A DNA stretch of 64,000 nt. It comes from a virus. This document shows positions 1 to 64,000 of this stretch, piece after piece (the first letter of the stretch is position 1; each line of letters begins with the position of its first letter). Below the pieces are notes generated by a model that saw only the letters and a program-made list of their open reading frames with translations, was not told the origin of the DNA and ran no database searches. The DNA is taken from positions 1 through 64,000 of the IMG/VR virus record IMGVR_UViG_3300020045_002314, one strand, 5' to 3'. Position numbers and translations under genes: made by a program.

Positions 1-366
1 TTAGAAGATACTACAAATGTTGCTGCTGCAACTAATTATTATCCTTCAGCTTTAGGTATGCCTATAGATACAGCAAAAGCAAGTCTAGGAGTATCATTTA
101 AAATGATTGATGCAGATGGAACTATGACTTTATCTATTGAAGGTACACGTGATGAAGATTTAACTAATGCTGATTGGAATGATATTTCATTATCTTTTAT
201 TGATGATAAAACTGGGATAAATGTTATACTTGCTGCTTTAACTGTTACTAATGGAACATTACAAGGTGAACTTACAAAAACATTATGTAATTATAGTGCA
301 ATTAGATTTAAAATGGTTAATAACGGTGCTACTAATACATTCATTTTAAAAGCAAGAATTAATTAA
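1..366 (+). CDS. Hypothetical virion/tail-associated protein, 5'-truncated by window edge
   Basis: Frame is open from base 1 (LEDTTNVAAATNYYPSALG) into the tracked ATG at 58; beta-rich composition; sits in the structural module. Confidence 0.6.
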   Translation, partial: LEDTTNVAAATNYYPSALGMPIDTAKASLGVSFKMIDADGTMTLSIEGTRDEDLTNADWNDISLSFIDDKTGINVILAALTVTNGTLQGELTKTLCNYSAIRFKMVNNGATNTFILKARIN

Positions 367-368
367 TT

Positions 369-596
369 ATGGAAGATAATACTAAAGTAAAAGTTAAAAT
401 TGCGATAGCAAATTTACTTACAACTAAAGTTGATGAAATAACAATCATAAATGAAATTGAGAACGGATTTATATTTGGTACTTATGATAATAATGTACAT
501 TTATTAAAATCTGATATTAAAATTGCATATGATGAAGTTTATTCTGAATTAAATCCTATTATTGTTGAAGAACAATCACTAGAACAATCTGAATAA
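369..596 (+). CDS. Small acidic hypothetical protein (possible tail fiber chaperone)
   Basis: 75-aa ORF packed tightly between neighbours; TAATG overlap with next gene. Confidence 0.5.
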   Translation: MEDNTKVKVKIAIANLLTTKVDEITIINEIENGFIFGTYDNNVHLLKSDIKIAYDEVYSELNPIIVEEQSLEQSE

Positions 597-1780
597 TGAA
601 AGAATCTATTTATAGTAACGATAGTAGTTGTATACTCAGAGAAACCTTTGATAGTGAAGCAGGAGTACGTTCTAGAGGAGGTATTCCTAGTAATGTAACT
701 TTTGATAAAGGTGTATGTATATTTCCTAATAGTGGTACTCCTTATGTTAGTTATCCAAATTTAAGTATATCTGGAGCGGTAACTATAAGACTTAAATTTT
801 ATTTTGATGGTGTTACTGCAACTAATAGATATTTATTTGATGGCAGACTTACTCAAACGATAGGAAATGGTATTATTTATATTAATGCAAGTAATACACT
901 ATCATTTTCAGGATTTGGAATTTCTTATGTAAATGGAGTTAATACAACTACTGTTCAAATTGGTTGGAATGAAATTGTGTTAGCAACAACTTCAGTATCT
1001 ATTAAAAAAGTAGTAGTTGGTTCGGGATGGGGATTAATTACACCAAGTTCTAATGGTTTCAAATATGAACTCTTTGAAATCTACAACAGAACTTTATCTC
1101 CATCAGAAGTTAAGAATCTGTATAACAATAAAACTAATGTAGTATTACCACAAGTTATTAATTCTACTAAAAAGAAAATAATTGATGTAAATGCTTATGA
1201 TGGAATTATTAAGAATACATTAAGTGGGCAAACTATTAATGGGAATTTAGTTCCTTCTATAATTAATAATAATGTATTAGTAGAGAATGGAGTAATGAGA
1301 TTTCCTAGTGCAGCTTATTTAGATTTAGGAAATTATCAACCATTAACTGGAGATTTGACTATTATGGGTTGGGTGAAGGTTCAAACAAAATTAACAACAG
1401 TTGCCAATAATAGAATAATTACTAATGGTCAATTAGCCGTTAATATATGGACTAATAACAACATTTTTATAAGTTCTAATAATAGTGTTAGTTATTTTTT
1501 ATCTACAGGACAAAATGTGTTTTCTCCTTCTAATTGGAAATTTATAACTATAATAAGAACTTCTGTTGGAATAACAACCTTATATATAGACGGCATTATA
1601 TATACAACTCCTGGTGCAACATCATCGGGAACACCTATAATTGGAACAACAAATATTAAAATAGGAGATACAACAAATAATTTTATTGGTAAACTTTCAT
1701 CTCTAACAATATTTGAAGGATTACTTGATATTTCGGAAATAACTCAACATTGGTCACAAACTAAACAATATTTAAAATAA
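596..1780 (+). CDS. LamG/concanavalin-A-like domain tail or receptor-binding protein (two domains)
   Basis: Two LamG-type signatures: 'WNEIVL...FEIYNRTLSPSEVKNLY' and 'LTIMGWVK...WKFITI...LYIDG...FIGKLSSLTIFEGLLDISEI'. Confidence 0.75.
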   Translation: MKESIYSNDSSCILRETFDSEAGVRSRGGIPSNVTFDKGVCIFPNSGTPYVSYPNLSISGAVTIRLKFYFDGVTATNRYLFDGRLTQTIGNGIIYINASNTLSFSGFGISYVNGVNTTTVQIGWNEIVLATTSVSIKKVVVGSGWGLITPSSNGFKYELFEIYNRTLSPSEVKNLYNNKTNVVLPQVINSTKKKIIDVNAYDGIIKNTLSGQTINGNLVPSIINNNVLVENGVMRFPSAAYLDLGNYQPLTGDLTIMGWVKVQTKLTTVANNRIITNGQLAVNIWTNNNIFISSNNSVSYFLSTGQNVFSPSNWKFITIIRTSVGITTLYIDGIIYTTPGATSSGTPIIGTTNIKIGDTTNNFIGKLSSLTIFEGLLDISEITQHWSQTKQYLK

Positions 1781-4092
1781 TGGCATTAATATCAAAATTA
1801 AATATACAGAATGGTAGTTTGATTGACCAAGTAACTGGACTTCAGGCTACAATAGTTGGAAGTAAATTAAAACTTGAACAAACTCCTACTAAGGGTTTTA
1901 TGTTAAGTAATAATGGAACTACTGGTAATTATGTAGATATTCCTAATAGTACTACAATGACTAATAATGGAGATTGGAGTGTTGCAGTAGGGTTAAATCT
2001 TACCTCAACTATAAATCAGGGGATATTAACAAAAGGACAAAATATTGGGGGAGCAGGATGGAAAATATACTATTATAGTAAAACATTAAGATTTAATTAT
2101 GGGGTTGATTATGTTATTCCTTATACTATAAACGAAAATATTCATGTTGTAATAACTTATTTAAGCGGTAGATTTTATATATATAAAAATGGAGTTTTAT
2201 TAACATCTATCCTTAGTTCATTTACTAATAACGTAAGCCCTATTCGTTTAACTGAAACATTTAATAATACTACAGGAAGTACACTTAAAGGTAAAATTGG
2301 AACTCCTTCAATTTATAATCATGCTTTAACTCAATCAGAAATAAACAATTTATATAAAGAATGGTTAACTCCTAAATCAACTGTTAACCTTATAAGAGAA
2401 AGTGAAGTTACTCTTCCAAATGAATATAAAGATTCAAGATTGGTTGCAGTATACTCAGGTAATTTAACACCTGATAGAAAATGTGTTGATAAATCAGGAA
2501 ATAATAATTCTCTTAATACTAATGGAAATCCTATTAATGTAAATGGAATACAATTTAATGGTAAAGATTATTTTCAAAGAGCAGTATTTACACAAATATC
2601 AAAATCTTTAAGTTTTTCTATAGCTACTATTATTAAACCTAAAAATATAATTAATTATCAAGGTATATTATCTAATTTTACAGCATCTACTAATAGATTT
2701 CAATTATTTATTAAGGATGGATATATACAAGTTACATTTCAAACATCTACCGCAATAGTAGGATATACTGTTAAAGCACCTATTACAGCTAATATAGTAA
2801 CTACCGTTTTAGTTATTCATGATATTAATATAGTAGGAGTTTGTAAATTTAAATTGTATGTAAATGGAATACTTTACAATACTGATACTGGTGCTTTTGA
2901 ATTAGCTAATACTGGTACTTGTGTAATTGGAGCAGATAGTAATGGCGCTAATGGTTTTTATACTGGAAGTATTAAAGAACTCTTAATCTATAATTCAGTA
3001 CTATCAACTAATGAAATTAAGCAATACCATAACAAATGGGTTCAACCAGTATTAATAGAAAAGTTTAATTATGGTGCTGATGGAATTACTAAAGAGATTC
3101 CTAGTTGGATTAAGAAAAGTGGAAGTTTTAAAATTGGTGAATTTGTAAAACAACAAAGTTATTATTCGGATTTCAGCAGTGATACTAATGGTTGGTCAGG
3201 AACGAGGTCAATAGTTAGTGGCAATAATGACTCAGTATTTGGTAAAGACAATGTTTTAAAATTATATGCAGATGGTAGTAATGGTTCTCATTTTATGTCA
3301 AAACCATATCCTACGATAGTCGGTAAAACTTATAAATTTAAATTCAAATATTATCTACCATCAGGACAGACTAATGTTAATAGACTTCAATTAGACAATA
3401 ATGTCGTAGGCATTGCTAATATTTTAAATCCAGTATTAGATACTTGGACTACACATGAAGTTACATTTAAACCTACTACTGGGTCAGGTGTTAGCATTTA
3501 CATATGGTTAACTACTCTAAGTTATCAAGGATTGAATGATCCAAATAATGACAGATTGTTTATTACAGATTTTGAAATTACAGAAATCGAACAACTCCCA
3601 AACTTTAACAAAACAAAATATTTAGAATGTGTAACAAATGGTATTATTGCATTACCAAGTAATCAAGCATATGGAAGTTGGGAACTGGATTTATATAAAG
3701 GTGCTGATGGAAATAATATTGAAATCTTACCTATATCTTCAACTAATTACATTAAAGGTGCAGCTTATGATTTTAATATTAAGTCAAATGAAGGTATTGA
3801 TTTTCTAAAATCTGATGGAACTAATTATATAGTTTTAACAAGAACAATCTCTTCTTATATTCAAAACTTTACTTGGTATCGTATTCGTATTACACGTACT
3901 ATCTCAGGAGTATTCACAGTTTATATATTAGGTGGTACATTTACAACTTGGACATTAGTTTCAACAACTGGTGGAAGTGGTACAAATCCAGTTACAGATA
4001 ATACTTATCAAACTTCTAATTATTTTGTATTAGATATTGATGCAGGCGATAGAATTGCCAACATTCAATTAGTAAATGGAATTAAAGTATGA
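1780..4092 (+). CDS. Multi-domain LamG/CBM-like tail fiber or receptor-binding protein
   Basis: LamG signatures 'HVVITY..YIYKNG..IYNHALTQSEINNLY' and 'LYVNG..FYTGSIKELLIYNSVLSTNEI'; CBM-like segment 'VGKTYKFKFKYYLP..DTWTTHEVTF'. Confidence 0.75.
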   Translation: MALISKLNIQNGSLIDQVTGLQATIVGSKLKLEQTPTKGFMLSNNGTTGNYVDIPNSTTMTNNGDWSVAVGLNLTSTINQGILTKGQNIGGAGWKIYYYSKTLRFNYGVDYVIPYTINENIHVVITYLSGRFYIYKNGVLLTSILSSFTNNVSPIRLTETFNNTTGSTLKGKIGTPSIYNHALTQSEINNLYKEWLTPKSTVNLIRESEVTLPNEYKDSRLVAVYSGNLTPDRKCVDKSGNNNSLNTNGNPINVNGIQFNGKDYFQRAVFTQISKSLSFSIATIIKPKNIINYQGILSNFTASTNRFQLFIKDGYIQVTFQTSTAIVGYTVKAPITANIVTTVLVIHDINIVGVCKFKLYVNGILYNTDTGAFELANTGTCVIGADSNGANGFYTGSIKELLIYNSVLSTNEIKQYHNKWVQPVLIEKFNYGADGITKEIPSWIKKSGSFKIGEFVKQQSYYSDFSSDTNGWSGTRSIVSGNNDSVFGKDNVLKLYADGSNGSHFMSKPYPTIVGKTYKFKFKYYLPSGQTNVNRLQLDNNVVGIANILNPVLDTWTTHEVTFKPTTGSGVSIYIWLTTLSYQGLNDPNNDRLFITDFEITEIEQLPNFNKTKYLECVTNGIIALPSNQAYGSWELDLYKGADGNNIEILPISSTNYIKGAAYDFNIKSNEGIDFLKSDGTNYIVLTRTISSYIQNFTWYRIRITRTISGVFTVYILGGTFTTWTLVSTTGGSGTNPVTDNTYQTSNYFVLDIDAGDRIANIQLVNGIKV

Positions 4093-4514
4093 CAACATTA
4101 ATAATAATTTCATTATATTTAATTTGGATAGCATTTTCCATATTAACAGCTAACTTTGAATCTAAGTATTGGGCATTACGTAATAAAACTTCTAATGTAT
4201 TTAAGTTTAAGAATGAACATAATATACTTACTTTAATACGAGTATGTTTAGCATTACCAATCAGTTTAATATTCTTTTATTACTTCTCATGGTATGCTAT
4301 TGCAGGAAGTATAAGTTTAATTACAATGTTTCCTTATTTTCATGATGGATTTTATTATTACTTTAGAAATAAAATAGATGGTAGTTATCCTAAAGGATTT
4401 AAAGATACATCTAATACATCAACTACTAAGAATGAAACTTTAGATTATAGAACAAGAACACTATTATTATTAATACACACACCTATTTTAATTATATTAA
4501 TGTTAACTAAATAA
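4089..4514 (+). CDS. Multi-pass membrane protein at the start of the lysis region
   Basis: 3-4 hydrophobic segments; ATGA overlap with upstream gene. Confidence 0.55.
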   Translation: MTTLIIISLYLIWIAFSILTANFESKYWALRNKTSNVFKFKNEHNILTLIRVCLALPISLIFFYYFSWYAIAGSISLITMFPYFHDGFYYYFRNKIDGSYPKGFKDTSNTSTTKNETLDYRTRTLLLLIHTPILIILMLTK

Positions 4515-4529
4515 TTATTTTTTTTATAA

Positions 4530-4865
4530 ATGAGCCTATTATTAAATATACTTTTAGACCCAATTAAATCAGCTATTGCTACAATTACAAGTAGTGCTAG
4601 TTTTACTATATTAGATATAGTTCAAACAACAATAACTAATGATACATTAAGTATTGTATCAACTGCAATGAAACATATAAGTTTTGCAACAGCAATGATT
4701 GCATTTATTTTTACAACAATTGCATTTGTTCAAAAACAAATAGATAGATATAATCGAAATAAACTAAGTAAAGTATTTAAAGATGATGATGATTCATATT
4801 TAGATAATAAATCAATTGGTAAAGCAAAACGTAAAATAACAAAACATAAACCTAAACAATTATGA
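4530..4865 (+). CDS. Putative holin
   Basis: Hydrophobic helix (ISFATAMIAFIFTTIAFV) followed by a charged, basic C-terminal tail; directly upstream of the endolysin with ATGA overlap. Confidence 0.55.
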   Translation: MSLLLNILLDPIKSAIATITSSASFTILDIVQTTITNDTLSIVSTAMKHISFATAMIAFIFTTIAFVQKQIDRYNRNKLSKVFKDDDDSYLDNKSIGKAKRKITKHKPKQL

Positions 4866-5377
4866 GTATAGATAAAACTAAAAATATAAGTAATCATATA
4901 ACTTATAAAGAAGCAGTCTATTCAAGAGATGCTTTAAGATATAATATTGATAATACACCTAATGAACAACAATTAGCTAATATGCAATATGTTGCTAATG
5001 GTATATTTGAACCTGCTAGAATACATTTTGGAATTAGAATGTATATATCTAGTTTTTTTAGAATATTAACATTAAATAAAAAAATAGGTAGTACTGCTAA
5101 ACATGGACATCCTGATGGAACTTGTATAGATGTTGATTGTGATGTTTACGAAGGTATTACCAATAAACAATTATTTTGTTATATTTATAAAAATTTAAAT
5201 TTTACAGAGCTTATATATGAACATCCTAAAGATGAAAAGGATTTAACTAAAGGTTGTGAATGGGTACACTTTCAATTAGTTAAAGGTAGAGAGAAAGAAA
5301 AAGAAGTTGGCATAGTAACATCTAAAGGTTGGAGATTATTAACTAAACAAGAAATTAATTTAATTTTAAATTCATAG
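4862..5377 (+). CDS. Endolysin, peptidase M15A family (Zn D-Ala-D-Ala carboxypeptidase fold)
   Basis: 'IDNTP', 'ISSFFR...LNKKIG...GHPDGTCID...WVH' match the M15A R...H..G.A.D...WVH pattern. Confidence 0.85.
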   Translation: MSIDKTKNISNHITYKEAVYSRDALRYNIDNTPNEQQLANMQYVANGIFEPARIHFGIRMYISSFFRILTLNKKIGSTAKHGHPDGTCIDVDCDVYEGITNKQLFCYIYKNLNFTELIYEHPKDEKDLTKGCEWVHFQLVKGREKEKEVGIVTSKGWRLLTKQEINLILNS

Positions 5378-5380
5378 AAT

Positions 5381-6058
5381 ATGTATAATAAACAATATAG
5401 AAATACAGGAATATTAATAGAAGGTATTAATAATAAAATGAATAATGTTTTAATAGATAAAGCATTATATGAAGCACATGATTTATTAGGTGTAAATAAT
5501 ACTCCTGTTTATAAATCAATTGATATACCATTAACTACTATTTTTACAAATATAGTAGATGAAGATATTACAGTATGTACATTAGAATATACAAGTAAAG
5601 GTTTAATGTTAAAAGTTCCTAAAACAGATACTTTAACTACACAAGCTATTATTATACAAGCTTTACCTTTAGATTATAAACTTAATACTAATTTTACAAT
5701 TAAAGTTGTGTATGCTACAGATGATGTTATACCTGAAAATGAAGAATTAACATTTGCTACACTTATTCAATTAATTAGTAAAACAAGTATTATATTAGAT
5801 GTAGATAATGTACCAGTATTAGATGAAGAGTTAACATTAGGTGATACCACAACTAAAGATATTAAACAAACATATATTACAAGGACAGATATTGATTTTG
5901 AAGAAATGCCTATTACTAAAGATAATACTTTTAAAATAATATTACATAGAGGTACATCTGAATTAGATACACTTGTTAATTTATATATTTGTAATGTAGA
6001 ACTTATATATGAAACAGAAGGTATAGGAAGTAAAGAACAATTAACTAAAGTTTTATAA
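5381..6058 (+). CDS. Hypothetical protein, beta-rich, probably structural
   Basis: 225-aa ORF; 'LPLDYKLNTNFTIKVVY' suggests a jelly-roll; no firm family recognised. Confidence 0.5.
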   Translation: MYNKQYRNTGILIEGINNKMNNVLIDKALYEAHDLLGVNNTPVYKSIDIPLTTIFTNIVDEDITVCTLEYTSKGLMLKVPKTDTLTTQAIIIQALPLDYKLNTNFTIKVVYATDDVIPENEELTFATLIQLISKTSIILDVDNVPVLDEELTLGDTTTKDIKQTYITRTDIDFEEMPITKDNTFKIILHRGTSELDTLVNLYICNVELIYETEGIGSKEQLTKVL

Positions 6059-6060
6059 TT

Positions 6061-6150
6061 ATGCAGATATTAGTAAAATTATCTATAAAATATGAATTTA
6101 TATTTTATATATTATTAGGAATATCAATAATAACATTTAATATATTATAA
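6061..6150 (+). CDS. Untracked 29-aa single-TM micropeptide (MQILVKLSIKYEFIFYILLGISIITFNIL)
   Basis: ATG..TAA fills the intergenic gap exactly, with the same TAA-tt-ATG spacing on both sides; hydrophobic C-terminal half. Confidence 0.55.
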   Translation: MQILVKLSIKYEFIFYILLGISIITFNIL

Positions 6151-6152
6151 TT

Positions 6153-6395
6153 ATGTTTACAGAATATTTAAAATCAGGTACAGAAGAATCAAGTATTAGA
6201 TTAGTATTAGTATGGGCAATGTGGTTAATGACATCTGTATTTGTTGCAATAGATAGTTATATTATTATTGCAGCTATTAAATCTAGTACTATAGAATTTA
6301 CTGGTATAACTATATTAATTACTTCATTAGGAGTATTTATAACACCATTTTTATATTATAAAAATAAACAAAAAAGATTAGAACTTAATAAATAA
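6153..6395 (+). CDS. Two-TM holin-like membrane protein
   Basis: 'SSIR' followed by two hydrophobic helices and a basic C-terminus; lies in the lysis cassette. Confidence 0.55.
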   Translation: MFTEYLKSGTEESSIRLVLVWAMWLMTSVFVAIDSYIIIAAIKSSTIEFTGITILITSLGVFITPFLYYKNKQKRLELNK

Positions 6396-6402
6396 TAACA
6401 TT

Positions 6403-6996
6403 ATGATACTTATAGATATATTAAAATTATTAAAAAAATATGGTGTTTACTTGATACTAGGTATATTATTAATTATATTAGTATTTTACTACAATGATAT
6501 TAAGAAGTTAAAATCTGATAATATAAGATTACAAAGTAATGTAGAATCTTTAGAATTAAATAAAGATAATTTAGAATTAACTTATACAGATAAAGAATTT
6601 AAAAAGTTTAAAGCTGATTTAGTAGAATATATACAAGATTCTATGAAGATAAAAGTTAAAACTGTACAACAAGTTAACACAACTATTATAAATAATTATG
6701 ATACAAGCACAATTGTATTTCCTAGTACTAAAAAGAATGATACTATATATGTTACTAAATTAATATATGATTGTTTAACAGTAGATGTAGAATTTAATAC
6801 AGCTACTAATTCATTTATTAGTAAAGGATATAATTATAATGATTCAATTATAGAAGTATATTACGATAGTACAAAACATTGGTTTAATATTAAATGGATG
6901 CCTACATTGTGGATGAAATCAGTAATAGTTAAAACAGCTAAATCAAAATGTAATAGTTCTATAAAAACAGAAAGAATAAATTTAATAAAAAATTAA
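6403..6996 (+). CDS. Spanin-like protein (N-terminal TM plus coiled coil)
   Basis: N-terminal TM (VYLILGILLIILVFYY), then coiled coil 'IKKLKSDNIRLQSNVESL'; last gene of the lysis cassette. Confidence 0.55.
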   Translation: MILIDILKLLKKYGVYLILGILLIILVFYYNDIKKLKSDNIRLQSNVESLELNKDNLELTYTDKEFKKFKADLVEYIQDSMKIKVKTVQQVNTTIINNYDTSTIVFPSTKKNDTIYVTKLIYDCLTVDVEFNTATNSFISKGYNYNDSIIEVYYDSTKHWFNIKWMPTLWMKSVIVKTAKSKCNSSIKTERINLIKN

Positions 6997-6997
6997 T

Positions 6998-8872
6998 ATG
7001 TTATATACATTACAATTAAGAAGATATGTTAATAATGTCTTAGATTTAACACAAGCTAATAGATTTCTAAGATTTTATAATACAGGTATAAATGGAGAAA
7101 GTTATACTAATGTAACTACTAATTTCTCAAATATACCAACTACATATAATATTGAATTAACTTCTACAACAGGACATATTGTATTAGCTACAGTTTCAAC
7201 AACAGGAGTTTCAGCTGATTATAATTTATTATTAAATGTGCCTTATATATTTAATAATGAAATATATATTTGTAAGTTTTCATACAAAGACCATTCAAAC
7301 GATACTGAAAAAATATATACCTTTATATTATCTAATATAACTAAAACTATTACTATTAATATAGATACTACAGGTAATATGTTTAAACCCTCACCTGTAT
7401 TTATTTATAACCCTGTAGATAATAATATATATGGTTATGATTTAGCAAATCATACAAACATATCCGTAGTACATACAATAGGTACAGACGTAATATCAAG
7501 AAACTTAAATACTATATTATCTATTACAAAAGATTGTATTATAACATCTGTATATACTCAAATTGTAAATGATGTTGCTACTAATATTACTGTTAATACA
7601 CAATTAGAATATATTAGTAATGTAATTCAAGTTACATCCTCAATTACAGATGATGGTTATTTTAAAATTAATGATAGAATTACTAAAAATACATCTTTAA
7701 TAGCTAATCAAATATTTAATTTTACTGCTAATTCATATTTAAATATAGCACCTGTTATTGGTAAATCTATATTTAGTAAATTATTTATAGAAACACTTAG
7801 TAAAACTACTAACTATACAGAATATTTAAATACAAAAATTACAGCCAATCCTATACAATTACATTCATTATTTACAAGTTATGTAAAAGGATTTAATTCT
7901 GATACTATTGCTAAATTAGATAGTTTTGTACCATATAAATTTGGTAATACTATTATACCAACAACTCAATCTTTTATAACATTACAAGAAGGTCATTCTT
8001 ATTATGTTAATAGGATAGGTACTACAGCAAGTAGTAAAACAGGTACATTAACTTATTCAGGTAATACAATTACATTAACATTAAACGAATCATTTACAGT
8101 AGATATGTCACAATATGTAACATCTTTAGTAAATGATGATAATTTAATAATGGCTGCTTCAAATAATTCTATTGAATTAATTGAATGTACTACAGCACCT
8201 AAATTAAATATTAATTATATCGTAGTTACATCAACTGGTTCTATAAATAGCGTAACACAAACTAAATTTGATATTGTTTATTTTAAAACAACTAATCAAT
8301 TATTACAAAATTTATATTTAATTCCAGCAAGTCTTAAAGTAATAGATTTATATGAAGTAGAGTTTAAAGGTATTGAAGAAGTTGAATTATTATATAATAA
8401 TGATTATAATTACACATTATATAATAAATCTTTATCTATAATTAATTTAGAAATATATAAATTAAATTATGAAAATGAAATTGTAACAGAAGAAATATTA
8501 AAAGATACATTAAGTATTTTATCTAATAATACAGCTACTTTAACATTTAATGAAGATGGTATTTATAAATTTATTATAAATAATGAAGTATATTATTTTG
8601 TATCCTATTTAAATATAGAATTATGTATATTACAATTTATTAATTCATTAATTTGTGATAATGGTTGTATAACTTCTAAATGTAGTTTATATAGTAAAAC
8701 GAATTATACAGCAGCATCAACTTTATATAAATTACTTAAAGATTTAACAACTAATATATTAGGTGATAGATTATATAATAGTGTATTAGAAAGTAATATA
8801 GCTAAATTACATTCGATTAATGATATTATTACTAGAGCCAATAAATTTTGTAATTGTATAACTATATGTTAA
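6998..8872 (+). CDS. Virion/tail structural protein with Cys-rich C-terminus
   Basis: 624 aa, Thr/Asn/Ile-rich beta composition; C-terminal helical Cys-rich segment (LICDNGC..KC..FCNCITIC). Confidence 0.5.
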   Translation: MLYTLQLRRYVNNVLDLTQANRFLRFYNTGINGESYTNVTTNFSNIPTTYNIELTSTTGHIVLATVSTTGVSADYNLLLNVPYIFNNEIYICKFSYKDHSNDTEKIYTFILSNITKTITINIDTTGNMFKPSPVFIYNPVDNNIYGYDLANHTNISVVHTIGTDVISRNLNTILSITKDCIITSVYTQIVNDVATNITVNTQLEYISNVIQVTSSITDDGYFKINDRITKNTSLIANQIFNFTANSYLNIAPVIGKSIFSKLFIETLSKTTNYTEYLNTKITANPIQLHSLFTSYVKGFNSDTIAKLDSFVPYKFGNTIIPTTQSFITLQEGHSYYVNRIGTTASSKTGTLTYSGNTITLTLNESFTVDMSQYVTSLVNDDNLIMAASNNSIELIECTTAPKLNINYIVVTSTGSINSVTQTKFDIVYFKTTNQLLQNLYLIPASLKVIDLYEVEFKGIEEVELLYNNDYNYTLYNKSLSIINLEIYKLNYENEIVTEEILKDTLSILSNNTATLTFNEDGIYKFIINNEVYYFVSYLNIELCILQFINSLICDNGCITSKCSLYSKTNYTAASTLYKLLKDLTTNILGDRLYNSVLESNIAKLHSINDIITRANKFCNCITIC

Positions 8873-9261
8873 ATACTATATCAAATATATTATACCCATC
8901 TTTACATAAAGATTTAAATCAATATGTAAAAGAATTAAGATTATATGGATTTGCAAATATTAATTATATAATGAAATATACTTGTGCTAAACAATATATT
9001 GAATTATTAAAATATCATGTAGAAACATATGGTTTAAATAAAACAACAACATTATCATTATTTAATTATAATGAAATAAAAACAAAATTTGCTTGTTTTA
9101 ATATAGACTTAGATTATATAATGAACAATTATCATATTGGTTTTGTAGATACAGATAATTCACAATTATTTAATCAAGCATTAATACCTAATCAAGTAGA
9201 ACAATATTTGGTATATAGTAATTTTATACCAACAAAACAATTATTTAATCAACATTTATAA
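8854..9261 (+). CDS. Hypothetical tail-region protein
   Basis: ORF in the structural operon; start may be at a downstream Met. Confidence 0.5.
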   Translation: MYNYMLNTISNILYPSLHKDLNQYVKELRLYGFANINYIMKYTCAKQYIELLKYHVETYGLNKTTTLSLFNYNEIKTKFACFNIDLDYIMNNYHIGFVDTDNSQLFNQALIPNQVEQYLVYSNFIPTKQLFNQHL

Positions 9262-9272
9262 AAATTAATATT

Positions 9273-10280
9273 ATGCCAACTATTAAAGAATTTAGAGAAT
9301 GGTATTTACGAGAAGTACAAGTACCTAGTGGTAGTAAAGCAGATGTCGAACCTAACTTTCCAATACAGTATTTAGAAACAACATGGAATGGTGTTAAAAA
9401 TGTATATAATAGATTGTTAGCTAAACATTATGCTACAGATGAAGTTATACGTAAATTTGCAGAATCAATAACATTTAAATTAAATCCCGAAGATGAAGCT
9501 ACAGATTCATTAGATAATTCTATATATCCCTTATATGGGGGTCTTGTACGATATGCTAATAGTAAAGCTGTTAGAACTCGTAGTAAAAATACAAATGATA
9601 TTTATTCTGCTAATGTTGTTACATCTACATTATTACCATCTTTAGATACAGATGTATTATATAATACTTTAAAAAGTACATATAGATATGTAAATATAAT
9701 AACTAGTGTATCTACTTCTGATTTAAGTGTAGTAGCTACATGGGAAACATTAGGACAAAATTATAAAATATATCAATCAATTGAATCTATAAGTAAAGAT
9801 ATATGGTTACCTTATAATACATATACTAAACTCAATAGTGCAAGTGGAGAAGTATATATATATCCTAATCCTATGTCTTTTCCAGATAATACAATAACTG
9901 AATTTGAATGTTTAATTCATCCTAATAGTTATACTAATGTTGGAGATTTTAAACTTATTATCGCTAATACTATTTTTAATTCTCCTTTTGCATCATCTGT
10001 TGCATTTAAAAATCCAAGTGGAGGTAGTATTGTAACTAATACTCTAAAAGTTAATATTAAGTTATATAATAATGCAGGTAGTACTACAGCTATTGTTAAA
10101 TGGGATATAATTGGTGTATTAGAAGCAATTAATACTGAACTTCCTTATAATGGAATAGTTGAATATTTAGATACTCCTTTTGCTACTAGTGATGGAGATA
10201 TTAAAATATCAAGTAGTAATTCATTATCTAATTTTAGTATATATGATGTAAAACATATTGAAACACCACTACAACTTTAA
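9273..10280 (+). CDS. Hypothetical tail-region protein
   Basis: 335-aa ORF in the structural operon. Confidence 0.5.
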   Translation: MPTIKEFREWYLREVQVPSGSKADVEPNFPIQYLETTWNGVKNVYNRLLAKHYATDEVIRKFAESITFKLNPEDEATDSLDNSIYPLYGGLVRYANSKAVRTRSKNTNDIYSANVVTSTLLPSLDTDVLYNTLKSTYRYVNIITSVSTSDLSVVATWETLGQNYKIYQSIESISKDIWLPYNTYTKLNSASGEVYIYPNPMSFPDNTITEFECLIHPNSYTNVGDFKLIIANTIFNSPFASSVAFKNPSGGSIVTNTLKVNIKLYNNAGSTTAIVKWDIIGVLEAINTELPYNGIVEYLDTPFATSDGDIKISSSNSLSNFSIYDVKHIETPLQL

Positions 10281-10283
10281 ATT

Positions 10284-10931
10284 ATGGCATCACTTAATCA
10301 ATTAGCTGATTTAATAGCAAATACTTTTGGTAAATACAATGACCATGAGTTTAAAGAAAGAATTAAAGATAGAATCAAATTTCTTAATGCTACTTTAATA
10401 CGTAGAACTTTTGATAAACATGGAACTGATGAAGAATTAATAATTCCTTTAAAGTTTCAATTAGAAGAAGTTGTAGACCCAGCTATTTGTATTCAATTTG
10501 GTATAACAAATAAAAAATGTACAATATTAAAAACTAAAAATAAAGTACCAACTCCTCTTAGAACAGTGAGTACACCTATCTTTAATTACATAGGTGTACT
10601 CGATGGTACTATACCATTTTATAAAGCACGTAAGTTTGAAATAAAACCTTTACGTAAAGAACGATTAAATAATAATCAAATATTTGTAGTATATGAAAAT
10701 AAATATTTTTATATAATAGGGAATATACAAATTGAATTTATGAGGGCTGATGCTGTATATATCAATTTAGATGAATTTAATCAATTGTGTGACCCTGATA
10801 GTAATTGCTATAATGATTACGATGAATATCCAATACCTTTAGATATAATAGATATTATTATAAAAGAATTGGAAAAAGAATATAGTGCATTTTTTAATAT
10901 TAAAACTAATAATGAAATAGAAAATAAATAA
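10284..10931 (+). CDS. crAss-like tail ring/tubular-type protein
   Basis: 'MASLNQLADLI...C.ILKTKNKVPTPL...ENKYFYI...C...DEYPIP.D.IDIIIK' pattern and synteny resemble crAss ring proteins. Confidence 0.6.
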   Translation: MASLNQLADLIANTFGKYNDHEFKERIKDRIKFLNATLIRRTFDKHGTDEELIIPLKFQLEEVVDPAICIQFGITNKKCTILKTKNKVPTPLRTVSTPIFNYIGVLDGTIPFYKARKFEIKPLRKERLNNNQIFVVYENKYFYIIGNIQIEFMRADAVYINLDEFNQLCDPDSNCYNDYDEYPIPLDIIDIIIKELEKEYSAFFNIKTNNEIENK

Positions 10932-10933
10932 AA

Positions 10934-11746
10934 ATGGTACATAATATATTTTCAATAAATGTAAAAGAATATATAATAACAGAATTAAAAATATCATATA
11001 AAGCATTAGATAACCATATAGTAAAATTAAATAATTTAAAGATATTATTAGATAGATATTATACATCTTCTGCACCTAATATTACATGGTTAATAAAAGA
11101 TAAACAAAATAAAATAATATATCATCAAAAAAGAATATATTATTTTAAAAGAAGAATTAAGATATTAAAACTATTTCCTAAACGTCCTCAAATAATATCT
11201 AAATTATTAACGGCTATAAATACAAATATAGCTAAAGAAATATTAAGAGGTGGTATATATACAATACCATTTAATTTAGGTAGGTTATATATATTAGTAG
11301 TAAATAGAAAAAATATATATAAAAATATAAATTGGTATCAATCATATCAAGAACTTGAAAAGATAGCTAAAAGAGAATGTATAGATATATACAATAGTTA
11401 TAAGAATAAAGAAATAGATAAATTTATATTTACTAGAGCAATGCAACCATATACTTATCCAACACCACATAAGCCACGTTGGATAATTTATAATTTATCA
11501 GAAACAGCTTGGATGTGGTATTTTAGAAAAGGTAACTTTAAAGATAGAAATAAACATCCTTTTAGTTTTAAACCTACAGAAAAGATGCAACAACGAAATA
11601 TGACACCTGCTGATATTTATAAAACATTTGATAATGTAGAAGGTATTATAGAAGCAAGTAATATAGGTAATATAAATAAACTACAATTAATAAAATTAAT
11701 CAATCCTTCATTTAAACAATATTATCATGATATATCGACAGATTAA
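10934..11746 (+). CDS. crAss-like IHF/HU-related basic protein
   Basis: 'NIAKEILRGGIYTIPFNLGRLYI...INW' resembles the IHF-like family next to crAss tail genes; highly basic. Confidence 0.55.
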   Translation: MVHNIFSINVKEYIITELKISYKALDNHIVKLNNLKILLDRYYTSSAPNITWLIKDKQNKIIYHQKRIYYFKRRIKILKLFPKRPQIISKLLTAINTNIAKEILRGGIYTIPFNLGRLYILVVNRKNIYKNINWYQSYQELEKIAKRECIDIYNSYKNKEIDKFIFTRAMQPYTYPTPHKPRWIIYNLSETAWMWYFRKGNFKDRNKHPFSFKPTEKMQQRNMTPADIYKTFDNVEGIIEASNIGNINKLQLIKLINPSFKQYYHDISTD

Positions 11747-12428
11747 TAGTTCAATAGTTATAACTTCTGTAATTGAAAGATTTAATATTACAGATTCAGA
11801 TTGGATACCTAGAAGTAATTCTATTATTAATAAATGTTTAAGTGATTTAAAGATTACTAAATATTTAGAAAAACAAAGTATTGATTTACCAGTTACAGAA
11901 TATAAATTTGAATTACCTTGTGATTTAAAATCTGTAAAATGTGTAAGTATTGATGGAGAACGTATTGAGAAATCTACAAGTTTAGTTGGTATTAACGAAA
12001 GTGGTATATTAACTTATGAGTTATTAAATAACAATTTTGGTATATTATTAACAGATGATTCACGTTATAAAGAATGTACTATAACTTTAGAATATAAAGG
12101 TTTCACAATGGAATTAGATACAGACTATAATTTATATTTTCCTATAATTCCTGATAATCAAGATGTAATTGAAGCTATGTCTTTTTATATACTTATAAAT
12201 ATATTGCAACGTGGTTATAAACATTCTGTATATTCTTTAGAGAGTAATAGTCCTGTTACTAATCCTCATTATATTTATTATGGAGTTAATAATAAAAGTG
12301 GTTTACGTAAAAAAGCTAGATTAAGTATAGGAGCAAATGATGTAGATACAGAACGTGGTATTGTAAAAAGAGTTAATACATTTTTATATAGTCAAAATGA
12401 ATATTTCACATCAGAATTTAAGAAATAA
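11727..12428 (+). CDS. Tail tubular/ring protein (P22 gp4-like, crAss type)
   Basis: 'ELPCDL', 'LEYKG...PIIPDN..VIEAMSFYI' motifs; directly upstream of the tail stabilization protein. Confidence 0.65.
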   Translation: MIYRQINSSIVITSVIERFNITDSDWIPRSNSIINKCLSDLKITKYLEKQSIDLPVTEYKFELPCDLKSVKCVSIDGERIEKSTSLVGINESGILTYELLNNNFGILLTDDSRYKECTITLEYKGFTMELDTDYNLYFPIIPDNQDVIEAMSFYILINILQRGYKHSVYSLESNSPVTNPHYIYYGVNNKSGLRKKARLSIGANDVDTERGIVKRVNTFLYSQNEYFTSEFKK

Positions 12429-15400
12429 TGTTATATAATAAATTACAACTATCAGGTAGACAAACTACAAAAATGCATGGAGGAATAGTCTATGCTAAAA
12501 ATAAAGTATTTGATACAACTAAGAAAAGTATTAAAACAGAATGTGGTTTTGATTTAATATTAACTACTGATTTTACAATTAATGGACTTACAACTAATAA
12601 TAAAGAAATTATATTATTTGGTATAGATGTTAATGGTAAAGGTGTAATATCTATATTTAATTATACAACTCTAGTACATACAATTATTATTAGAAGTGCT
12701 TATATTAACTTTAATATACTAAATCCTATAATTGCTACAACATATGTTAATTATAACGATGAAACAGTAGTGCAATGGATTGATGGTATTAGTAGTACAT
12801 CTAATAATATAAGAATATGTAATTTACAAGTATTACCTTTTAAAAGTGGTTTAACAGGTGCTAAAGAATTAGTTAATCCTGCTGAAATAACTTTACTAGA
12901 TTTATATCCTAATTTAACAGTTCCTTTAATATCTTTAAATAGTGTACCAAATACAGGTAATTTACAAACAGGAACTTATATAATATATGTAGCATATGAA
13001 TTTCAAGATAATAGAATTAGTAAATGGTTAAATCAAACTCATTCTATATATGTTATACAAAGTTATATAAATTATAATAGTAGTGATGAAGCATTATATA
13101 GATTAATACAAGGAGGACAAGGTGGATTATTATCTAATAAAAGTATTGTATTAGATGTTACAGCAATACCTACTTATGTAAAAAATCTAAAATTAGGTAT
13201 TATACATTCTAAAAATAATGTACTAACTGCATATACAAAATCTGTAATTGTTACAAATACATCTTTACAAGTTACATTATCTAGTATGGATATGGAGATA
13301 GTACCTTTAACTACTATTTTAAATATACCTACTATTTATAAAAAAGGATATGCTATAACACAATTTGATAATAAATCTATTATTGGTAATTTAACAATAA
13401 ATGATAGAATTAATTATCAACCTTTTGCTAATAATATAAATGTGAAATGGATATCACAAGGTATTAAATATTATAAAGAAGGTTCTATAAATCCATCGGA
13501 TACATTTAAATCTGAATTAAAAACATATATTGATAAATCATTTATGCCAAATGAAGTATATGCTCTTTATATTCAATTAATATTATTAGATGCAAGTGAA
13601 ACAGAATGGTTTCATATACCAGGAAATACAAGTGATAAATATGATGCTCAAATACTTAACAAAACTACATTATTAAGTGAATTAGGAAGTAGTGTTCCTT
13701 ATTATCGTGTTGAATGTACAGCAGAAAGTAGTGGATTATTAGGTTATTGGGAGAATCAAAATGAAATATATCCAAATACAGAAGATTCAGATGTATATGA
13801 AGTTAATATAGATGGCAGTTATTCTTATTTATATACTAATCGTAATACACCTGTAAGACATTTTAAATTTCCTGACAAACGCAATTTATTAAAATGGGGA
13901 CATATTAACGATTTTAATAATACAAGTCCTAGTTTAGGTATTGTTGTATCTAATATTAAGTTTCCAACTATAATTGCAAATAAAATACAAGGTTATAGAA
14001 TTGGTTATGCTAAACGTGATGTTAACAATTCAACAGTTATAGATGAATCAATTATACATAATATTTATAATTATTATGATGATTATGATGGACATAAAAC
14101 TAAGAAACGAATTAGTGGAATGCACTCAACAGGAGGTTATTTTGGAAATGAGAATAATGATAGAAGTACTGGTACAATTGTAAATGACGAAGTTGTATTA
14201 TTTCCATTTAAAACATTAAAAAATAATGATAGTTTATTATTCAATTATTTACATTTTAATTATGCTTTTGATAAACGTGCAATTTGTACAAATAAATATG
14301 AATATGGAGCATCATTAGTAGGTAGTACTGTATTAATTAAAAAATCATATATTATAGGTGCTACAAATCAATTATTAAATGTACAAGGGTTAGGAGTACA
14401 TGATATAAATCTAACATATTATTTAGACGGTTTTACTAATACATTAGAACCTGATTATACAGATGTAGATAGTGCAATTATATCTAATATACCTATTATT
14501 GATAAAGTATATATTGGAAGAAGTAATACTTATAATAATGTAATAAATGAATTATCAGATACTGTAGTATATGGTAAATTACCAACAGGTAGATATTTTG
14601 ATGCAACTAATTATAATTGGGCAGAAGCACCTGAAAATTTATTTTTAAGTTCAGGGTTGTTTACTAATGTAACAATGATGGTATATAAAACAGATTGCTA
14701 TAATTCATTTAAAAATCAAGATGTAGTTATTTGTTCAGATTTTATAAATAAAACAATTTCATCACAAAATTTATATAATGGTGATACTTATGTAGGTATT
14801 AAATCTTATAAATTAATTCCAACATACTATAAAGATAATGCTGTAGATGAAGGCTCTACATTAACAATAGATGGTATAACAATTGAACATGATACAGTAT
14901 GTTTTGTTCAATTATTTGTAGCTTATGGATTTCCATATTATTCAACTATTAATATAGAATTAAGACATAAAGAAACAGATATTTATTATCCTAATTTTGA
15001 TATATATTCTGATTTTGAAACATGGTTAAATAGTACAACAATATTAAATAATACATATTTCTATAATTATGATTATTCTAAAGTAAATGATTTATTATAT
15101 TATTTAGTGTATAATTCAGAAAATAGATTTATATCTAAATATGGTAAAAGATTTATAATTAGTAATAGTAATAAAACTGAATCATTACTTTTACATTGGG
15201 CTATATTTGATAACCTATCATATATGGACACAGCCTATAATAAAGGGGATATTGTTTATTTAAATGCTAATGATAGATTTTTATATATTCAAAAACGTAA
15301 TACTTTAAATTATTTAAGTATAGAAGATACGTTAACAATGGGTGATGGTAAAGTAATAGAATTACAAAATAAATCATTACTAGATATTGTATTAAAAGAA

Positions 15401-16393
15401 ATCTTAACTACTGATAAAGGTTATATATCTACAACTGAAAGATTTGCAAATATATTTACTGTATATGGATTCTTTACATATTCCTCTGATAGATTAAGAA
15501 TTTATAAAATATTAGGGGATAAAGTAGAAGATATTACAATTGGAATACAAGATTATTTAGAAAGTAAAAAACAATATTTATTAGCTAGTAATAGTAATCC
15601 TTATAATCATAATGGTATTATTTTAGGTTATGACGATAAAGAAGAGAATTTAATATTTTCATTATCTGATACTGGATTAGAACCTGAAACAGGAGAAGAT
15701 GAAGTAGACGAAGAGAATTCAGTTTTAGGTAATAGTTTTACATTAAGTTATAAATGTTCAGAAGAAGCATGGGTTAGCTTTCATGTATATTTACCATATA
15801 TGATGTTAAATCTTTTAAATAAAACATTTTCAATTAAATATAAAAAACTATATAAGCATAATTCAGATACAAATACTGGCAAGTATTATATGAATAAATT
15901 AACAAATACTTATACTATTCATTCTGATGTAATTGATTATATATTTAATTCTGTAAATACTGAAAATGGATATACTGGAAAAGATATTAATAAAATATTT
16001 AATAATTTTAAATTACATCATCAATTATATTTAAATAAAGTATATAAACCACATACAGGAATTGATAGAATAGCTGTATATAATGATACACAATGTTCAG
16101 GATATATAGATGTTATTTCAGGTAATTGGTTTAATAATATACCTTTACAATCAAGATTAGAAATTGCAACATTTGATAAATTTAAAGATATTGTAATTAA
16201 TAATACAATTCCAATTTTAGATAGTCGTTATGACTTTATAATAAATAACTTAAAATCTAAAAATTGGTTTGAAAATTCAAACTTTATATCTAAATTTGTG
16301 ATAATCAGACTTGTTCATAACAATACAGGAATGAGTTTATCTGAATTATATATAGACGATATAGATGTTGATTTTAACATAAACTCTAAATAA
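12428..16393 (+). CDS. Tail stabilization/muzzle protein (P22 gp10-like, crAss type)
   Basis: 1321 aa; 'EVYALYI..WFHIPG', 'LGYWEN..EIYP', 'VRHFKFP', 'IQGYRIGYAKR', 'YNGDTYV', 'FTLSY...WVSFH.Y.P' are typical of the crAss muzzle protein. Confidence 0.75.
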   Translation: MLYNKLQLSGRQTTKMHGGIVYAKNKVFDTTKKSIKTECGFDLILTTDFTINGLTTNNKEIILFGIDVNGKGVISIFNYTTLVHTIIIRSAYINFNILNPIIATTYVNYNDETVVQWIDGISSTSNNIRICNLQVLPFKSGLTGAKELVNPAEITLLDLYPNLTVPLISLNSVPNTGNLQTGTYIIYVAYEFQDNRISKWLNQTHSIYVIQSYINYNSSDEALYRLIQGGQGGLLSNKSIVLDVTAIPTYVKNLKLGIIHSKNNVLTAYTKSVIVTNTSLQVTLSSMDMEIVPLTTILNIPTIYKKGYAITQFDNKSIIGNLTINDRINYQPFANNINVKWISQGIKYYKEGSINPSDTFKSELKTYIDKSFMPNEVYALYIQLILLDASETEWFHIPGNTSDKYDAQILNKTTLLSELGSSVPYYRVECTAESSGLLGYWENQNEIYPNTEDSDVYEVNIDGSYSYLYTNRNTPVRHFKFPDKRNLLKWGHINDFNNTSPSLGIVVSNIKFPTIIANKIQGYRIGYAKRDVNNSTVIDESIIHNIYNYYDDYDGHKTKKRISGMHSTGGYFGNENNDRSTGTIVNDEVVLFPFKTLKNNDSLLFNYLHFNYAFDKRAICTNKYEYGASLVGSTVLIKKSYIIGATNQLLNVQGLGVHDINLTYYLDGFTNTLEPDYTDVDSAIISNIPIIDKVYIGRSNTYNNVINELSDTVVYGKLPTGRYFDATNYNWAEAPENLFLSSGLFTNVTMMVYKTDCYNSFKNQDVVICSDFINKTISSQNLYNGDTYVGIKSYKLIPTYYKDNAVDEGSTLTIDGITIEHDTVCFVQLFVAYGFPYYSTINIELRHKETDIYYPNFDIYSDFETWLNSTTILNNTYFYNYDYSKVNDLLYYLVYNSENRFISKYGKRFIISNSNKTESLLLHWAIFDNLSYMDTAYNKGDIVYLNANDRFLYIQKRNTLNYLSIEDTLTMGDGKVIELQNKSLLDIVLKEILTTDKGYISTTERFANIFTVYGFFTYSSDRLRIYKILGDKVEDITIGIQDYLESKKQYLLASNSNPYNHNGIILGYDDKEENLIFSLSDTGLEPETGEDEVDEENSVLGNSFTLSYKCSEEAWVSFHVYLPYMMLNLLNKTFSIKYKKLYKHNSDTNTGKYYMNKLTNTYTIHSDVIDYIFNSVNTENGYTGKDINKIFNNFKLHHQLYLNKVYKPHTGIDRIAVYNDTQCSGYIDVISGNWFNNIPLQSRLEIATFDKFKDIVINNTIPILDSRYDFIINNLKSKNWFENSNFISKFVIIRLVHNNTGMSLSELYIDDIDVDFNINSK

Positions 16394-16399
16394 TAAATT

Positions 16400-18253
16400 A
16401 TGTTATTAAAAAGATATGGATATGGTGGAGAGTTAAGTAATTCTCAACGTACAGATAGAAATATAGGAATGTTACAAGGAGCAGGTTCAGGAGCAGCAGC
16501 AGGTGCTGCAATTGGTAGTATAATTCCAGGAGTAGGTACAGTAATAGGTGGAGCAATAGGTGGAATAGGAGGTGCTTTATATGGAGGTTATCAATCTATA
16601 AAAGAATCTAAATTTAATAATGATTTTCAAAAGAAAATGATTAATACACAATTAGATAATAAAATTAATTCTTTTAATTCTGTAAGAAATACTGGTAATA
16701 ATAATACATTACCTTATTATAAATTAGGTGGAAGAATAGCATCTGATTCATATATGTTTAATGGTAATAGTCATGAACAAGGTGGTATTAAAACTCAATT
16801 TGGAGAAGTTGAAGGTGGTGAATTAATGGTAGGTGATAAAATATATTCTACTAGACTTGGTGTAGATGGTAAATCATTTTCATCTTTAGCTAAACCTCAT
16901 ACATTATATAAAGCAAAAATTGAAGATAAATTAGGTAAAACATCTGATAAATATAAAACTAATTCTTTATTAAGAGAACTAGATTATCATAACAAAATGT
17001 TAGATGAATTATTTAATACACAAGAATTACAAAAAGGTGAATATGATGAAAATAATAAATTTGCATTTGGTGGTGAAATAGATGGTAGTCCTTATAAGAA
17101 TTCACATTTCTTACAAACTAATATAGATGATGGTACAACTACTTATGGTTTACCATTATCTGATTTTAATAGATTACCTACTAGATACCCTAGTAATAAT
17201 AGATTACTATCAGAAAATATGATAGCAACGAATCCATTTAGTTTAACACCTAATAATACAATTGATACAACTACTTATGGTTTACCATTATCTGATTTTA
17301 ATAGATTACCTACTAGATACCCTAGTAATAATAGATTACTATCAGAAAATATGATAGCAACGAATCCATTTAGTTTAACACCTAATAATACAATTGATAC
17401 AACTACACCAATAGGTATTGATACAGATGGAGAATATGCAAGTATGGCTCCAAATTCTACAGATGGATTTAATATGAAAGCACAAGATATTATAGGTGAA
17501 TCTCAAAATACAGATAAATCATTACCTAGAAATAATAAATTAAAGAAATTATTAAATAATCCTAATGTTATAGATAGTGCTATTGTTGGAACTTCTATAT
17601 TAGGTAATATAATGTCTAATAATAAATTAAAGAATTTAGATTTACCTACACATGAATTAACACCGTTTGTAAATTTAGATAAGAACTTAGATATATCTTC
17701 TCAATTACAAAGTATTAAAGATACAGAAGGTTCTATTAAAAGTTATATGACTAGCAATTCAAGTAATTCAAATTCAGCTGCTTCTAAAATAGCAAATTTA
17801 TTACTTACATCTACAGGTGATAAAAATAAATTATTTAGTGATAAAGTTAATTATTCTAATCAAGTTAAAAACCAAGAACAATTAACTAATTTAGATATAG
17901 ATGCTCGTAATAAAGCGTTACAATATGATGATGCTTTAAGTAAATATAATTTAGATGTACAAACTAAATTTACAAATCCATCAGCAATTAGAGCAGATGC
18001 TTATGATAAAATTAATAGTTTAATAACTAATAATAAAATGGAGAAGTTCCAAAATAGACAATTAGATATATATGAAAAAGTATATAACAAAGGTTGGAAA
18101 GGTGTAGAATTAGTAGGTACTACCCCTGACTTCTATTCAGGATTAGATGATAATAATTTAGTAGAACTATATAATCGTGAAAAACATACTGGTGGTAAAT
18201 ACTTTGAAATGATTAAACAAGAAGCTAAGAAACGTAATTTAAAGGTTGAATAA
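16400..18253 (+). CDS. Internal virion (cargo/ejection) protein with glycine zipper
   Basis: N-terminal Gly-zipper GAGSGAAAGAAIGSIIPGVGTVIGGAIGGIGG; 'GNSHEQGGI..EVEGGE..IYS.RL' motif of crAss cargo proteins. Confidence 0.65.
   Translation: MLLKRYGYGGELSNSQRTDRNIGMLQGAGSGAAAGAAIGSIIPGVGTVIGGAIGGIGGALYGGYQSIKESKFNNDFQKKMINTQLDNKINSFNSVRNTGNNNTLPYYKLGGRIASDSYMFNGNSHEQGGIKTQFGEVEGGELMVGDKIYSTRLGVDGKSFSSLAKPHTLYKAKIEDKLGKTSDKYKTNSLLRELDYHNKMLDELFNTQELQKGEYDENNKFAFGGEIDGSPYKNSHFLQTNIDDGTTTYGLPLSDFNRLPTRYPSNNRLLSENMIATNPFSLTPNNTIDTTTYGLPLSDFNRLPTRYPSNNRLLSENMIATNPFSLTPNNTIDTTTPIGIDTDGEYASMAPNSTDGFNMKAQDIIGESQNTDKSLPRNNKLKKLLNNPNVIDSAIVGTSILGNIMSNNKLKNLDLPTHELTPFVNLDKNLDISSQLQSIKDTEGSIKSYMTSNSSNSNSAASKIANLLLTSTGDKNKLFSDKVNYSNQVKNQEQLTNLDIDARNKALQYDDALSKYNLDVQTKFTNPSAIRADAYDKINSLITNNKMEKFQNRQLDIYEKVYNKGWKGVELVGTTPDFYSGLDDNNLVELYNREKHTGGKYFEMIKQEAKKRNLKVE
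17134..17406 (+). repeat. Exact in-frame 132-bp tandem duplication (2 copies plus 9-bp TACAACTAC)
   Basis: Unit starts at 17134 and 17266; partial third copy at 17398-17406; encodes the 44-aa TTTYGLPLSDFNRLPTRYPSNNRLLSENMIATNPFSLTPNNTID twice. Confidence 0.95.
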
Positions 18254-20744
18254 TATGGCAATTAATAATTTTGGACAATTATCATTTGGGAGAGAAAATC
18301 CTAAATTCGTTGGTGTACCTGTTGAAGATATGCGTAAGGCAGCTGAAACATTTCAAGAAAGGTATCATACTAATGTACAAGGATATGATAAATTAAATAC
18401 TATTGCTAATAATATTAAAGTAAGACAATGGAATGAACCAATTAAGAAAAAAGCAATAGATAAAATTCAATCTTCAATTAATGAATTAACTACAGACGAT
18501 GCATTTATATATGCAGAAGATTCATTACGACAAACGGCAAATGATTTTCAAAACAATAAAGATTTACAAATTGCCTTATTAGATAAACATTTAGAAGATG
18601 TATGGGATGAAGATGCCAAAACACGTAAGGTTAGTAACGAACGTATAAACGCTCATAAATTACATCATATGCGTAGTGGTAAGCAAATAGAATATGATGA
18701 AAAAACAGGTCAATATAAAAATGTATTTAATCATGAATTAGCAGCAGATGAAGTAGATTTAACTAAATTTTATATGGATTTAGCTAAAGAAGGTAAAGTT
18801 AGTAAAAATGTATTTAGTGAATCTAAATATGATAAAGATGGTAAATTAATAAAAGGTTCAGGTGGATTAATGACTACTCCTGTATTTAATGGAGAATACT
18901 ATGGTATTATTAAACGTGAAGATACAGACGACCAAGCTAAATTAGAAAGCTTAATGACTATGGCTGCAAACGACCCAAAAGTAGCAGCATATTTAAAAGA
19001 GCAATCTAAATTTAAAATGTTAAGTTTAGCAGCTGTTGATGAAAATAATAAATATATATTAGATAATAATGGTAATTATCAATTTGGTACATACAATCCT
19101 ATGGATGGGACTATAATCCCTACTGACTTTGAAAAACAATGGAAAGATTTAGGATATACAGATGTTCAATTACAACAATTATTAAGTAAACAATCAAGTA
19201 ATGATTTAGATATTAATTTAGATACTTTTAGTAAAGAAGAACGAAATAACTTCTTTAAAGATTTATATACTCAAAGTTTATTTCAATCTGTAAATAGACA
19301 AAATGCAAGTGCCGCTACAAGATTAACAGCAGTACATTCTACAGATATTGAGTTAAAAGAAAATCATATGATGTTAGAAGCATTAAAGTTTAAATATGCT
19401 AAGAAATTAAAAGAATATGAAGTAGAATTACAATCATCAATGTTACCTTTAACTGTAGCAGATAATACTAATACACCTACTACATTAGAAGAATATAATG
19501 ATAAAATATCAGAAACATGGAATACTTATGATAATAATTATAAACAATTAGATGCAGCATTAAGAACCAAAGAAGTAGGTTTCCTTAATAAAGACCAAAA
19601 GTTAATGCCTATTACTGTAAATAATGTTACAAGAATGGCTGTTTATAATACTAAAACTAAGCGATATGAAAAAGATGGTAATGGTGCATACAAATATTTA
19701 ACACCACGTGAAGGTATTAATAGAGATGCTGTAGATATGTTAAATCATAGTTTTAATGCTTATAATAGACAAAAAGAATTTATTACTAAAACTATATTAA
19801 ACAATACACCGAATATTAATGAAACTGATTTTAAAGATATAATTGAAAATGCTATTACTACTAGTTATGCTTTAAAAGGTGATATGTCTTCACCAAATAT
19901 TAAAACAGAAATACAAGCACTTAAAGGAAAATCTAGAGCTGAATATAATAAATATTTAGATAAGAAATTAAAGTCAGACCCTACATTTGCTAAATCATTT
20001 ATGTATGAAATTTCTTATGGTAAAAGATTTTTAGGTAGAGTAGCTAATGATACAAAAGATGCTTATACTAAAATAAATGATGAATTAAATAATTACAGTA
20101 AGAATAATGCTGTAATTACAGATGGTTGGATTCCAGGTTCTCAACTTGAACAAGATAATTTAAGAAAGGTTGCAATAGCAAGTATAGATGTAGGTAATGT
20201 TCTTTATGATGTTAATTTTAATCCTTTAGATGAAGGTGAAGCAAATGTTAGTTTAGATGCTGTAAAAGATGCAATGTCTAATAGTAAAAATAAATATGTT
20301 GTACCAGTAGTACATCATTACGAAGGTAAAACATATGCTTTAATTACAGGATTAAGAGATAAAGATGATAATGTAATACCATCTGTTAGAATACCTATTG
20401 AAAATTATAAATTAAATTATCAATCTAAAGGTTGGAATAAAGTAAATAGTTTTAATAATCAAGAAGATTTAATACATGGTAATAATACTAGTCAAGTATA
20501 TACAGACTTTGAAGAAATAAATAGAAATCAAGGTAGTGGTACAATAGGTGCTAATTTAATATTACCTAATGGACAAACAACCAATCAATATGCTGTTAAA
20601 ACTGAATGGAAGAATAATCAACAAGTATTATATGTTCCTGATGCACAAGGTAAAATACAAACTATTTATACTCCTAATCAACAAGCTGCACAAAGTTATT
20701 ACTTATCATTACTAGATGATAACAATATTACAAATACTAAATAA
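18246..20744 (+). CDS. Internal virion (cargo/ejection) protein
   Basis: 832 aa, helical; N-terminal 'FVGVPVE' resembles crAss cargo proteins; lies between cargo gene and RNAP. Confidence 0.55.
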   Translation: MNNMAINNFGQLSFGRENPKFVGVPVEDMRKAAETFQERYHTNVQGYDKLNTIANNIKVRQWNEPIKKKAIDKIQSSINELTTDDAFIYAEDSLRQTANDFQNNKDLQIALLDKHLEDVWDEDAKTRKVSNERINAHKLHHMRSGKQIEYDEKTGQYKNVFNHELAADEVDLTKFYMDLAKEGKVSKNVFSESKYDKDGKLIKGSGGLMTTPVFNGEYYGIIKREDTDDQAKLESLMTMAANDPKVAAYLKEQSKFKMLSLAAVDENNKYILDNNGNYQFGTYNPMDGTIIPTDFEKQWKDLGYTDVQLQQLLSKQSSNDLDINLDTFSKEERNNFFKDLYTQSLFQSVNRQNASAATRLTAVHSTDIELKENHMMLEALKFKYAKKLKEYEVELQSSMLPLTVADNTNTPTTLEEYNDKISETWNTYDNNYKQLDAALRTKEVGFLNKDQKLMPITVNNVTRMAVYNTKTKRYEKDGNGAYKYLTPREGINRDAVDMLNHSFNAYNRQKEFITKTILNNTPNINETDFKDIIENAITTSYALKGDMSSPNIKTEIQALKGKSRAEYNKYLDKKLKSDPTFAKSFMYEISYGKRFLGRVANDTKDAYTKINDELNNYSKNNAVITDGWIPGSQLEQDNLRKVAIASIDVGNVLYDVNFNPLDEGEANVSLDAVKDAMSNSKNKYVVPVVHHYEGKTYALITGLRDKDDNVIPSVRIPIENYKLNYQSKGWNKVNSFNNQEDLIHGNNTSQVYTDFEEINRNQGSGTIGANLILPNGQTTNQYAVKTEWKNNQQVLYVPDAQGKIQTIYTPNQQAAQSYYLSLLDDNNITNTK

Positions 20745-20780
20745 ATTAAATAATTATATAAATATCTAATAATAGTAATT

Positions 20781-23700
20781 ATGGGATTTTCAAATATTAA
20801 ATCTAATTCTGTAGAATTAAATAATAAAGTATCTAATTTAAAAACAAACCCATCTAATAACAAGATGGGTTTTGCATCTATATCTAATCCTTATGGTACA
20901 GGATATGCAGATATAAAAGATGTAGGTAATTATACAGCTAGTGTAAATTTTGGTGTAACTAAAGATTATTTAAATCAATTTGATTTTAATGTAGGAGTAG
21001 GTATAAACCCTAGTGATAGACAAGCATATAATCAAAGTACACTTGATGTAATTGGTAATTCAGCAGGTAGATTAGTTACTGGTATAGTAGGCAAAACAAT
21101 AGAAGGGTTTGGTTATTTATTTGGAGCAATAACAGGAGGATTATATTTAGCAGGTGAAGCAACTTTTGGTAATACAGAAGATGGTAAAAATAATACTTAT
21201 AATTGGATAGAGGAAAATCCTATAACACAATTAGGTTCATTTCTTGATAAAGGTTTAGAAGAAAGTATGCCTATATATGGTTATGAAAAAGATAAAAATA
21301 CTATTGGATTCAATGCTACATTTATATCTGAATTAATGGATGGTATAGAATTTCTAGGTTCAGCATTTGTACCAGGTGTTATAATAAGTAAAGCAGGTCT
21401 TGGTGTTAAAGCAGCTAGTAGTATTGCTAATATAGGAAGTAAAGCAAGTAAATCATCTAGAACTATATTTAAACAAGCATTATCAGAATTATCAAAAGGT
21501 ACAGCTGAATCAATAAAAGCTGCTGATGAACTTATTTTAAACAGTATGAAAGCAGGAGAATTATCTGAAAATGCTGTTAAAGTATTAAGCACAATTAGGA
21601 AAACTGCTGACCCTGCACTTATTCATGTATATAATGTAGCAAGTGAATCTGCATTTGAAGCATTTGATGCAGGAGAACAAAAATCAAATAGTTTAATAGG
21701 GAAAGTAAATCCTGAAACAGGAGAAATATATACACCTGAGGAATTAGCTGTTATAAAACGTGATGCAGCAGGTAAAGTATTTTTAAATAATGTTGCATTA
21801 TTATCAGTTACTAATTTAGCTGAAACAATGGCTATATCTAAAATATTTAAAAAAGGTACAAACGCTTTTTCTACTAAATATTTAAATAAACTAGATGATG
21901 TTAATAAACCAACTACAAATATAACAAATAGTCGTAAGTTAAGAAACTTTGTATGGGCAGGTTCAAAAACATCTACAGCAGAAGCATTTGAAGAATTAGC
22001 ACAATCTAGAATACAAGAAGGTACAGTAGATGATAAAGATTCTGCAGATATATATAAAGGATTATTTAATAGTATGGCTAATGTATCATTCACTAATGAA
22101 GATAAAAAAGCAATGTTCTTAGGTGCTATTATAGGTTTTATACCAGGAGGTATAGGTGGTGTAACTGATATTAATAATAAACAAGCAGAAGCTAATAGAA
22201 AATATACAGCTTCTATGATTACTAATTCATTATTTCAAGGTGTACAAGATGATTTATTTGTAAGAGATGAAAATGGTGAATATAAAACTGAAAATGGTAA
22301 TCTAGTATTAGATACAGCTAAATATAGAGATTTTATAAATGGTTTAGAAAACAATGAAACAGATACTACAACTAATGGTAGAAAACTTAGAACACAAGGT
22401 ATTATTGATTCTAATCCTGATTTATATTTTCAAGGTGTGCAATTAGATATTCATACAGCTTTATCAAATCTTTATTCTAATAATGGAGAAATAACAGAAG
22501 ATGATTTAAATAACGTAATTGATAAACAAGCTAAGAATATAACAGAAGTATATAATACAGCTACAACTATTAAAAATAGAAATTTAGCTAAACAAATAAC
22601 TATTGATGAAACTAAAAGTAAATTAAAAACATTAAATAAATCTTTATTAACTAACTTTAAAAAGAATAAAGAAACAGCAAATGCACTTACTTTACTAAAT
22701 GGTTTAACTGGTTTAGAGGCTTCTAAATATGCTAATTATATTCAATATAGTTTAAATCATTTGAATCTTAAATTAAATATGAATGATACAATAAATTCAT
22801 ATTTTGAAAAGCTATTACCTAGTGAATATAGAGAATCTGATGGATGGAAGAAACAAATGTATAACACAATACATTCTTTATTAAATCCTGACACAACCAC
22901 CACCGATGGCACTAGAATTGATAATTTCATATCAGATGATTTAAAAGCATCATTAAAATCAGAATTAGAAAGTTTAGAACTTACTATAGATAATAAAGAT
23001 AAAACTAATGGTAAATATACTATTGTTAATTCAGAAGATAGTGAAATAGCTAATTCTTTAATTAAAAATCAATATGATAAAATATTTAATCAAGATGCTG
23101 TTAATACTTTAAATAATAGTAAAAATAGTTTAAAATTATTTAATAATTATAAAAAAGCTGATACAGAATCTAGACAATCACAACATGATATTTCATTTAA
23201 TAATAATACAAATATATTTAATAAAGCATTTGATAAACTTACTACAGAACTAAAAGATACTAACCCTGAAACAATTAATATTTCTGAATTAACTAATCAA
23301 GCTATTGAATTTGATAAACAATATCAAACAGAACAATCTATTATAAAAGGTAAGAAAATTAAAAGTACACCTTTTATAGATATGTTAAATAATAAATTAA
23401 AAACATTAAAGAAAGAATTTCCTAAAACAAAAATTGTTAAAGTAAAAGAAGATGTAATAACAACAGATACAGAACAAACTGTAGAAGATACAACAACAGA
23501 TACACAACAAAATCCATCCATTCTTTCTACTGGGGTTGAGGACATGACTACTAAAGGTTTTTCCAATAATCTAAAAACAGATACTGCAACAGCTATATAT
23601 ACAGAAGAAATAACAGATAAAGAAGGTCATAAAGATACTATTACTTATAGTAATTTAAGAACATTATTATTTAAAGATTATACACCTCTTTCAGTTAATG

Positions 23701-26700
23701 TACAAATTAATGATTTAGTTAAAGATATATTTAAAGGAATATTAACCGAATTAAATTCTGAAATATATAGTAAATATAATTTATTAAGTAAAGAATCTAT
23801 AGATACAATATTTACACAATATTCTGAAATACTTAAAGATTTTAAAACTAAAGGATATGAAATAAAAACTAATATTATTATCAAAGGTTTAGTTAAAAAT
23901 ATAAAATCTAATGAATTAACTAGAGTTGCTGATACTATAGATATAGTATTAGTTAATAAACGTGGTAACTTTATTATTTATAATGTATCTTCTAAATATA
24001 ATAATAGTACAGATGTAACAGCTTATAAAAAGTTATTAAATAGTCAACGTATATTCTTATCACAAAATACAACAGCTTTAACTACATCAATGTTAGTTAG
24101 TGAAGTTAATTTAAATAAAGTTACTAATGAATTTTATGATAATGCTACAGTTGTTAAACCATTTCTAATTGAAGCTATTAATGAAATTTCAACAACAGAT
24201 GTTTTAATTAAAGCACCTATTGATTATAAAGAAATGAGAACAGCAGATGTTGTTGTATCTGATAAAGAAAGATTCTTTGGTACAGAATTAGAAACTAAAA
24301 TTAATAATGCTATAATTAAACATTTAGAGAAATCAATATCGTCTAAATTAAATGAAACACAACGTACTGAATTACAGAAATTATTAAATAATTTTATAGA
24401 TGTTTTTAGAAATATTCAATATACTACAGATGGTAAATCAGGATTAGAAGCTATCTTCTTAGATAAAACTATAACTTATGATGATGCTATAATTGAATAC
24501 TTTTTATATTTTTATAATAGATATAATAGAGAAGTACTAAAACGTAATGATGAAGGTTTAGTATCATTAATTAAAACTATGGTAAATGATATTAATAAAA
24601 TTAAAGGATTAGAAAAAGTAACAATTGATGAATTAGGTATTTTAAAAACACGTAATAATATTGTTAATATTACATTTGAATTTAATGTAGAATTCTTTGT
24701 TAATATATTTACTAAAAAGACTAAACGTGATGTTAGAGAAATGTCAGTAAGTAATACTATTATATATAATGCTATATCAGATTATTCTACATTAAAAGAA
24801 ATTATACTTGGTGATAAAGGTATTTCTAATAATAGACAATTAGGAGTTATATTAAATGATATATTAAATAATAAAATAAAGTCTAACGAAACTCTTATTA
24901 AATTAATAAATTCTACAAAAGAAAAAGATACTAACTTATTTAATAATTTAGTACATTTAGCGATACTTAATAAAATATCTAATTTCATTACAGATAAAGA
25001 TATTTTAAATGAATTACATATTATTAAAAATGAATTAAGTAGTTATTATAAAGCTGATATTACAGTTGAAATAAAAGATGATAAAGGTGTAGTTACTAAA
25101 GAATTAAATATTAGTCCTGATGTAAGAACAGCAATTACTGAATCATTCGATGATATATTAGGTAAGAATATAGAACGTGCTTTAGAATTATTATCAAATG
25201 AAGTAGTATTAGAAAATAATCCTGTAGAAGAAATTATAGTTGAAAATAATAGTAATGATAAAATAGCTGATATAGAAAGAAGAAGACATGAAGAGTTAGT
25301 AAAACCTTTAGAAAAAGTTAAAAATTCAAAAAACAAAGAAGAATTAATTCAATTTTCAGAAGAATGGATAGGAATTAATCCTTATGACGATGGAGCTGTT
25401 TCTATGGGAGTTAGAGCGAATTTAATGACTCCTAATAGTTTTCAAAAAGGTAAAGAACTGTTTATAGAAGAATTCAAAAATACAACAGAAATAAGAAATA
25501 AACAAATCAATGCTAAATATGATGCAGAATTAAAAGCATTAAAGCAACAAAATATACAATCTAATAATCAAAATACAAATACTGAAATAAATACAATAGA
25601 TACTAATATTATAGAACCTATTGATATTATAGAACCTATTGATATTCCTCAATTAACTACATTAAATACTGATAATAGTTTAAGAATATTTTTAAATGAT
25701 TTCTTTAAAACAACTAATAAATCTACAAATGAAAATGGAGATGTTGTTTTAAATGATGATAATATTAAATTAATATATAATGATTTACAGAATTTAAATT
25801 CTAAAACTGAATATTATATTAAAAAAACTAATGTAAATAATTATAATATTTATACAATATATGCTAATATTGAAGGTATTGAAATACAAATTGGTACATT
25901 ACAACGGCAAATAGATGAAACATTTAATGATACATTAGAAGATGTTATAAGTTCTAAATTAGGATATGGATGGGCTGAATATATATATCAAGATATTATA
26001 TATAATTTAAATGAAGAAACAAGAACTAAATTATATGAACTTTTAAATACTGATAGTTTAATTACACCATTTAAACAAAGTGTATTAAATAAAGAATTAT
26101 TAGATAATATATTATCATTATTTCCAAATATTATAACAACTACTGTTAATAATAAAGAATATACTTTAACTAAAATGCAATATATAGAGTTATTGCAAAA
26201 CAATACTCAATATGCTAATAATCCTTCTGAATTCTTAAAGCATTTATCTAATTCATTTAGTGGTAAAAATGCAGCTAAAGGTAAGAATGTAGATTTCTTA
26301 ACTAGAATATATAATGATGCAATAACATCACAAGAAATTATAAAATCATTAACAACACAAGATAAAGTTAATTTAAAATATGTAAAATCATCATCAGGAC
26401 AATATAATAAATCTAATAAACAAAGACCTTTATTTGAAGTATTTGATAAAACTAAAGGTAGATTAGCACATTATTCTAATGGTATATTACAATATAGAAA
26501 TAGTGATGGAACAACGGATGCTGTGTATAATCAACAATTAATTGATACAGTACAGAAATTTAAAAAACCTAATGGTTATTATTGGGTTACTACTGAAAAC
26601 TTTAATAAATCTGAATTTCCTATTAAATTAGGACAACGTAATATAACTACAGATGAAGCTTTAAATATATATAATGAATTATTAAAGAATAATTATAATC

Positions 26701-29700
26701 CTATATATAAATTATTAACTACTAATAAAATAAAAGATTTATTAAAACAAGTATCAGGTATAGATAAAGATATTAAATCGTATACTAGTCAAGATTTAGA
26801 TAAAACTAAATTTATGGAATTAGCAACTAATACATTTGTTGATTTTATATTTGGTAATGATAACGTAAAACATAATAGAAGTTCTTATGATAATTTAGGA
26901 AGTATATTTACAACTGATGTAAATTATGTATTAGATAATGAAGGTAATAAAATAGGAGTTACTACACCATTTGCTAGTACAACAAATATTTCATATGTTG
27001 AAAGAGCATTTACATTAATTTTAGAATTAGATAATACACAAGTTAATAATATAACTAAATTTGATAATACTAATCTTAATAATATTAAAAATGGTGTAGA
27101 AGAATTATTTAATTCTAATCCTGATTTAGCAAATATTGGTACACAAGAACAATACTCTGCTTATCTTGATACTATATTTCCTGATAGTAAAGTTAAAGAT
27201 GTTGTTTATCATGGAGCTAATGAACCTATTGAAGGAGATAAATTTGTTGTAAGACCTGGTGCAACAGGTAATGGTATATGGTTTTCAGGTTCTAAACGAT
27301 ATGCCACACAAGTATTAAATAGAGCACCTCAGCAAGAATCTTTACTTGGAAGAAAGCTAAGAGGTGAACCTACAATGTATAGTGCTATATTAAATATTAT
27401 AAACCCTAAACATTACAAAGATGCAAGTGGAGCAATATTAGCACAAAGCCCTGAAAGATTTCTAGAAGGAAAAATAGAAGAATATAGATTACATGGTAAT
27501 GAACAATATAATAAAGATATAGATGACGGTGCATTATTTCATCATCCTAATTCAAAGAAACCAGATACAAGTGATTCTGCTGAACAAGTTGTAGTATTTA
27601 ATCCTGACCAAATACATATTCTAGGTTCTAAACAAGATATTGAAGGATTTAAAGAATTTATAAATGATACTCCAATAATTACAGATATTTCAGTACAAGA
27701 ATTAGAAGATATTTTAGATAAAGAAAAGCAAAAATTGTTAAACCCTTTAATTGAAGAGAAACAAGAATTAGAAACATTATTAGAAGAATATGAAGAATTT
27801 AAAAATATTAATAATATTAAAATAAAAGAACTTATTTTTTCTAATGAAATAAATATAAATTCTATTATTACTGATAATGTTACAGAAATAGAAATAGAAG
27901 AAATTGCTAAAGAAGAATATATTAAAATTGAAGAAGTTAAACCATTAATTGAAAAAACTTTAAATACTGTATTAAATGATAAACGTAAACTTACTAATTT
28001 AAATTCAAAATTAAAAACTATAATCTCAAAAATATTAAAAACAATATTAACATTAGGTATTATATTTACATTACATACAAATTTTAAAAATGATATTAAA
28101 GAATACAAAATAAAAGAAGTTATTAAAACTGAAGTAAATATAGATACTATTGATAATAGCTATGATAAATTAACTAATGATGGTAAAATAGCGTATTTAC
28201 AAGAAAAACAAAATAATAAAGCATTTATAATAATTGATAAACCTACAGCAACTGCATACATATATGATAAAGATGGTAAACTAATAAAATATTTTCCTGT
28301 ATTATTAGGACAAAGTATTGGCGATGAAATAAGTAAATCAGATGCAAATTCGGATGTAGCCGAAAATGCTTTTACAACAAGTGGACGATATGTATTACAA
28401 GCTGCTCCTGAAAAAGTTTTAAGTGAATACAATAATAGACTTATGTATATAGATTCTGAAACAGGATTGGCTATACATGAAACTTATAAAGGTGAATTAA
28501 AAGAACGTACTAAAGCTTTAAATACTCCAACTATAGATGATAATCGTAAAACATGGGGATGTGTTAATGTAAGTTCTGAAAATTATGATATTTACTTAGC
28601 TCCTCATATACAACCAGGAAGTGTTATTATTATAACACGAGATTTTCAAAATAATATTGTTAAACCTATAAATATACAAGAATCTAAAAAAACTTCTAAA
28701 CAATCAAATGTTAGTTTTAATATTTTAGCATTATTAGGATTATCTTCATTATTACGTAAAAAACAAATATCAAATTTATCAGAACAAGATATTGAATCTT
28801 TAAAAAATAGAATTATAGATATTAATAATAAAATTAATGAAATTAAAACCTATTATGCTAATATACGAATTAATAATAATTTAATACAAGAATTAGAAGA
28901 TGATGATTTACCTGATGTATTTCGTAGAACACCTATTAATCAAAAAGAAATTAATATTAAATCATCTTATGAATCAGCTAAACAATATCTTGAAGAAAGA
29001 TTAGGTAATGTTAAATTTAATTGGTTAAATGAATATGTTGAAAGAATACCTGATGTAAAAACACATGGGTTTGTAAGTAATGCTGCTATAACCTTAATAG
29101 AAGGTGCAGCATATGGTACAGAATATCATGAAGCATTTGAATATGTATTTAAATATTTAATTGGAGATACATATAAAAGTGAAGTTATTTCCGAAGCATC
29201 TAAATATTATAAAACAGATGATGTTAATTTATTAAGAGAACAACTTGCAGAAGATTATAGATTATATGAAATATTAAGAAATGAAGAGAATAAACCTAAA
29301 ACAATTATAGATTTCTTTAAACATCTATTTAAAACACTTAGAGAATTTATATCACTTAGTCCATATACTAAAAGATTATTTGAAGATATTTATAATGGTA
29401 GATTTGTTAATAAAGAAATATTGACAAATAATGAAAATGTAGGAATTATAGCTAATAATTATTTAAATTCAATTAAAGGATTTACACCTAGTAATTTAGA
29501 TAGTAGTATAAATCTTACAGTAGCCTTGATGGTAGCTGCTCAAAATCATACTCAAATTATAAATGGTAAGCGTGTTAAATTATCAGATATATCTATCGAA
29601 ACAATTGTTACTAATAAAACTGATGATGGTTCGTTTAATAATAAATATAATATTAAACACGTAGTTATTAATATATTAGCTAAAAAGATTAATACAATGT

Positions 29701-32700
29701 TTAAAGATAAATCAGAAGTATATAAAATTACTTATGATAAATTTAATGAACAATATATTACATCTTTAGATACTATTGAAGCAATTACATTTACTAATTA
29801 TTTAAATAATAATACAGCTATCCTAAATGATTTAAAATATAATAATACAGATGTATCAATATATTCTTTAGCTAGAAAATATATGAATGATAAATTATTT
29901 ACATCATTTTATGATATTAATGATTTAGAAGAAATTAAAGATAATAGAGTAAATGCTTTAACTAAAATGTATGATGAAAATATATTTTCAGAATCACATT
30001 CTTATAACTTTAGTCCTATTGTTAAACAATATCTTGCATCTATTAAAGAAAAAACATTTGATATAAATGGTGGAGTTATAGATAAATTAGATGATTTTAC
30101 AGGACTACCTAAATTTATAGATTTTGAAATATTATATAATAAATTAATTGATATTTTAGCAGGTACTCATACTATAGATGAAAAACTTAATGTACTTAAA
30201 ACACATTCTAATTTTCATCCTACACTTAAAGAAATATATAATAAACTTACAGAATTACAAGATAATAAATTAGCCAATGAAGATTTATATAATGCTTTTA
30301 TGTCAGATTTTACAGGTACATACTTTGATGAATATGCTACTAATCTTACAGAAGAAGCTATATATTTAAATAAATTAAATCAGACACCTAAAGAAAATAT
30401 ATTAAATACTATTAAAGGAAATATATATTCTAATCAAGCTATTACTAAACTTACTATAGAAGATTTAAAAGGATATTTAACTATTATAAATTCTAGTACT
30501 AACAATTCTGAAATTATGGATATGTTAGTTAAAATATTTAATTATATATCTGTACCTATTACTAAAGATATTTTATATAGTTATATAAAAGATGAAACTA
30601 TTAATATAGATAATAAAACTACTTTATTAAAATCATTAGTCACAGAAGATAAATTAAATGGATTACTTAAAGTTGTTAATTCTAGTAATAATAATAATAA
30701 AGATATTAATATCTATTTAGAAAAATATTCTGAAATGATTAATAAATATTCTTTAGCTAAATTAGAATTATCATATACCGATATTAATGGTAATAAGAAA
30801 TATTCATTTAGAAAATATAATACAATTAATGAATTCTTTAGTAAATTAAAATCTAAACATGAACCAAATCAAAATAGTGTTAAAGAATATTTAATGGAAT
30901 TAATGTTAGATAATTCATATCATTATTCTAATTGGTTATTTAATAATAAAGGATTATTAGTTAAAGAAGGTAGTAGAGTTTCATTAAATACAAATCTTGT
31001 ATCTAATTTTGATATAGCTTTATATGGAGGTAGTAAAAATGCTACTGGACAAACAAGTGGTTATCTTAGAGAAACTCACTTTGAACAAGCTATCAATAAT
31101 TTATCATGGTATATGAATTCAAAATTTATATCACCTATGCCTTTTGGAGATAGTACAAATCATTATATGATTAAAGCTATTAACTTTAAATTATTACCTA
31201 ATGATATAACCATTAAAGATAAATCAATTATATTAAGTGATAAATCAGATATATTTATAGCTTTACGTAATGTTATATTACAAGAGAAAATAAGAATGAG
31301 TGAAGCTAAAATGTATATGTATAATAAGGATGGTAAGTTAAAACCAGATTATGAATTAGAACAATTAAACCTTATTGAAAATGTACATTATAAAGTTGAT
31401 AAATCAGGTAATAGAATTTATAGAGATGAAAAAGGAAATCCTGTAGGTAATATATTTAAATTTAATAATATAGAACTTACAGAAGATATTATTTATAATG
31501 GTGAAGTACAACTTAATTTAGTCAATGAACAAGTTATTAATGATGCTATTCAGAAGCTTATTAATAATGAAATGAATTCAAACTTAGGTGTATTGTATAA
31601 ATCATTAAACTCTGAATTCCCTACTATATCTGATACAGAATTTAATAATATTATTTTAGAACTATTAATGAATACATTAATTACTAATGTTGAAATTGGT
31701 AATTTCTTCAATGGTAATATCATGCAACAAAGTAAAGTCGCAGGTGTTAATAAAAGAGCTAAAAAAGGTATTCAATTTGGTTATAATTTATATAGTAATT
31801 CAACATTATCTACAATTGTAGTAAATGATAGAATGATTAATTTAAATACCAAAGGTGAATCTAATCGTAAAGAAACATATACTAATATTATAAATAGAGT
31901 ATCTACTATTGTAAATACTAATTATAATAATAAATATAAAGATATTATATTAGCTAATATTAAATCTCAATATAGTGCTGATATTAATTCTACAGATGGT
32001 TGGTCTATAATGACTATAGACGGATATGTAAAAATGTATTTAGAAGGTAAAGGTAGATTTAACGATTATAGATATTTATTTAATTATACTAATGGTAAAT
32101 ATACACTTAAATCTAATTTATCTAAACAAGATATAAAAGCTGTATTACAAGTTATTAAACCTATTATGGTTGATATGAAATCTAATATTATAAAAGATGA
32201 TAAAACTGAATATCGTGTAAATGTAGCACGTTATGAAAAACTATCAATCTTTATAATAGATGAATTATTTGTACAACCTGATAGTGAAATGCAAGAATTA
32301 CTTACAGCGATGAATGAAGGTATTGATGGTAAACCTATAGACAGAATTATATTTGCATCAGGTAAGAAAGATGGTAACGTAAAAAGATATTCTATCTTTG
32401 ATGAAAATGCTAAATTTAATAAAGATTTATTTAAAGCACAACCACATATTGTAGAAGATATACCAGTATCAAAATATAAAATACAATTAGAAGTACCTGA
32501 TGATATTAGAGATAAAGAAATAAAAGTAGGAGTACAATTATATAAACATATAGCTAGTAATATAAATAATATACATTCTTACAAACCTTCTTTTTTAATT
32601 TCTAAAAATGATATATCAGGTAAACAATTAAAACAAGAACATCAAAATACATTTAGTTCTATAATTAAGAAACAATCAACTAATTTATTAAAAACATTAT

Positions 32701-35700
32701 ATGATAATTTAAATCTTAGAGATAATGCAGACCATACATTGATTTATAATAATTTAGTAAGAGCATTACAAGATAGAAATATACCTAATGATATTATTAA
32801 ATCTATTAAATTAATTAATAAAAAGATTGTTACAGATTTAGGTGCTAATGGTATAAATGATAAAATAGTACCAGTTATTAATTCATTATTTAGAAATAAT
32901 ATAACAGATACTAAATTAGAAGGTGGACATACTGTTATTTTATCTGATGCTTTTTCTAATACAAGTTTAAAAGATGCAGAATATTCTGATGATTTAAAAT
33001 GTTATGCAGATGAAAATGGTAATTGGGTTGTAGAAGTATATATGCCTGTATGGAATTCTGAATTATTAGATGAATTAGGTAATCCAGTTGATATATCTAA
33101 ATTAGATAATAAATTATTAAATGGGATTGGTTATCGTGTACCTATTACATCACAACATAGTATGGTTACATATAAAGTAAAAGGATTTACACCTCCAACA
33201 TCAGGTAGTGTAATTACATTACCTTCTAATTTAATAACACAAACAGGATGGGATTTTGATGTTGATAGTATTTATTTATTAACTAAAACCATAAAGAAGA
33301 TAAAAGGTAGATATTATGCTAATAGTTATAAACGTATAACTTATCAAGATTATTTAAATAATTCTATACTTGAAAATTATAACTTATCTGAATTAACTGA
33401 AATATCAGCTAAATATATAAGTTTAGATTCTGAATTAAAAACATTAAATAAATCTTTAGATAATGCTGAATTAAAAACATCTACTAATTATAAAGAAAAT
33501 TATAATAAATTACAATATCTATTAGAACGATATAATAAAGAGATAGATGTAGACAAAAAACAGAAGATGGAGAAAAGTCTATATAATTTAAGAGTTATGT
33601 TATTAATGGATGCTGCATTAGAAATAAATACAAATGTAGATGAAGAATTTAAATCTAAGTTTAAAACACTTAAAGATGAAAAAGATAAATATTTTAAAGA
33701 GATAACTAAATTATTAATTAATAAAGGTTTAATTTATAAAGAAAGTAAGTTTGAAGAATTAGTTAAATCAGATATAACTACTGTACTTACTATAGAACAA
33801 TTACAAAATAGAATGATTGATATATGGACAGATATGTTAAGTCAAAATAATGGTTTTATAGCAATGGTTACATCTTCTACAATTAAACCTAATGAATTAA
33901 TTAGAGATGAAATAAATACTATATTTGAAAGTAATAAAGTAAGTAAAAGCCCTATATTAGCTAGTAATAATTTTAATACAAGAATTAATACAACATCAGG
34001 AAAAGAGATGTTAGGTATTGCAGCTAATAGTGGTTCGATTATAACTATATTAGAAGAAGGTAGTGCAGTATTAAACTATGATTTACAAATACCTTATTAT
34101 ATTGAATATAATGATGTAAATTTAAATAATGTACAAAATGATTATGGTAATTATGAAGTTATTACATTTAATAATCGTAAGTATATTAAAACTAAATTTA
34201 AAAATATAGGTTGGAACGATAGTGGAGATACTAGAATGTTAACTAAATTATATGAAGATAATAACGATGTTGAATATACATATACTATTTCAGAATCTAT
34301 AGGTTGGGATACAGACCATTCAGTAGATATTAATTCATCGTTAATGCCTAGAAATATAAATCGTAATACAATAGGTACTAATATTGCAGCTAAAATGTTG
34401 AAATTACCACCTAGATATATTACATTATTATTTAATCAAAAAATCATAGATGATATGTTAAATTTAATAAATAAACATAATCCTAATGATGGTAGATTAA
34501 ATGCAAAAACAGCTATCGAAGATATTTATTTTACAATGTTATTTAAGAAATTAGCATATACTGATAATAAATTTAATAATAATGTTGAGTATGTAGAAAT
34601 GAATAGAGATTATATTAAACATAATACTGTATTATCGAATAAGTTATATAATGATAATAAAAGTGTATATGATATATTCAATATTGTAGATGAACCTTTT
34701 GATGAAGTTGATTTAAAAAACTTTATAATTGAAGGATTAGATATTCAAAAACAGCCAGTAGATAAACAAGTAGAGTTTATTAAGAAGCAACTTAATGTAT
34801 TTAAAATGTATAAATATTTGAATAGTACATCAGAAGCAATGTTAGGTGAAACATCTAAAATGAATGCTGATAAAATAGATTCAGGTATAACATTTGATGC
34901 TGTTACAGATTTAATTAAAGCTGTAGATAGTAAAGATAAAGTTGTTATATATACAAATACAGGTAAACCATTCTTAAAAGAATTATATAGTAATCCTGAT
35001 TTATATAAATTAATGTATACATATTATAAAGAAGGAGTTGAGAATTTATATAATATAGCTAAAGATTTATTTGGTTATTTAACACCTACTTTAAAAACTG
35101 AAATAGATGGATTCCATGAATTATATCCTTATGCTAGAAGAGAAGTTTATAAATTTATAAGAAGTATATATTATAGTATATATAAAGATTTTAATTTATT
35201 TAAATTAGCTAATGATGAAGTTAATCAAAATTTATATAACTTAAAAAATGATAATAGTTTAGTATCAAGAATAGTTAAATTAAAAAGTAAACCTGAAAAT
35301 CAACAACCTATTTGGTTACAATATATAAATGTTGTACCTTTTAGAAATAATCAAAACTACGCATATTTAACATTTACTAATTATAATAATAAAATGTTAA
35401 ATTATATACATGATAGTTTTAATAATTATATAGATGAAAACATAGAAGATAATTATACACTTGTTGAAGATTTAGTTAAATATGCTTATTTCAAAGAAGG
35501 ATTTACATATAAATATAGTAATATTTCTAATTTATTAACAGATTTTACATTTACTATTTTAGGTTTTAATGATTATAAAATAAATGCTTTTAATAAAATT
35601 AAAACAGATACTTTAAATTTAGATACAAATAATATATTATTATCATTCTTATTAACTAATAGATATGATAATCAGTTTGTACCTAAAGTAAAAGTAACTA

Positions 35701-36032
35701 AAAAGAATAAAACATGGGATGTATTAAATGGTAATAAGATAAAGAATATTATTACTATTGATGCTACAAGTTATGCAAGATTATATAGTAATATTCAAAA
35801 TGCTCCTATTGTTAGGCGAACAATTAAATATAATAATAAGTTTATAGATTTATTTTATTATAAAACATTTGATGAAGTTAATAAAATACATGAATATAAA
35901 TTATTAGATACTAAAAAACTATTACCTTATACTAATATATCTTTAAATAATATTAATAATATAGATAATGTAGCAGGTGTTTCTTTTTATGATAACGATG
36001 ATATGTCAGTTGAATTATATTGTAACAATTAA
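20781..36032 (+). CDS. Giant virion-packaged DNA-dependent RNA polymerase polyprotein (crAss-type double-psi-barrel RNAP) with accessory domains
   Basis: 5083 aa; catalytic 'GYRVP.TSQHSM...QTGWDFDVD' (DFDVD at 33252-33266) and 'INSTDG' (~31990); Gly-rich hydrophobic N-terminal segments; synteny with crAss RNAP loci. Confidence 0.88.
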   Translation: MGFSNIKSNSVELNNKVSNLKTNPSNNKMGFASISNPYGTGYADIKDVGNYTASVNFGVTKDYLNQFDFNVGVGINPSDRQAYNQSTLDVIGNSAGRLVTGIVGKTIEGFGYLFGAITGGLYLAGEATFGNTEDGKNNTYNWIEENPITQLGSFLDKGLEESMPIYGYEKDKNTIGFNATFISELMDGIEFLGSAFVPGVIISKAGLGVKAASSIANIGSKASKSSRTIFKQALSELSKGTAESIKAADELILNSMKAGELSENAVKVLSTIRKTADPALIHVYNVASESAFEAFDAGEQKSNSLIGKVNPETGEIYTPEELAVIKRDAAGKVFLNNVALLSVTNLAETMAISKIFKKGTNAFSTKYLNKLDDVNKPTTNITNSRKLRNFVWAGSKTSTAEAFEELAQSRIQEGTVDDKDSADIYKGLFNSMANVSFTNEDKKAMFLGAIIGFIPGGIGGVTDINNKQAEANRKYTASMITNSLFQGVQDDLFVRDENGEYKTENGNLVLDTAKYRDFINGLENNETDTTTNGRKLRTQGIIDSNPDLYFQGVQLDIHTALSNLYSNNGEITEDDLNNVIDKQAKNITEVYNTATTIKNRNLAKQITIDETKSKLKTLNKSLLTNFKKNKETANALTLLNGLTGLEASKYANYIQYSLNHLNLKLNMNDTINSYFEKLLPSEYRESDGWKKQMYNTIHSLLNPDTTTTDGTRIDNFISDDLKASLKSELESLELTIDNKDKTNGKYTIVNSEDSEIANSLIKNQYDKIFNQDAVNTLNNSKNSLKLFNNYKKADTESRQSQHDISFNNNTNIFNKAFDKLTTELKDTNPETINISELTNQAIEFDKQYQTEQSIIKGKKIKSTPFIDMLNNKLKTLKKEFPKTKIVKVKEDVITTDTEQTVEDTTTDTQQNPSILSTGVEDMTTKGFSNNLKTDTATAIYTEEITDKEGHKDTITYSNLRTLLFKDYTPLSVNVQINDLVKDIFKGILTELNSEIYSKYNLLSKESIDTIFTQYSEILKDFKTKGYEIKTNIIIKGLVKNIKSNELTRVADTIDIVLVNKRGNFIIYNVSSKYNNSTDVTAYKKLLNSQRIFLSQNTTALTTSMLVSEVNLNKVTNEFYDNATVVKPFLIEAINEISTTDVLIKAPIDYKEMRTADVVVSDKERFFGTELETKINNAIIKHLEKSISSKLNETQRTELQKLLNNFIDVFRNIQYTTDGKSGLEAIFLDKTITYDDAIIEYFLYFYNRYNREVLKRNDEGLVSLIKTMVNDINKIKGLEKVTIDELGILKTRNNIVNITFEFNVEFFVNIFTKKTKRDVREMSVSNTIIYNAISDYSTLKEIILGDKGISNNRQLGVILNDILNNKIKSNETLIKLINSTKEKDTNLFNNLVHLAILNKISNFITDKDILNELHIIKNELSSYYKADITVEIKDDKGVVTKELNISPDVRTAITESFDDILGKNIERALELLSNEVVLENNPVEEIIVENNSNDKIADIERRRHEELVKPLEKVKNSKNKEELIQFSEEWIGINPYDDGAVSMGVRANLMTPNSFQKGKELFIEEFKNTTEIRNKQINAKYDAELKALKQQNIQSNNQNTNTEINTIDTNIIEPIDIIEPIDIPQLTTLNTDNSLRIFLNDFFKTTNKSTNENGDVVLNDDNIKLIYNDLQNLNSKTEYYIKKTNVNNYNIYTIYANIEGIEIQIGTLQRQIDETFNDTLEDVISSKLGYGWAEYIYQDIIYNLNEETRTKLYELLNTDSLITPFKQSVLNKELLDNILSLFPNIITTTVNNKEYTLTKMQYIELLQNNTQYANNPSEFLKHLSNSFSGKNAAKGKNVDFLTRIYNDAITSQEIIKSLTTQDKVNLKYVKSSSGQYNKSNKQRPLFEVFDKTKGRLAHYSNGILQYRNSDGTTDAVYNQQLIDTVQKFKKPNGYYWVTTENFNKSEFPIKLGQRNITTDEALNIYNELLKNNYNPIYKLLTTNKIKDLLKQVSGIDKDIKSYTSQDLDKTKFMELATNTFVDFIFGNDNVKHNRSSYDNLGSIFTTDVNYVLDNEGNKIGVTTPFASTTNISYVERAFTLILELDNTQVNNITKFDNTNLNNIKNGVEELFNSNPDLANIGTQEQYSAYLDTIFPDSKVKDVVYHGANEPIEGDKFVVRPGATGNGIWFSGSKRYATQVLNRAPQQESLLGRKLRGEPTMYSAILNIINPKHYKDASGAILAQSPERFLEGKIEEYRLHGNEQYNKDIDDGALFHHPNSKKPDTSDSAEQVVVFNPDQIHILGSKQDIEGFKEFINDTPIITDISVQELEDILDKEKQKLLNPLIEEKQELETLLEEYEEFKNINNIKIKELIFSNEININSIITDNVTEIEIEEIAKEEYIKIEEVKPLIEKTLNTVLNDKRKLTNLNSKLKTIISKILKTILTLGIIFTLHTNFKNDIKEYKIKEVIKTEVNIDTIDNSYDKLTNDGKIAYLQEKQNNKAFIIIDKPTATAYIYDKDGKLIKYFPVLLGQSIGDEISKSDANSDVAENAFTTSGRYVLQAAPEKVLSEYNNRLMYIDSETGLAIHETYKGELKERTKALNTPTIDDNRKTWGCVNVSSENYDIYLAPHIQPGSVIIITRDFQNNIVKPINIQESKKTSKQSNVSFNILALLGLSSLLRKKQISNLSEQDIESLKNRIIDINNKINEIKTYYANIRINNNLIQELEDDDLPDVFRRTPINQKEINIKSSYESAKQYLEERLGNVKFNWLNEYVERIPDVKTHGFVSNAAITLIEGAAYGTEYHEAFEYVFKYLIGDTYKSEVISEASKYYKTDDVNLLREQLAEDYRLYEILRNEENKPKTIIDFFKHLFKTLREFISLSPYTKRLFEDIYNGRFVNKEILTNNENVGIIANNYLNSIKGFTPSNLDSSINLTVALMVAAQNHTQIINGKRVKLSDISIETIVTNKTDDGSFNNKYNIKHVVINILAKKINTMFKDKSEVYKITYDKFNEQYITSLDTIEAITFTNYLNNNTAILNDLKYNNTDVSIYSLARKYMNDKLFTSFYDINDLEEIKDNRVNALTKMYDENIFSESHSYNFSPIVKQYLASIKEKTFDINGGVIDKLDDFTGLPKFIDFEILYNKLIDILAGTHTIDEKLNVLKTHSNFHPTLKEIYNKLTELQDNKLANEDLYNAFMSDFTGTYFDEYATNLTEEAIYLNKLNQTPKENILNTIKGNIYSNQAITKLTIEDLKGYLTIINSSTNNSEIMDMLVKIFNYISVPITKDILYSYIKDETINIDNKTTLLKSLVTEDKLNGLLKVVNSSNNNNKDINIYLEKYSEMINKYSLAKLELSYTDINGNKKYSFRKYNTINEFFSKLKSKHEPNQNSVKEYLMELMLDNSYHYSNWLFNNKGLLVKEGSRVSLNTNLVSNFDIALYGGSKNATGQTSGYLRETHFEQAINNLSWYMNSKFISPMPFGDSTNHYMIKAINFKLLPNDITIKDKSIILSDKSDIFIALRNVILQEKIRMSEAKMYMYNKDGKLKPDYELEQLNLIENVHYKVDKSGNRIYRDEKGNPVGNIFKFNNIELTEDIIYNGEVQLNLVNEQVINDAIQKLINNEMNSNLGVLYKSLNSEFPTISDTEFNNIILELLMNTLITNVEIGNFFNGNIMQQSKVAGVNKRAKKGIQFGYNLYSNSTLSTIVVNDRMINLNTKGESNRKETYTNIINRVSTIVNTNYNNKYKDIILANIKSQYSADINSTDGWSIMTIDGYVKMYLEGKGRFNDYRYLFNYTNGKYTLKSNLSKQDIKAVLQVIKPIMVDMKSNIIKDDKTEYRVNVARYEKLSIFIIDELFVQPDSEMQELLTAMNEGIDGKPIDRIIFASGKKDGNVKRYSIFDENAKFNKDLFKAQPHIVEDIPVSKYKIQLEVPDDIRDKEIKVGVQLYKHIASNINNIHSYKPSFLISKNDISGKQLKQEHQNTFSSIIKKQSTNLLKTLYDNLNLRDNADHTLIYNNLVRALQDRNIPNDIIKSIKLINKKIVTDLGANGINDKIVPVINSLFRNNITDTKLEGGHTVILSDAFSNTSLKDAEYSDDLKCYADENGNWVVEVYMPVWNSELLDELGNPVDISKLDNKLLNGIGYRVPITSQHSMVTYKVKGFTPPTSGSVITLPSNLITQTGWDFDVDSIYLLTKTIKKIKGRYYANSYKRITYQDYLNNSILENYNLSELTEISAKYISLDSELKTLNKSLDNAELKTSTNYKENYNKLQYLLERYNKEIDVDKKQKMEKSLYNLRVMLLMDAALEINTNVDEEFKSKFKTLKDEKDKYFKEITKLLINKGLIYKESKFEELVKSDITTVLTIEQLQNRMIDIWTDMLSQNNGFIAMVTSSTIKPNELIRDEINTIFESNKVSKSPILASNNFNTRINTTSGKEMLGIAANSGSIITILEEGSAVLNYDLQIPYYIEYNDVNLNNVQNDYGNYEVITFNNRKYIKTKFKNIGWNDSGDTRMLTKLYEDNNDVEYTYTISESIGWDTDHSVDINSSLMPRNINRNTIGTNIAAKMLKLPPRYITLLFNQKIIDDMLNLINKHNPNDGRLNAKTAIEDIYFTMLFKKLAYTDNKFNNNVEYVEMNRDYIKHNTVLSNKLYNDNKSVYDIFNIVDEPFDEVDLKNFIIEGLDIQKQPVDKQVEFIKKQLNVFKMYKYLNSTSEAMLGETSKMNADKIDSGITFDAVTDLIKAVDSKDKVVIYTNTGKPFLKELYSNPDLYKLMYTYYKEGVENLYNIAKDLFGYLTPTLKTEIDGFHELYPYARREVYKFIRSIYYSIYKDFNLFKLANDEVNQNLYNLKNDNSLVSRIVKLKSKPENQQPIWLQYINVVPFRNNQNYAYLTFTNYNNKMLNYIHDSFNNYIDENIEDNYTLVEDLVKYAYFKEGFTYKYSNISNLLTDFTFTILGFNDYKINAFNKIKTDTLNLDTNNILLSFLLTNRYDNQFVPKVKVTKKNKTWDVLNGNKIKNIITIDATSYARLYSNIQNAPIVRRTIKYNNKFIDLFYYKTFDEVNKIHEYKLLDTKKLLPYTNISLNNINNIDNVAGVSFYDNDDMSVELYCNN
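25606..25646 (+). repeat. 18-bp tandem repeat (ATATTATAGAACCTATTG x2.3) encoding IIEPID twice
   Basis: Read directly; lies in a linker after the inserted cassette. Confidence 0.9.
27085..27665 (+). other. ADP-ribosyltransferase-like (ART-PolyVal type) domain within the RNAP polyprotein
   Basis: 'VVYHGA..GIWFS..YA..MYSAILNIINP..DG..EQVVVFNPDQIHILGS' follows the ART-PolyVal pattern (YHG / G.YFT / E..VF.P.QI). Confidence 0.7.
28221..28640 (+). other. L,D-transpeptidase (YkuD)-like domain within the RNAP polyprotein
   Basis: 'IIIDK..AYIYDKDGKLIKYFPVLLG..TTSGRY..LAIHET..DNRKTWGCVNV..PGSVIII': His and G-C catalytic pattern of YkuD. Confidence 0.75.
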
Positions 36033-36042
36033 TTAAGTAATT

Positions 36043-39000
36043 ATGATTTGTCCTAATTTAAAAAACAAAGAAGTTAAAATAGAATTTATGAAGATTTCAA
36101 ATCTTATAGGTAGTAACAATGCTTATAAGGTTTGGAATTTAAATAATGGTAATCCATTACATTTAAATTCAGATGGTAGCCCTAGTCAAACTTATAAAGA
36201 TTTAATGAATAAGTTAATAAATGATGAAGAACTTGTTATTAAAAAGATAAGTGAAAATTTATTAAATAATGAAATAATTATTGAACCTAATGAACTTCAA
36301 AAACAATCATTTATAGCATTTAATGAAATAGCTACTGAACAATATACAAATAAAGTTAAAGATTTATTATTATATAATTTTAGTAAAATAGGTTTAAATA
36401 ACATTAACGTAATAGCGGATACTACATTAAAAGATAATGCCAGTGTAGAGAAAATAGATGGTGTTATAACAATTAAATTCAATCCTAATAAAATTAAAAA
36501 CGATAGTATATTTCATGAATTTGGACATATCTATATAGACTTAATAGAAGATAAAGTATTTATACAAAATATTATAGATAAACTTAAAGGTACTGATTTA
36601 TGGTATAAAATAGCTTTATTATATCCTGAACTTACAGAAGAACAATTAGGTAAAGAAGTATTAACTACTGCTATAGGAATGAAAGCAAAAGAAATATATA
36701 ATACAAGTGAAGATGTTTCATGGTGGAAATTTATAGTTAATTTAATTAAATCTAAGTTACAAGAATTATTTAATACTAAAGAACATCAAATTGAACAATT
36801 AGCTAATGATTTAATAACAGGTGATTTTAGTAAACAAATAAATCATAATTATGATATATTATTACAACATCAAAAAGATGCTATTGATATTAATTCATTA
36901 AAAGATTGGACAGAAGCAATACAATCACAATCTAATAAACTACAATCGTTAATAAAACAATATAAAGATTTAGGTATAAGACCTGAGGAAGTTAATGATA
37001 GTATTAAAGTAAAAGCTAAATATGATAGATATTTAAATCATTTAAATAATACTAATTTAACTAATATGTTTGAAGCTTGTGTATCAATGTTAGAATTTGA
37101 TAAAACAACTTTAATAACAGTAGAACAAGATATTGAAAAACTTAAAAAAGTATTTAATAAAAACTTTACACCTGAAACAATAACTTTAGATGAATTTAAT
37201 TATTTAAATCAACGTATAAACTTTGCACGTAATTTTGTTAATTCAATAATTGATATATCTAATATAACAAATCCATTATTAGCTACAGATTTAGATTTTA
37301 TTAATGGAGAATTATCTCAAGAAGAAGTTACATATATAAATAATATTAATAATTCATATTTAAAATTAATGCAATCTGTTGATATTAAAAGTTTTGATAG
37401 ACGTGTTAAAGAAATTAATATGGTTTTAGATAAGTTTAGACAAATATCTATGACTTGGGTTTTACAATTAAGTAGTAATCCTAGATATGAAAAGTTTGAA
37501 CAATCAGATTGGATGGATTTATATAAAACTGGATTAGTAGATGAAACAACAATGCAATTATATTTCGATTCTATATTTGATAGTAGTAATTCATTCTTAG
37601 CTAATTTTGCTAAATATGAAATGTTTAATTATTCCTTTATGAATGATGAAATAAGAAGATTAAAAATAGAATTTAATAAACAATTAAAAACAGCAGGTGG
37701 AAATGATGTTTATGATAAGATTATAGAAAATGGTAGATTAATACAAAAATATAAATTTAGTGAATTTTGGACAGACTTAAATAAAGCTTTAACAGAAGGT
37801 AATAAAAATGATGCATGGAATATTAAATTAAAGTATGCAAATATTGCTACACCTGATGAATTTAATAAAGCTATTGTTAATATGCGTTCTAAAGTTAAAG
37901 ATGATTTAGATTTAAAACAAATGTCTGTAGAAGAAGCTAGTAATTATATTACAGAAGAAGAATGGAATCTATGGATTAAAGATAACTTTCATCAAAAATC
38001 AGATGGTACTTATATACCTAGAATAGGAGGATTATATGCTTTACCTAAAGATACTTATATAAATCCTAAATGGGAAACGTTACAATCTAATCCTATAACT
38101 AAAGAATTTCATGGATATATGGTAGAATTAATGCGTAAACTTACAAGTCATGCTTCTAATTCACCACAGTATAAAGGTTATATGGCTGCTATATCTAAAA
38201 CTAAATTAAATAAAGTAAAAGTAGAAAAGTTAGATGAAGAGTTTTCAGATATGGATGGTAATAAATTATATACTATCCCATTCCCATTTTTAGGTTATTT
38301 AAGTAATGAAACTAAAATACCAATTCGTCAACAAGTTACTGATGAAACAGATGAAATGTATGAAAAAAGTATAGTTGACTATGCTAATCTTTTATTTAAA
38401 GATAAAGTTGGATTTGTACCTTTTACAACATTAAAAGAAATATTAAAAGAAAATGATAATATTGAAAAACGTAATAAAGAATTTCATAAAGAACACGTTA
38501 ATACAGATTTAAAATATACAATGGATTTATTTATTGAATCAGCTATTACTAATAAATATAAAGCTAGAATGTATGATAGTGTTATGTTAGCATTATATTC
38601 ATTTGAAAATGATACATTAATAAATACAAATAATAAAGGTAAAAATGTTATTGATAAGTTAAAGTATGCAATAGGTTTAACAGATTCAGGAGAAATTAAT
38701 AGACAACCAAACACCTATCTTACTAAAGGGGTCTTAACCAAATCAGCTAAACATCTTCGTAAAAAGATTGAAATGACTTTCTTTGATATGTTTACTAAAC
38801 CTAATGATTATAATGATGTTCTACAAAAGTTTAAAAATTATACATCTTTAATTGGTATAGGTTTTAATGGTTTAGCAGCATTTAAAAATGTTACATATGG
38901 TGGTTATATGTCATTAATAGAAAGTAGTTGTAAACAATTTATATCTTTTAAATCATTAGATAAAGGTGCTAGATTATATCATTCAGGATTAGTAGATTAT

Positions 39001-40320
39001 TTCTCTACAATGAATAGTGAAACTAGTAATACTTTAGTAGGTGCTTTAATTAAACGCTTAAATATTATAGAAAACTATACAGACTTATTAGAAAAACAAT
39101 CACCTAGTTTACATGAAAATAAATTACATAAATTATTTATATCTACAGCTTATGCAGGTACTACAATGGGTGAACATATGATGCATAATACTGTATTAAT
39201 GGCTATGTTAAATGAGTATAAATTAATTGATGGTAAACTTACAAATTATAAAGATTATAGTAGGAAATTGATTAAAAAAACTGAAACAGATAATATTGAT
39301 GAAATTGATAAAAAAAACAAAGATTTATTAGATACATTCAATAATACACCTAGTTTAATAAATATGTTTGAATTAATAGATGGTGTAGCTGAAATTAAAA
39401 AAGATGAAAATGGTAAACCATTAATATCAGATATTCAATATGCTCAATTTAAATCATTAGTAAAAGGTGTTAATCAACATCTTCATGGTATTTATAATAA
39501 AGAAGATAAAGGTATTATTGAGAATAATGTTTTAGGTCAATTATTAATGCAATTTAGACATTGGATGCGACCAGGTTGGAATAAGAGGTTTAATAGTAGA
39601 GGAGTACCATACATCTTTCAAATATGGAATAGTAAAGAATTTGGTGAAAATCAAAACTATTGGAATGAACGTAGAAATGTTGAATCTTATGGAGATTATA
39701 ATAGTTTAACTAAAGCATTAACTAGTGGTATTAAAGAACAATATATTGAACATCTTAATAATAAAATAGTAGATAATAAATTAGGTAATAAATCTTTAGC
39801 TATACTTTCAAGTATTTCATTAGGTATGTATAAACAAATAGTAAATGCTAGAATGTATTGGAATACAATGAATGATGAAGAAAAGTCAGGTGCTATAAGA
39901 GCAATTGCAGAATTAGGTATGGTTGCATTATTAATAACTGTTTATAGTTTAGCATTTGACGACGACGATGATGATAAATACTTTGGTAAAGATTTTCTTA
40001 TATATCAATTAGATGCTTCTATTACAGAGTTATTAAGTTATGTACCTTTATACGGATGGGTTAACGAAGGTCTTAAAGTAACTGCAAATCCTACTGGAAC
40101 ATGGTCTACAATGTTAAAGTTATTTAAATTAACTAAAGAATTAGTAGAGTATCCATTTGTAAAAGAAGATGAACTTTATTATAAAAGAGGTGTACATAAA
40201 GGAGAATTACAATTAAAATGGATGTTTATAAACGTAGTACCAATTGGAGGACAAATAAATAGATGGATGAAGTTAGACGACCAAAACAAAGCATATAAGC
40301 AATGGGGAATGCCACAATAG
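36043..40320 (+). CDS. Large virion cargo protein with N-terminal zincin-like metallopeptidase motif (RNAP-associated)
   Basis: 1425 aa; MICPN start; HEFGH at ~36514-36528 with downstream 'KEVL'; C-terminal 'MQFRHW' and a hydrophobic helix before poly-Asp. Confidence 0.7.
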   Translation: MICPNLKNKEVKIEFMKISNLIGSNNAYKVWNLNNGNPLHLNSDGSPSQTYKDLMNKLINDEELVIKKISENLLNNEIIIEPNELQKQSFIAFNEIATEQYTNKVKDLLLYNFSKIGLNNINVIADTTLKDNASVEKIDGVITIKFNPNKIKNDSIFHEFGHIYIDLIEDKVFIQNIIDKLKGTDLWYKIALLYPELTEEQLGKEVLTTAIGMKAKEIYNTSEDVSWWKFIVNLIKSKLQELFNTKEHQIEQLANDLITGDFSKQINHNYDILLQHQKDAIDINSLKDWTEAIQSQSNKLQSLIKQYKDLGIRPEEVNDSIKVKAKYDRYLNHLNNTNLTNMFEACVSMLEFDKTTLITVEQDIEKLKKVFNKNFTPETITLDEFNYLNQRINFARNFVNSIIDISNITNPLLATDLDFINGELSQEEVTYINNINNSYLKLMQSVDIKSFDRRVKEINMVLDKFRQISMTWVLQLSSNPRYEKFEQSDWMDLYKTGLVDETTMQLYFDSIFDSSNSFLANFAKYEMFNYSFMNDEIRRLKIEFNKQLKTAGGNDVYDKIIENGRLIQKYKFSEFWTDLNKALTEGNKNDAWNIKLKYANIATPDEFNKAIVNMRSKVKDDLDLKQMSVEEASNYITEEEWNLWIKDNFHQKSDGTYIPRIGGLYALPKDTYINPKWETLQSNPITKEFHGYMVELMRKLTSHASNSPQYKGYMAAISKTKLNKVKVEKLDEEFSDMDGNKLYTIPFPFLGYLSNETKIPIRQQVTDETDEMYEKSIVDYANLLFKDKVGFVPFTTLKEILKENDNIEKRNKEFHKEHVNTDLKYTMDLFIESAITNKYKARMYDSVMLALYSFENDTLINTNNKGKNVIDKLKYAIGLTDSGEINRQPNTYLTKGVLTKSAKHLRKKIEMTFFDMFTKPNDYNDVLQKFKNYTSLIGIGFNGLAAFKNVTYGGYMSLIESSCKQFISFKSLDKGARLYHSGLVDYFSTMNSETSNTLVGALIKRLNIIENYTDLLEKQSPSLHENKLHKLFISTAYAGTTMGEHMMHNTVLMAMLNEYKLIDGKLTNYKDYSRKLIKKTETDNIDEIDKKNKDLLDTFNNTPSLINMFELIDGVAEIKKDENGKPLISDIQYAQFKSLVKGVNQHLHGIYNKEDKGIIENNVLGQLLMQFRHWMRPGWNKRFNSRGVPYIFQIWNSKEFGENQNYWNERRNVESYGDYNSLTKALTSGIKEQYIEHLNNKIVDNKLGNKSLAILSSISLGMYKQIVNARMYWNTMNDEEKSGAIRAIAELGMVALLITVYSLAFDDDDDDKYFGKDFLIYQLDASITELLSYVPLYGWVNEGLKVTANPTGTWSTMLKLFKLTKELVEYPFVKEDELYYKRGVHKGELQLKWMFINVVPIGGQINRWMKLDDQNKAYKQWGMPQ

Positions 40321-40340
40321 GTATAAATGTTATAAAAAAT

Positions 40341-40373
40341 AAAGCTGTTAGAAATGAATCTAACAGCTTTTTT
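40341..40373. terminator. Bidirectional rho-independent terminator between the convergent modules
   Basis: Perfect 12-bp stem AAAGCTGTTAGA-aatgaa-TCTAACAGCTTT with an A-tract before and a T-tract after. Confidence 0.9.
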
Positions 40374-40393
40374 AATGAAGAATAATTACAGGA

Positions 40394-40894
40394 TTATTTA
40401 CCTGTACTACCTAAACCACCATCACCCCTAAGTGTATCACTTAATTCATCAACTTCAATTACCTTTACTTGTACATAAGGTACAACTTCAATTTGTCCTA
40501 TACGTTCATGATGTCTAATTATTAAATCACATCGTTTACTATTATATGCACCTATTAATAATTCTCCACGATAATCATTATCTATTAATCCAATTGCATT
40601 AGAAAACATTAAACCTTCTTTAATAGATTTACCACTTCTAGGTCTTAAATCAACTTTATAACCTTCAGGTGGTTCTATTGCAATTCCTGTATGAATTATC
40701 GCAGTTGTAAAAGGAGGTACTATAATTGTACCATTTGAATTAACATTTAATACACCTTTAATATTATATGCATCATAACATTCTATAATTTCATATGAAG
40801 ATATATCTACACAAACATCCATAGCTGCTGCAAAAGGTGTTTGATATTTAGGTATTATAGCATCTACTGCTAATCTTTTAATTTTTAATTCCAT
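40394..40894 (-). CDS. dut: Trimeric dUTPase
   Basis: Motifs AAAMD, RPRSG, GLIDNDYRGE, ERIGQ, RGDGGLGSTG. Confidence 0.95.
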   Translation of the reverse strand: MELKIKRLAVDAIIPKYQTPFAAAMDVCVDISSYEIIECYDAYNIKGVLNVNSNGTIIVPPFTTAIIHTGIAIEPPEGYKVDLRPRSGKSIKEGLMFSNAIGLIDNDYRGELLIGAYNSKRCDLIIRHHERIGQIEVVPYVQVKVIEVDELSDTLRGDGGLGSTGK

Positions 40895-41119
40895 TTATTT
40901 TACTTTTTCATATTCATAATTATTTTTAATACTATTAAAATATTTTCCTACACTAGTAGATGTTTTTAAAGTATTATATATTTCTTTTTCTACATCAAAA
41001 TATCTAAATGTAGAATCATTTTTAAAAGTAATATATAATATACTCTTATCTTCATCATATCCTATATAAGATATTTGAGAAGATTGTACAGGAAACATTG
41101 ATACACTATTTGTTTTCAT
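40895..41119 (-). CDS. KTSC domain protein
   Basis: 'VQSSQISYIGYD..LYITFK..YFDV..SVGKYFN'. Confidence 0.9.
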   Translation of the reverse strand: MKTNSVSMFPVQSSQISYIGYDEDKSILYITFKNDSTFRYFDVEKEIYNTLKTSTSVGKYFNSIKNNYEYEKVK

Positions 41120-41122
41120 AAT

Positions 41123-41674
41123 CTAATCTAATTGTGATTGTTTTAATTTAAATAATTCATGTATTATTTTAGCTTCATGATAAGCATCATCATATGCTCT
41201 ATGTTGTTCTAAATAATCTGTATTAGGAAAGAAATAATCCCATGCTTCTTGTACCTTAGGGTATTTATAGCCTGACATCTTTGTATTAGGTAACTTCATA
41301 ATTGGTGTTAATTCTAACATAGGACAAGGATATAAACCTTTATTAAATTTAAATCCACGCATCTCAAAGAATCCTATATCAAAATTTCTATTAAATGCAG
41401 TACATTCATAATTATCAAATATATGTTGTAAAGATTTATTAATATATTTTATATTAACTCCATATCTTATTTCATCTATTGTTAAATTTGAATTTTGTAT
41501 TATCCAACTATTAGCTATCTTTTCTTTAGTTATACCATCTTCATTAGTAACAAAGTTCATTAAGGCTTTAATTTCTCCTGTTTCTAAATCTAATGTACAT
41601 ATACCAATTTCTACAATTGCATCAAATTCTTTACTAAATCCTGTTGTTTCAATATCTATTACTGCTATCTCCAT
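41123..41674 (-). CDS. DEDDh 3'-5' exonuclease (DnaQ-like)
   Basis: IDIETTG, AFNRNFD, HRAYDDA. Confidence 0.9.
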   Translation of the reverse strand: MEIAVIDIETTGFSKEFDAIVEIGICTLDLETGEIKALMNFVTNEDGITKEKIANSWIIQNSNLTIDEIRYGVNIKYINKSLQHIFDNYECTAFNRNFDIGFFEMRGFKFNKGLYPCPMLELTPIMKLPNTKMSGYKYPKVQEAWDYFFPNTDYLEQHRAYDDAYHEAKIIHELFKLKQSQLD

Positions 41675-41676
41675 AT

Positions 41677-41937
41677 TTAAATTATATTAGGTACTATAAA
41701 TATCTTTTCAGGTTTATCATAACTTCTATCAAAATATTCATTTACACCATCCCATTCAGGAGATAACCAATCATATTGCTCAATAGCTTCATCTACATCT
41801 ACAATACTACATTCTCTAATACCATCTGTATTATCATCATTAATCCATATAGGATTATAACCCATAAATACTGTAGGTAATTTCATTATATCTTCAAATG
41901 TTAATGAAGATACTTCAATCCATGTATTTGTTTCCAT
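41677..41937 (-). CDS. Acidic hypothetical protein
   Basis: 86-aa ORF in operon; 'WIEVS' N-terminus loosely resembles DUF551-like proteins. Confidence 0.5.
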   Translation of the reverse strand: METNTWIEVSSLTFEDIMKLPTVFMGYNPIWINDDNTDGIRECSIVDVDEAIEQYDWLSPEWDGVNEYFDRSYDKPEKIFIVPNII

Positions 41938-41946
41938 ATAATTTTA

Positions 41947-42621
41947 TTATTTAATTCTTAATCCTTCTGTACTAATTAGTTTAGGTTCTTTAGCTAAATA
42001 TTCTTGATAATCTTCAACAGTTTCAAAATCACTTTCTGTTTTAGTAGATGTATAAGTACCTGTTTTTAAATCATCTTTTAATTTAGTTTTATCTAAAGTA
42101 TCTGTAATATTAATATCTACATTACAATCTAATTCTGTAATTAAATTACTAATATCGGTTGTAATATCTGCTTTAATTATTTTAAATTTATATTCTTTTT
42201 TAATATAACTATCATGTTCCCATGTTTCATTTATATCTAAAGATTGTGATTTACTTGTATAAAATCTATATTCAGGTGTTTCAATAACTTTATTACCTGT
42301 TTTACCTGTAGTACCAAATTTTAATACAATACCTAAAATTAATTCTTTTAGCTTTTTAACTTTCTTATCATTTGATTCTATCTTAGAATTATATAATGAT
42401 ATTCTATTTTTATAATAAGTAGTATTATTTTCTAAATGGTCTATAAACTCTGCAAATTGTGGTAATCGTTCTTTAATTTCTTTTTCACTACCAAATAAAC
42501 TTGCTTCTAATTCAGGTGTCATTTCACCTTCATTACTTTCTATTTCATTAAGTACTTCAAAATATTGTTCAATTAATTTAAACATATGATAAGCACTTGG
42601 TTCTTGTATATTATTTTCCAT
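41947..42621 (-). CDS. Siphovirus Gp157-like coiled-coil protein
   Basis: 'GEMTPELE', long coiled coil, 'DKTKLKDDLKTG', C-terminal 'LRIK'. Confidence 0.75.
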   Translation of the reverse strand: MENNIQEPSAYHMFKLIEQYFEVLNEIESNEGEMTPELEASLFGSEKEIKERLPQFAEFIDHLENNTTYYKNRISLYNSKIESNDKKVKKLKELILGIVLKFGTTGKTGNKVIETPEYRFYTSKSQSLDINETWEHDSYIKKEYKFKIIKADITTDISNLITELDCNVDINITDTLDKTKLKDDLKTGTYTSTKTESDFETVEDYQEYLAKEPKLISTEGLRIK

Positions 42622-42874
42622 AAGGATTTAAATGTTTAGGAAATGTTAACTCTGTTAATTGATTAAAAAATTCATATTTTTCTTCATATGTTTTTAATGA
42701 TATATAAATATTAAAATCATCATTATAGACACCTACATAATCTAATATAATAGTTGATTTTAATTCATATTTTATACAAATTGTAAGAAAGAATTGCCAT
42801 TCTTTATATTCATTTATAAGGGGTATATATTTATTACAAAATGATATTAACCCTATTGCTTTAAAATCTATCAT
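42611..42874 (-). CDS. Hypothetical protein
   Basis: 87-aa ORF in operon. Confidence 0.45.
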   Translation of the reverse strand: MIDFKAIGLISFCNKYIPLINEYKEWQFFLTICIKYELKSTIILDYVGVYNDDFNIYISLKTYEEKYEFFNQLTELTFPKHLNPYGK

Positions 42875-43864
42875 TTAATTAAATTTAAAAGGTGTTATTT
42901 CTAATTCTTTTTCATTGATTTCTTTAGTAACATTAGCTAATGTAAATTGACTTAATGTTCTTTCAAAATCATTTTGTTTACTAGTGTATTCATATCTCGA
43001 ATATATATAATTTCTAAAACCTATTCTATTATTATATAATATCTTTGATGTTGAAAGTGTCATATTAGATGGACTACCCATTACACTAACTAAAGTTTTA
43101 TTAAAATTAAAATTATTAAATAATTTAAAATTATCATTCATTATTTTAAATTCAACTTTGTTAATATATATTTTGTAAGTTTCCATATCTAATACAGGTG
43201 TTACAAAAATAAGTGTATTTATTAGATTTCTATAATTATTAAAATCAAATTCTTTATAATCTAATATACTACTAAATATAATATTAAATTTTTTAATATT
43301 TCTTGTTTCTTTAAAATTATTTAATATTAAATAATCAGTAGGATTGTCATAAATATAAGTAAATGTATTAACTGGATAGTCACCATTTAAATAATATTGA
43401 TAATTATATTTAGTAAGGATAATTGTATTAGTTTCTATATTTCTATAGTCAGTTCTATTAATATCTAATTGCGTAGTTATATCATTAAATGCTGCTTCAT
43501 CTATTATATATACTTTAGCTTTATTATTATTATTTAATATAGTATCTATTGTAGTTATATAACTATAATATAATTCTTCAATAAATATAACATCACATTT
43601 ACTAGCAAAGTTATTTATATCTATTACATTATTTAATGAACCATTTAATAATTTATTTAAATATAATATATTTATTTTACAATTAGTATTACCTTTTAAT
43701 ACAGCAGGTAATTGATAAGGATTACTTATCATTAATTTTTGATAATCAATATTAAAATGTTTATTAATTTGATTATAATAATTAAGATGTTGTAAGTTTA
43801 TATAAAAAGAATTATCTAAAAATATAAATCCAACTGTAGTATTAGCGTTTATTGAATTAAGCAT
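42875..43864 (-). CDS. Hypothetical Asn/Ile-rich protein
   Basis: 329-aa uninterrupted ORF; no family recognised. Confidence 0.5.
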   Translation of the reverse strand: MLNSINANTTVGFIFLDNSFYINLQHLNYYNQINKHFNIDYQKLMISNPYQLPAVLKGNTNCKINILYLNKLLNGSLNNVIDINNFASKCDVIFIEELYYSYITTIDTILNNNNKAKVYIIDEAAFNDITTQLDINRTDYRNIETNTIILTKYNYQYYLNGDYPVNTFTYIYDNPTDYLILNNFKETRNIKKFNIIFSSILDYKEFDFNNYRNLINTLIFVTPVLDMETYKIYINKVEFKIMNDNFKLFNNFNFNKTLVSVMGSPSNMTLSTSKILYNNRIGFRNYIYSRYEYTSKQNDFERTLSQFTLANVTKEINEKELEITPFKFN

Positions 43865-44232
43865 AAAGTTTTATTATTTCTTATATCGTTTAGTAATTCT
43901 TTTTGTTCTTTAACACAATTTGTATAAAAACTATTAAAATAATTAGTATAACTTAGTGCAACTTGTTTTTTACAACCTAATGTACTTCTTAAAACATTAT
44001 ATAAATTTCTATAAAATAGATTAGGTATTTCATTGTATGTAACTAATTCATCACCTACATATAATTCAACATTTTTAACTATAAATTTATTATATGTATC
44101 AATCATAAATTCAATTTTATAATTTACAATAACATCACTTAATGTTTTAGAAAATTCAATTGTTAAATTAGCAGGTATTAAATTATTACTTATAGCGTAG
44201 TTTAATATTTTATCTTTAATATTATTGTTCAT
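43849..44232 (-). CDS. Hypothetical protein
   Basis: 127-aa ORF in operon. Confidence 0.5.
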   Translation of the reverse strand: MNNNIKDKILNYAISNNLIPANLTIEFSKTLSDVIVNYKIEFMIDTYNKFIVKNVELYVGDELVTYNEIPNLFYRNLYNVLRSTLGCKKQVALSYTNYFNSFYTNCVKEQKELLNDIRNNKTLCLIQ

Positions 44233-44242
44233 ATTTATAAAA

Positions 44243-44270
44243 TTAAAAAGGGTATATTTCTATACCCTTT
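44243..44270 (-). terminator. Intrinsic terminator
   Basis: - strand AAAGGGTATA-GAAA-TATACCCTTT followed by TT; GNRA tetraloop. Confidence 0.8.
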
Positions 44271-44284
44271 AATGATGTTAATGT

Positions 44285-44470
44285 TTAACCATTAGCTGTA
44301 GTTAGCATAATGTTTATCTTATCTATTCTTGATTGAATTCTACAACGTACTAGTTTAATTTCAGTACTAAATGGTATTGATTCTTTATCTGTTGTTTCAA
44401 AATCATTATCTAATATATTTTGTAATACAGATTTAACTGCTTGTAATTCATTTGTTGTTAAATGTTCCAT
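44285..44470 (-). CDS. Small hypothetical protein
   Basis: 61-aa ORF with TAATG overlap. Confidence 0.5.
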   Translation of the reverse strand: MEHLTTNELQAVKSVLQNILDNDFETTDKESIPFSTEIKLVRCRIQSRIDKINIMLTTANG

Positions 44471-44721
44471 TATAAATAATTTAAAATTATTAATTCATCT
44501 TCTTTTATATAATTTGTAACTGTTGTATTTTTGATTATATAAAAATCATCTTTTAAGGGGTCTTCAAATCCTTTACTATGACAATAATAAATTTGTATTA
44601 CATTATTACTATCTACTTCAATAATTGGCACAATATCGAATGACCCACCTATATAATTATTAGTTTGTCCTAAAACAAAACTTGACAAAAATACAAAAAA
44701 TATTAATATTAATTTCTTCAT
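44470..44721 (-). CDS. Small secreted protein with Sec signal peptide
   Basis: MKKLILIFFVFLSSFVLG|Q: classic signal peptide with Gln at +1. Confidence 0.6.
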   Translation of the reverse strand: MKKLILIFFVFLSSFVLGQTNNYIGGSFDIVPIIEVDSNNVIQIYYCHSKGFEDPLKDDFYIIKNTTVTNYIKEDELIILNYL

Positions 44722-44736
44722 AATTGTTAATTTTTG

Positions 44737-44949
44737 TTAAAAGTCTTTTAGTGCATAACAATATTTACAATGTCTATATTGTTTATGACTATCACTTGTT
44801 GTATCTATAAAACCATCAAAATGATTATTATCTTTACAAAATTGTTGATTAACTTCTACAGCTTTATTAATAAGATTTATTTTATCTTGTGCTATTTTTA
44901 AATCTCCTTCTAATGCAACTGATATAAATTGTATTTGTTCTTTAGTCAT
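44737..44949 (-). CDS. Small protein with possible Zn ribbon
   Basis: C....H...CKYC at the C-terminus. Confidence 0.5.
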   Translation of the reverse strand: MTKEQIQFISVALEGDLKIAQDKINLINKAVEVNQQFCKDNNHFDGFIDTTSDSHKQYRHCKYCYALKDF

Positions 44950-46108
44950 GATTAAATTTGTTTATAAATAATTCTAAAACTTCATCTCTAAACTTAATAT
45001 CAATTGGTCTTAAATTAATACCTTGTTGTCCATCATTGTTTTCATCTTTATAATTAGTATAATAAGTATAATTGATAGTATAAATTTCATTAATATATTT
45101 TTTAAGAAATTGATAAGTATTAAAATAACTTTTATCTGTTTCATCAGGATTACCAATAATAATATTTAATATTGGTTTAGCACATGAATTTACAACATTA
45201 CTAAAAGCTTTATTAAAAGTTCTAATATTAAAAGGTTTATTGTATTTTTGTAAAATGAAATCATTATAACTTTCTAATCCTATTTCTACAAATTTAATAT
45301 TAGTATTCATAAATACATTCTTTATATTTTCATGCACTAAATATTTAGGAGAAGTTTGAATTATATATCCACAATAATGGTCATGAAAATTAGAATGATG
45401 TAATTGATAATCTGCTAAAGTTAAGTTTTCATTCCATTTTTTATCTTGAAAAAATGTTTTATCATCAATATAAATTAATTTATGATTTAATTTATTAATT
45501 CCATTACACTGATTTATAATTTGAGAATGACTTAATGATACAACTCCTTTATCAATAGTACAAAAACTACAATGAAAATTACAATTTTTACTTAGTTGTA
45601 ATCTAGGTATAGTAGGTTCATTATTAAATAAAGAATAATCTAAACCATAATAATAATCAACTCCTAGTAATTTACACATAGTTTCAATAGAATCTACATT
45701 AGATATATTAACATATTGGTGAATACCTTGAAATGTATCATCTTCAATAATTGTATAACCGCCCATTATAAATTTAGTTTTAGTACTACAAAACATATTT
45801 TGTTCTATAAATCTTTTTATAATATGTTTATTACAATCCATTACTGAAAATAAAATATAATCATACCTATTTAAATTAGGTATTTTATTAAAATTATCAA
45901 TAGTTATAATTTTAAATTCTAATTCAAAACTATTTTTTAAAGTATAAGTACATTCAGCTACCCATCTAGGTAATTCATAATAATCTTTATGTTTATAATA
46001 ACCATCTTTCTGTGCATATTTGAAGAAACTATCTTCAAATTCTTGTTCTAATTCATTATTTGTTTTAATTAAAGTAGAACTTATTTGCAACATTAATATT
46101 TTACTCAT
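44942..46108 (-). CDS. Radical SAM protein with putative B12-binding-like N-terminal domain
   Basis: CNFHCSFC (CxxxCxxC), 'IDDKTF', 'EIGLES', 'IIGNPDET'; N-terminal 'YDYILFSVM..FIMGG'. Confidence 0.85.
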   Translation of the reverse strand: MSKILMLQISSTLIKTNNELEQEFEDSFFKYAQKDGYYKHKDYYELPRWVAECTYTLKNSFELEFKIITIDNFNKIPNLNRYDYILFSVMDCNKHIIKRFIEQNMFCSTKTKFIMGGYTIIEDDTFQGIHQYVNISNVDSIETMCKLLGVDYYYGLDYSLFNNEPTIPRLQLSKNCNFHCSFCTIDKGVVSLSHSQIINQCNGINKLNHKLIYIDDKTFFQDKKWNENLTLADYQLHHSNFHDHYCGYIIQTSPKYLVHENIKNVFMNTNIKFVEIGLESYNDFILQKYNKPFNIRTFNKAFSNVVNSCAKPILNIIIGNPDETDKSYFNTYQFLKKYINEIYTINYTYYTNYKDENNDGQQGINLRPIDIKFRDEVLELFINKFNHD

Positions 46109-47258
46109 AATCTCTAACTATTATAAAATTACTATGAAAAGGTACTTTTTTACTACTACTACGTTCATAATAAGATACTGTACCAAGTTTACCACGAACT
46201 TCATTACGGTCGTTATATAATTTTAACTTTCTATCATTACTCCATTCTTTTACTAAGTCACCTGGAATAGATATAAATGTTTCATTATTAATATCATTTT
46301 TAAGTAATACTTTAACAACTTCTACACCGTTCTTATTACCTTCATATATAACATCTATAATTCTAAATTCAGAATCTTTTAATTTTTTAAATTTATACAT
46401 TCTAGAATCACGTTTACCATAATTATATTCAGTATATAAACTACGTATTATTAAACCTTCATATTTTAAGTCTATAAACTTATCTCTTAATTCAACAAGT
46501 TCATCTAATGTTATTAAAGTTTCTAATAATAATGGTAATGAATATATTTTAGGTGAGAAGTTAAAAAACAATCTATTTAATAATAACAATCTTAATATTT
46601 GTGGTAATGGTATATCTAAATTTAAATCATATAATACATAATCAATATGTTTAGAATCACCTGTATGTTTATAAGGAATACCTGTTGTACTAGAAATTAA
46701 AGGTACACAATTTTTAATATCTGTTAGTGAATATCCATGTTTATAGAATTCTCCATCTAATTCAATATTAAATTTAAGTTTATTATATACAGTTGTTAAT
46801 AATAAATCTTCTATAACTGGCATATAATATTCATTACCTTCTTTAGTATTAAATATTAATTTATATTCAGGGTCGAATAAACCTACTGTTGTTTGTTTAA
46901 CTTTTCTAGTTTTACAACGTACACCATTTAATTTATATTGATATGCATATGCAAATTCATTTAATTGTTTATGAATTAGCATTAAAGGATTATACTTTTT
47001 TGCTAACATTGGGAGTTTTATATTTTCTACATTATTTATATAAGGTTTACTAAAATCTAATTCATCTATAGATTCTGTAGTTAACCATTTACCATGTTTA
47101 AAATATAATTCTAAATCAGAAGTAATTCTTTTATTACATGGTACAAAGAAGTTTTGTAAATGTAATAATACATCTTTAGAATTATTTATAATTACAAATA
47201 ATTCTCTCTCGATATTTACACATATAGCAATATCTTTTGTAGTCTTATAATAATACAT
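46101..47258 (-). CDS. ATP-dependent DNA ligase
   Basis: Motif I QYKLNGVR, LDGEFY, YD, EGLIIR, 'YGKR...KFK', C-terminal OB fold. Confidence 0.9.
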   Translation of the reverse strand: MYYYKTTKDIAICVNIERELFVIINNSKDVLLHLQNFFVPCNKRITSDLELYFKHGKWLTTESIDELDFSKPYINNVENIKLPMLAKKYNPLMLIHKQLNEFAYAYQYKLNGVRCKTRKVKQTTVGLFDPEYKLIFNTKEGNEYYMPVIEDLLLTTVYNKLKFNIELDGEFYKHGYSLTDIKNCVPLISSTTGIPYKHTGDSKHIDYVLYDLNLDIPLPQILRLLLLNRLFFNFSPKIYSLPLLLETLITLDELVELRDKFIDLKYEGLIIRSLYTEYNYGKRDSRMYKFKKLKDSEFRIIDVIYEGNKNGVEVVKVLLKNDINNETFISIPGDLVKEWSNDRKLKLYNDRNEVRGKLGTVSYYERSSSKKVPFHSNFIIVRDYE

Positions 47259-47805
47259 CTTCTGATTCTTTTATAGTATTTAAATTAATAAATAACATAT
47301 GAGTATATCTTGATTCTAAACTATGTAATACATTTTTAAGTACACTGTTAGCATCTTCAAACTTTATTAAAGATTTATTTATATGAAATTTATTTTTAAT
47401 AATATCAAAATAACTTTTACAAGGTCTGTCATTAACATCTTGCATAAAAACATAAGGTAAATGTTTAAAACCATCCATTATATTTTTATCTTTAACTGTT
47501 CCATCACCTATTATACTATTTTGAGTAAAATAATATTTATTATAAAAATCTTTAATAGGTAATTCATTATCTTCTTTAATATTTTCATATTCTTCTTTAG
47601 TTATTAGAAGTAATATAATTTTAATATCTATATGGTGTATTTGAAATCTTCCATATTTAGGATTACGTACATATAGAAATGTTTCATCACCATTTTCTAT
47701 TTGTAAAACATCTGATTTATCAGACAATATTGTATCAGGGGTAAAATAACTAAAGTTGTATGCTTTAGGATATTTTGTTTGTAATAAGTTTACTAGGTGT
47801 TTCAT
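47245..47805 (-). CDS. Hypothetical protein
   Basis: 186-aa ORF overlapping both neighbours slightly. Confidence 0.5.
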   Translation of the reverse strand: MKHLVNLLQTKYPKAYNFSYFTPDTILSDKSDVLQIENGDETFLYVRNPKYGRFQIHHIDIKIILLLITKEEYENIKEDNELPIKDFYNKYYFTQNSIIGDGTVKDKNIMDGFKHLPYVFMQDVNDRPCKSYFDIIKNKFHINKSLIKFEDANSVLKNVLHSLESRYTHMLFINLNTIKESEDVLL

Positions 47806-49018
47806 AATAATTAATTATTAATTTATAAAGTTTATCAACATATCTAAATCCTTTTACTTTGAATAAATCAGCAATATCTTTTAAACCTTTAAAATAAGGT
47901 CTATATTTATAATTTACACAAAAGGATGTAAAATCCATAACATCTAAATCCTTATTTAGAAGTTTTGCAGTTTTATTTACAATAGAAGTTATTTCACTAT
48001 ATGTAAATATAATATTTTCAAATTTTAATCCATTAATATATAGTAATATTAAATTAGGGTCTAACATCTTATAATAAAATCCAGTTAATAAACCTTGTTT
48101 ATCATAATCTAAAACCATAATTGTTTTCTTATCACTATATAATTGTTCATTGTTGTAGTCTAAACTATTTAAAATAATTGATTCAGACTGTAATACTTTG
48201 ATGTTTAAGTTTTTCTCTAAACCCCCATAGAAAGATAAGGTAGAAGTTAGGATACGTTCTTTTTGAGATTTTACATATATAATTCTATCACAATAATAAT
48301 TTTTATTATCTTCTATTGGAGAATGTCCATTAGTAATAAATCTTACAACATTTTTTACTTTTAATCTATCAGGAAAATAAGCTTTTATTATATCTATATT
48401 ATGTTCATCTTTACCTAAATAATAAACATAACATCTATCTTTAAGTCTATATTCATATACTACATTATTAAAAGTACTTATTTTTTTAACAACATATACT
48501 TTACTATTAAATAATGTATCTAGTAAAACTTTACTAAATTCTTTATCATTTGAATATTGATGCCAATACATAAAGTCATGAGTTGTCCAATCTTTTAGTT
48601 CTATAAAATATTGTATTGTTTTTTGTTCAGTTATAACTTTATTTTTAACTGTAATAGACCTTGTAAGTTTACTATTATTTTCTTTATTAAATACTAATGA
48701 ATTTATAATATCGTTACATACATATACAAAATCTTCTTTATTATAAATATTCTTATTTAATGTCAATGCAGCAATGTCATAACAATCACCATTATATATA
48801 CTACAAGCAAAATCTTTACATCTTAGTTTTATACCATATTTAGTATTTTGTAATTTAAAACCTAAAGATGGTTTTTTATCATCTCTTAATGGATTACGTA
48901 TTTTGTTAAGTGTATTTTCTAAACAGTATTCAATATCAGCTATATCTACTCTCATATAATGAGTAAATATATCAAATTGACTTACGCCTGAATCTTCAAT
49001 TAATTTTATTAATGACAT
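47765..49018 (-). CDS. DNA primase (crAss DnaG-like)
   Basis: 'NPLRDDKKPS', 'KDFA..GDC', TOPRIM-like 'KSQKE..QSE..LDYDKQG..KDIAD'. Confidence 0.8.
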   Translation of the reverse strand: MSLIKLIEDSGVSQFDIFTHYMRVDIADIEYCLENTLNKIRNPLRDDKKPSLGFKLQNTKYGIKLRCKDFACSIYNGDCYDIAALTLNKNIYNKEDFVYVCNDIINSLVFNKENNSKLTRSITVKNKVITEQKTIQYFIELKDWTTHDFMYWHQYSNDKEFSKVLLDTLFNSKVYVVKKISTFNNVVYEYRLKDRCYVYYLGKDEHNIDIIKAYFPDRLKVKNVVRFITNGHSPIEDNKNYYCDRIIYVKSQKERILTSTLSFYGGLEKNLNIKVLQSESIILNSLDYNNEQLYSDKKTIMVLDYDKQGLLTGFYYKMLDPNLILLYINGLKFENIIFTYSEITSIVNKTAKLLNKDLDVMDFTSFCVNYKYRPYFKGLKDIADLFKVKGFRYVDKLYKLIINYYETPSKLITNKIS

Positions 49019-49030
49019 ATTAAATAGATA

Positions 49031-49066
49031 TAAAAAAAGGGCTATAAATTAATATAACCCTTTTTT
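49031..49066 (-). terminator. Intrinsic terminator
   Basis: - strand AAAAAAGGGTTATA-ttaatt-TATAGCCCTTTTTTT. Confidence 0.85.
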
Positions 49067-49080
49067 AAAATTAGAAACAA

Positions 49081-49842
49081 TTAAACATCGTCAATGTTTA
49101 CGTTTCCACGTGGTTTAGAAGCTGCAATATCATCACCTGCGGAAGGATTGACTTTTACATAAGTAATTGCTTCGTTTGCATATACTTCTAAACTTGTAAC
49201 TAGGCGTGTGCCATTCATTACTAACGGTTCAATAAAACCTTTACCTACGAAATTAGGGAATTCAAATTTATTATTTAAACTACCATCTTTTTTCTTAGCA
49301 TAAATTAATTTCATGATTTGTTTTTTACCTGTAAAGATAGGATTACCATCTGTACCTTTATTAAAGTAATTTACAAATGCTTCATAAAATGCTTTAAAAC
49401 TAGCTAATCTTTCAGCAGCAGGTAAACTAAAATCAATATCAGGAATAACAACTTTAGCATTATAATTAGCTACAGCTTTGTAACTACTTAAAATATGCAT
49501 AAGTCTTTTGTATTGTTCCATCATAAGTGATTCCAATTTATCATCTTCAATAGGTTCACCTGCGTTTGTAACTGCTACGATAGGATTTTCAATATGTTTA
49601 TAGATACGGTCACGACCATCTACATTTTGTTTGAACTCGATTAGAATAGATGATACATTCATACCATGATATTCATAATCTTCTTTACTATCTGTTGATA
49701 GTTTTTCAATAAGTTCTACACGTTTGATAGTTCCACTACAAAGATTATTTAATTCAGGTTGTGCTTTAAAACCTAATACCTGTACTACTTCTTCTTCTGT
49801 ATTAAAACTAATACGTTTCTTGTTTTCAACTGTTTTTGCCAT
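49081..49842 (-). CDS. Putative single-stranded DNA-binding/replication accessory protein
   Basis: Upstream of primase; 'FPNFVGKGFIE' and short acidic C-terminus; function inferred from synteny. Confidence 0.45.
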   Translation of the reverse strand: MAKTVENKKRISFNTEEEVVQVLGFKAQPELNNLCSGTIKRVELIEKLSTDSKEDYEYHGMNVSSILIEFKQNVDGRDRIYKHIENPIVAVTNAGEPIEDDKLESLMMEQYKRLMHILSSYKAVANYNAKVVIPDIDFSLPAAERLASFKAFYEAFVNYFNKGTDGNPIFTGKKQIMKLIYAKKKDGSLNNKFEFPNFVGKGFIEPLVMNGTRLVTSLEVYANEAITYVKVNPSAGDDIAASKPRGNVNIDDV

Positions 49843-49881
49843 ACTATGTTAATTTAAAATTATTGATGTTTGATTAAGTGA

Positions 49882-49917
49882 TAAAAATAAAGTGTAGTAT
49901 TATTACAATACTACACT
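49882..49917 (-). terminator. Intrinsic terminator
   Basis: 11-bp stem AGTGTAGTATT/AATACTACACT with 5-nt loop; T-rich tail on the - strand. Confidence 0.75.
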
Positions 49918-49935
49918 CTAAACTAAAAATGGTGA

Positions 49936-50496
49936 TTAATCTTCTGCTACGTCATTATCTTCATCCATATCTACAACTTCGTCAGTTGTATCTACAGTTA
50001 CATCAGCGTTTTCTTTTGCAGTTCTACGAGTTACAGCTTTTTGAGTACGTTCTGTCAACATAAACATTTCAACTGTTTCACCTTCGTAAGTAAATGTACC
50101 TACACTTACTGGTTTGTATGTAAGAGCAAATGCTAATACATCTTTATCTAAAAGAACTCCTAGTTCTTGAAGAATTTCAATACCACCTTTTACACATTTT
50201 GGGTCGTCACTAAAGAATGGTGCAAATCCACCTGCGTATGTAAATGTATATTTTGTACCTGCAAGAGTAAGTTTAGCACCTATTTCTCCTGTTGTTTTAT
50301 ATACAAAAAACTTATCGTTTAAGCCTTCTGCATCTTCATTGTAGATGATACGTACTTTATCACCTTTTTCTAAACCCATTATTTTAGCAGCAGGTTCATT
50401 AATTTCAAAACGATTGAAACTAGATGTTGCTTTGAAAATTGGATTTGTTTCTACTGGTTTTTGACCTGGTGTAATTGAACCGAAATTAAAATTCAT
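49936..50496 (-). CDS. Hypothetical protein with acidic C-terminal tail (possible SSB or DNA-binding protein)
   Basis: 186 aa; tail DVTVDTTDEVVDMDEDNDVAED. Confidence 0.5.
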   Translation of the reverse strand: MNFNFGSITPGQKPVETNPIFKATSSFNRFEINEPAAKIMGLEKGDKVRIIYNEDAEGLNDKFFVYKTTGEIGAKLTLAGTKYTFTYAGGFAPFFSDDPKCVKGGIEILQELGVLLDKDVLAFALTYKPVSVGTFTYEGETVEMFMLTERTQKAVTRRTAKENADVTVDTTDEVVDMDEDNDVAED

Positions 50497-50549
50497 AATA
50501 CTTGTTGTTTTTAATTGTTAATAAAAAATTGTTAGTTAAAAAATTGTTA

Positions 50550-51491
50550 TTATTTATCCGTTTGTATAGGATTTCCTGTTTTGTCTAATATAGTTGTTAC
50601 ACTACCTGTTTCTGGATTTACATCATAATTTCTACCTTCTAAATCTAATAATTCAGAATAGTCATAAACTCCCATTAATAAATCACTAGCTATTTCTCTA
50701 GAACCATATGTAAAAGCTCTTGTAGCAATCATTAAAGATGTGTATTTAGTCCAGGGGGAGTACGCATTACTAGGATATAAACCAGCTTGTTTAGCATCGT
50801 TTAAACTAAATCTACCATATTTAACATCTGTATACCAAGTACCATCTATGTCTTGTTTCTTACGAGTAAATGTATATTCTGTTAAATAATCATATATTAG
50901 TCCATTGCCTTTATCGTCTTTATCTAAGAATACAACTGGGTAATTACCATCTGCTATAACTCTTGATACTACAGCTTCATTATCTTTAAACTTATCTATA
51001 ACAAAATAATTACTAGGTACATTAGTAGAATCATGTTGTATTAATTCTACACCACGTTTATGTAAATATCTATAAATAGGTTGATAATTTCGTGTACATT
51101 CAAATCGTACACCTGCGGATGGTTTAGTAAGTAATGCTTTTACTATATGAATATCTATACCTGTTTTACCATTTATTAAATGTATATGAGGTAAAGCATT
51201 AGCAAATCCTATATTTAATTCTTTAGCTTTTAATAAAACTAAAGCACCTTCCCCTACTGTTTTTATACCTGAACTTTTACTACCTACTAAAGATTGAATT
51301 ATATCACCCCAATTAGTAAATGAAAAGTTATTGTTTATAACAGCAACATTTGAAGGACGTTCATCTAATGAATCAGTTTTAATTATTTCTTCTGCAACTT
51401 CTTGAATTGCATCATTAATAATTTCAATATTTTCATTAGGATTTTTAGAGATTTCTCCCTTAGAATCATTATTATTGTTTTCTGTTGACAT
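50550..51491 (-). CDS. RecT/Bet-like single-strand annealing protein
   Basis: 'LKAKELNIG..ALPHIHLINGK', 'FSLNDAKQAGL..PWTKY..MIATRA..GSREIASDLLMGVY..EL'. Confidence 0.7.
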   Translation of the reverse strand: MSTENNNNDSKGEISKNPNENIEIINDAIQEVAEEIIKTDSLDERPSNVAVINNNFSFTNWGDIIQSLVGSKSSGIKTVGEGALVLLKAKELNIGFANALPHIHLINGKTGIDIHIVKALLTKPSAGVRFECTRNYQPIYRYLHKRGVELIQHDSTNVPSNYFVIDKFKDNEAVVSRVIADGNYPVVFLDKDDKGNGLIYDYLTEYTFTRKKQDIDGTWYTDVKYGRFSLNDAKQAGLYPSNAYSPWTKYTSLMIATRAFTYGSREIASDLLMGVYDYSELLDLEGRNYDVNPETGSVTTILDKTGNPIQTDK

Positions 51492-51512
51492 TTTTAATAA
51501 ATGATTAGGTTA

Positions 51513-51545
51513 CAAAGATAATAAATTTATAGTAGTAAATGCAAA
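51513..51545 (-). promoter_or_regulatory. Bacteroidota housekeeping sigma promoter (-33 TTTG / -7 TAnnTTTG)
   Basis: - strand TTTG-N21-TATCTTTG, ending ~21 nt upstream of the RecT-like start codon. Confidence 0.75.
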
Positions 51546-53120
51546 TTAATCAAGGATTATTTCAGAAATACTTTTTATGTATTGTGGTGGATAACTATTT
51601 TCCTTTTGTCTAGTTTGTAATTTAACTTTATCCCTAGATGAATATTTAACATCATCATTAGTAAAGTCATCAAAATAAACATTTACAATACCTACAGTTT
51701 CATTTTCATTAAAAGGATTAATAGTATTTACTCTATTCTTACGTTGTTTATATGAAACTGGATTAGTACTACCACTACCTACAATTGCAAAATTCATATC
51801 TGCAATATCTAAACCTTCATCTAATGAATTTACAGTTACTAATATCGAATATTTATTATATTTAAAGCCATCTATTGTTAAATTTCTAAGACTTGTTTTA
51901 CCAAACATCTTAGGTTTACCAATATTATTACCTGTTTTATAACATATAATCTCTCCATTATCATCTTTTAATACTGTAGATTCTATCTTAGAATGAAAGC
52001 ATATAGCTTTATTACCATGTCGACTATTTATCATATCAGTAATATAATTTGCAGTAGGGATACTACCACAAAATATAATTATCTTTTTATCAATAAATGT
52101 ATCTACTAATTCTAATATAGCTAATTTTTTAGTTATTGAATCATTTATAATACTATTTCTTTTATCAATATAAAATTTAAATTTATCACTTCGAGTTTCA
52201 ATATATAAAGGATTAAATATATCATTTATTGTTTTATTATATTGTGTATCTAATGGTAAATCTTTATGCCAACCTTTTGTATAAGCAATCATTTTACGTA
52301 CTTTATCAGGTTTGATAAAATAATTTAAATGTTCTACCCAATAACCTGATTGACATTTTATTAATAATTCAAAAGTATTTTTAAATTGTATCTTACTACT
52401 TTGTAATCCAACTTGTGTATTAAAGTCCCATGTAATATTTTGCATTTCTGCATTAACAGAATCAAATAATTTTAATGTTTCTGTAATATATTCAGTGTAT
52501 TTAATATAAGCTAATTCTTCATCTTCTGAAAAATTAATTCTATAATTAAATTCTTTATAGTTAGAAATCCATTTATTCTTTCTAGCATCTTCTTCAGTTA
52601 TAACATCTATAATAGGATATACTTTATAAAATTCTTCATTATCTTTAACAGGTGGTAATGTACCACTTAATCCTATTATAGACAATCTTAATTTTCTTAC
52701 AATATTTCCTAATTCAATTATAAAATTATAAGCATCTTCACTAGTATATTTATGAATTTCATCTAATATATACATATCAGATTCAGATACTTCAAAACTA
52801 TTATCTTTATATTTATTTAATATAGTATTAATAGTATATACTTTAAAGTTATGTATTTGATATTCATAAGGGACTGTATTATTATAAAATAATATACTAT
52901 CTTCCCATTGGTGTAATAATACTTCTTTAGATACAATTATACGAATATTAAATGTATCTGTATAACTTTTATCTATTTTAAATTTAGAAGCACATTTTAA
53001 GGCAGTTAACGTCTTACCAAAACGAGGTACATAATCAAATATACCTATGTAATTTAGTTCAACATATCTTGCGACACCCCTTGATTGTCGCATTGTTTTC
53101 GATTCTATTTCATAGTTCAT
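51546..53120 (-). CDS. SF2 DExH helicase
   Basis: PRFGKT, DEIH, GLSGT, IIFCGS, LDEGLDI, QRKNR. Confidence 0.85.
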   Translation of the reverse strand: MNYEIESKTMRQSRGVARYVELNYIGIFDYVPRFGKTLTALKCASKFKIDKSYTDTFNIRIIVSKEVLLHQWEDSILFYNNTVPYEYQIHNFKVYTINTILNKYKDNSFEVSESDMYILDEIHKYTSEDAYNFIIELGNIVRKLRLSIIGLSGTLPPVKDNEEFYKVYPIIDVITEEDARKNKWISNYKEFNYRINFSEDEELAYIKYTEYITETLKLFDSVNAEMQNITWDFNTQVGLQSSKIQFKNTFELLIKCQSGYWVEHLNYFIKPDKVRKMIAYTKGWHKDLPLDTQYNKTINDIFNPLYIETRSDKFKFYIDKRNSIINDSITKKLAILELVDTFIDKKIIIFCGSIPTANYITDMINSRHGNKAICFHSKIESTVLKDDNGEIICYKTGNNIGKPKMFGKTSLRNLTIDGFKYNKYSILVTVNSLDEGLDIADMNFAIVGSGSTNPVSYKQRKNRVNTINPFNENETVGIVNVYFDDFTNDDVKYSSRDKVKLQTRQKENSYPPQYIKSISEIILD

Positions 53121-53125
53121 TGTTT

Positions 53126-55219
53126 TTAGTCAAAAAGTGTACCACTTCTAGCATTTTGTTTTTTGTTTGAATTTTTAAGTTTCTTAGTAATTAAATTGTG
53201 AATATCATCAATTATATCTTGTGTTTGTTTTATATAAAATAAATAATTAATATTATAATCTTTAAAATCATCATATAATATTAAATCATTCATAATTGTA
53301 ACATATTGTTTTTTTAATAATGAGGAACTACGTTCTTTATTATCACCTAATGATTTACTTTTTATTAATACACTACCTGATTTACTTGCATAAAATCTAA
53401 TAGTATGTTGTAATTCATATTCATTAATTAATACTTCATCTTCACCAAAATTAATAAGATTTATTTCTTTAGGAGAATAACCACGACCTATCTTTTGTGC
53501 TATAAAAAAATCATGTATATCTTTATGATTTTTAATAGTATCTATAATAGGTTTATTGTTTACAAAGTACTCATATAAGGCTATAGAGATAATAGGCATA
53601 TTATATCCTTTTTTAAGATAATCATGTAATTTAGTTTTATCTTTTGTAAAGATACCTTTTTCTTTTACACTATCATCTTCTTTAATTGCAATATAATTAT
53701 TTACATCTCTACCAATATATTTTTTATATTTAACAAATTCTAATTCATAATCTAAATATTCAGACCATTTATTACAAATAGAATAATATAATTCAGCTTT
53801 ATCTTTAGGTACTTTAGATAAAATACCATCTGTATTTGCAGATATGACTTGAAATCCATTTTCTGTTAATTCTTCAACTAACATCATAAGTGATAATTGT
53901 CCTGTAATTGTTACCGCATACATTATTTTCATATCATAAAATGGAGAATATTCATCACCAAGTTTACCAAAAATAATATTAACAACAATCTTAAGAATAT
54001 CTGCTTTTGAGGATAAATCTGTTCTTGTAGCTTCGTCTAAAGTTCTATCTTTAGCTTTATGTTTACTATCTAATCTTTCATCTCTTATTAATTTTACAGT
54101 AGGTACAAAATACTTTTTAGGTATATGTTCAGGAGATAATCCATTATTAATAATAATTGTAGGATAATAGGAACTAACATCAGCATCTATTATATCAAAT
54201 TCATCTGTTGCTGTTATAATTTTAGGTCTATCTTCTGAATGGATACCACCTGTTGCAAAATTATATTTAACGTCATTATGTATAAATGATAATGTAAATC
54301 TTTTTTTAGAACCTACTCTAATAGTTGTATTAAATATTGTACTAAATAATTCTTTAAATTTATCTGTTCTAAAAACAATAAGAAAAGGAATTATATCTGA
54401 AAACTTAACTGTATATCTTTCAGTTTGTAAATTTCTATCTAATGCTCGTCCACTAATTTGTTTATAATATTTAGCTAATATTTCAGTTGCTAATTTACTT
54501 CTACTATAACTTTCAGAATATAAACCATATAATTTATTAGCATCTAATCTTGACTTTAATTCTTTATTTCCATAATGTAATAATTTCTTAGTTATTAATA
54601 CGTCATTAATATTATAATCTATTACATTACTTATTTCAGTACTACTAAAATTAGATTTAGTATGTTCATATGGTAAATCTTGTATTCTATAATGTTTTAA
54701 TAAAACAGCTATAAATTTAAGACTTACTGTATTAATATGATTTAGTTTCTGTAAATCAACAGTAAAATACTTAGCATTAAATCTACGTATATTACCTAAT
54801 CGTGTATTTATATCCCAACCTTTATCTTTACCTTCAATAATATCATTTGATATACCTTTAATAAAAGTATTAAAGTTTTTCTTACTACATTTATCACTAC
54901 CATAATATAGTAATATAGTATTTAATAGTAAATCATCATAATCATGATTATTATAACCATATAAAGTAATTGGTTGATTTATAAAATCTACTAATGGTCT
55001 TAAATTAAAATTATTCTCTTCTACTATAAATATTTTACCACCTATAGATTCAATGTATTTTATCTTATCGCTAATTAGAAATTCAGAATGTACACCATTT
55101 ACACAAGTATCATATTGTTCATATGTTACTAATTTATCATTAAGTGTTTTACTAGCAGGAATAAATGTAGCTGTAAATAAAGAATTAAAACATTCTAAAT
55201 CATAAACATAAGCACTCAT
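53126..55219 (-). CDS. polB: DNA polymerase family B
   Basis: ExoI YDLE, GYNNHDYD, YNIND; polymerase motifs DADVSSYYP, K...N..FGK, NTDG. Confidence 0.92.
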   Translation of the reverse strand: MSAYVYDLECFNSLFTATFIPASKTLNDKLVTYEQYDTCVNGVHSEFLISDKIKYIESIGGKIFIVEENNFNLRPLVDFINQPITLYGYNNHDYDDLLLNTILLYYGSDKCSKKNFNTFIKGISNDIIEGKDKGWDINTRLGNIRRFNAKYFTVDLQKLNHINTVSLKFIAVLLKHYRIQDLPYEHTKSNFSSTEISNVIDYNINDVLITKKLLHYGNKELKSRLDANKLYGLYSESYSRSKLATEILAKYYKQISGRALDRNLQTERYTVKFSDIIPFLIVFRTDKFKELFSTIFNTTIRVGSKKRFTLSFIHNDVKYNFATGGIHSEDRPKIITATDEFDIIDADVSSYYPTIIINNGLSPEHIPKKYFVPTVKLIRDERLDSKHKAKDRTLDEATRTDLSSKADILKIVVNIIFGKLGDEYSPFYDMKIMYAVTITGQLSLMMLVEELTENGFQVISANTDGILSKVPKDKAELYYSICNKWSEYLDYELEFVKYKKYIGRDVNNYIAIKEDDSVKEKGIFTKDKTKLHDYLKKGYNMPIISIALYEYFVNNKPIIDTIKNHKDIHDFFIAQKIGRGYSPKEINLINFGEDEVLINEYELQHTIRFYASKSGSVLIKSKSLGDNKERSSSLLKKQYVTIMNDLILYDDFKDYNINYLFYIKQTQDIIDDIHNLITKKLKNSNKKQNARSGTLFD

Positions 55220-56100
55220 TATATAGCTACTTCTAATTCTAGTTTATTAACAATTGTATTAAATGCTAAATTAGGTTTTGTGAATTCAGTACCACTTGTA
55301 GGAATATAATCTATATTACTAGAATATAACTTAGTAAATCCATTAAATAAACCCCAAGCTGTACTACCTTTTTCTAACATTTCTTTTTGTATAGATTTAT
55401 TTATATCTATTAATTGATTTTGTTTTCTTGTAGATAATTCTGATTTAGTTGGATTACGTAAATAATAATCATATACTTGTTCATCAACATTTTCTACATT
55501 AGCAATAATAGATTGTACAAACTTAGATGTAATAGGTATATTATTCATAGTCTTAAATATTTTAATTAATTCTAATTCATATTTAAGAATATTATTAATA
55601 CCTTCTGTATAATTATTTAGTTTATTTACATTAGTTTCAGTATGTTTAAATCTAGTAGCTTCTTTATAAACTTTATTAAATGTATTTTTACAACTAACAA
55701 CTGTATTAGTTGCAGCGAATCCAATACTCATAGTTCCATCATTAGAATTTAAAATACTAATTCTACGATTAATAATATCTTTATAATTAAAGTTATAATT
55801 TTCAATACCAACTGGTTGTAATAATAATTGTAGATATGTTAACCTACCTTCATCTTGATAACCACCTGTAACAGAATATGGTAGATTTAAATCTTTGATA
55901 GAGTTTAAAAGTAATTCAATCATGTCTTCATTTTGTAAAGGTTTATATACACCTTTAACAACTCCTAAACATATTTTATCTTTAAATAAACCAAATGATT
56001 TTGAATGTCTATTATCTTCTGTAATTAATGGTAACTTTTCTATTTTCCAATTTAAATTACATTGTGTTAACAATGAATTTTTAATTTCATCATATGTCAT
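55219..56100 (-). CDS. DUF932 family protein
   Basis: 'LNWKIEKLPL', 'LGVV..YKPLQN', 'NSNDG', 'VSCKN', 'TAWGLFNGFT'. Confidence 0.8.
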   Translation of the reverse strand: MTYDEIKNSLLTQCNLNWKIEKLPLITEDNRHSKSFGLFKDKICLGVVKGVYKPLQNEDMIELLLNSIKDLNLPYSVTGGYQDEGRLTYLQLLLQPVGIENYNFNYKDIINRRISILNSNDGTMSIGFAATNTVVSCKNTFNKVYKEATRFKHTETNVNKLNNYTEGINNILKYELELIKIFKTMNNIPITSKFVQSIIANVENVDEQVYDYYLRNPTKSELSTRKQNQLIDINKSIQKEMLEKGSTAWGLFNGFTKLYSSNIDYIPTSGTEFTKPNLAFNTIVNKLELEVAI

Positions 56101-56342
56101 ACTTTTAATATTTCGTTAGTTATTTCTTTTATTTCTTTTTCAAATCGTAAAAGATTAGTATCTTTAAAAGTTAACACATACTTATTACGTTTTGCAAATT
56201 CAGAATATTTAATAATATTAGTACTTATTAACTGACTAACTTTTATATCTATATATGTTTTACCAATAGATACTTCAAAATTATTATTAATAGTTATAAT
56301 AAAACTAAGTATTTTTGTTTTATCTTTTAATTCTATTTCCAT
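56097..56342 (-). CDS. Hypothetical protein
   Basis: 81-aa ORF with overlaps at both ends. Confidence 0.45.
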   Translation of the reverse strand: MEIELKDKTKILSFIITINNNFEVSIGKTYIDIKVSQLISTNIIKYSEFAKRNKYVLTFKDTNLLRFEKEIKEITNEILKV

Positions 56343-56911
56343 AAAGTTTTTAAATATTCATAATCAGTATTAATTTTAGTAGTATAAATATTATAAACTT
56401 TTTCAAAAAACTTATAATATAAAGAGTGTAAATGAGGATTATTTATAATATACATAGGATGATATATGGTAAATATATATGTACCTTTTTTAGTTATAAA
56501 TACTTTGTTTTTATTAAATGAAATCATAGGTTCTTTATTAAATATTGCATTATGTGCTACTCTACCAAGTAATATTATTACTTTAGGTTTAAGTGTTTCT
56601 AATTCTATATTTAATAATTCTGAACAATTTCTTAATTCAACAATAGTAGGTTTTCTATGATTAGGTACTTTACATTTAACTGAATATGTAAAATAAATAT
56701 TAGATAAATTAAATCCTACTTGTGTTAATAAAAGTCTTAAATAAGCAGCTGATTTATTATTAAAATTAATACCTGTTTTATCATCTTGATAAGATGGACT
56801 TTCAGATAAAATTACAATATCAGAATACTTACTATCAGTACTTAGAATAACACAATTTCTATTTCTAGATACATCACACTTTGTACAATTTTTATAATCA
56901 GATAACAACAT
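56333..56911 (-). CDS. Uracil-DNA glycosylase family 4-like (Fe-S)
   Basis: CTKC, SESPS (GEAPG variant), VKC..P, 'LKPKVIILLGRVA', YHP. Confidence 0.85.
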   Translation of the reverse strand: MLLSDYKNCTKCDVSRNRNCVILSTDSKYSDIVILSESPSYQDDKTGINFNNKSAAYLRLLLTQVGFNLSNIYFTYSVKCKVPNHRKPTIVELRNCSELLNIELETLKPKVIILLGRVAHNAIFNKEPMISFNKNKVFITKKGTYIFTIYHPMYIINNPHLHSLYYKFFEKVYNIYTTKINTDYEYLKTLWK

Positions 56912-58316
56912 AATTATTTTTATTTGCTCTACTTAAAGCTACATATAATAATTTATTACGTAATTCTTCTGCTTTAGGATTATAATAATTATTCTTAACT
57001 AATTTACCATTAGTAAAATAAATAATATCATGTATATCAGTAAATACATTTGTAAATGTACTACCTTGTGATTTATGCGCTGTTATACTATAGTTATAAT
57101 TTAAATCTCTATTAGCATATGTAGTTTTACCATGAGGTGTAGATATAGGTATATCAATCATTGTTAGAATACTATTTTTAAAATCATAATATTCTTTCCA
57201 TTTATCACGTCTAGCACCATGTGTAGCTTTAACAGCAGAGGTGTGTAACGTAGTTAATTTATTAGTATATTTAACTAATGATTCATAATGTTTATGATTT
57301 AATACTTGAAATGTATATTGAGTACTTGCAAATTCAGATTTTAATTTAATATAAAATACTTCATAACCATAATCATTAATACCTTTTACTACATTTGTAA
57401 CTTCATATGTTTCAGAGTTAATTAAAACTAATGTTAGAAAATCATCATATATATTATTATATCCCATTAGTAAATCACCTTTTACTAGTATGTCAGTTGA
57501 TTGAGTTATTTCACGTCTTATATCATAAGCGTAGTTATTAACTGTTTCATTCTTCCATGCTATATATTGAAATTCTTTAGGATTAGATGTAAACTTTTTA
57601 TATAATAATGAATTAAAATCTTCTCTATTTAAAATTATTAATCCTTCATTAGTTTCTTTATTATGATATTTAAAAGCATCACAATATGTTACTTCCTTTA
57701 AGAATGTATCTCTTGATTTCTCAATATCATATCTTAACATTTGTAATAAATCTATTACAGGATTTGTATCTTTTTGTCGAACTATCTCTTTTAATTCTAC
57801 ACCATTTTCACTAAATGTAGAAGATATAGTTTCATTAATTGGAGGTAATTGATATTTATCTCCTACATATATAATTTTTACATTATATAATCTAGCTTTA
57901 GATTCATTTAATTGTTTAAGACTTCTATTCACTTGTGAACATTCATCTACTACTAATAAGTTAAAGTATTGTATTTGAGGATTACCAAAAGGGTCAAATT
58001 GAGGATTACTAATATCAAAATTAGCTAAATCAGTATTAGGTCTAAGACCATGTAATGAATGTAAAGTTTTACCTGTAAACCCTGTTATCTTTTCAACAAT
58101 TCTTACAGCTTTATGAGTAGGAGCAGTTACAGCTATTTTTAAATGACTACATTGATTATTTAAAAATTCATTTAAAACTGTTGTCTTTCCTGTACCAGCA
58201 GAACCACTTAATGTAAATATTAAATTTTTACTTTTTATAAATTCATTAAGTTTTGTGAATGCTGTACGTTGGTCTTGTGTATATGTTATGTTACTTTTTA
58301 AGTTTAGATTAGCCAT
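56898..58316 (-). CDS. SF1B helicase (Dda/RecD2-like)
   Basis: GSAGTGKT, APTHKA, DECS, GDKYQLPP, VRQ, TAHKSQGST, YVALSRA. Confidence 0.92.
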   Translation of the reverse strand: MANLNLKSNITYTQDQRTAFTKLNEFIKSKNLIFTLSGSAGTGKTTVLNEFLNNQCSHLKIAVTAPTHKAVRIVEKITGFTGKTLHSLHGLRPNTDLANFDISNPQFDPFGNPQIQYFNLLVVDECSQVNRSLKQLNESKARLYNVKIIYVGDKYQLPPINETISSTFSENGVELKEIVRQKDTNPVIDLLQMLRYDIEKSRDTFLKEVTYCDAFKYHNKETNEGLIILNREDFNSLLYKKFTSNPKEFQYIAWKNETVNNYAYDIRREITQSTDILVKGDLLMGYNNIYDDFLTLVLINSETYEVTNVVKGINDYGYEVFYIKLKSEFASTQYTFQVLNHKHYESLVKYTNKLTTLHTSAVKATHGARRDKWKEYYDFKNSILTMIDIPISTPHGKTTYANRDLNYNYSITAHKSQGSTFTNVFTDIHDIIYFTNGKLVKNNYYNPKAEELRNKLLYVALSRANKNNYVVI

Positions 58317-58318
58317 AT

Positions 58319-58678
58319 TTAAAATACTTCATTGTTAAAATGTTTAATTAATTGTTTAAAAAAATAAGTAACTGCTAAATCGTAGTTAGTTAAAATTCTA
58401 TCTTTGTTATCTTTCATATAACAAACATATTTTGTAGTATCAGTAGGACTTTCTATACCTATTTTGTATTTATCATTATTATACGTATAAATAGAATATC
58501 CTACTGCGGAAGCAATAATTGTATAACCTAATTGTTCTAAATAATCTATTAAAAAACCTAATTGTACTACAAAGTCTTTATTCAATAAAGTTTCAGTTTT
58601 AATAGAATATTTACTATCTAGGAATAAAGATAAATGAGTATTTACCTTGTCAGATTTTTTAATAATTTCATATTTCAT
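58319..58678 (-). CDS. Hypothetical protein
   Basis: 119-aa ORF with ATGA overlap. Confidence 0.5.
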   Translation of the reverse strand: MKYEIIKKSDKVNTHLSLFLDSKYSIKTETLLNKDFVVQLGFLIDYLEQLGYTIIASAVGYSIYTYNNDKYKIGIESPTDTTKYVCYMKDNKDRILTNYDLAVTYFFKQLIKHFNNEVF

Positions 58679-59004
58679 TTCTTAACTACATCATATTTAG
58701 TAACTATATTAAGTTTATTAATTGTAAAACTTACAGTAATACCTGGTTTAATATCAGCCCAATACTTTTGTAAATATGCTATAGCTGATGTATTAACACC
58801 TGTATTTTCTTTTCTAGTCCATTCTGAATATACTTTATTTTCAGGTCTAGTATATAGAACTTTACTTTTAAGATTTATTATTTCATCAGGTAATAAATAA
58901 ATTGTATTATTAGATGATTTAATATGAAAATTATTATTTAAATATATGACTTTACCTTTTTTTATACTTCCTTTAAGCTCTACTGCATTAAATTTAAAGT
59001 TCAT
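58675..59004 (-). CDS. Hypothetical protein
   Basis: 109-aa ORF in operon. Confidence 0.5.
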   Translation of the reverse strand: MNFKFNAVELKGSIKKGKVIYLNNNFHIKSSNNTIYLLPDEIINLKSKVLYTRPENKVYSEWTRKENTGVNTSAIAYLQKYWADIKPGITVSFTINKLNIVTKYDVVKK

Positions 59005-59006
59005 AT

Positions 59007-59432
59007 TTATGTTTGATTTTTAAGAACAGCTGTTTGATTTTCTTCAAGCTTTTGATTTATAACATTTGCTATTGATTTAATATCATAATCATTACCTGCA
59101 ATATAAATAATTAATGCAAATAATATTTTACTTATTTCAAATGTTTTATTTAAATCAGTTACACTTAAAGCTAATTCTTTAGCGTGTTCAAGGTTTTTCA
59201 ACTTATCTTCATCTGATAGATAGGATAATAAAATTGTTGCTTTATCAACTAAATCTTCATAATAAGATATATTTACATTTAAAACAAAAGAAGTTTGTAA
59301 ATTAATTATTAATACTGAAGTTAAATTATTACGTTGTGTCATAATTATTGCTTCTTCTAATGTAGAATATTTACAAACTTCTTCATTTTCTTTATGTAAT
59401 TCTAATGTTTCTTTTAATAAAATTATATACAT
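59007..59432 (-). CDS. Hypothetical protein
   Basis: 141-aa ORF in operon. Confidence 0.5.
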   Translation of the reverse strand: MYIILLKETLELHKENEEVCKYSTLEEAIIMTQRNNLTSVLIINLQTSFVLNVNISYYEDLVDKATILLSYLSDEDKLKNLEHAKELALSVTDLNKTFEISKILFALIIYIAGNDYDIKSIANVINQKLEENQTAVLKNQT

Positions 59433-59881
59433 TTTTTTATTATTATTTGTCCATTACCATTATATAAATACATACCTTCTGATATTAATAAATCTATACT
59501 ATGTTTGTATCGTTTATTCATAATATCATGAATTATATATTTACCATCGTAAATCCATGTTCCTGTTAATTCAATAGTATCTCCATAATTAAATCCTTGT
59601 TTTAACAAATCTCTACTTATAGCACACCATTTATTTGAAAAAGGGTCGTCTTTAATTATACTACCATCAGCTGTTATATTAGGTGTATTATCACATTGCC
59701 AAACTGTAGGATAATAAACTGATACATCAACATTTAAAGTATCTGTAATAATATTAGATAATTTACCTTCTATATTTACCACACCAACTTCCTTGTCCAT
59801 AGGTAATACGTAAAAGGAAAGCCATATTAATATACTTCCTATACTCAGTATCATTAAGATTTTCAATATTGTTTGTTTCAT
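59423..59881 (-). CDS. Membrane-anchored 3D (Asp-Asp-Asp)/MltA-like domain protein
   Basis: Likely start MKQTILK (59881), N-terminal TM, 'QCDNTPNITADG..CAISRD..YGDTI..HDIMNKRY..IDLL'. Confidence 0.8.
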   Translation of the reverse strand: MKQTILKILMILSIGSILIWLSFYVLPMDKEVGVVNIEGKLSNIITDTLNVDVSVYYPTVWQCDNTPNITADGSIIKDDPFSNKWCAISRDLLKQGFNYGDTIELTGTWIYDGKYIIHDIMNKRYKHSIDLLISEGMYLYNGNGQIIIKKCI

Positions 59882-60275
59882 GTTCTTGATATTTAATTGA
59901 TATTGCTCTATATAAAATTCCATTAAATCTATAAATACTTCCTATTAAAACATCTTTATGTGTTTCTTTAGTCATATAATTATAATCAAAACGATAACCA
60001 TTTGATTTTCTTTTATAACTATAAGTACGATTATCGAAATATCTATAACTACGGTTAGTTCGTATTTTGTTTACACTTTTATATGTAACTGTACGATAAT
60101 GTTTACTAATTTTACGACTTCCACCACCATTACAACTATTAGATTGTTCTATATAATAAGGTTCTATATATAATTTCTTATCAACTATAATAGGTTTATT
60201 ATAACGATATGGAATAAATCGTACAGTTGCTTTAGAACTATACGATTTATCCAATGGTCTAAAGTTCTGACCCAT
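59763..60275 (-). CDS. Basic Tyr/Arg-rich hypothetical protein (overlaps the 3D gene)
   Basis: 170-aa ORF starting 2 nt after the upstream stop; 3' end overlaps the 3D gene by ~119 nt. Confidence 0.4.
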   Translation of the reverse strand: MGQNFRPLDKSYSSKATVRFIPYRYNKPIIVDKKLYIEPYYIEQSNSCNGGGSRKISKHYRTVTYKSVNKIRTNRSYRYFDNRTYSYKRKSNGYRFDYNYMTKETHKDVLIGSIYRFNGILYRAISIKYQEHETNNIENLNDTEYRKYINMAFLLRITYGQGSWCGKYRR

Positions 60276-60277
60276 AT

Positions 60278-60826
60278 TTATATTTTCTTATGAGTTATTA
60301 CTTTAGGATTTAATAGTTTTTCTTTCTTATATCGTTTCTTTAATTGACCTGATTTAGTTGTGTACCATACACCTTCATCTTTCTTACCATCACGTATTTT
60401 AATATGGTTAACAACTTGTTTAGTTTTTTGAAAACCTTTTAATTCAGATTCAGGTTTATTATGTTTACGACTATATTGTTCACTAGGAACTGTATAATTA
60501 CAAGGTTCTGTTACTTCAACACCTTCACTATTCATAAAAGTTCTACTAAACTTAACTTCAAAGCCTTGTTTATATCTTTCATAAATATCACGATATGTAA
60601 ATTGTAATTCATTATCAGGAGTACCACCTACATTTAACTTAGCTTTAATTAATTCTAATTTAGTTAAACATTCTATTACACCTGTTTTAATATTACATAT
60701 ATAAAATTTTTTATTTTTATCTTTAATAAAAACTTCATGTATATTATCTACATTAGGCATTTCAACTTCCATTGTTTCACTAGTAGTTTCTACTTCTTGA
60801 GTAGTTTCTAAATCTTGTTTTTCCAT
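60278..60826 (-). CDS. Hypothetical protein (acidic N-terminus, basic C-terminus)
   Basis: 182-aa ORF. Confidence 0.55.
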   Translation of the reverse strand: MEKQDLETTQEVETTSETMEVEMPNVDNIHEVFIKDKNKKFYICNIKTGVIECLTKLELIKAKLNVGGTPDNELQFTYRDIYERYKQGFEVKFSRTFMNSEGVEVTEPCNYTVPSEQYSRKHNKPESELKGFQKTKQVVNHIKIRDGKKDEGVWYTTKSGQLKKRYKKEKLLNPKVITHKKI

Positions 60827-60843
60827 TGTTTTAAATTTAATTA

Positions 60844-60981
60844 TTAATTACACATTTCTATTAATTCTAATACATAGTCAGGTTCTAATCCTTGTTCGTA
60901 TAAAACATTTTCAGGATTCTCACCATTTTCTACATCTTCAATCATGTTATTTAATATTTCATCTACTATTTCAGGATTCAT
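60844..60981 (-). CDS. Untracked 45-aa acidic protein (MNPEIVDEILNNMIEDVENGENPENVLYEQGLEPDYVLELIEMCN)
   Basis: ATG 1 nt after the upstream TAA; fills the gap; below the ORF-track length cutoff. Confidence 0.7.
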   Translation of the reverse strand: MNPEIVDEILNNMIEDVENGENPENVLYEQGLEPDYVLELIEMCN

Positions 60982-60982
60982 A

Positions 60983-62038
60983 TTATTTTGATTTAATAAA
61001 GCTTCTCTTAGTTTCATATTCTGATTTTAATTTTTTAATAATTATATTAATATCTTCTTTTAATTCATTATTAGAATAATATTTATTTTTAAGTTCTTTA
61101 AGTAATGTAAAAATACTTTTACGTTTAGCTTTAAGTTCTTTTTCTTTAATTATTGTTCTTCTTGATACAGGTTTATTATGAATTTTATGTTTCTTTAAAG
61201 CATTAATAATAGTATTATTATGTAATAAAGTTTTTGTTTCTTTATGTACAAATACTGTATTACCATCTATAATCTTTTTATTATATTCTTTTGCTTTATC
61301 TTCTGTTACATTTTCAATATATTTAGTATCGTCATACGTAGTATCTTGATGTTTCCATTCATACTTTTCATTAAGTTTAGAAGTATGATATGTAACATCC
61401 CAACTTTGAGGAAGACATCTATCTCTATCTAAAGGTAGTTGACTAGGTTTAATATTATAACTTTTAGATAATACATCAAGGTTACACACAAATAAATTAC
61501 CTGAATATAAATTTCCTTTAGGTTTATTTACTATACTACCATGATAATTATCACTATATATAATATCTTCTTTTGTAATAATATTATTAATAAAATTATA
61601 ATATTCTTCTTTTTTACAAGTAAAAGTTGTTACAAAATTATTATAATTATTTTCATTTTTAATATATACTATTTCTAAAGTATTACCTATATTTGTATCT
61701 TCTTTTAATCTAGGATATAATATAAAATTTTTAGTATAAATATTCATACTATATCCTAATCTTAAAAATATAAGAAATGCTAATTTTAAACCTTCTCCAT
61801 GATGTCCTATAGCATCAACATTACCATTTTTATTAGAATTACCAATACGCAAAAACTCTAATGAATTAGGGATATAAGAATTAAGAATAGCTACTTTAAT
61901 CATATCATTTGGTAATAATTTTACTTTAGTTGTATAAATACCATAATCCATATAATTTTGATATATTTCTCTTAATGCTTCATTTATACCCCATTTAGGT
62001 AAATATTCTATTCCAAAGCCATAATTAATAGTATTCAT
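60983..62038 (-). CDS. GHKL (HATPase_c-like) ATPase domain protein
   Basis: 'WGINEALREIYQNYMD' (E..QN..D), 'IGNSNK..IGHHGEGLK' Bergerat-fold motifs. Confidence 0.8.
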   Translation of the reverse strand: MNTINYGFGIEYLPKWGINEALREIYQNYMDYGIYTTKVKLLPNDMIKVAILNSYIPNSLEFLRIGNSNKNGNVDAIGHHGEGLKLAFLIFLRLGYSMNIYTKNFILYPRLKEDTNIGNTLEIVYIKNENNYNNFVTTFTCKKEEYYNFINNIITKEDIIYSDNYHGSIVNKPKGNLYSGNLFVCNLDVLSKSYNIKPSQLPLDRDRCLPQSWDVTYHTSKLNEKYEWKHQDTTYDDTKYIENVTEDKAKEYNKKIIDGNTVFVHKETKTLLHNNTIINALKKHKIHNKPVSRRTIIKEKELKAKRKSIFTLLKELKNKYYSNNELKEDINIIIKKLKSEYETKRSFIKSK

Positions 62039-62041
62039 AAT

Positions 62042-63133
62042 TTAATCAATTTTAATATTATCAAAAATACCTACATATCTACTTTGAAATTCCTTTAACA
62101 TCGGAATCATTATCTCTCTCATTTGAGGATGTGCTGCTTTACTTGTACGTTGTGTAAATATATGATGCCATTCTTGTAAATTAGCAATCATATTAATTTC
62201 AGTTTTAAGAGAATTAGGAAGTACACTTCTAGCTATTTGAGGAGGTTCACCTGCTGCAATTAATTTATTATAAGCAATTTCACAATAAGTTATTGTATCT
62301 AACCATATATTTAAACTTTCTAATGGGTTTTTTAAATGAGGATAAATATCAATATATCCAACTTCACCTATTTTACCATCTTCGCTATAATTACAATATC
62401 TAGTAGATTCTTGTGCATATCCAACAGGACGATGTCTTACTAATTCATGACTAACTCCCCTATCACAAGTAATAAGATAATGTTCTCTTATATGATGTAC
62501 TGTTTCAAATATAGATAAATCATCAGTAGATATAAGTACTATACTATTTCCTAATTTTTCAGTATTATATTCAACTATTTCATATAAATCTTCAAAAAGA
62601 AATTTATAATTACTATATAATAAATGAAATAATTCAATATCATATAATTCTACATTGTTAGTTTTAATAAAATATTTAAAATATTCTCTATAAGTTCTAA
62701 TACTAGCAGATATTAAATATCTATTTTTAAATTCATCGTATGTAAATGTAAAATATTTAGAATTAATTTCTTCTATATCTAATTCATTTTCTAAATAGTT
62801 AGTAAATTGCATATCATTGATTATAATATCATAATATTCTTTAGGTAAAGAAATAATGGGATGATATCCAAATTCAAGAACTGCTAAATGTCCCCTATCT
62901 ATAATAGTATTTTTAAGTAGTTTACGACCACTAATAGCATTTTTAATAAAAGGTACAACTGTAGTAAAATCAGCATCTGTAATTCTACCTTCCCAATCAT
63001 CTACTTCTCCAATACATTCAAACTTACCTTCTGACTTATAACAAGTTCTTGCAGCTTGTTCAATATTTACTATCATACCTTCTTCATAATCTAGAAGAGG
63101 TATATGTTGAAATTTAGGTTTTATTAATTTCAT
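62042..63133 (-). CDS. thyX: Flavin-dependent thymidylate synthase
   Basis: AARTCY, GHLAVLE, SHELVRHR, QESTRY, ARSVLPN, AHPQMR. Confidence 0.93.
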   Translation of the reverse strand: MKLIKPKFQHIPLLDYEEGMIVNIEQAARTCYKSEGKFECIGEVDDWEGRITDADFTTVVPFIKNAISGRKLLKNTIIDRGHLAVLEFGYHPIISLPKEYYDIIINDMQFTNYLENELDIEEINSKYFTFTYDEFKNRYLISASIRTYREYFKYFIKTNNVELYDIELFHLLYSNYKFLFEDLYEIVEYNTEKLGNSIVLISTDDLSIFETVHHIREHYLITCDRGVSHELVRHRPVGYAQESTRYCNYSEDGKIGEVGYIDIYPHLKNPLESLNIWLDTITYCEIAYNKLIAAGEPPQIARSVLPNSLKTEINMIANLQEWHHIFTQRTSKAAHPQMREIMIPMLKEFQSRYVGIFDNIKID

Positions 63134-63150
63134 TTTTTTATTTATTAAAT

Positions 63151-63426
63151 TTAAACTTCTTTACTTAAAATATAAGAATTATATTCTTGTTCAATAGGCA
63201 CTTTAATAACTTTTAAAGTATTTAGACTAGATTCTAAATATAATATTTTAGCATCATTAGATAAAAATTCTATACGTCCACATAATTCTTTAGCTATTGA
63301 ACTATAAGGTGACTTGTTATTTTTAAGTCTATCTAAATCTTCTTCAAGTTGTGCTATAGCTTTATTTAAATTTTCTAAATTACTATTTAGTTTATTTATA
63401 TATTCTAATTTTTCTTTTGTAATCAT
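63151..63426 (-). CDS. Hypothetical coiled-coil protein
   Basis: 91-aa ORF. Confidence 0.5.
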   Translation of the reverse strand: MITKEKLEYINKLNSNLENLNKAIAQLEEDLDRLKNNKSPYSSIAKELCGRIEFLSNDAKILYLESSLNTLKVIKVPIEQEYNSYILSKEV

Positions 63427-63434
63427 TTTTATTT

Positions 63435-64000
63435 TTATTTAAGTTTCCAATTATGATTAATTAAATCATCTTTAGTTATATAACATTGTGGGTTATTAAC
63501 CATTAATTTTACAAGATATTCATTATTATTTAAAACAGAATAAATAAGTAATTCATTAGAATCATCGTCGATATCCACTATTATATTATTTTTATATAAG
63601 TTTTGATTTGAATATATAATGAAAGGTTTACGATACAAACCTAAATTTAAAGTTTCATCTTTAGTTGTAATTTTTATAATATGTTCAATATTATGAATAG
63701 AAGATTTAATATCTAATGTTTTAATAAGTTGTATAAATTTACCATCATCTGAATTAACAAAATAATCAAAATAATTATTATTATTATACCATTGGTGCAT
63801 CCATGATTTATTAATAACAGATAAACTAATAAACATTATATTGTGTTCTTTAGCATACTTTTCACATTCTAATAATAATGTATTTCCAATACCTTGTCTT
63901 TGAAAATCTTCATATACATATAAATCACTAATCCATATAGAATTAGGACTATTATCATATAATGTAAGTTTAACAATTCCTAAAGTTATTAATAAAACAG
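63435..64000 (-). CDS. GNAT acetyltransferase with C-terminal extension, 5'-truncated by window edge
   Basis: Frame is open upstream of the tracked ATG (63836) to the window end: 'IWISDLYVYEDFQRQGIGNTLLLECEKYAKEHNIMFISLSV..WMHQWY' (GNAT motif A). Confidence 0.8.
   Translation of the reverse strand, partial: VLLITLGIVKLTLYDNSPNSIWISDLYVYEDFQRQGIGNTLLLECEKYAKEHNIMFISLSVINKSWMHQWYNNNNYFDYFVNSDDGKFIQLIKTLDIKSSIHNIEHIIKITTKDETLNLGLYRKPFIIYSNQNLYKNNIIVDIDDDSNELLIYSVLNNNEYLVKLMVNNPQCYITKDDLINHNWKLK

Follow-up and report, generated by a model that had tools for sequence, protein, structure and literature searches.

The window analysed here, a 64,000-nucleotide stretch (positions 1 to 64,000) of IMG/VR virus record IMGVR_UViG_3300020045_002314, carries one giant open reading frame (ORF). 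An earlier note on this DNA had claimed that a single uninterrupted ORF holds a string of modules between positions 23800 and 29450 (aa ~1007-2890). The ORF at 20781-36032 (+) indeed translates to 5083 aa without a break, and the modules follow one another in the order and places described: a PD-(D/E)xK-like lead, a helical cassette, an ADP-ribosyltransferase (ART) module, a YkuD unit and a HEAFE zincin-like domain. The features of the locus are as follows.

20781-36032 (+), single 5083-aa ORF, fused virion protein and RNA polymerase (RNAP)
20919-22313 (+), aa 47-511, N-terminal domain like phi14:2 gp67, a virion structural protein (tblastn, blastp)
23838-24065 (+), aa 1020-1095, possible degenerate PD-(D/E)xK-like domain (Atlas features, lead only)
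25266-25541 (+), aa 1496-1587, five-helix cassette bounded by ADIERRRHEEL and INAKYDAELKAL (searches; model pLDDT 90.7)
25606-25646 (+), 18-bp tandem duplication (2.3 copies) in a low-complexity linker 3' of the cassette
27078-27671 (+), aa 2100-2297, ART-PolyVal-type ADP-ribosyltransferase module (H2144, W2167, D2276)
27630-27655 (+), 26-base junction at the ART C-end, coding for KQDIEGFKE (one mismatch to the consensus of related loci)
27678-28010 (+), aa 2300-2410, E/K/I-rich helical linker, conserved with the giant protein P0005 as part of the YkuD unit
28017-28073 (+), aa 2413-2431, hydrophobic transmembrane-like helix (KD 1.75; conserved in P0005)
28221-28634 (+), aa 2481-2618, YkuD (L,D-transpeptidase fold) domain with H2566 and C2594
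28713-28751 (+), aa 2645-2657, short second hydrophobic stretch (conserved in P0005)
28884-29420 (+), aa 2702-2880, zincin-like domain (H2783, E2784, E2787, E2820)
31539-33611 (+), aa 3587-4277, conserved RNAP core; DFDVD at aa 4158-4162 (33252-33266)
36043-40320 (+), next gene, 1425 aa, RNAP-associated subunit (matches crAss RNAP subunits)

That an assembly or annotation error fused separate genes into this long ORF is extremely improbable. The sole point in favour is that the counterpart parts are separate genes in phage phi14:2, whereas no stop codon interrupts the 15.2 kb of the ORF, although a genome with 22% GC is rich in stops, and GC3 along the ORF is uniform (about 6%). Moreover, the source record, 90,192 bases long and with terminal repeats, was rated a complete genome, and 16 further proteins (2800-5766 aa) have modules in common with the 5083-aa protein. 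Its neighbours are the gp65-like subunit and a Gly-zipper protein matching tail-lysin and tape-measure PHROGs. The T/D/N-rich linkers described earlier were found in part, with aa 1590-1640 being N/T-rich, while the linker between ART and YkuD is E/K/I-rich.

The N-terminal domain is related to phi14:2 gp67 (tblastn E 1e-5, 27% identity; blastp alignment onto gp67 aa 37-448), and Gly-rich hydrophobic stretches were located by hydropathy at aa 191-209 and aa 444-464. The DFDVD core assigned to the C-terminal part is present at aa 4158 (925 aa from the C-terminus), within the gp66-homologous region, as in crAss-like virion RNAPs; in a local iterative search, gp66 aa 821-1490 aligned with aa 3587-4277. 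A tblastn search with aa 3001-5083 matched 76 phage records, all of them crAss-like (best E 4e-17). No close relative was found, the polymerase cores being about 22-35% identical. Approximately 2200 fast-evolving residues separate the gp67-like N-terminus from the gp66-like part, which begins at about aa 2700. The matches of the 1425-aa next gene include two Cellulophaga phage records, and from the common gene order we infer that it is the counterpart of phi14:2 gp65. The locus shares with phi14:2 both a homologous DFDxD core and the order gp67-like, RNAP, gp65-like. In contrast, phi14:2 gp66 (2180 aa, less than half the size, as had been stated) and gp67 (1797 aa) are separate genes and lack an HExx[HE] motif. 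All three phi14:2 proteins were annotated from virion MS/MS, and their presence in the virion is also stated in bioRxiv 10.1101/2020.03.07.982082.

Between these ends, the proposed PD-(D/E)xK identity of aa ~1020-1095 stands as a language-model lead only. PD-(D/E)XK clusters were among the top ESM Atlas feature-search matches of aa 985-1150 (0.90-0.92; PDDEXK_1, PDDEXK_3 and DUF2800 clusters), sharing 107-138 features versus the 170 typical of true members. A Pfam search with these residues gave no match, no homologue was found among 1.84 billion representatives, and a (D/E)xK motif was not evident by eye. The DIERRR...INAKYDAEL cassette, on the other hand, is a real, discrete helical module of 92 aa (aa 1496-1587), on which all nine matches of an exhaustive search with aa 901-2100 landed (35-77% identity). 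In other phages, its end motifs (ADIERRRQEEL ... INAKYDAELAAL) enclose 37 or more unrelated interiors, and in the structural model both sit in long helices that are part of a single unit folded with confidence. This bracket motif was not found in the 75 kb of phi14:2 examined.

The ART-like domain belongs to a large family, with 115 related viral loci. Its match to Pfam ART-PolyVal (PF18760; E 1.5e-5, profile positions 8-130 of 140) scored 26.2 bits, under the 31.2 gathering cutoff, and the homologous giants P0006, P0008 and P0011 have precomputed PF18760 matches. The ART-PolyVal signature consists of H in strand 1, Y in strand 2 and D in strand 5 (PMC5512222). Across 63 aligned copies, the column of H2144 contains H in 56 and R in seven, and no acidic column is better conserved than that of D2276 (E 46, D 3). 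W2167 occupies the strand 2 Tyr position, as placed by alignment only (Y 31, F 11, W 6), and column 2274 is Asn here versus Glu in 37 of the 63 copies.

The YkuD domain scored above the PF03734 gathering cutoff (36.7 versus 23.4 bits; profile positions 2-146 of 146). The usual YkuD catalytic motif is H...(S/T)HGC, with His before Gly-Cys; the 5083-aa protein has H2566 and C2594, both of which P0005 conserves, but the residue before Gly-Cys is Trp. The entire unit, including both hydrophobic stretches, is 39% identical to P0005 over 408 aa, and was found elsewhere in only three places: the giants P0005 and L144 (in L144 again directly upstream of the zincin) and the 459-aa protein P0027. As for the hydrophobic segments claimed on both sides of YkuD, the helix at aa 2413-2431 holds up, whereas the second stretch comprises only 13 residues and falls under the hydropathy threshold of 1.5. 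At this length it falls short of a standard transmembrane helix, which weakens a hairpin topology.

The HExxE zincin placed at ~aa 2783 corresponds to HEAFE (aa 2783-2787) within a zincin-like family. The gluzincin signature is HExxH together with a distal Glu ligand. Across the 68 domains compared, H2783, E2784 and E2820 never vary, whereas the second ligand, at position 2787, is either H (51 domains) or E (17), the 5083-aa protein having E2787. As the second His is replaced by Glu, zinc binding is perhaps not of the usual kind. The predicted structure (pLDDT 62 overall, 75-91 in the core) opens with a helix, followed by three strands and then the helix that bears HExxE, an order that agrees with the zincin core (N-helix, three-stranded sheet, two C-helices). 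Its nearest structures (VIA) are lethal-factor-like, PPEP and IrrE zincins (Z 6.3-7.6 over 122-137 residues, none ≥8), and a PDB profile search pointed to PPEP-1/Zmp1 (E 0.016-0.16). Foldseek returned no match at E ≤0.001 (best E 0.26), no Pfam peptidase family was matched by more than one of 16 aligned members at E ≤1, and the copy in the 5083-aa protein itself matched no Pfam family. Matches for the three proposed domains were obtained above the Pfam cutoff for YkuD, below it for ART, and as weak structural matches (Z <8) for the zincin. Altogether, the ORF contains a YkuD domain, an ART-PolyVal-type module, a zincin-like domain and the helical cassette.

The earlier note had interpreted this region as one swappable payload bay, a reading that finds partial support. 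A comparison of RNAP loci showed that the region is not invariant across relatives: ART, YkuD and the cassette vary in presence and position, which supports their being accessory modules. The zincin is the exception, lying 626-1021 aa (median 728) upstream of the polymerase core in 53 ORFs; it forms a constant N-terminal portion of the polymerase module and is not payload. Nor do the accessory modules share a single bay. Among 80 loci, the ART was in the next ORF in 37, in the same ORF after the core in 19 or before it in five, inside the core in three and in the previous ORF in two (14 loci had no core). It thus follows the core in 56 of the 66 core-bearing loci, and the window's arrangement occurs in only five of these. 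One ART subtype (64-77% identical) lies before the zincin in P0001 and P0002, at the C-terminus in P0003 and at the N-terminus in P0004, while the polymerase cores in this comparison are ≤35% identical. An ART tree gave 8 changes of position versus 8.6 in shuffles, with no more than two forced by its well-supported branches, and lacks the strength to count moves. In P0007, P0009, L026 and L029, the ART is inside the polymerase body, which is easier to reconcile with a domain that stays attached for good than with an effector that is released. Among the matches listed against 50,697 GenBank phage records (30 of 34, all in the zincin region), none involved the ART, YkuD or cassette.

Combining ART, YkuD, zincin and RNAP among virion genes, the 5083-aa ORF is a polyvalent protein in the sense of PMC5512222. 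We consider it probable (roughly 70%) that the gene product is a polyvalent virion protein of the crAss type, in which a gp67-like virion/ejection N-terminus is joined to a gp66-like predicted two-barrel RNAP, and which would be injected. By likeness to its phi14:2 counterparts and to the crAss001 virion RNAP proteins gp47, gp49 and gp50 (PMC10172136), it would be packaged in the capsid, and it would be expelled ahead of the DNA with its chain partly unfolded. The hydrophobic helix, YkuD and second hydrophobic stretch may form a membrane hairpin that places YkuD in the periplasm, where, at the site of entry, it would cut or remodel peptidoglycan or lipoprotein links. The upstream ART and the downstream zincin and polymerase would remain cytoplasmic, with the ART potentially ADP-ribosylating host targets, by analogy with T4 Alt, and the polymerase transcribing early genes. 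The zincin, as an HExxE variant, may serve in polyprotein processing or have a structural role. Several features weigh against this explanation, namely the sub-cutoff Pfam score of the ART with its Trp and Asn substitutions, the weak fold matches of the zincin, its E2787 and its lack of a Pfam peptidase family, in the YkuD unit, the Trp before Gly-Cys and the short second stretch, and, among relatives, the ART copies inside the polymerase body and the weak ART tree.

It is unlikely that the modules are parts of the ejection apparatus rather than host-takeover effectors. Here, the gp67-like N-terminus, hydrophobic helices and YkuD would build and clear a trans-envelope conduit, comparable to T7 gp14-16 with the gp16 transglycosylase, and the ART and zincin would be structural or inactive relics kept on the polymerase. 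The Gly-rich N-terminal stretches and the transmembrane-like helix ahead of YkuD suit such a conduit, and the crAss001 paper proposed a channel formed by cargo proteins (PMC10172136). The non-canonical residues of the ART (W2167, N2274) and zincin (E2787), as well as the ART within the polymerase body of some relatives, also speak for this reading; however, the 63 ART copies show strong conservation at the ends of the module, the NAD-site His included, and the recurrence of HExxE (17/68) with the other ligands invariant argues for selection on function.

Somewhat less improbable, while still doubtful, is that the giant protein is a precursor cut into separate proteins by its own zincin or the head protease, before or after ejection, such that the "carrier" is never one working chain. 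The conserved cassette ends and ART-end junction would then be cleavage signals, consistent with their being far better conserved than flanking sequence, with the constant presence of the zincin and with the separate genes of phi14:2. Cleavage of fused forms is expected by bioRxiv 10.1101/2020.03.07.982082, and zincin autoprocessing was proposed in PMC5512222, which nonetheless describes the N4 vRNAP as packaged unprocessed. The location of the cassette end motifs in long helices of a confident fold also suits a stalk more than exposed cleavage sites.

If the polyvalent virion protein reading is correct, it extends a known strategy, many tools on one injected protein, to a crAss-type polymerase. 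Earlier publications set out the principle for polyvalent proteins and for the virion RNAPs of N4-like phages, and in this respect it is not the novel system that the earlier note had put forward as a candidate. Iyer et al. 2017 (PMC5512222) described N4-like virion RNAPs that are fused to a zincin peptidase (MPTase), an ART, lysozyme or PBECR. They share with the 5083-aa protein, itself a predicted virion component, a huge polypeptide with a polymerase, a zincin-like domain as constant polymerase partner, an ART of putative H-Y-D (ART-PolyVal) type and a candidate cell-wall enzyme on board. However, their polymerase is T7-like, whereas ours is of the unrelated crAss type, predicted to be two-barrel; in addition, the zincin family here matches no Pfam model and reads HExxE, and the wall enzyme is a YkuD between hydrophobic segments (the word YkuD, the only term searched for, is absent from the main text of PMC5512222). 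The two polymerase types would then have independently become carriers of a zincin, an H-Y-D ART and a wall enzyme, and such a shared accessory set would suggest a general way of delivering proteins at infection. T7 gp16-type ejection proteins are likewise internal virion proteins with a wall-degrading, peptidoglycan-acting domain and membrane segments, but theirs is a lytic transglycosylase fold, whereas here a YkuD fold is in one chain with RNAP. These ejection proteins are mentioned in PMC10172136, and fused crAss RNAP "polyprotein" forms in bioRxiv 10.1101/2020.03.07.982082. T4 Alt, an ART packaged in the head, has been proposed to act right at infection (PMC5512222); it differs in being a separate small protein of the R-S-E clade, while the ART here is of putative H-Y-D type and lies within the polymerase chain.

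No phages of the human gut are more abundant than the Crassvirales, which are also common in the sea. The ART, YkuD and bracketed cassette are expressible candidates for early host-takeover and envelope-crossing functions, and the conserved junctions offer a handle to catalogue the full repertoire of such domains in metagenomes. We tentatively raise the possibility that these in-frame junctions serve crAss-like phages as docking sites in a system dedicated to exchanging domains. They would be of two kinds, the helical hairpin with ADIERRRQEEL ... INAKYDAELAAL ends (as at aa 1496-1587) and the 26-base KQDIEGFKE junction. The hairpin might be a universal stalk that lets any small domain enter the giant ejected protein without disturbance, and the short conserved junction DNA might let phages swap heads, giving each lineage its own set of injected effectors.

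The source virus record (90,192 bases) carries direct terminal repeats and is rated complete, and the window is AT-rich (21–28% GC). The features discussed here are:

16400–18253, plus strand: gene for a 617-aa protein
20781–36032, plus strand: stop-free ORF of 5,083 aa (the giant), the longest among 19 window ORFs of at least 300 aa
27542–28108, minus strand: antisense ORF of 188 aa
36043–40320: next gene, 1,425 aa

The observation of the earlier note that several modules share one giant ORF (range 23800–29450, i.e., aa ~1007–2890) was borne out: an ART module, a YkuD domain, a zincin-like domain and a five-helix cassette (aa 1496–1587) were all located within it. A tblastn search with the last 2,083 aa against phage records gave 76 matches (22–27% identity, best E 4e-17), all to crAss-like records in which the annotation is putative RNA polymerase. 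The DFDVD motif lies at aa 4158, and a local iterative search aligned the conserved polymerase core (aa 3587–4277) with aa 821–1490 of gp66 from Cellulophaga phage phi14:2. In that phage, the gene order is g067 (1,797 aa), g066 (RNA polymerase, 2,180 aa, DFDID at 1361) and g065 (1,421 aa, HEIMH), all three annotated from virion MS/MS. At the opposite end of the giant, aa 47–511 share 27% identity with gp67 aa 37–448, and hits for the next window gene include two Cellulophaga phage records and crAss 'RNAP subunit' genes. Because of these C-terminal, N-terminal and next-gene matches, we read the giant as the fusion of a gp67-like protein with a gp66-like polymerase; the gene after it is gp65-like. 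Local tile searches at 1e-4 found no relatives of aa 1–1400, 1600–2000, 2900–3600 or 4300–5083, PHROGs gave no match to any third of the protein, and phmmer against PDB sequences gave none for aa 1001–3000 or 3001–5083. Likewise, no paralogous segment was found elsewhere in the 64-kb window, Rfam had no match over 20000–41000, and viral contigs scanned with single sequences (the core; ART plus YkuD) yielded no relative.

The ART module (aa ~2100–2297) was matched by the Pfam ART-PolyVal model in a 300-aa tile (E 1.5e-5, 26.2 bits, under the cutoff of 31.2), and was common to 14 of the 16 giants from the region search (32–77% identity). Its ends are near-invariant (IFPDSKVKDIVYHG; QIHILGSKQDIEGFKEF), in contrast to a hypervariable middle. 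Window residues include H2144, W2167 (Tyr in 31 of 63 copies) and D2276 in the best-conserved acidic column. Since Pfam scans of long proteins miss the ART, an absence in such scans is no evidence; for example, a 2,000-aa piece holding the module listed YkuD only at E ≤1, and scans of the related giants P0002 and P0004 gave no ART at 0.01. A search with an alignment of two sequences, derived from DNA references, yielded 115 viral loci; 80 of these were retained, and profile mapping placed a crAss polymerase core in 66. The single payload bay proposed earlier was not recovered among them, as ART follows the core in most core-bearing loci (in the next ORF in 37, in the same ORF in 19). Elsewhere among the 80 it precedes the core within one ORF, as in the window (5 loci), lies inside the core region (3) or in the previous ORF (2), or the locus has no core (14). 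Movement of the module is most clearly indicated by a tight subtype (64–77% identity) that sits at three different positions (P0001/P0002, P0003 and P0004) although the polymerase cores of these giants are ≤35% identical. The tree built from 63 copies was not well enough resolved for moves to be counted (5 of 52 branches well supported); it gave 8 position changes versus 8.6 in shuffles. In 7 of the 63 copies, the YHG motif has Arg in place of its conserved His, reminiscent of the R-S-E type ART active site. P0004, a crAss-type polymerase giant with ART at its N-terminus, also carries, fused downstream of its core, a PIF1/RecD-like helicase (aa 2843–3344, AAA_30, E 2e-17).

The YkuD domain is recognized over the whole Pfam profile (PF03734, aa 2481–2618, 36.7 bits, cutoff 23.4). 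It belongs to a larger unit, aa 2304–2697, that shares 39% identity over 408 aa with the giant P0005 and consists, in order, of an E/K-rich linker, a hydrophobic helix (aa 2413–2431, hydropathy 1.75), YkuD, a short hydrophobic stretch and then basic residues. P0005 additionally has a precomputed GNAT hit. As a query alone, the unit retrieved one protein (459 aa, 40% identity), and its profile had a single match over 160 further viral loci, in L144, where it lies directly upstream of the zincin as in the window protein. The whole order in L144 (a minus-strand ORF of at least 3,932 aa), namely bracket, YkuD unit, zincin and polymerase core, is that of the window.

The zincin-like domain (aa 2690–2900) behaves differently from the payload that it had been taken for. 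Local iterative search found 19 copies in 16 giants, and H2783, E2784 and E2820 are invariant over 68 distinct copies. Because position 2787 is Glu in 17 of the 68 (His in 51) while the other three residues do not vary, we regard HEAFE as a recurrent variant of the HExxH...E signature. None of the Pfam models tried recognizes the domain. An AlphaFold model from a 16-row alignment places a helix and three strands ahead of the motif helix (pLDDT 62, core 75–91); it is structurally closest to lethal-factor-like domains, PPEP-1/2/3, IrrE and ArdC (Z 7.6–4.8, none reaching 8; best Foldseek E 0.26), and a PDB profile search aligned the motif and EExxAE helix with PPEP-1/Zmp1 (E 0.016–0.16). In 53 ORFs the domain lies 626–1,021 aa upstream of the core (median 728; window gap 707 aa), with 8 ORFs having enough upstream sequence but no match and 34 too short to tell. 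The domain is a constant component of the polymerase module and not payload. Second copies occur beside a C-terminal ART in P0003, P0011 and P0008, and ART is inserted within the zincin in P0006 and L144. Hence, the proposal of a swappable payload on the virion polymerase is partly supported: accessory, mobile modules do ride on a putative virion polymerase, but the zincin is constant and there is no single bay.

Exhaustive HMMER comparison of aa 901–2100 with 1.84 billion representatives returned 9 proteins only, all matching at aa ~1426–1616 (35–77% identity), and the 7 of these that were scanned have no Pfam domain; a word-based search of aa 900–2100 among giants found none in 1,268 candidates. 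The cassette profile matched five viral loci, in each of which the cassette is part of a giant or of the ORF preceding the polymerase ORF. Modeled from 10 rows, it forms five helices (pLDDT 90.7), for which Foldseek gave nothing at E ≤0.001 (best 1.1), VIA over 48,161 chains gave generic helices (best Z 7.7), Atlas gave 0.87 with no family and a PDB profile search E 0.19 or worse. The PD-(D/E)xK call made for the giant is a lead, from Atlas alone. In several stand-alone proteins, and also in L129 and L003, the cassette is found close to the C-terminal end of a gp67-like protein; in L005 it abuts the zincin. This suggests that window aa 1590–2700 (a first stretch, then ART and the YkuD unit) may be an insertion at an old gp67/gp66 junction.

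A DNA pattern coding the C-terminal cassette motif, NAKYDAEL, gave at least 120 viral stretches, and 80 loci among the matches listed were analyzed. Among these, NAKYDAEL occurs 84 times, with [AD][DE][IV][EQ]x[RK][RK] ≤330 aa upstream in 63 and a relaxed form in 13 more; the strict form was present in 122 of 5,000 random 300-aa windows of the same ORFs. Bracket interiors of ≥25 aa, again among the matches listed, number 57 in 37 BLAST clusters, none of them similar to the window cassette interior. A crAss core and/or zincin is present in 48 of the 80 listed loci, the loci being short. The bracket ADIERRRQEEL ... INAKYDAELAAL encloses very different interiors, from 25 to >270 aa, some with HGG...FSFSATP (ART-like by eye) and others with an HEFIH zincin motif (bracket examples L105, L123, L148 and L160; L121, L131, L139 and L125). 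Tandem copies have N-brackets with 31–35 identical bases, a DNA identity that we discounted as a signal, as the codon bias of AT-rich genes could explain much of it.

Over ~50 bases at the C-terminal end of ART, third codon positions show clearly higher conservation than in the flanks. A 26-base consensus from this junction occurs once in the window (27630–27655, one mismatch; 0 expected by chance) and, with ≤3 mismatches, in 52 of 80 ART loci versus 2 of 80 bracket loci. Judging from L153, in which LGSKQDIEGFKTF (the ART-module end elsewhere) follows a HEYAH zincin-like segment and runs directly into DKINAKYDAELA, the two junction types can be combined. Base composition gave no sign of recent transfer: third-position GC in ART (6.9%), YkuD (6.5%) and zincin (4.2%) equals that of the gene, which is extremely AT-biased (6.2% over 5,083 codons), and is a little higher in the cassette (11.5%).

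The carrier principle itself is already known, and what is most novel here is the system of conserved brackets and junctions. Passages of the gp66 preprint describe gp67/gp66/gp65-type proteins fused into one polyprotein in some phages and a zincin-like domain on the gp65 type. Sections of PMC5512222 define polyvalent proteins and describe N4-like virion RNA polymerases as always having a fused zincin peptidase and sometimes an H-Y-D ART, lysozyme or PBECR, with autoprocessing and Alt-like host modification proposed. Compared with that account, the window protein shares the design but differs in its polymerase, which is unrelated, in its zincin, which belongs to a family outside Pfam, and in having YkuD as a putative wall enzyme. 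Text of PMC7886860 portrays the transcription block as made up of several large proteins with multiple domains, with no occurrence of 'ADP-ribosyl' or 'peptidase'. We found no report in literature text of ART, YkuD or bracket motifs in crAss polymerases, although figures or supplements of Yutin 2021 and Iyer 2017 may show crAss RNAP domain maps. Searches for crAss-like phages with ART on the polymerase found no report, Crassvirales with 'transpeptidase' gave only unrelated ones, and the bracket motifs were not found as text strings.

The minus-strand ORF at 27542–28108 faces the ART end and the E/K/I-rich linker; it is unusual at 22% GC but probably results from the codon composition of the linker. 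According to passages of PMC10172136, crAss001 packages three RNAP-associated proteins as cargo, with partial unfolding needed for exit. Upstream of the giant, a glycine zipper (PF13488, E 8e-6) lies at the N-terminus of the 617-aa protein, which also matches tail-associated lysin and tape-measure families in PHROGs; on these matches it is probably another ejected cargo protein.

Follow-up and report, generated by a model that had tools for sequence, protein, structure and literature searches.

The window, which is the whole 64,000-nucleotide stretch of DNA that was analysed, originates from a complete 90-kb genome of a crAss-like phage. It contains a single open frame of 5083 aa (nt 20781..36032, plus strand) that encodes one chain made up of a g067-like virion protein, additional modules, and a virion RNA polymerase (RNAP) that resembles g066. 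Both reference proteins are from Cellulophaga phage phi14:2, where g067 is annotated as a virion structural protein and g066, the catalytic RNA polymerase, likewise as a virion protein from MS/MS proteomics. The g067-like N-terminal region (aa 47-511; nt 20919..22313, plus strand) was identified by tblastn (E 1e-5) and blastp (E 3e-12, 26.8% identity over 485 columns) and exhibits Gly-rich hydrophobic stretches at aa 110-124, 188-202, and 444-458. The g066-like RNAP region (aa 3347-4165; nt 30819..33275, plus strand) was identified by blastp (E 8.7e-12 over 905 columns), contains DFDVD at aa 4158-4162 (nt 33252-33266), and matches 77 crAss-like phage records by tblastn (best E 4e-16). A module that consists of acidic helices, a hydrophobic helix, a linker, and a YkuD domain is located exactly at the junction of the g067-like and g066-like parts. 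The GC content of the module region is about 17-33%, and that over the YkuD domain (0.26-0.30) is raised relative to the surrounding DNA (0.16-0.25). A recent horizontal transfer of the YkuD domain was considered from the raised GC and dropped because amino-acid constraint is an equally good explanation.

The next ORF (1425 aa; nt 36043..40320, plus strand) occupies the position of phi14:2 g065, an RNAP-associated protein of 1421 aa, and has HEFGH at aa 158. The claim that this ORF is homologous to g065 was dropped since no blastp match was found against 468 residues of g065, and only the position and the motif are retained. No HExxH motif was found throughout the 5083-aa protein. An ART-like domain, which had been assumed in the initial annotation, was not supported by Pfam (no match at E ≤ 0.1 in aa 1201-2400), and the further modules found no Pfam support at this threshold either. 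A gene for an M15-like peptidase, possibly a lysis enzyme, is located at nt 4862-5377 with a weak match (21.4 bits, below the cut-off of 23.2). According to the available sections of a study of crAss-like phages, the orthologues of g065, g066, and g067 occur in the virion and are fused to each other in some phages, the fused polyproteins are expected to be cleaved, and g065 bears a zincin domain (10.1101/2020.03.07.982082). The available sections of another study describe that the cargo proteins of crAss001 exit before the DNA and form a channel (PMC10172136). From the MS/MS-annotated homologues and this literature, we infer that the 5083-aa protein is packaged in the virion.

The YkuD (L,D-transpeptidase-fold) domain spans aa 2462-2625 (nt 28164..28655, plus strand). 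The Pfam YkuD family (PF03734) matches the protein with 36 bits (cut-off 23.4; E 1.3e-8) over profile positions 2-146 of 146, and it matches the DNA at nt 28221-28634 with 38.6 bits (E 9.1e-11), where the open frame is 5092 aa long and the match contains no stop. The AlphaFold2 model of the module has a mean pLDDT of 80.1, and the blocks of the YkuD core mostly have values of 90-97. Structure prediction against YkuD, which the initial annotation had proposed as a check, agrees with solved members of the family. Foldseek with this model gave 62 PDB matches at E ≤ 1e-3 with L,D-transpeptidases and carboxypeptidases on top, and VIA-align gave 84 chains with Z ≥ 8, the best of which all belong to enzymes with the YkuD fold: Ldtfm (6fj1; Z 13.2, rmsd 2.8, 128 residues aligned), Bacillus subtilis YkuD (1y7m; Z 12.9), LdtMt2 (Z 12.7), Csd6 (Z 12.7), and Pgp2 (Z 12.0). 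Residues 121-264 of the model overlay residues 251-381 of LdtMt2, the range with the catalytic pair, which is an indirect hint that His and Cys may be adjacent in space. PDB searches by sequence with alignments A2 and A3 gave no significant match, where the best L,D-transpeptidase was 8da2 (E 0.32). Matches to the transferrin receptor in the PDB sequence search (E 0.6) were taken as chance.

The putative catalytic residues are His2566 in AIHET (codon at nt 28476..28478, plus strand; H208 in module numbering) and Cys2594 in TWGCVNV, the putative nucleophile (codon at nt 28560..28562, plus strand; C236). Both are invariant in the 59 aligned sequences, as are the neighbours of Cys2594, G2593 (G235) and N2596 (N238), and also R2576, R2589, and D2515; ten positions are invariant in this alignment altogether. 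The motif of the YkuD family is His, 14-17 residues, then Ser/Thr-His-Gly-Cys-hydrophobic-Asn, with His as the usual residue before Gly-Cys. In the phage domain, His2566 and Cys2594 are 28 positions apart with a helix inserted between them, and Trp directly precedes Gly-Cys. The 5083-aa protein contains only three Cys (2594, 4074, and 5081). Judged by sequence and model together, the YkuD fold is genuine and its putative catalytic His and Cys are intact, which confirms the initial annotation on both residues.

The YkuD domain is preceded by acidic and basic helices (aa 2359-2412; nt 27855..28016, plus strand) with a model block of pLDDT 85-95, and these helices are aligned and conserved in the giant proteins P0003, P0009, P0015, and P0019. 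They are followed by hydrophobic segment 1 (aa 2413-2433; nt 28017..28079, plus strand), a candidate anchor with its N-terminal side predicted to be cytoplasmic, which was identified by Kyte-Doolittle hydrophobicity and as a model helix. This segment includes ILKTILTLGIIFTLHT (aa 2418-2433; nt 28032-28079), scores 1.75 over 19 residues with two Lys included, and lies within a 30-residue helix of the model (module residues 51-80). Linker 1 (aa 2434-2461; nt 28080..28163, plus strand) connects it to the enzyme and linker 2 (aa 2626-2643; nt 28656..28709, plus strand) follows the enzyme. Both linkers are non-helical in the model, with pLDDT below 50 at module residues 80-90 and 276-291, respectively. 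Hydrophobic segment 2 (aa 2644-2658) and RKK (aa 2659-2661) form a candidate return anchor, VSFNILALLGLSSLL-RKK (aa 2644-2661; nt 28710-28763, plus strand). Segment 2 scores 1.99 over 15 residues and 0.95 over 19, and its model helix (module residues 289-301) has low pLDDT in a region with little correct alignment because alignment A3 scatters the query tail over distant columns of giant proteins.

Both segments rank in the top three hydrophobic 11-mers and 15-mers among the 5083 residues. The net charge is +4 in the 20 residues before segment 1 and +1 after it, and RKK directly follows segment 2. Hydrophobicity ranking and charge counts hence reproduce what the initial annotation had described, namely hydrophobic segments on both sides of YkuD with basic residues on the outside, and its coordinates for YkuD and the flanking segments were correct within one base. 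Its caution that both segments are short was also justified, given strongly hydrophobic cores of 11-13 residues and the score of segment 2 over 19.

The flanking segments were compared among 12 module-bearing proteins, where P0116 is approximately the same protein as P0176 so that these two are not independent rows. All 12 have a counterpart of segment 1. In 11 of the 12 proteins, the 20 residues ahead of segment 1 carry a net charge of +2 to +6, and the net charge after segment 1 is -2 to +1 in every one of the 12. Segment 2 with its basic cluster is found in three of the four chains that run on for 813 residues or more after the Cys and in none of the eight that stop no more than 141 residues after it, a comparison of related rows that represents few independent events. 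P0003 and P0019 have a homologous segment 2 followed by KKKK or KKRK. The exception is P0179 (29% identity), whose chain runs on for 1347 residues after the Cys. P0179 lacks a second hydrophobic segment within 130 residues, and its charge before segment 1 is -1. The patterns of presence, absence, and charge fit an in-out-in topology.

The module is present in four other giant proteins (P0003, P0009, P0015, and P0019), where it exhibits 48-53% identity to the window protein over 171-185 columns (E 1e-46 to 1e-54) and is the sole strongly conserved part. Outside the module, P0003 matches the window protein only at the RNAP motif (44.7 bits) and at an N-terminal stretch (42 bits), and no match beyond the module was found for P0009, P0015, and P0019. 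The DFDxD motif was sought in the four giants and is absent from P0009, P0015, and P0019. P0009 and P0015 are unfused carriers that keep the module and have no g067/g066 junction. The ends of the four proteins were taken as true based on the gene calls and a common C-terminal Cys. The giants contain 3, 4, 2, 2, 2, and 1 Cys in 5083, 4838, 1930, 2707, 2140, and 1945 residues, respectively, and the YkuD Cys is among them in all. P0179, a more distant carrier, has the polyvalent-protein domain PF18857. The top hits in BFVD are fragments of phage proteins annotated as 'large polyvalent protein associated domain' (E 1.1e-15). The initial annotation had placed the module inside an RNA polymerase. 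Module and RNAP do share one polypeptide here; however, the module is not bound to the RNAP, as three of the four other giants lack the polymerase motif. On this comparison the module is part of the virion protein that resembles phi14:2 g067, here fused to a g066-like polymerase. In a group of crAss-like phages it would make up the C-terminal portion of this g067-like cargo or ejection protein, and the fusion in the present phage puts it in the middle of the chain.

At E ≤ 1e-3 the module has 1481 representative proteins as sequence relatives, and 588 genome loci with relatives were confirmed. Among the best 150 of the 1481, 143 have sizes of 176-422 aa. A hydrophobic leader is present at the start of the five relatives inspected (the 210-aa ORF of L005 and P0005-P0008), and one cluster mate of the small relatives carries the name L,D-transpeptidase. 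The distant relatives are small secreted proteins. The relatives belong to Sphingomonadales, Burkholderiales, and Chlorobi, with anchored forms on contigs of Patescibacteria/Saccharibacteria metagenome-assembled genomes (MAGs). The closest non-phage relatives are from Patescibacteria MAG contigs and consist of a coiled coil, a single anchor, and a C-terminal YkuD domain, with the N-terminus predicted inside. These proteins also have a motif related to the pre-anchor helices of the module (aa 2359-2412). Pfam YkuD at E ≤ 0.01 recognised none of the three small relatives tested, and NCBIfam at E ≤ 0.01 gave no match for the module or five cellular relatives.

A tree was constructed with FastTree, which gives SH-like support only. 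It leaves out representatives that lack the Cys motif pattern or whose cut was shorter than 140 residues, and loci L012 and L013 were left out as DNA and represented by proteins P0177 and P0178 instead. Twelve of the rows group together in a single clade (SH-like support 100), and the five giants are on one side of a branch with support of 96. The anchored Patescibacteria-type proteins are the sister group to the phage modules in this tree. Sequence comparison thus points to a module that was likely derived from membrane-anchored bacterial YkuD proteins with the N-terminus inside and the enzyme outside. The alternative in the initial annotation, the in-frame capture of a membrane-anchored gene, therefore stands as the likely origin given the Patescibacteria relatives; it does not exclude a function.

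Several searches gave no further phage relatives. No match at E ≤ 1e-3 was found for five pieces of the giant ORF in PHROGs or for the module by tblastn against 50,697 phage records. IMG/VR searched with the module, alignment A1, two degenerate patterns, P0015, and P0019 gave no relative, and the phage's own record was possibly outside that search. A pattern scan of metagenomes gave nine loci, of which L005 is the only clear relative and L003 has a weak match of 30 residues; the other seven were rejected as chance motif matches. A word-index protein search with the module gave none among 1577 candidates of near lengths, and P0179 alone among 8000 scored candidates of longer lengths, which is weak evidence of absence.

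We infer the membrane insertion, the in-out-in sidedness, the substrate, the timing, and the action of the putative wall enzyme on the wall at ejection. The host wall is the probable target of the domain during infection. With somewhat better than even confidence, we favour a self-contained module of an anchor and a putative wall enzyme, of bacterial origin, that was placed in an ejected virion protein and would act on the wall at entry as a membrane hairpin. The giant protein would be packed in the capsid and ejected before the DNA, and its two hydrophobic helices would enter the cytoplasmic membrane as a hairpin. The YkuD domain would face the wall, held by two tethers that are each about 20-28 residues long, and there Cys2594 would attack a peptidoglycan stem peptide to form a thioester and so trim, uncross-link, or temporarily couple to the wall around the channel. 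The upstream modules and the polymerase would remain cytoplasmic and tethered to the membrane at the entry site. Cleavage of the polyprotein may occur, and the tethering of the polymerase would then be undone. A hairpin has to be soluble for packaging yet membrane-inserting after ejection, which requires an extra mechanism. YkuD enzymes cross-link, trim, or detach lipoprotein and are not known to open the sacculus, which is a counterpoint to an entry role.

The wall enzyme might instead act in transit and unanchored, with the hydrophobic helices packed together or with ejection proteins in the capsid or the channel wall. The short hydrophobic cores of 11-13 residues, the low score of segment 2 over 19 residues, the need for the protein to stay soluble until it is packaged, and the module of P0179 without a nearby second segment are all consistent with this, as are the ejection proteins of T7 and N4, which build channels from slender helical proteins (PMC13434306, available sections). 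It is nevertheless unlikely in view of the anchor-like charge asymmetry in 11 of 12 proteins, the single clear anchor at the same place in the sister-group proteins, and the occurrence of segment 2 in three of four continuing proteins against none of eight ending ones, always with a basic cluster after it. The same bacterial origin could be read differently, since the source enzymes are ordinary membrane-anchored or secreted proteins that are inserted by host machinery. Part of the newly made protein would then enter the membrane of the infected cell by this machinery, and the module would work in the producer cell in late wall remodelling (for example superinfection exclusion or lysis) unrelated to ejection. 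We consider this quite unlikely, as the N-terminal and RNAP parts are homologous to annotated phi14:2 virion components, about 2400 residues lie ahead of the first anchor, and the separate M15-like peptidase gene, albeit a weak match, is a possible lysis enzyme.

The position of the module exactly at the junction of the fused proteins allows a different target, where the Cys-His domain would cut the g067/g066 junction or cross-link cargo while the helices dock. The expected cleavage of such polyproteins (10.1101/2020.03.07.982082, available sections) and the lack of HExxH in the 5083-aa protein point in this direction. Against it, the structural neighbours are all peptidoglycan enzymes, the unfused P0009 and P0015 keep the module though they have no junction, and the next ORF has HEFGH at the position of the zincin-bearing g065, so that an action on phage proteins is very unlikely. 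It is extremely unlikely that the module is an inactive, now functionless relic of a captured gene. A relic would agree with the departures from the family motif, which are the unusual distance between His and Cys and the unusual residue ahead of Gly-Cys; however, no part of these very fast-evolving proteins is better conserved than the module, ten positions including His and Cys are invariant in 59 of 59 sequences, and the YkuD Cys is kept in proteins that are otherwise almost without Cys.

In a further reading, the YkuD domain would serve as a covalent grapple and not as a tool that cuts the wall. After ejection, the thioester of Cys2594 with a peptidoglycan stem peptide, or a stem transferred to a phage protein, would fix the channel and the tethered polymerase to the sacculus at the entry site. 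We regard this as rather improbable. If it were true, transcription by the anchored polymerase could help to draw the genome in, the scarcity of other Cys would protect the reactive thiol, and the conserved C-terminal Cys could have a partner role.

A conserved, predicted wall-enzyme domain with its own membrane-type segments between g067-like cargo and the polymerase offers a concrete handle on envelope crossing, namely a soluble assayable domain, one Cys to mutate, and two segments for topology mapping. The wall-acting domains of ejected phage proteins, so far mostly glycan-cutting enzymes and metallopeptidases, would gain a thiol L,D-transpeptidase fold. The module also draws attention to a bacterial subfamily of YkuD proteins, as yet uncharacterised, whose three small members tested were missed by Pfam.

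The phage domain shares its fold with the YkuD family (B. subtilis YkuD, Enterococcus faecium Ldtfm, Mycobacterium tuberculosis LdtMt2, and the L,D-carboxypeptidases Csd6 and Pgp2; rmsd 2.0-2.8 over 109-128 residues). It also shares the His, the Gly-Cys, and the Asn two residues past the Cys, and the whole Pfam profile is matched. The solved members have only about 14-21% identity to it. The phage domain differs from the family by the helix insert between His and Cys, the 28-position spacing, the Trp before Gly-Cys, and its place between two hydrophobic helices of a virion protein. The small bacterial YkuD-like subfamily has the same motif around the Cys and the same invariant residues as the module, and its anchored forms also have the pre-anchor helices and the anchor in common with it. 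In contrast to the module, these bacterial proteins (176 to at least 1283 aa) have a C-terminal enzyme and no second hydrophobic segment.

The Crassvirales cargo proteins (phi14:2 g067, g066, and g065; crAss001 gp47, gp49, and gp50) share the g067/g066 homology and the same gene order with the window. Unlike the window protein, phi14:2 g067 has no Pfam family, and its eight best hydrophobic 15-mers are all at or before residue 1104, with no late pair like that of the module. The available sections of two studies of crAss-like cargo proteins mention neither a YkuD module nor a wall enzyme (PMC10172136; 10.1101/2020.03.07.982082), and no RNAP-YkuD fusion was found in a literature search.

The closest likeness in design is to T7 gp16, which has a transglycosylase domain, and to gp96 of Thermus phage P23-45, where one ejected chain unites a domain that acts on peptidoglycan with membrane-active segments and a function in the cytoplasm, which in P23-45 is a virion RNAP. 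The available sections of the sources attribute to T7 gp16 a function at the inner membrane (PMC13434306) and to the gp96 tape measure protein RNAP, transmembrane, and metallopeptidase domains (10.1101/2022.12.01.518664), and they give a proposal that the N4 virion RNAP remains membrane-anchored (PMC13434306). The likeness is one of design, and no relation in sequence or fold is expected. The enzymes of gp16 and gp96 are glycan-cutting and metallopeptidase, respectively, whereas the phage module has a thiol L,D-transpeptidase fold. Polyvalent proteins combine unrelated domains in one virion-delivered chain, including wall-attacking domains and virion polymerases (PMC5512222). The wall domains reported there are lysozyme, SpoIID-like, DD-peptidase, and zeta-toxin kinase, and the words 'YkuD' and 'transpeptidase' have no occurrence in the main text. 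The window protein joins two disparate domains, YkuD and RNAP, in one chain, and it would resemble the polyvalent proteins if that chain is delivered by the virion.

A YkuD domain was identified inside the giant ORF, which is one unbroken frame of 5083 codons at 20781-36032 on the plus strand. The YkuD pattern claimed in the initial annotation was recovered as a PF03734 match at aa 2481-2618 that spans profile positions 2-146 of 146 and reaches 36 bits (E 1.3e-8; cut-off 23.4 bits), and the PF03734 search on the DNA gave 38.6 bits. The putative catalytic residues were located at aa 2566 (His of AIHET, nt 28476) and aa 2594 (Cys of TWGCVNV, nt 28560). The two flanking hydrophobic peptides were placed by translation at aa 2418-2433 (ILKTILTLGIIFTLHT, segment 1) and aa 2644-2661 (VSFNILALLGLSSLL-RKK, segment 2). 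All these positions agree with the initial annotation. No family besides YkuD was found by Pfam at E<=0.1 in five overlapping pieces of the giant ORF, and the search against PHROGs returned no match. The ART-like region that had been named at 27100-27700 was not matched to a Pfam family at this threshold. The GC content of that region reaches 0.29-0.33 compared to about 0.2 around it.

The module, which consists of charged helices, segment 1, a linker, the YkuD domain, and a tail, was modelled with AlphaFold2 over aa 2359-2692 from an alignment of 59 rows. The model has a mean pLDDT of 80.1 with most of the core above 90. The YkuD assignment was upheld by the predicted structure, which superposes on YkuD-fold enzymes. 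The highest VIA-align score was obtained with 6fj1 (Z 13.2, rmsd 2.8, 128 aligned), followed by YkuD of B. subtilis, 1y7m (Z 12.9, rmsd 2.4, 110 aligned), and by LdtMt2 entries and Csd6 (Z 12.7), and 84 chains have Z>=8. Foldseek identified 62 PDB matches at E<=1e-3, led by L,D-transpeptidases together with Pgp2 and Csd6, which are L,D-carboxypeptidases. Searching the PDB by sequence gave no significant match, which indicates that the YkuD domain of the module belongs to a remote subfamily. Ten positions are invariant in the 59-row alignment (G2510, D2515, T2532, G2535, H2566, R2576, R2589, G2593, C2594, and N2596).

The virus record has 90,192 bases with direct terminal repeats and a completeness rated 100%, and the window is its first 64 kb. 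The C-terminal 1510 residues of the giant protein matched 77 phage records, all of them crAss-like (best E 4e-16, 22-27% identity), and many of these matches are labelled 'putative RNA polymerase'. The polymerase part has a DFDVD motif at aa 4158. A CrAss_Ring_2 tail ring protein is encoded upstream of the giant ORF (E 3.1e-12), and the ORF that follows has 1425 codons and a HEFGH motif. Homology links aa 47-511 of the giant protein to Cellulophaga phage phi14:2 g067, and aa 3347-4165 to g066, the catalytic RNA polymerase of that phage. In phi14:2, g067 (1797 codons) adjoins g066 (2180 codons), which is followed by g065 (1421 codons), and proteomics underlies the annotation of all three as virion proteins. 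Since g067 and g066 are adjacent genes in phi14:2, both homologies indicate that the giant protein is a g067-g066 fusion that carries about 1100 further residues. The start of g066, extrapolated from its alignment, is near aa 2760, which places the YkuD module at the g067/g066 junction. The three crAss-like virion proteins of the g065, g066, and g067 type are described as fused in some phages and probably cleaved, according to the accessible part of one report (10.1101/2020.03.07.982082).

The exhaustive profile search identified 1481 representatives related to the module at E<=1e-3, of which 765 reach E<=1e-10 and 142 reach E<=1e-30. Among the best 150 of the 1481, 143 are 176-422 aa and four exceed 1000 aa: P0003 (4838 aa, domain at 2396-2566), P0009 (1930 aa, 1656-1820), P0015 (2707 aa, 2525-2687), and P0019 (2140 aa, 1189-1358). 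The window protein and all four other giants have in common the charged helices and the hydrophobic segment before the YkuD domain, as well as the domain itself. The module is the sole strong match between the window protein and these giants (48-53% identity over 171-185 columns, E 1e-46 to 1e-54). Besides the module, P0003 matches the window protein only in the polymerase motif (44.7 bits), which reads DFDID, and in an N-terminal stretch (42 bits). A DFDxD-type motif was sought and is absent in P0009, P0015, and P0019, and the N-terminus of P0015 is g067-like (E 9e-13). These observations indicate that the module belongs with the g067-like cargo protein, and the g067-g066 fusion accounts for its link to the polymerase. 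A motif pair, DIE(R/K)RR and A(K/Q)YDAEL, occurs at differing positions in three giants (window 25267-25308 and 25510-25530; P0003 aa 1967 and 2225; P0009 aa 1428 and 1489), where it brackets different inserts.

Of all stretches of 11 or of 15 residues in the 5083-aa protein, both segments are within the three most hydrophobic, and the Kyte-Doolittle value exceeds 1.6 in only three windows of 19 residues across the giant protein. All 12 module-bearing proteins examined have segment 1. In 11 of them, the 20 residues that precede segment 1 have a net charge of +2 to +6 (-1 in P0179, a more distant carrier), and the 20 that follow it have -2 to +1 in all 12. The second hydrophobic 13-mer scores 1.94-2.51 and is followed by RKK, KKKK, or KKRK. 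Segment 2 with its basic cluster is present in 3/4 proteins that run 813-2489 residues beyond the Cys (window protein, P0003, and P0019, without P0179) and in 0/8 proteins whose C-terminus is 38-141 residues after the Cys, counts that compare related proteins and include P0176 and P0116 as near copies. In the model, the YkuD domain is suspended between two low-confidence, non-helical linkers. Judged from sequence, the pattern of charge and segment 2 fits the expectation for a membrane topology of the in-out or in-out-in type.

Only three of the 5083 residues of the window protein are Cys, namely that of the YkuD domain and those at aa 4074 and 5081. In the other carriers the count is 4, 2, 2, 2, and 1, with the YkuD Cys kept in every one. 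The four putative cargo ORFs at 16400-40320 (617, 832, 5083, and 1425 aa) have 0, 0, 3, and 3 Cys, respectively, and these 6 Cys in 7957 residues represent a strong depletion compared to 43 Cys in 4755 residues of the eleven other listed ORFs upstream. A Cys was also observed within the last four residues of 7/7 g067-like or g066-like proteins examined, which are otherwise almost Cys-free. The endings are C-N-N, C, C-A-I, C-G-I, C, C, and C-K in the window protein (aa 5081-5083, window 36021-36029), P0003, P0009, P0015, P0019, and g067 and g066 of phi14:2 (17272-17283 and 23814-23825 of its record, L011), respectively.

Three other ORFs in the window have domain matches. The 617-aa ORF (16400-18253) has an N-terminal glycine-zipper segment (Gly-zipper_Omp, Pfam, 26.2 bits, aa 27-67), and the same short region matches PHROGs of tail lysins and tape measure proteins; this ORF is a candidate membrane-active cargo protein. 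The 171-aa ORF (4862-5377) is a possible endolysin; its Peptidase_M15_3 match is weak, with 21.4 bits where the cut-off is 23.2. The 770-aa ORF (1780-4092) has a Laminin_G_3/concanavalin-like lectin domain (E 2.9e-20) and is possibly a receptor-binding protein.

Small and cellular relatives of the module were also identified. A hydrophobic leader opens 5/5 sequences inspected (the 210-aa ORF of metagenome locus L005 and the small relatives P0005-P0008), and Pfam did not recognise the three small YkuD-like relatives that were scanned. In Chlorobaculum MAGs, proteins from one cluster bear the name L,D-transpeptidase. The species-genome scan confirmed at least 588 loci, where Sphingomonadales and Burkholderiales make up most of the best 80. 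The three best loci are on contigs of Patescibacteria, Saccharibacteria, or unclassified MAGs, and their protein products are 589, 596, and at least 1283 aa long. These proteins start with a coiled coil or another N-terminal part, followed by a related pre-anchor motif, a single clear hydrophobic anchor, a linker, and the YkuD domain at the C-terminus. P0116, P0129, and P0141 exhibit the same build, with a single anchor and a C-terminal YkuD domain. On one contig of such anchored relatives, UvrD helicase genes adjoin the YkuD gene, which suggests cellular DNA. On a Saccharibacteria MAG contig (L013, 3891-6241), the UvrD-like helicase beside the anchored YkuD gene is split into ORFs of 440 and 321 aa. 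In the FastTree tree, built from 221 cuts of the domain, a branch with SH-like support of 96 separates the five giants from all other rows, and they are grouped with anchored bacterial-type proteins in a 12-row clade with support of 100. The alternative raised in the initial annotation, in-frame capture of a membrane-anchored gene, is favoured by this grouping with single-anchor YkuD proteins and is the likely history of the module.

YkuD enzymes perform trimming, cross-link cleavage, and transient covalent coupling, all via a Cys thioester, and any of these would be candidate chemistry at the wall. Based on the findings in this work and the precedents of crAss001, N4, and P23-45, the YkuD domain is most likely an enzyme on the wall side that an ejected protein carries on a membrane hairpin.

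Nothing relevant was found in the literature on crAss-like phages with transpeptidase or YkuD, and the words YkuD and transpeptidase are absent from the main text of the polyvalent-protein paper (PMC5512222). YkuD is listed 10 times among phage lytic proteins in the accessible part of the PhaLP report (PMC8310338), and a gut phage endolysin with YkuD has been mentioned (PMC13284279). In BFVD, similar modules were found in fragments of phage proteins that take their names from polyvalent-protein domains (E 1.1e-15 and 2.8e-12), together with a weak match to an 'L,D-carboxypeptidase/transpeptidase' of crAss-like phage cr116_1 (E 1.3e-2). Wall-acting domains in ejected or polyvalent phage proteins are an already known kind, and the window protein is a variant thereof. 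Among the precedents, as far as the accessible parts of the sources describe them, the cargo proteins of crAss001 exit ahead of the DNA and are expected to build a channel (PMC10172136), and for N4, the polymerase has been proposed to keep its membrane anchor as it refolds in the cytoplasm (PMC13434306). The N4 ejection proteins are without a wall enzyme in the accessible part of the same source. In P23-45, gp96 is described, in the accessible part of its report, as combining virion RNAP, transmembrane, and metallopeptidase domains in one protein (10.1101/2022.12.01.518664).
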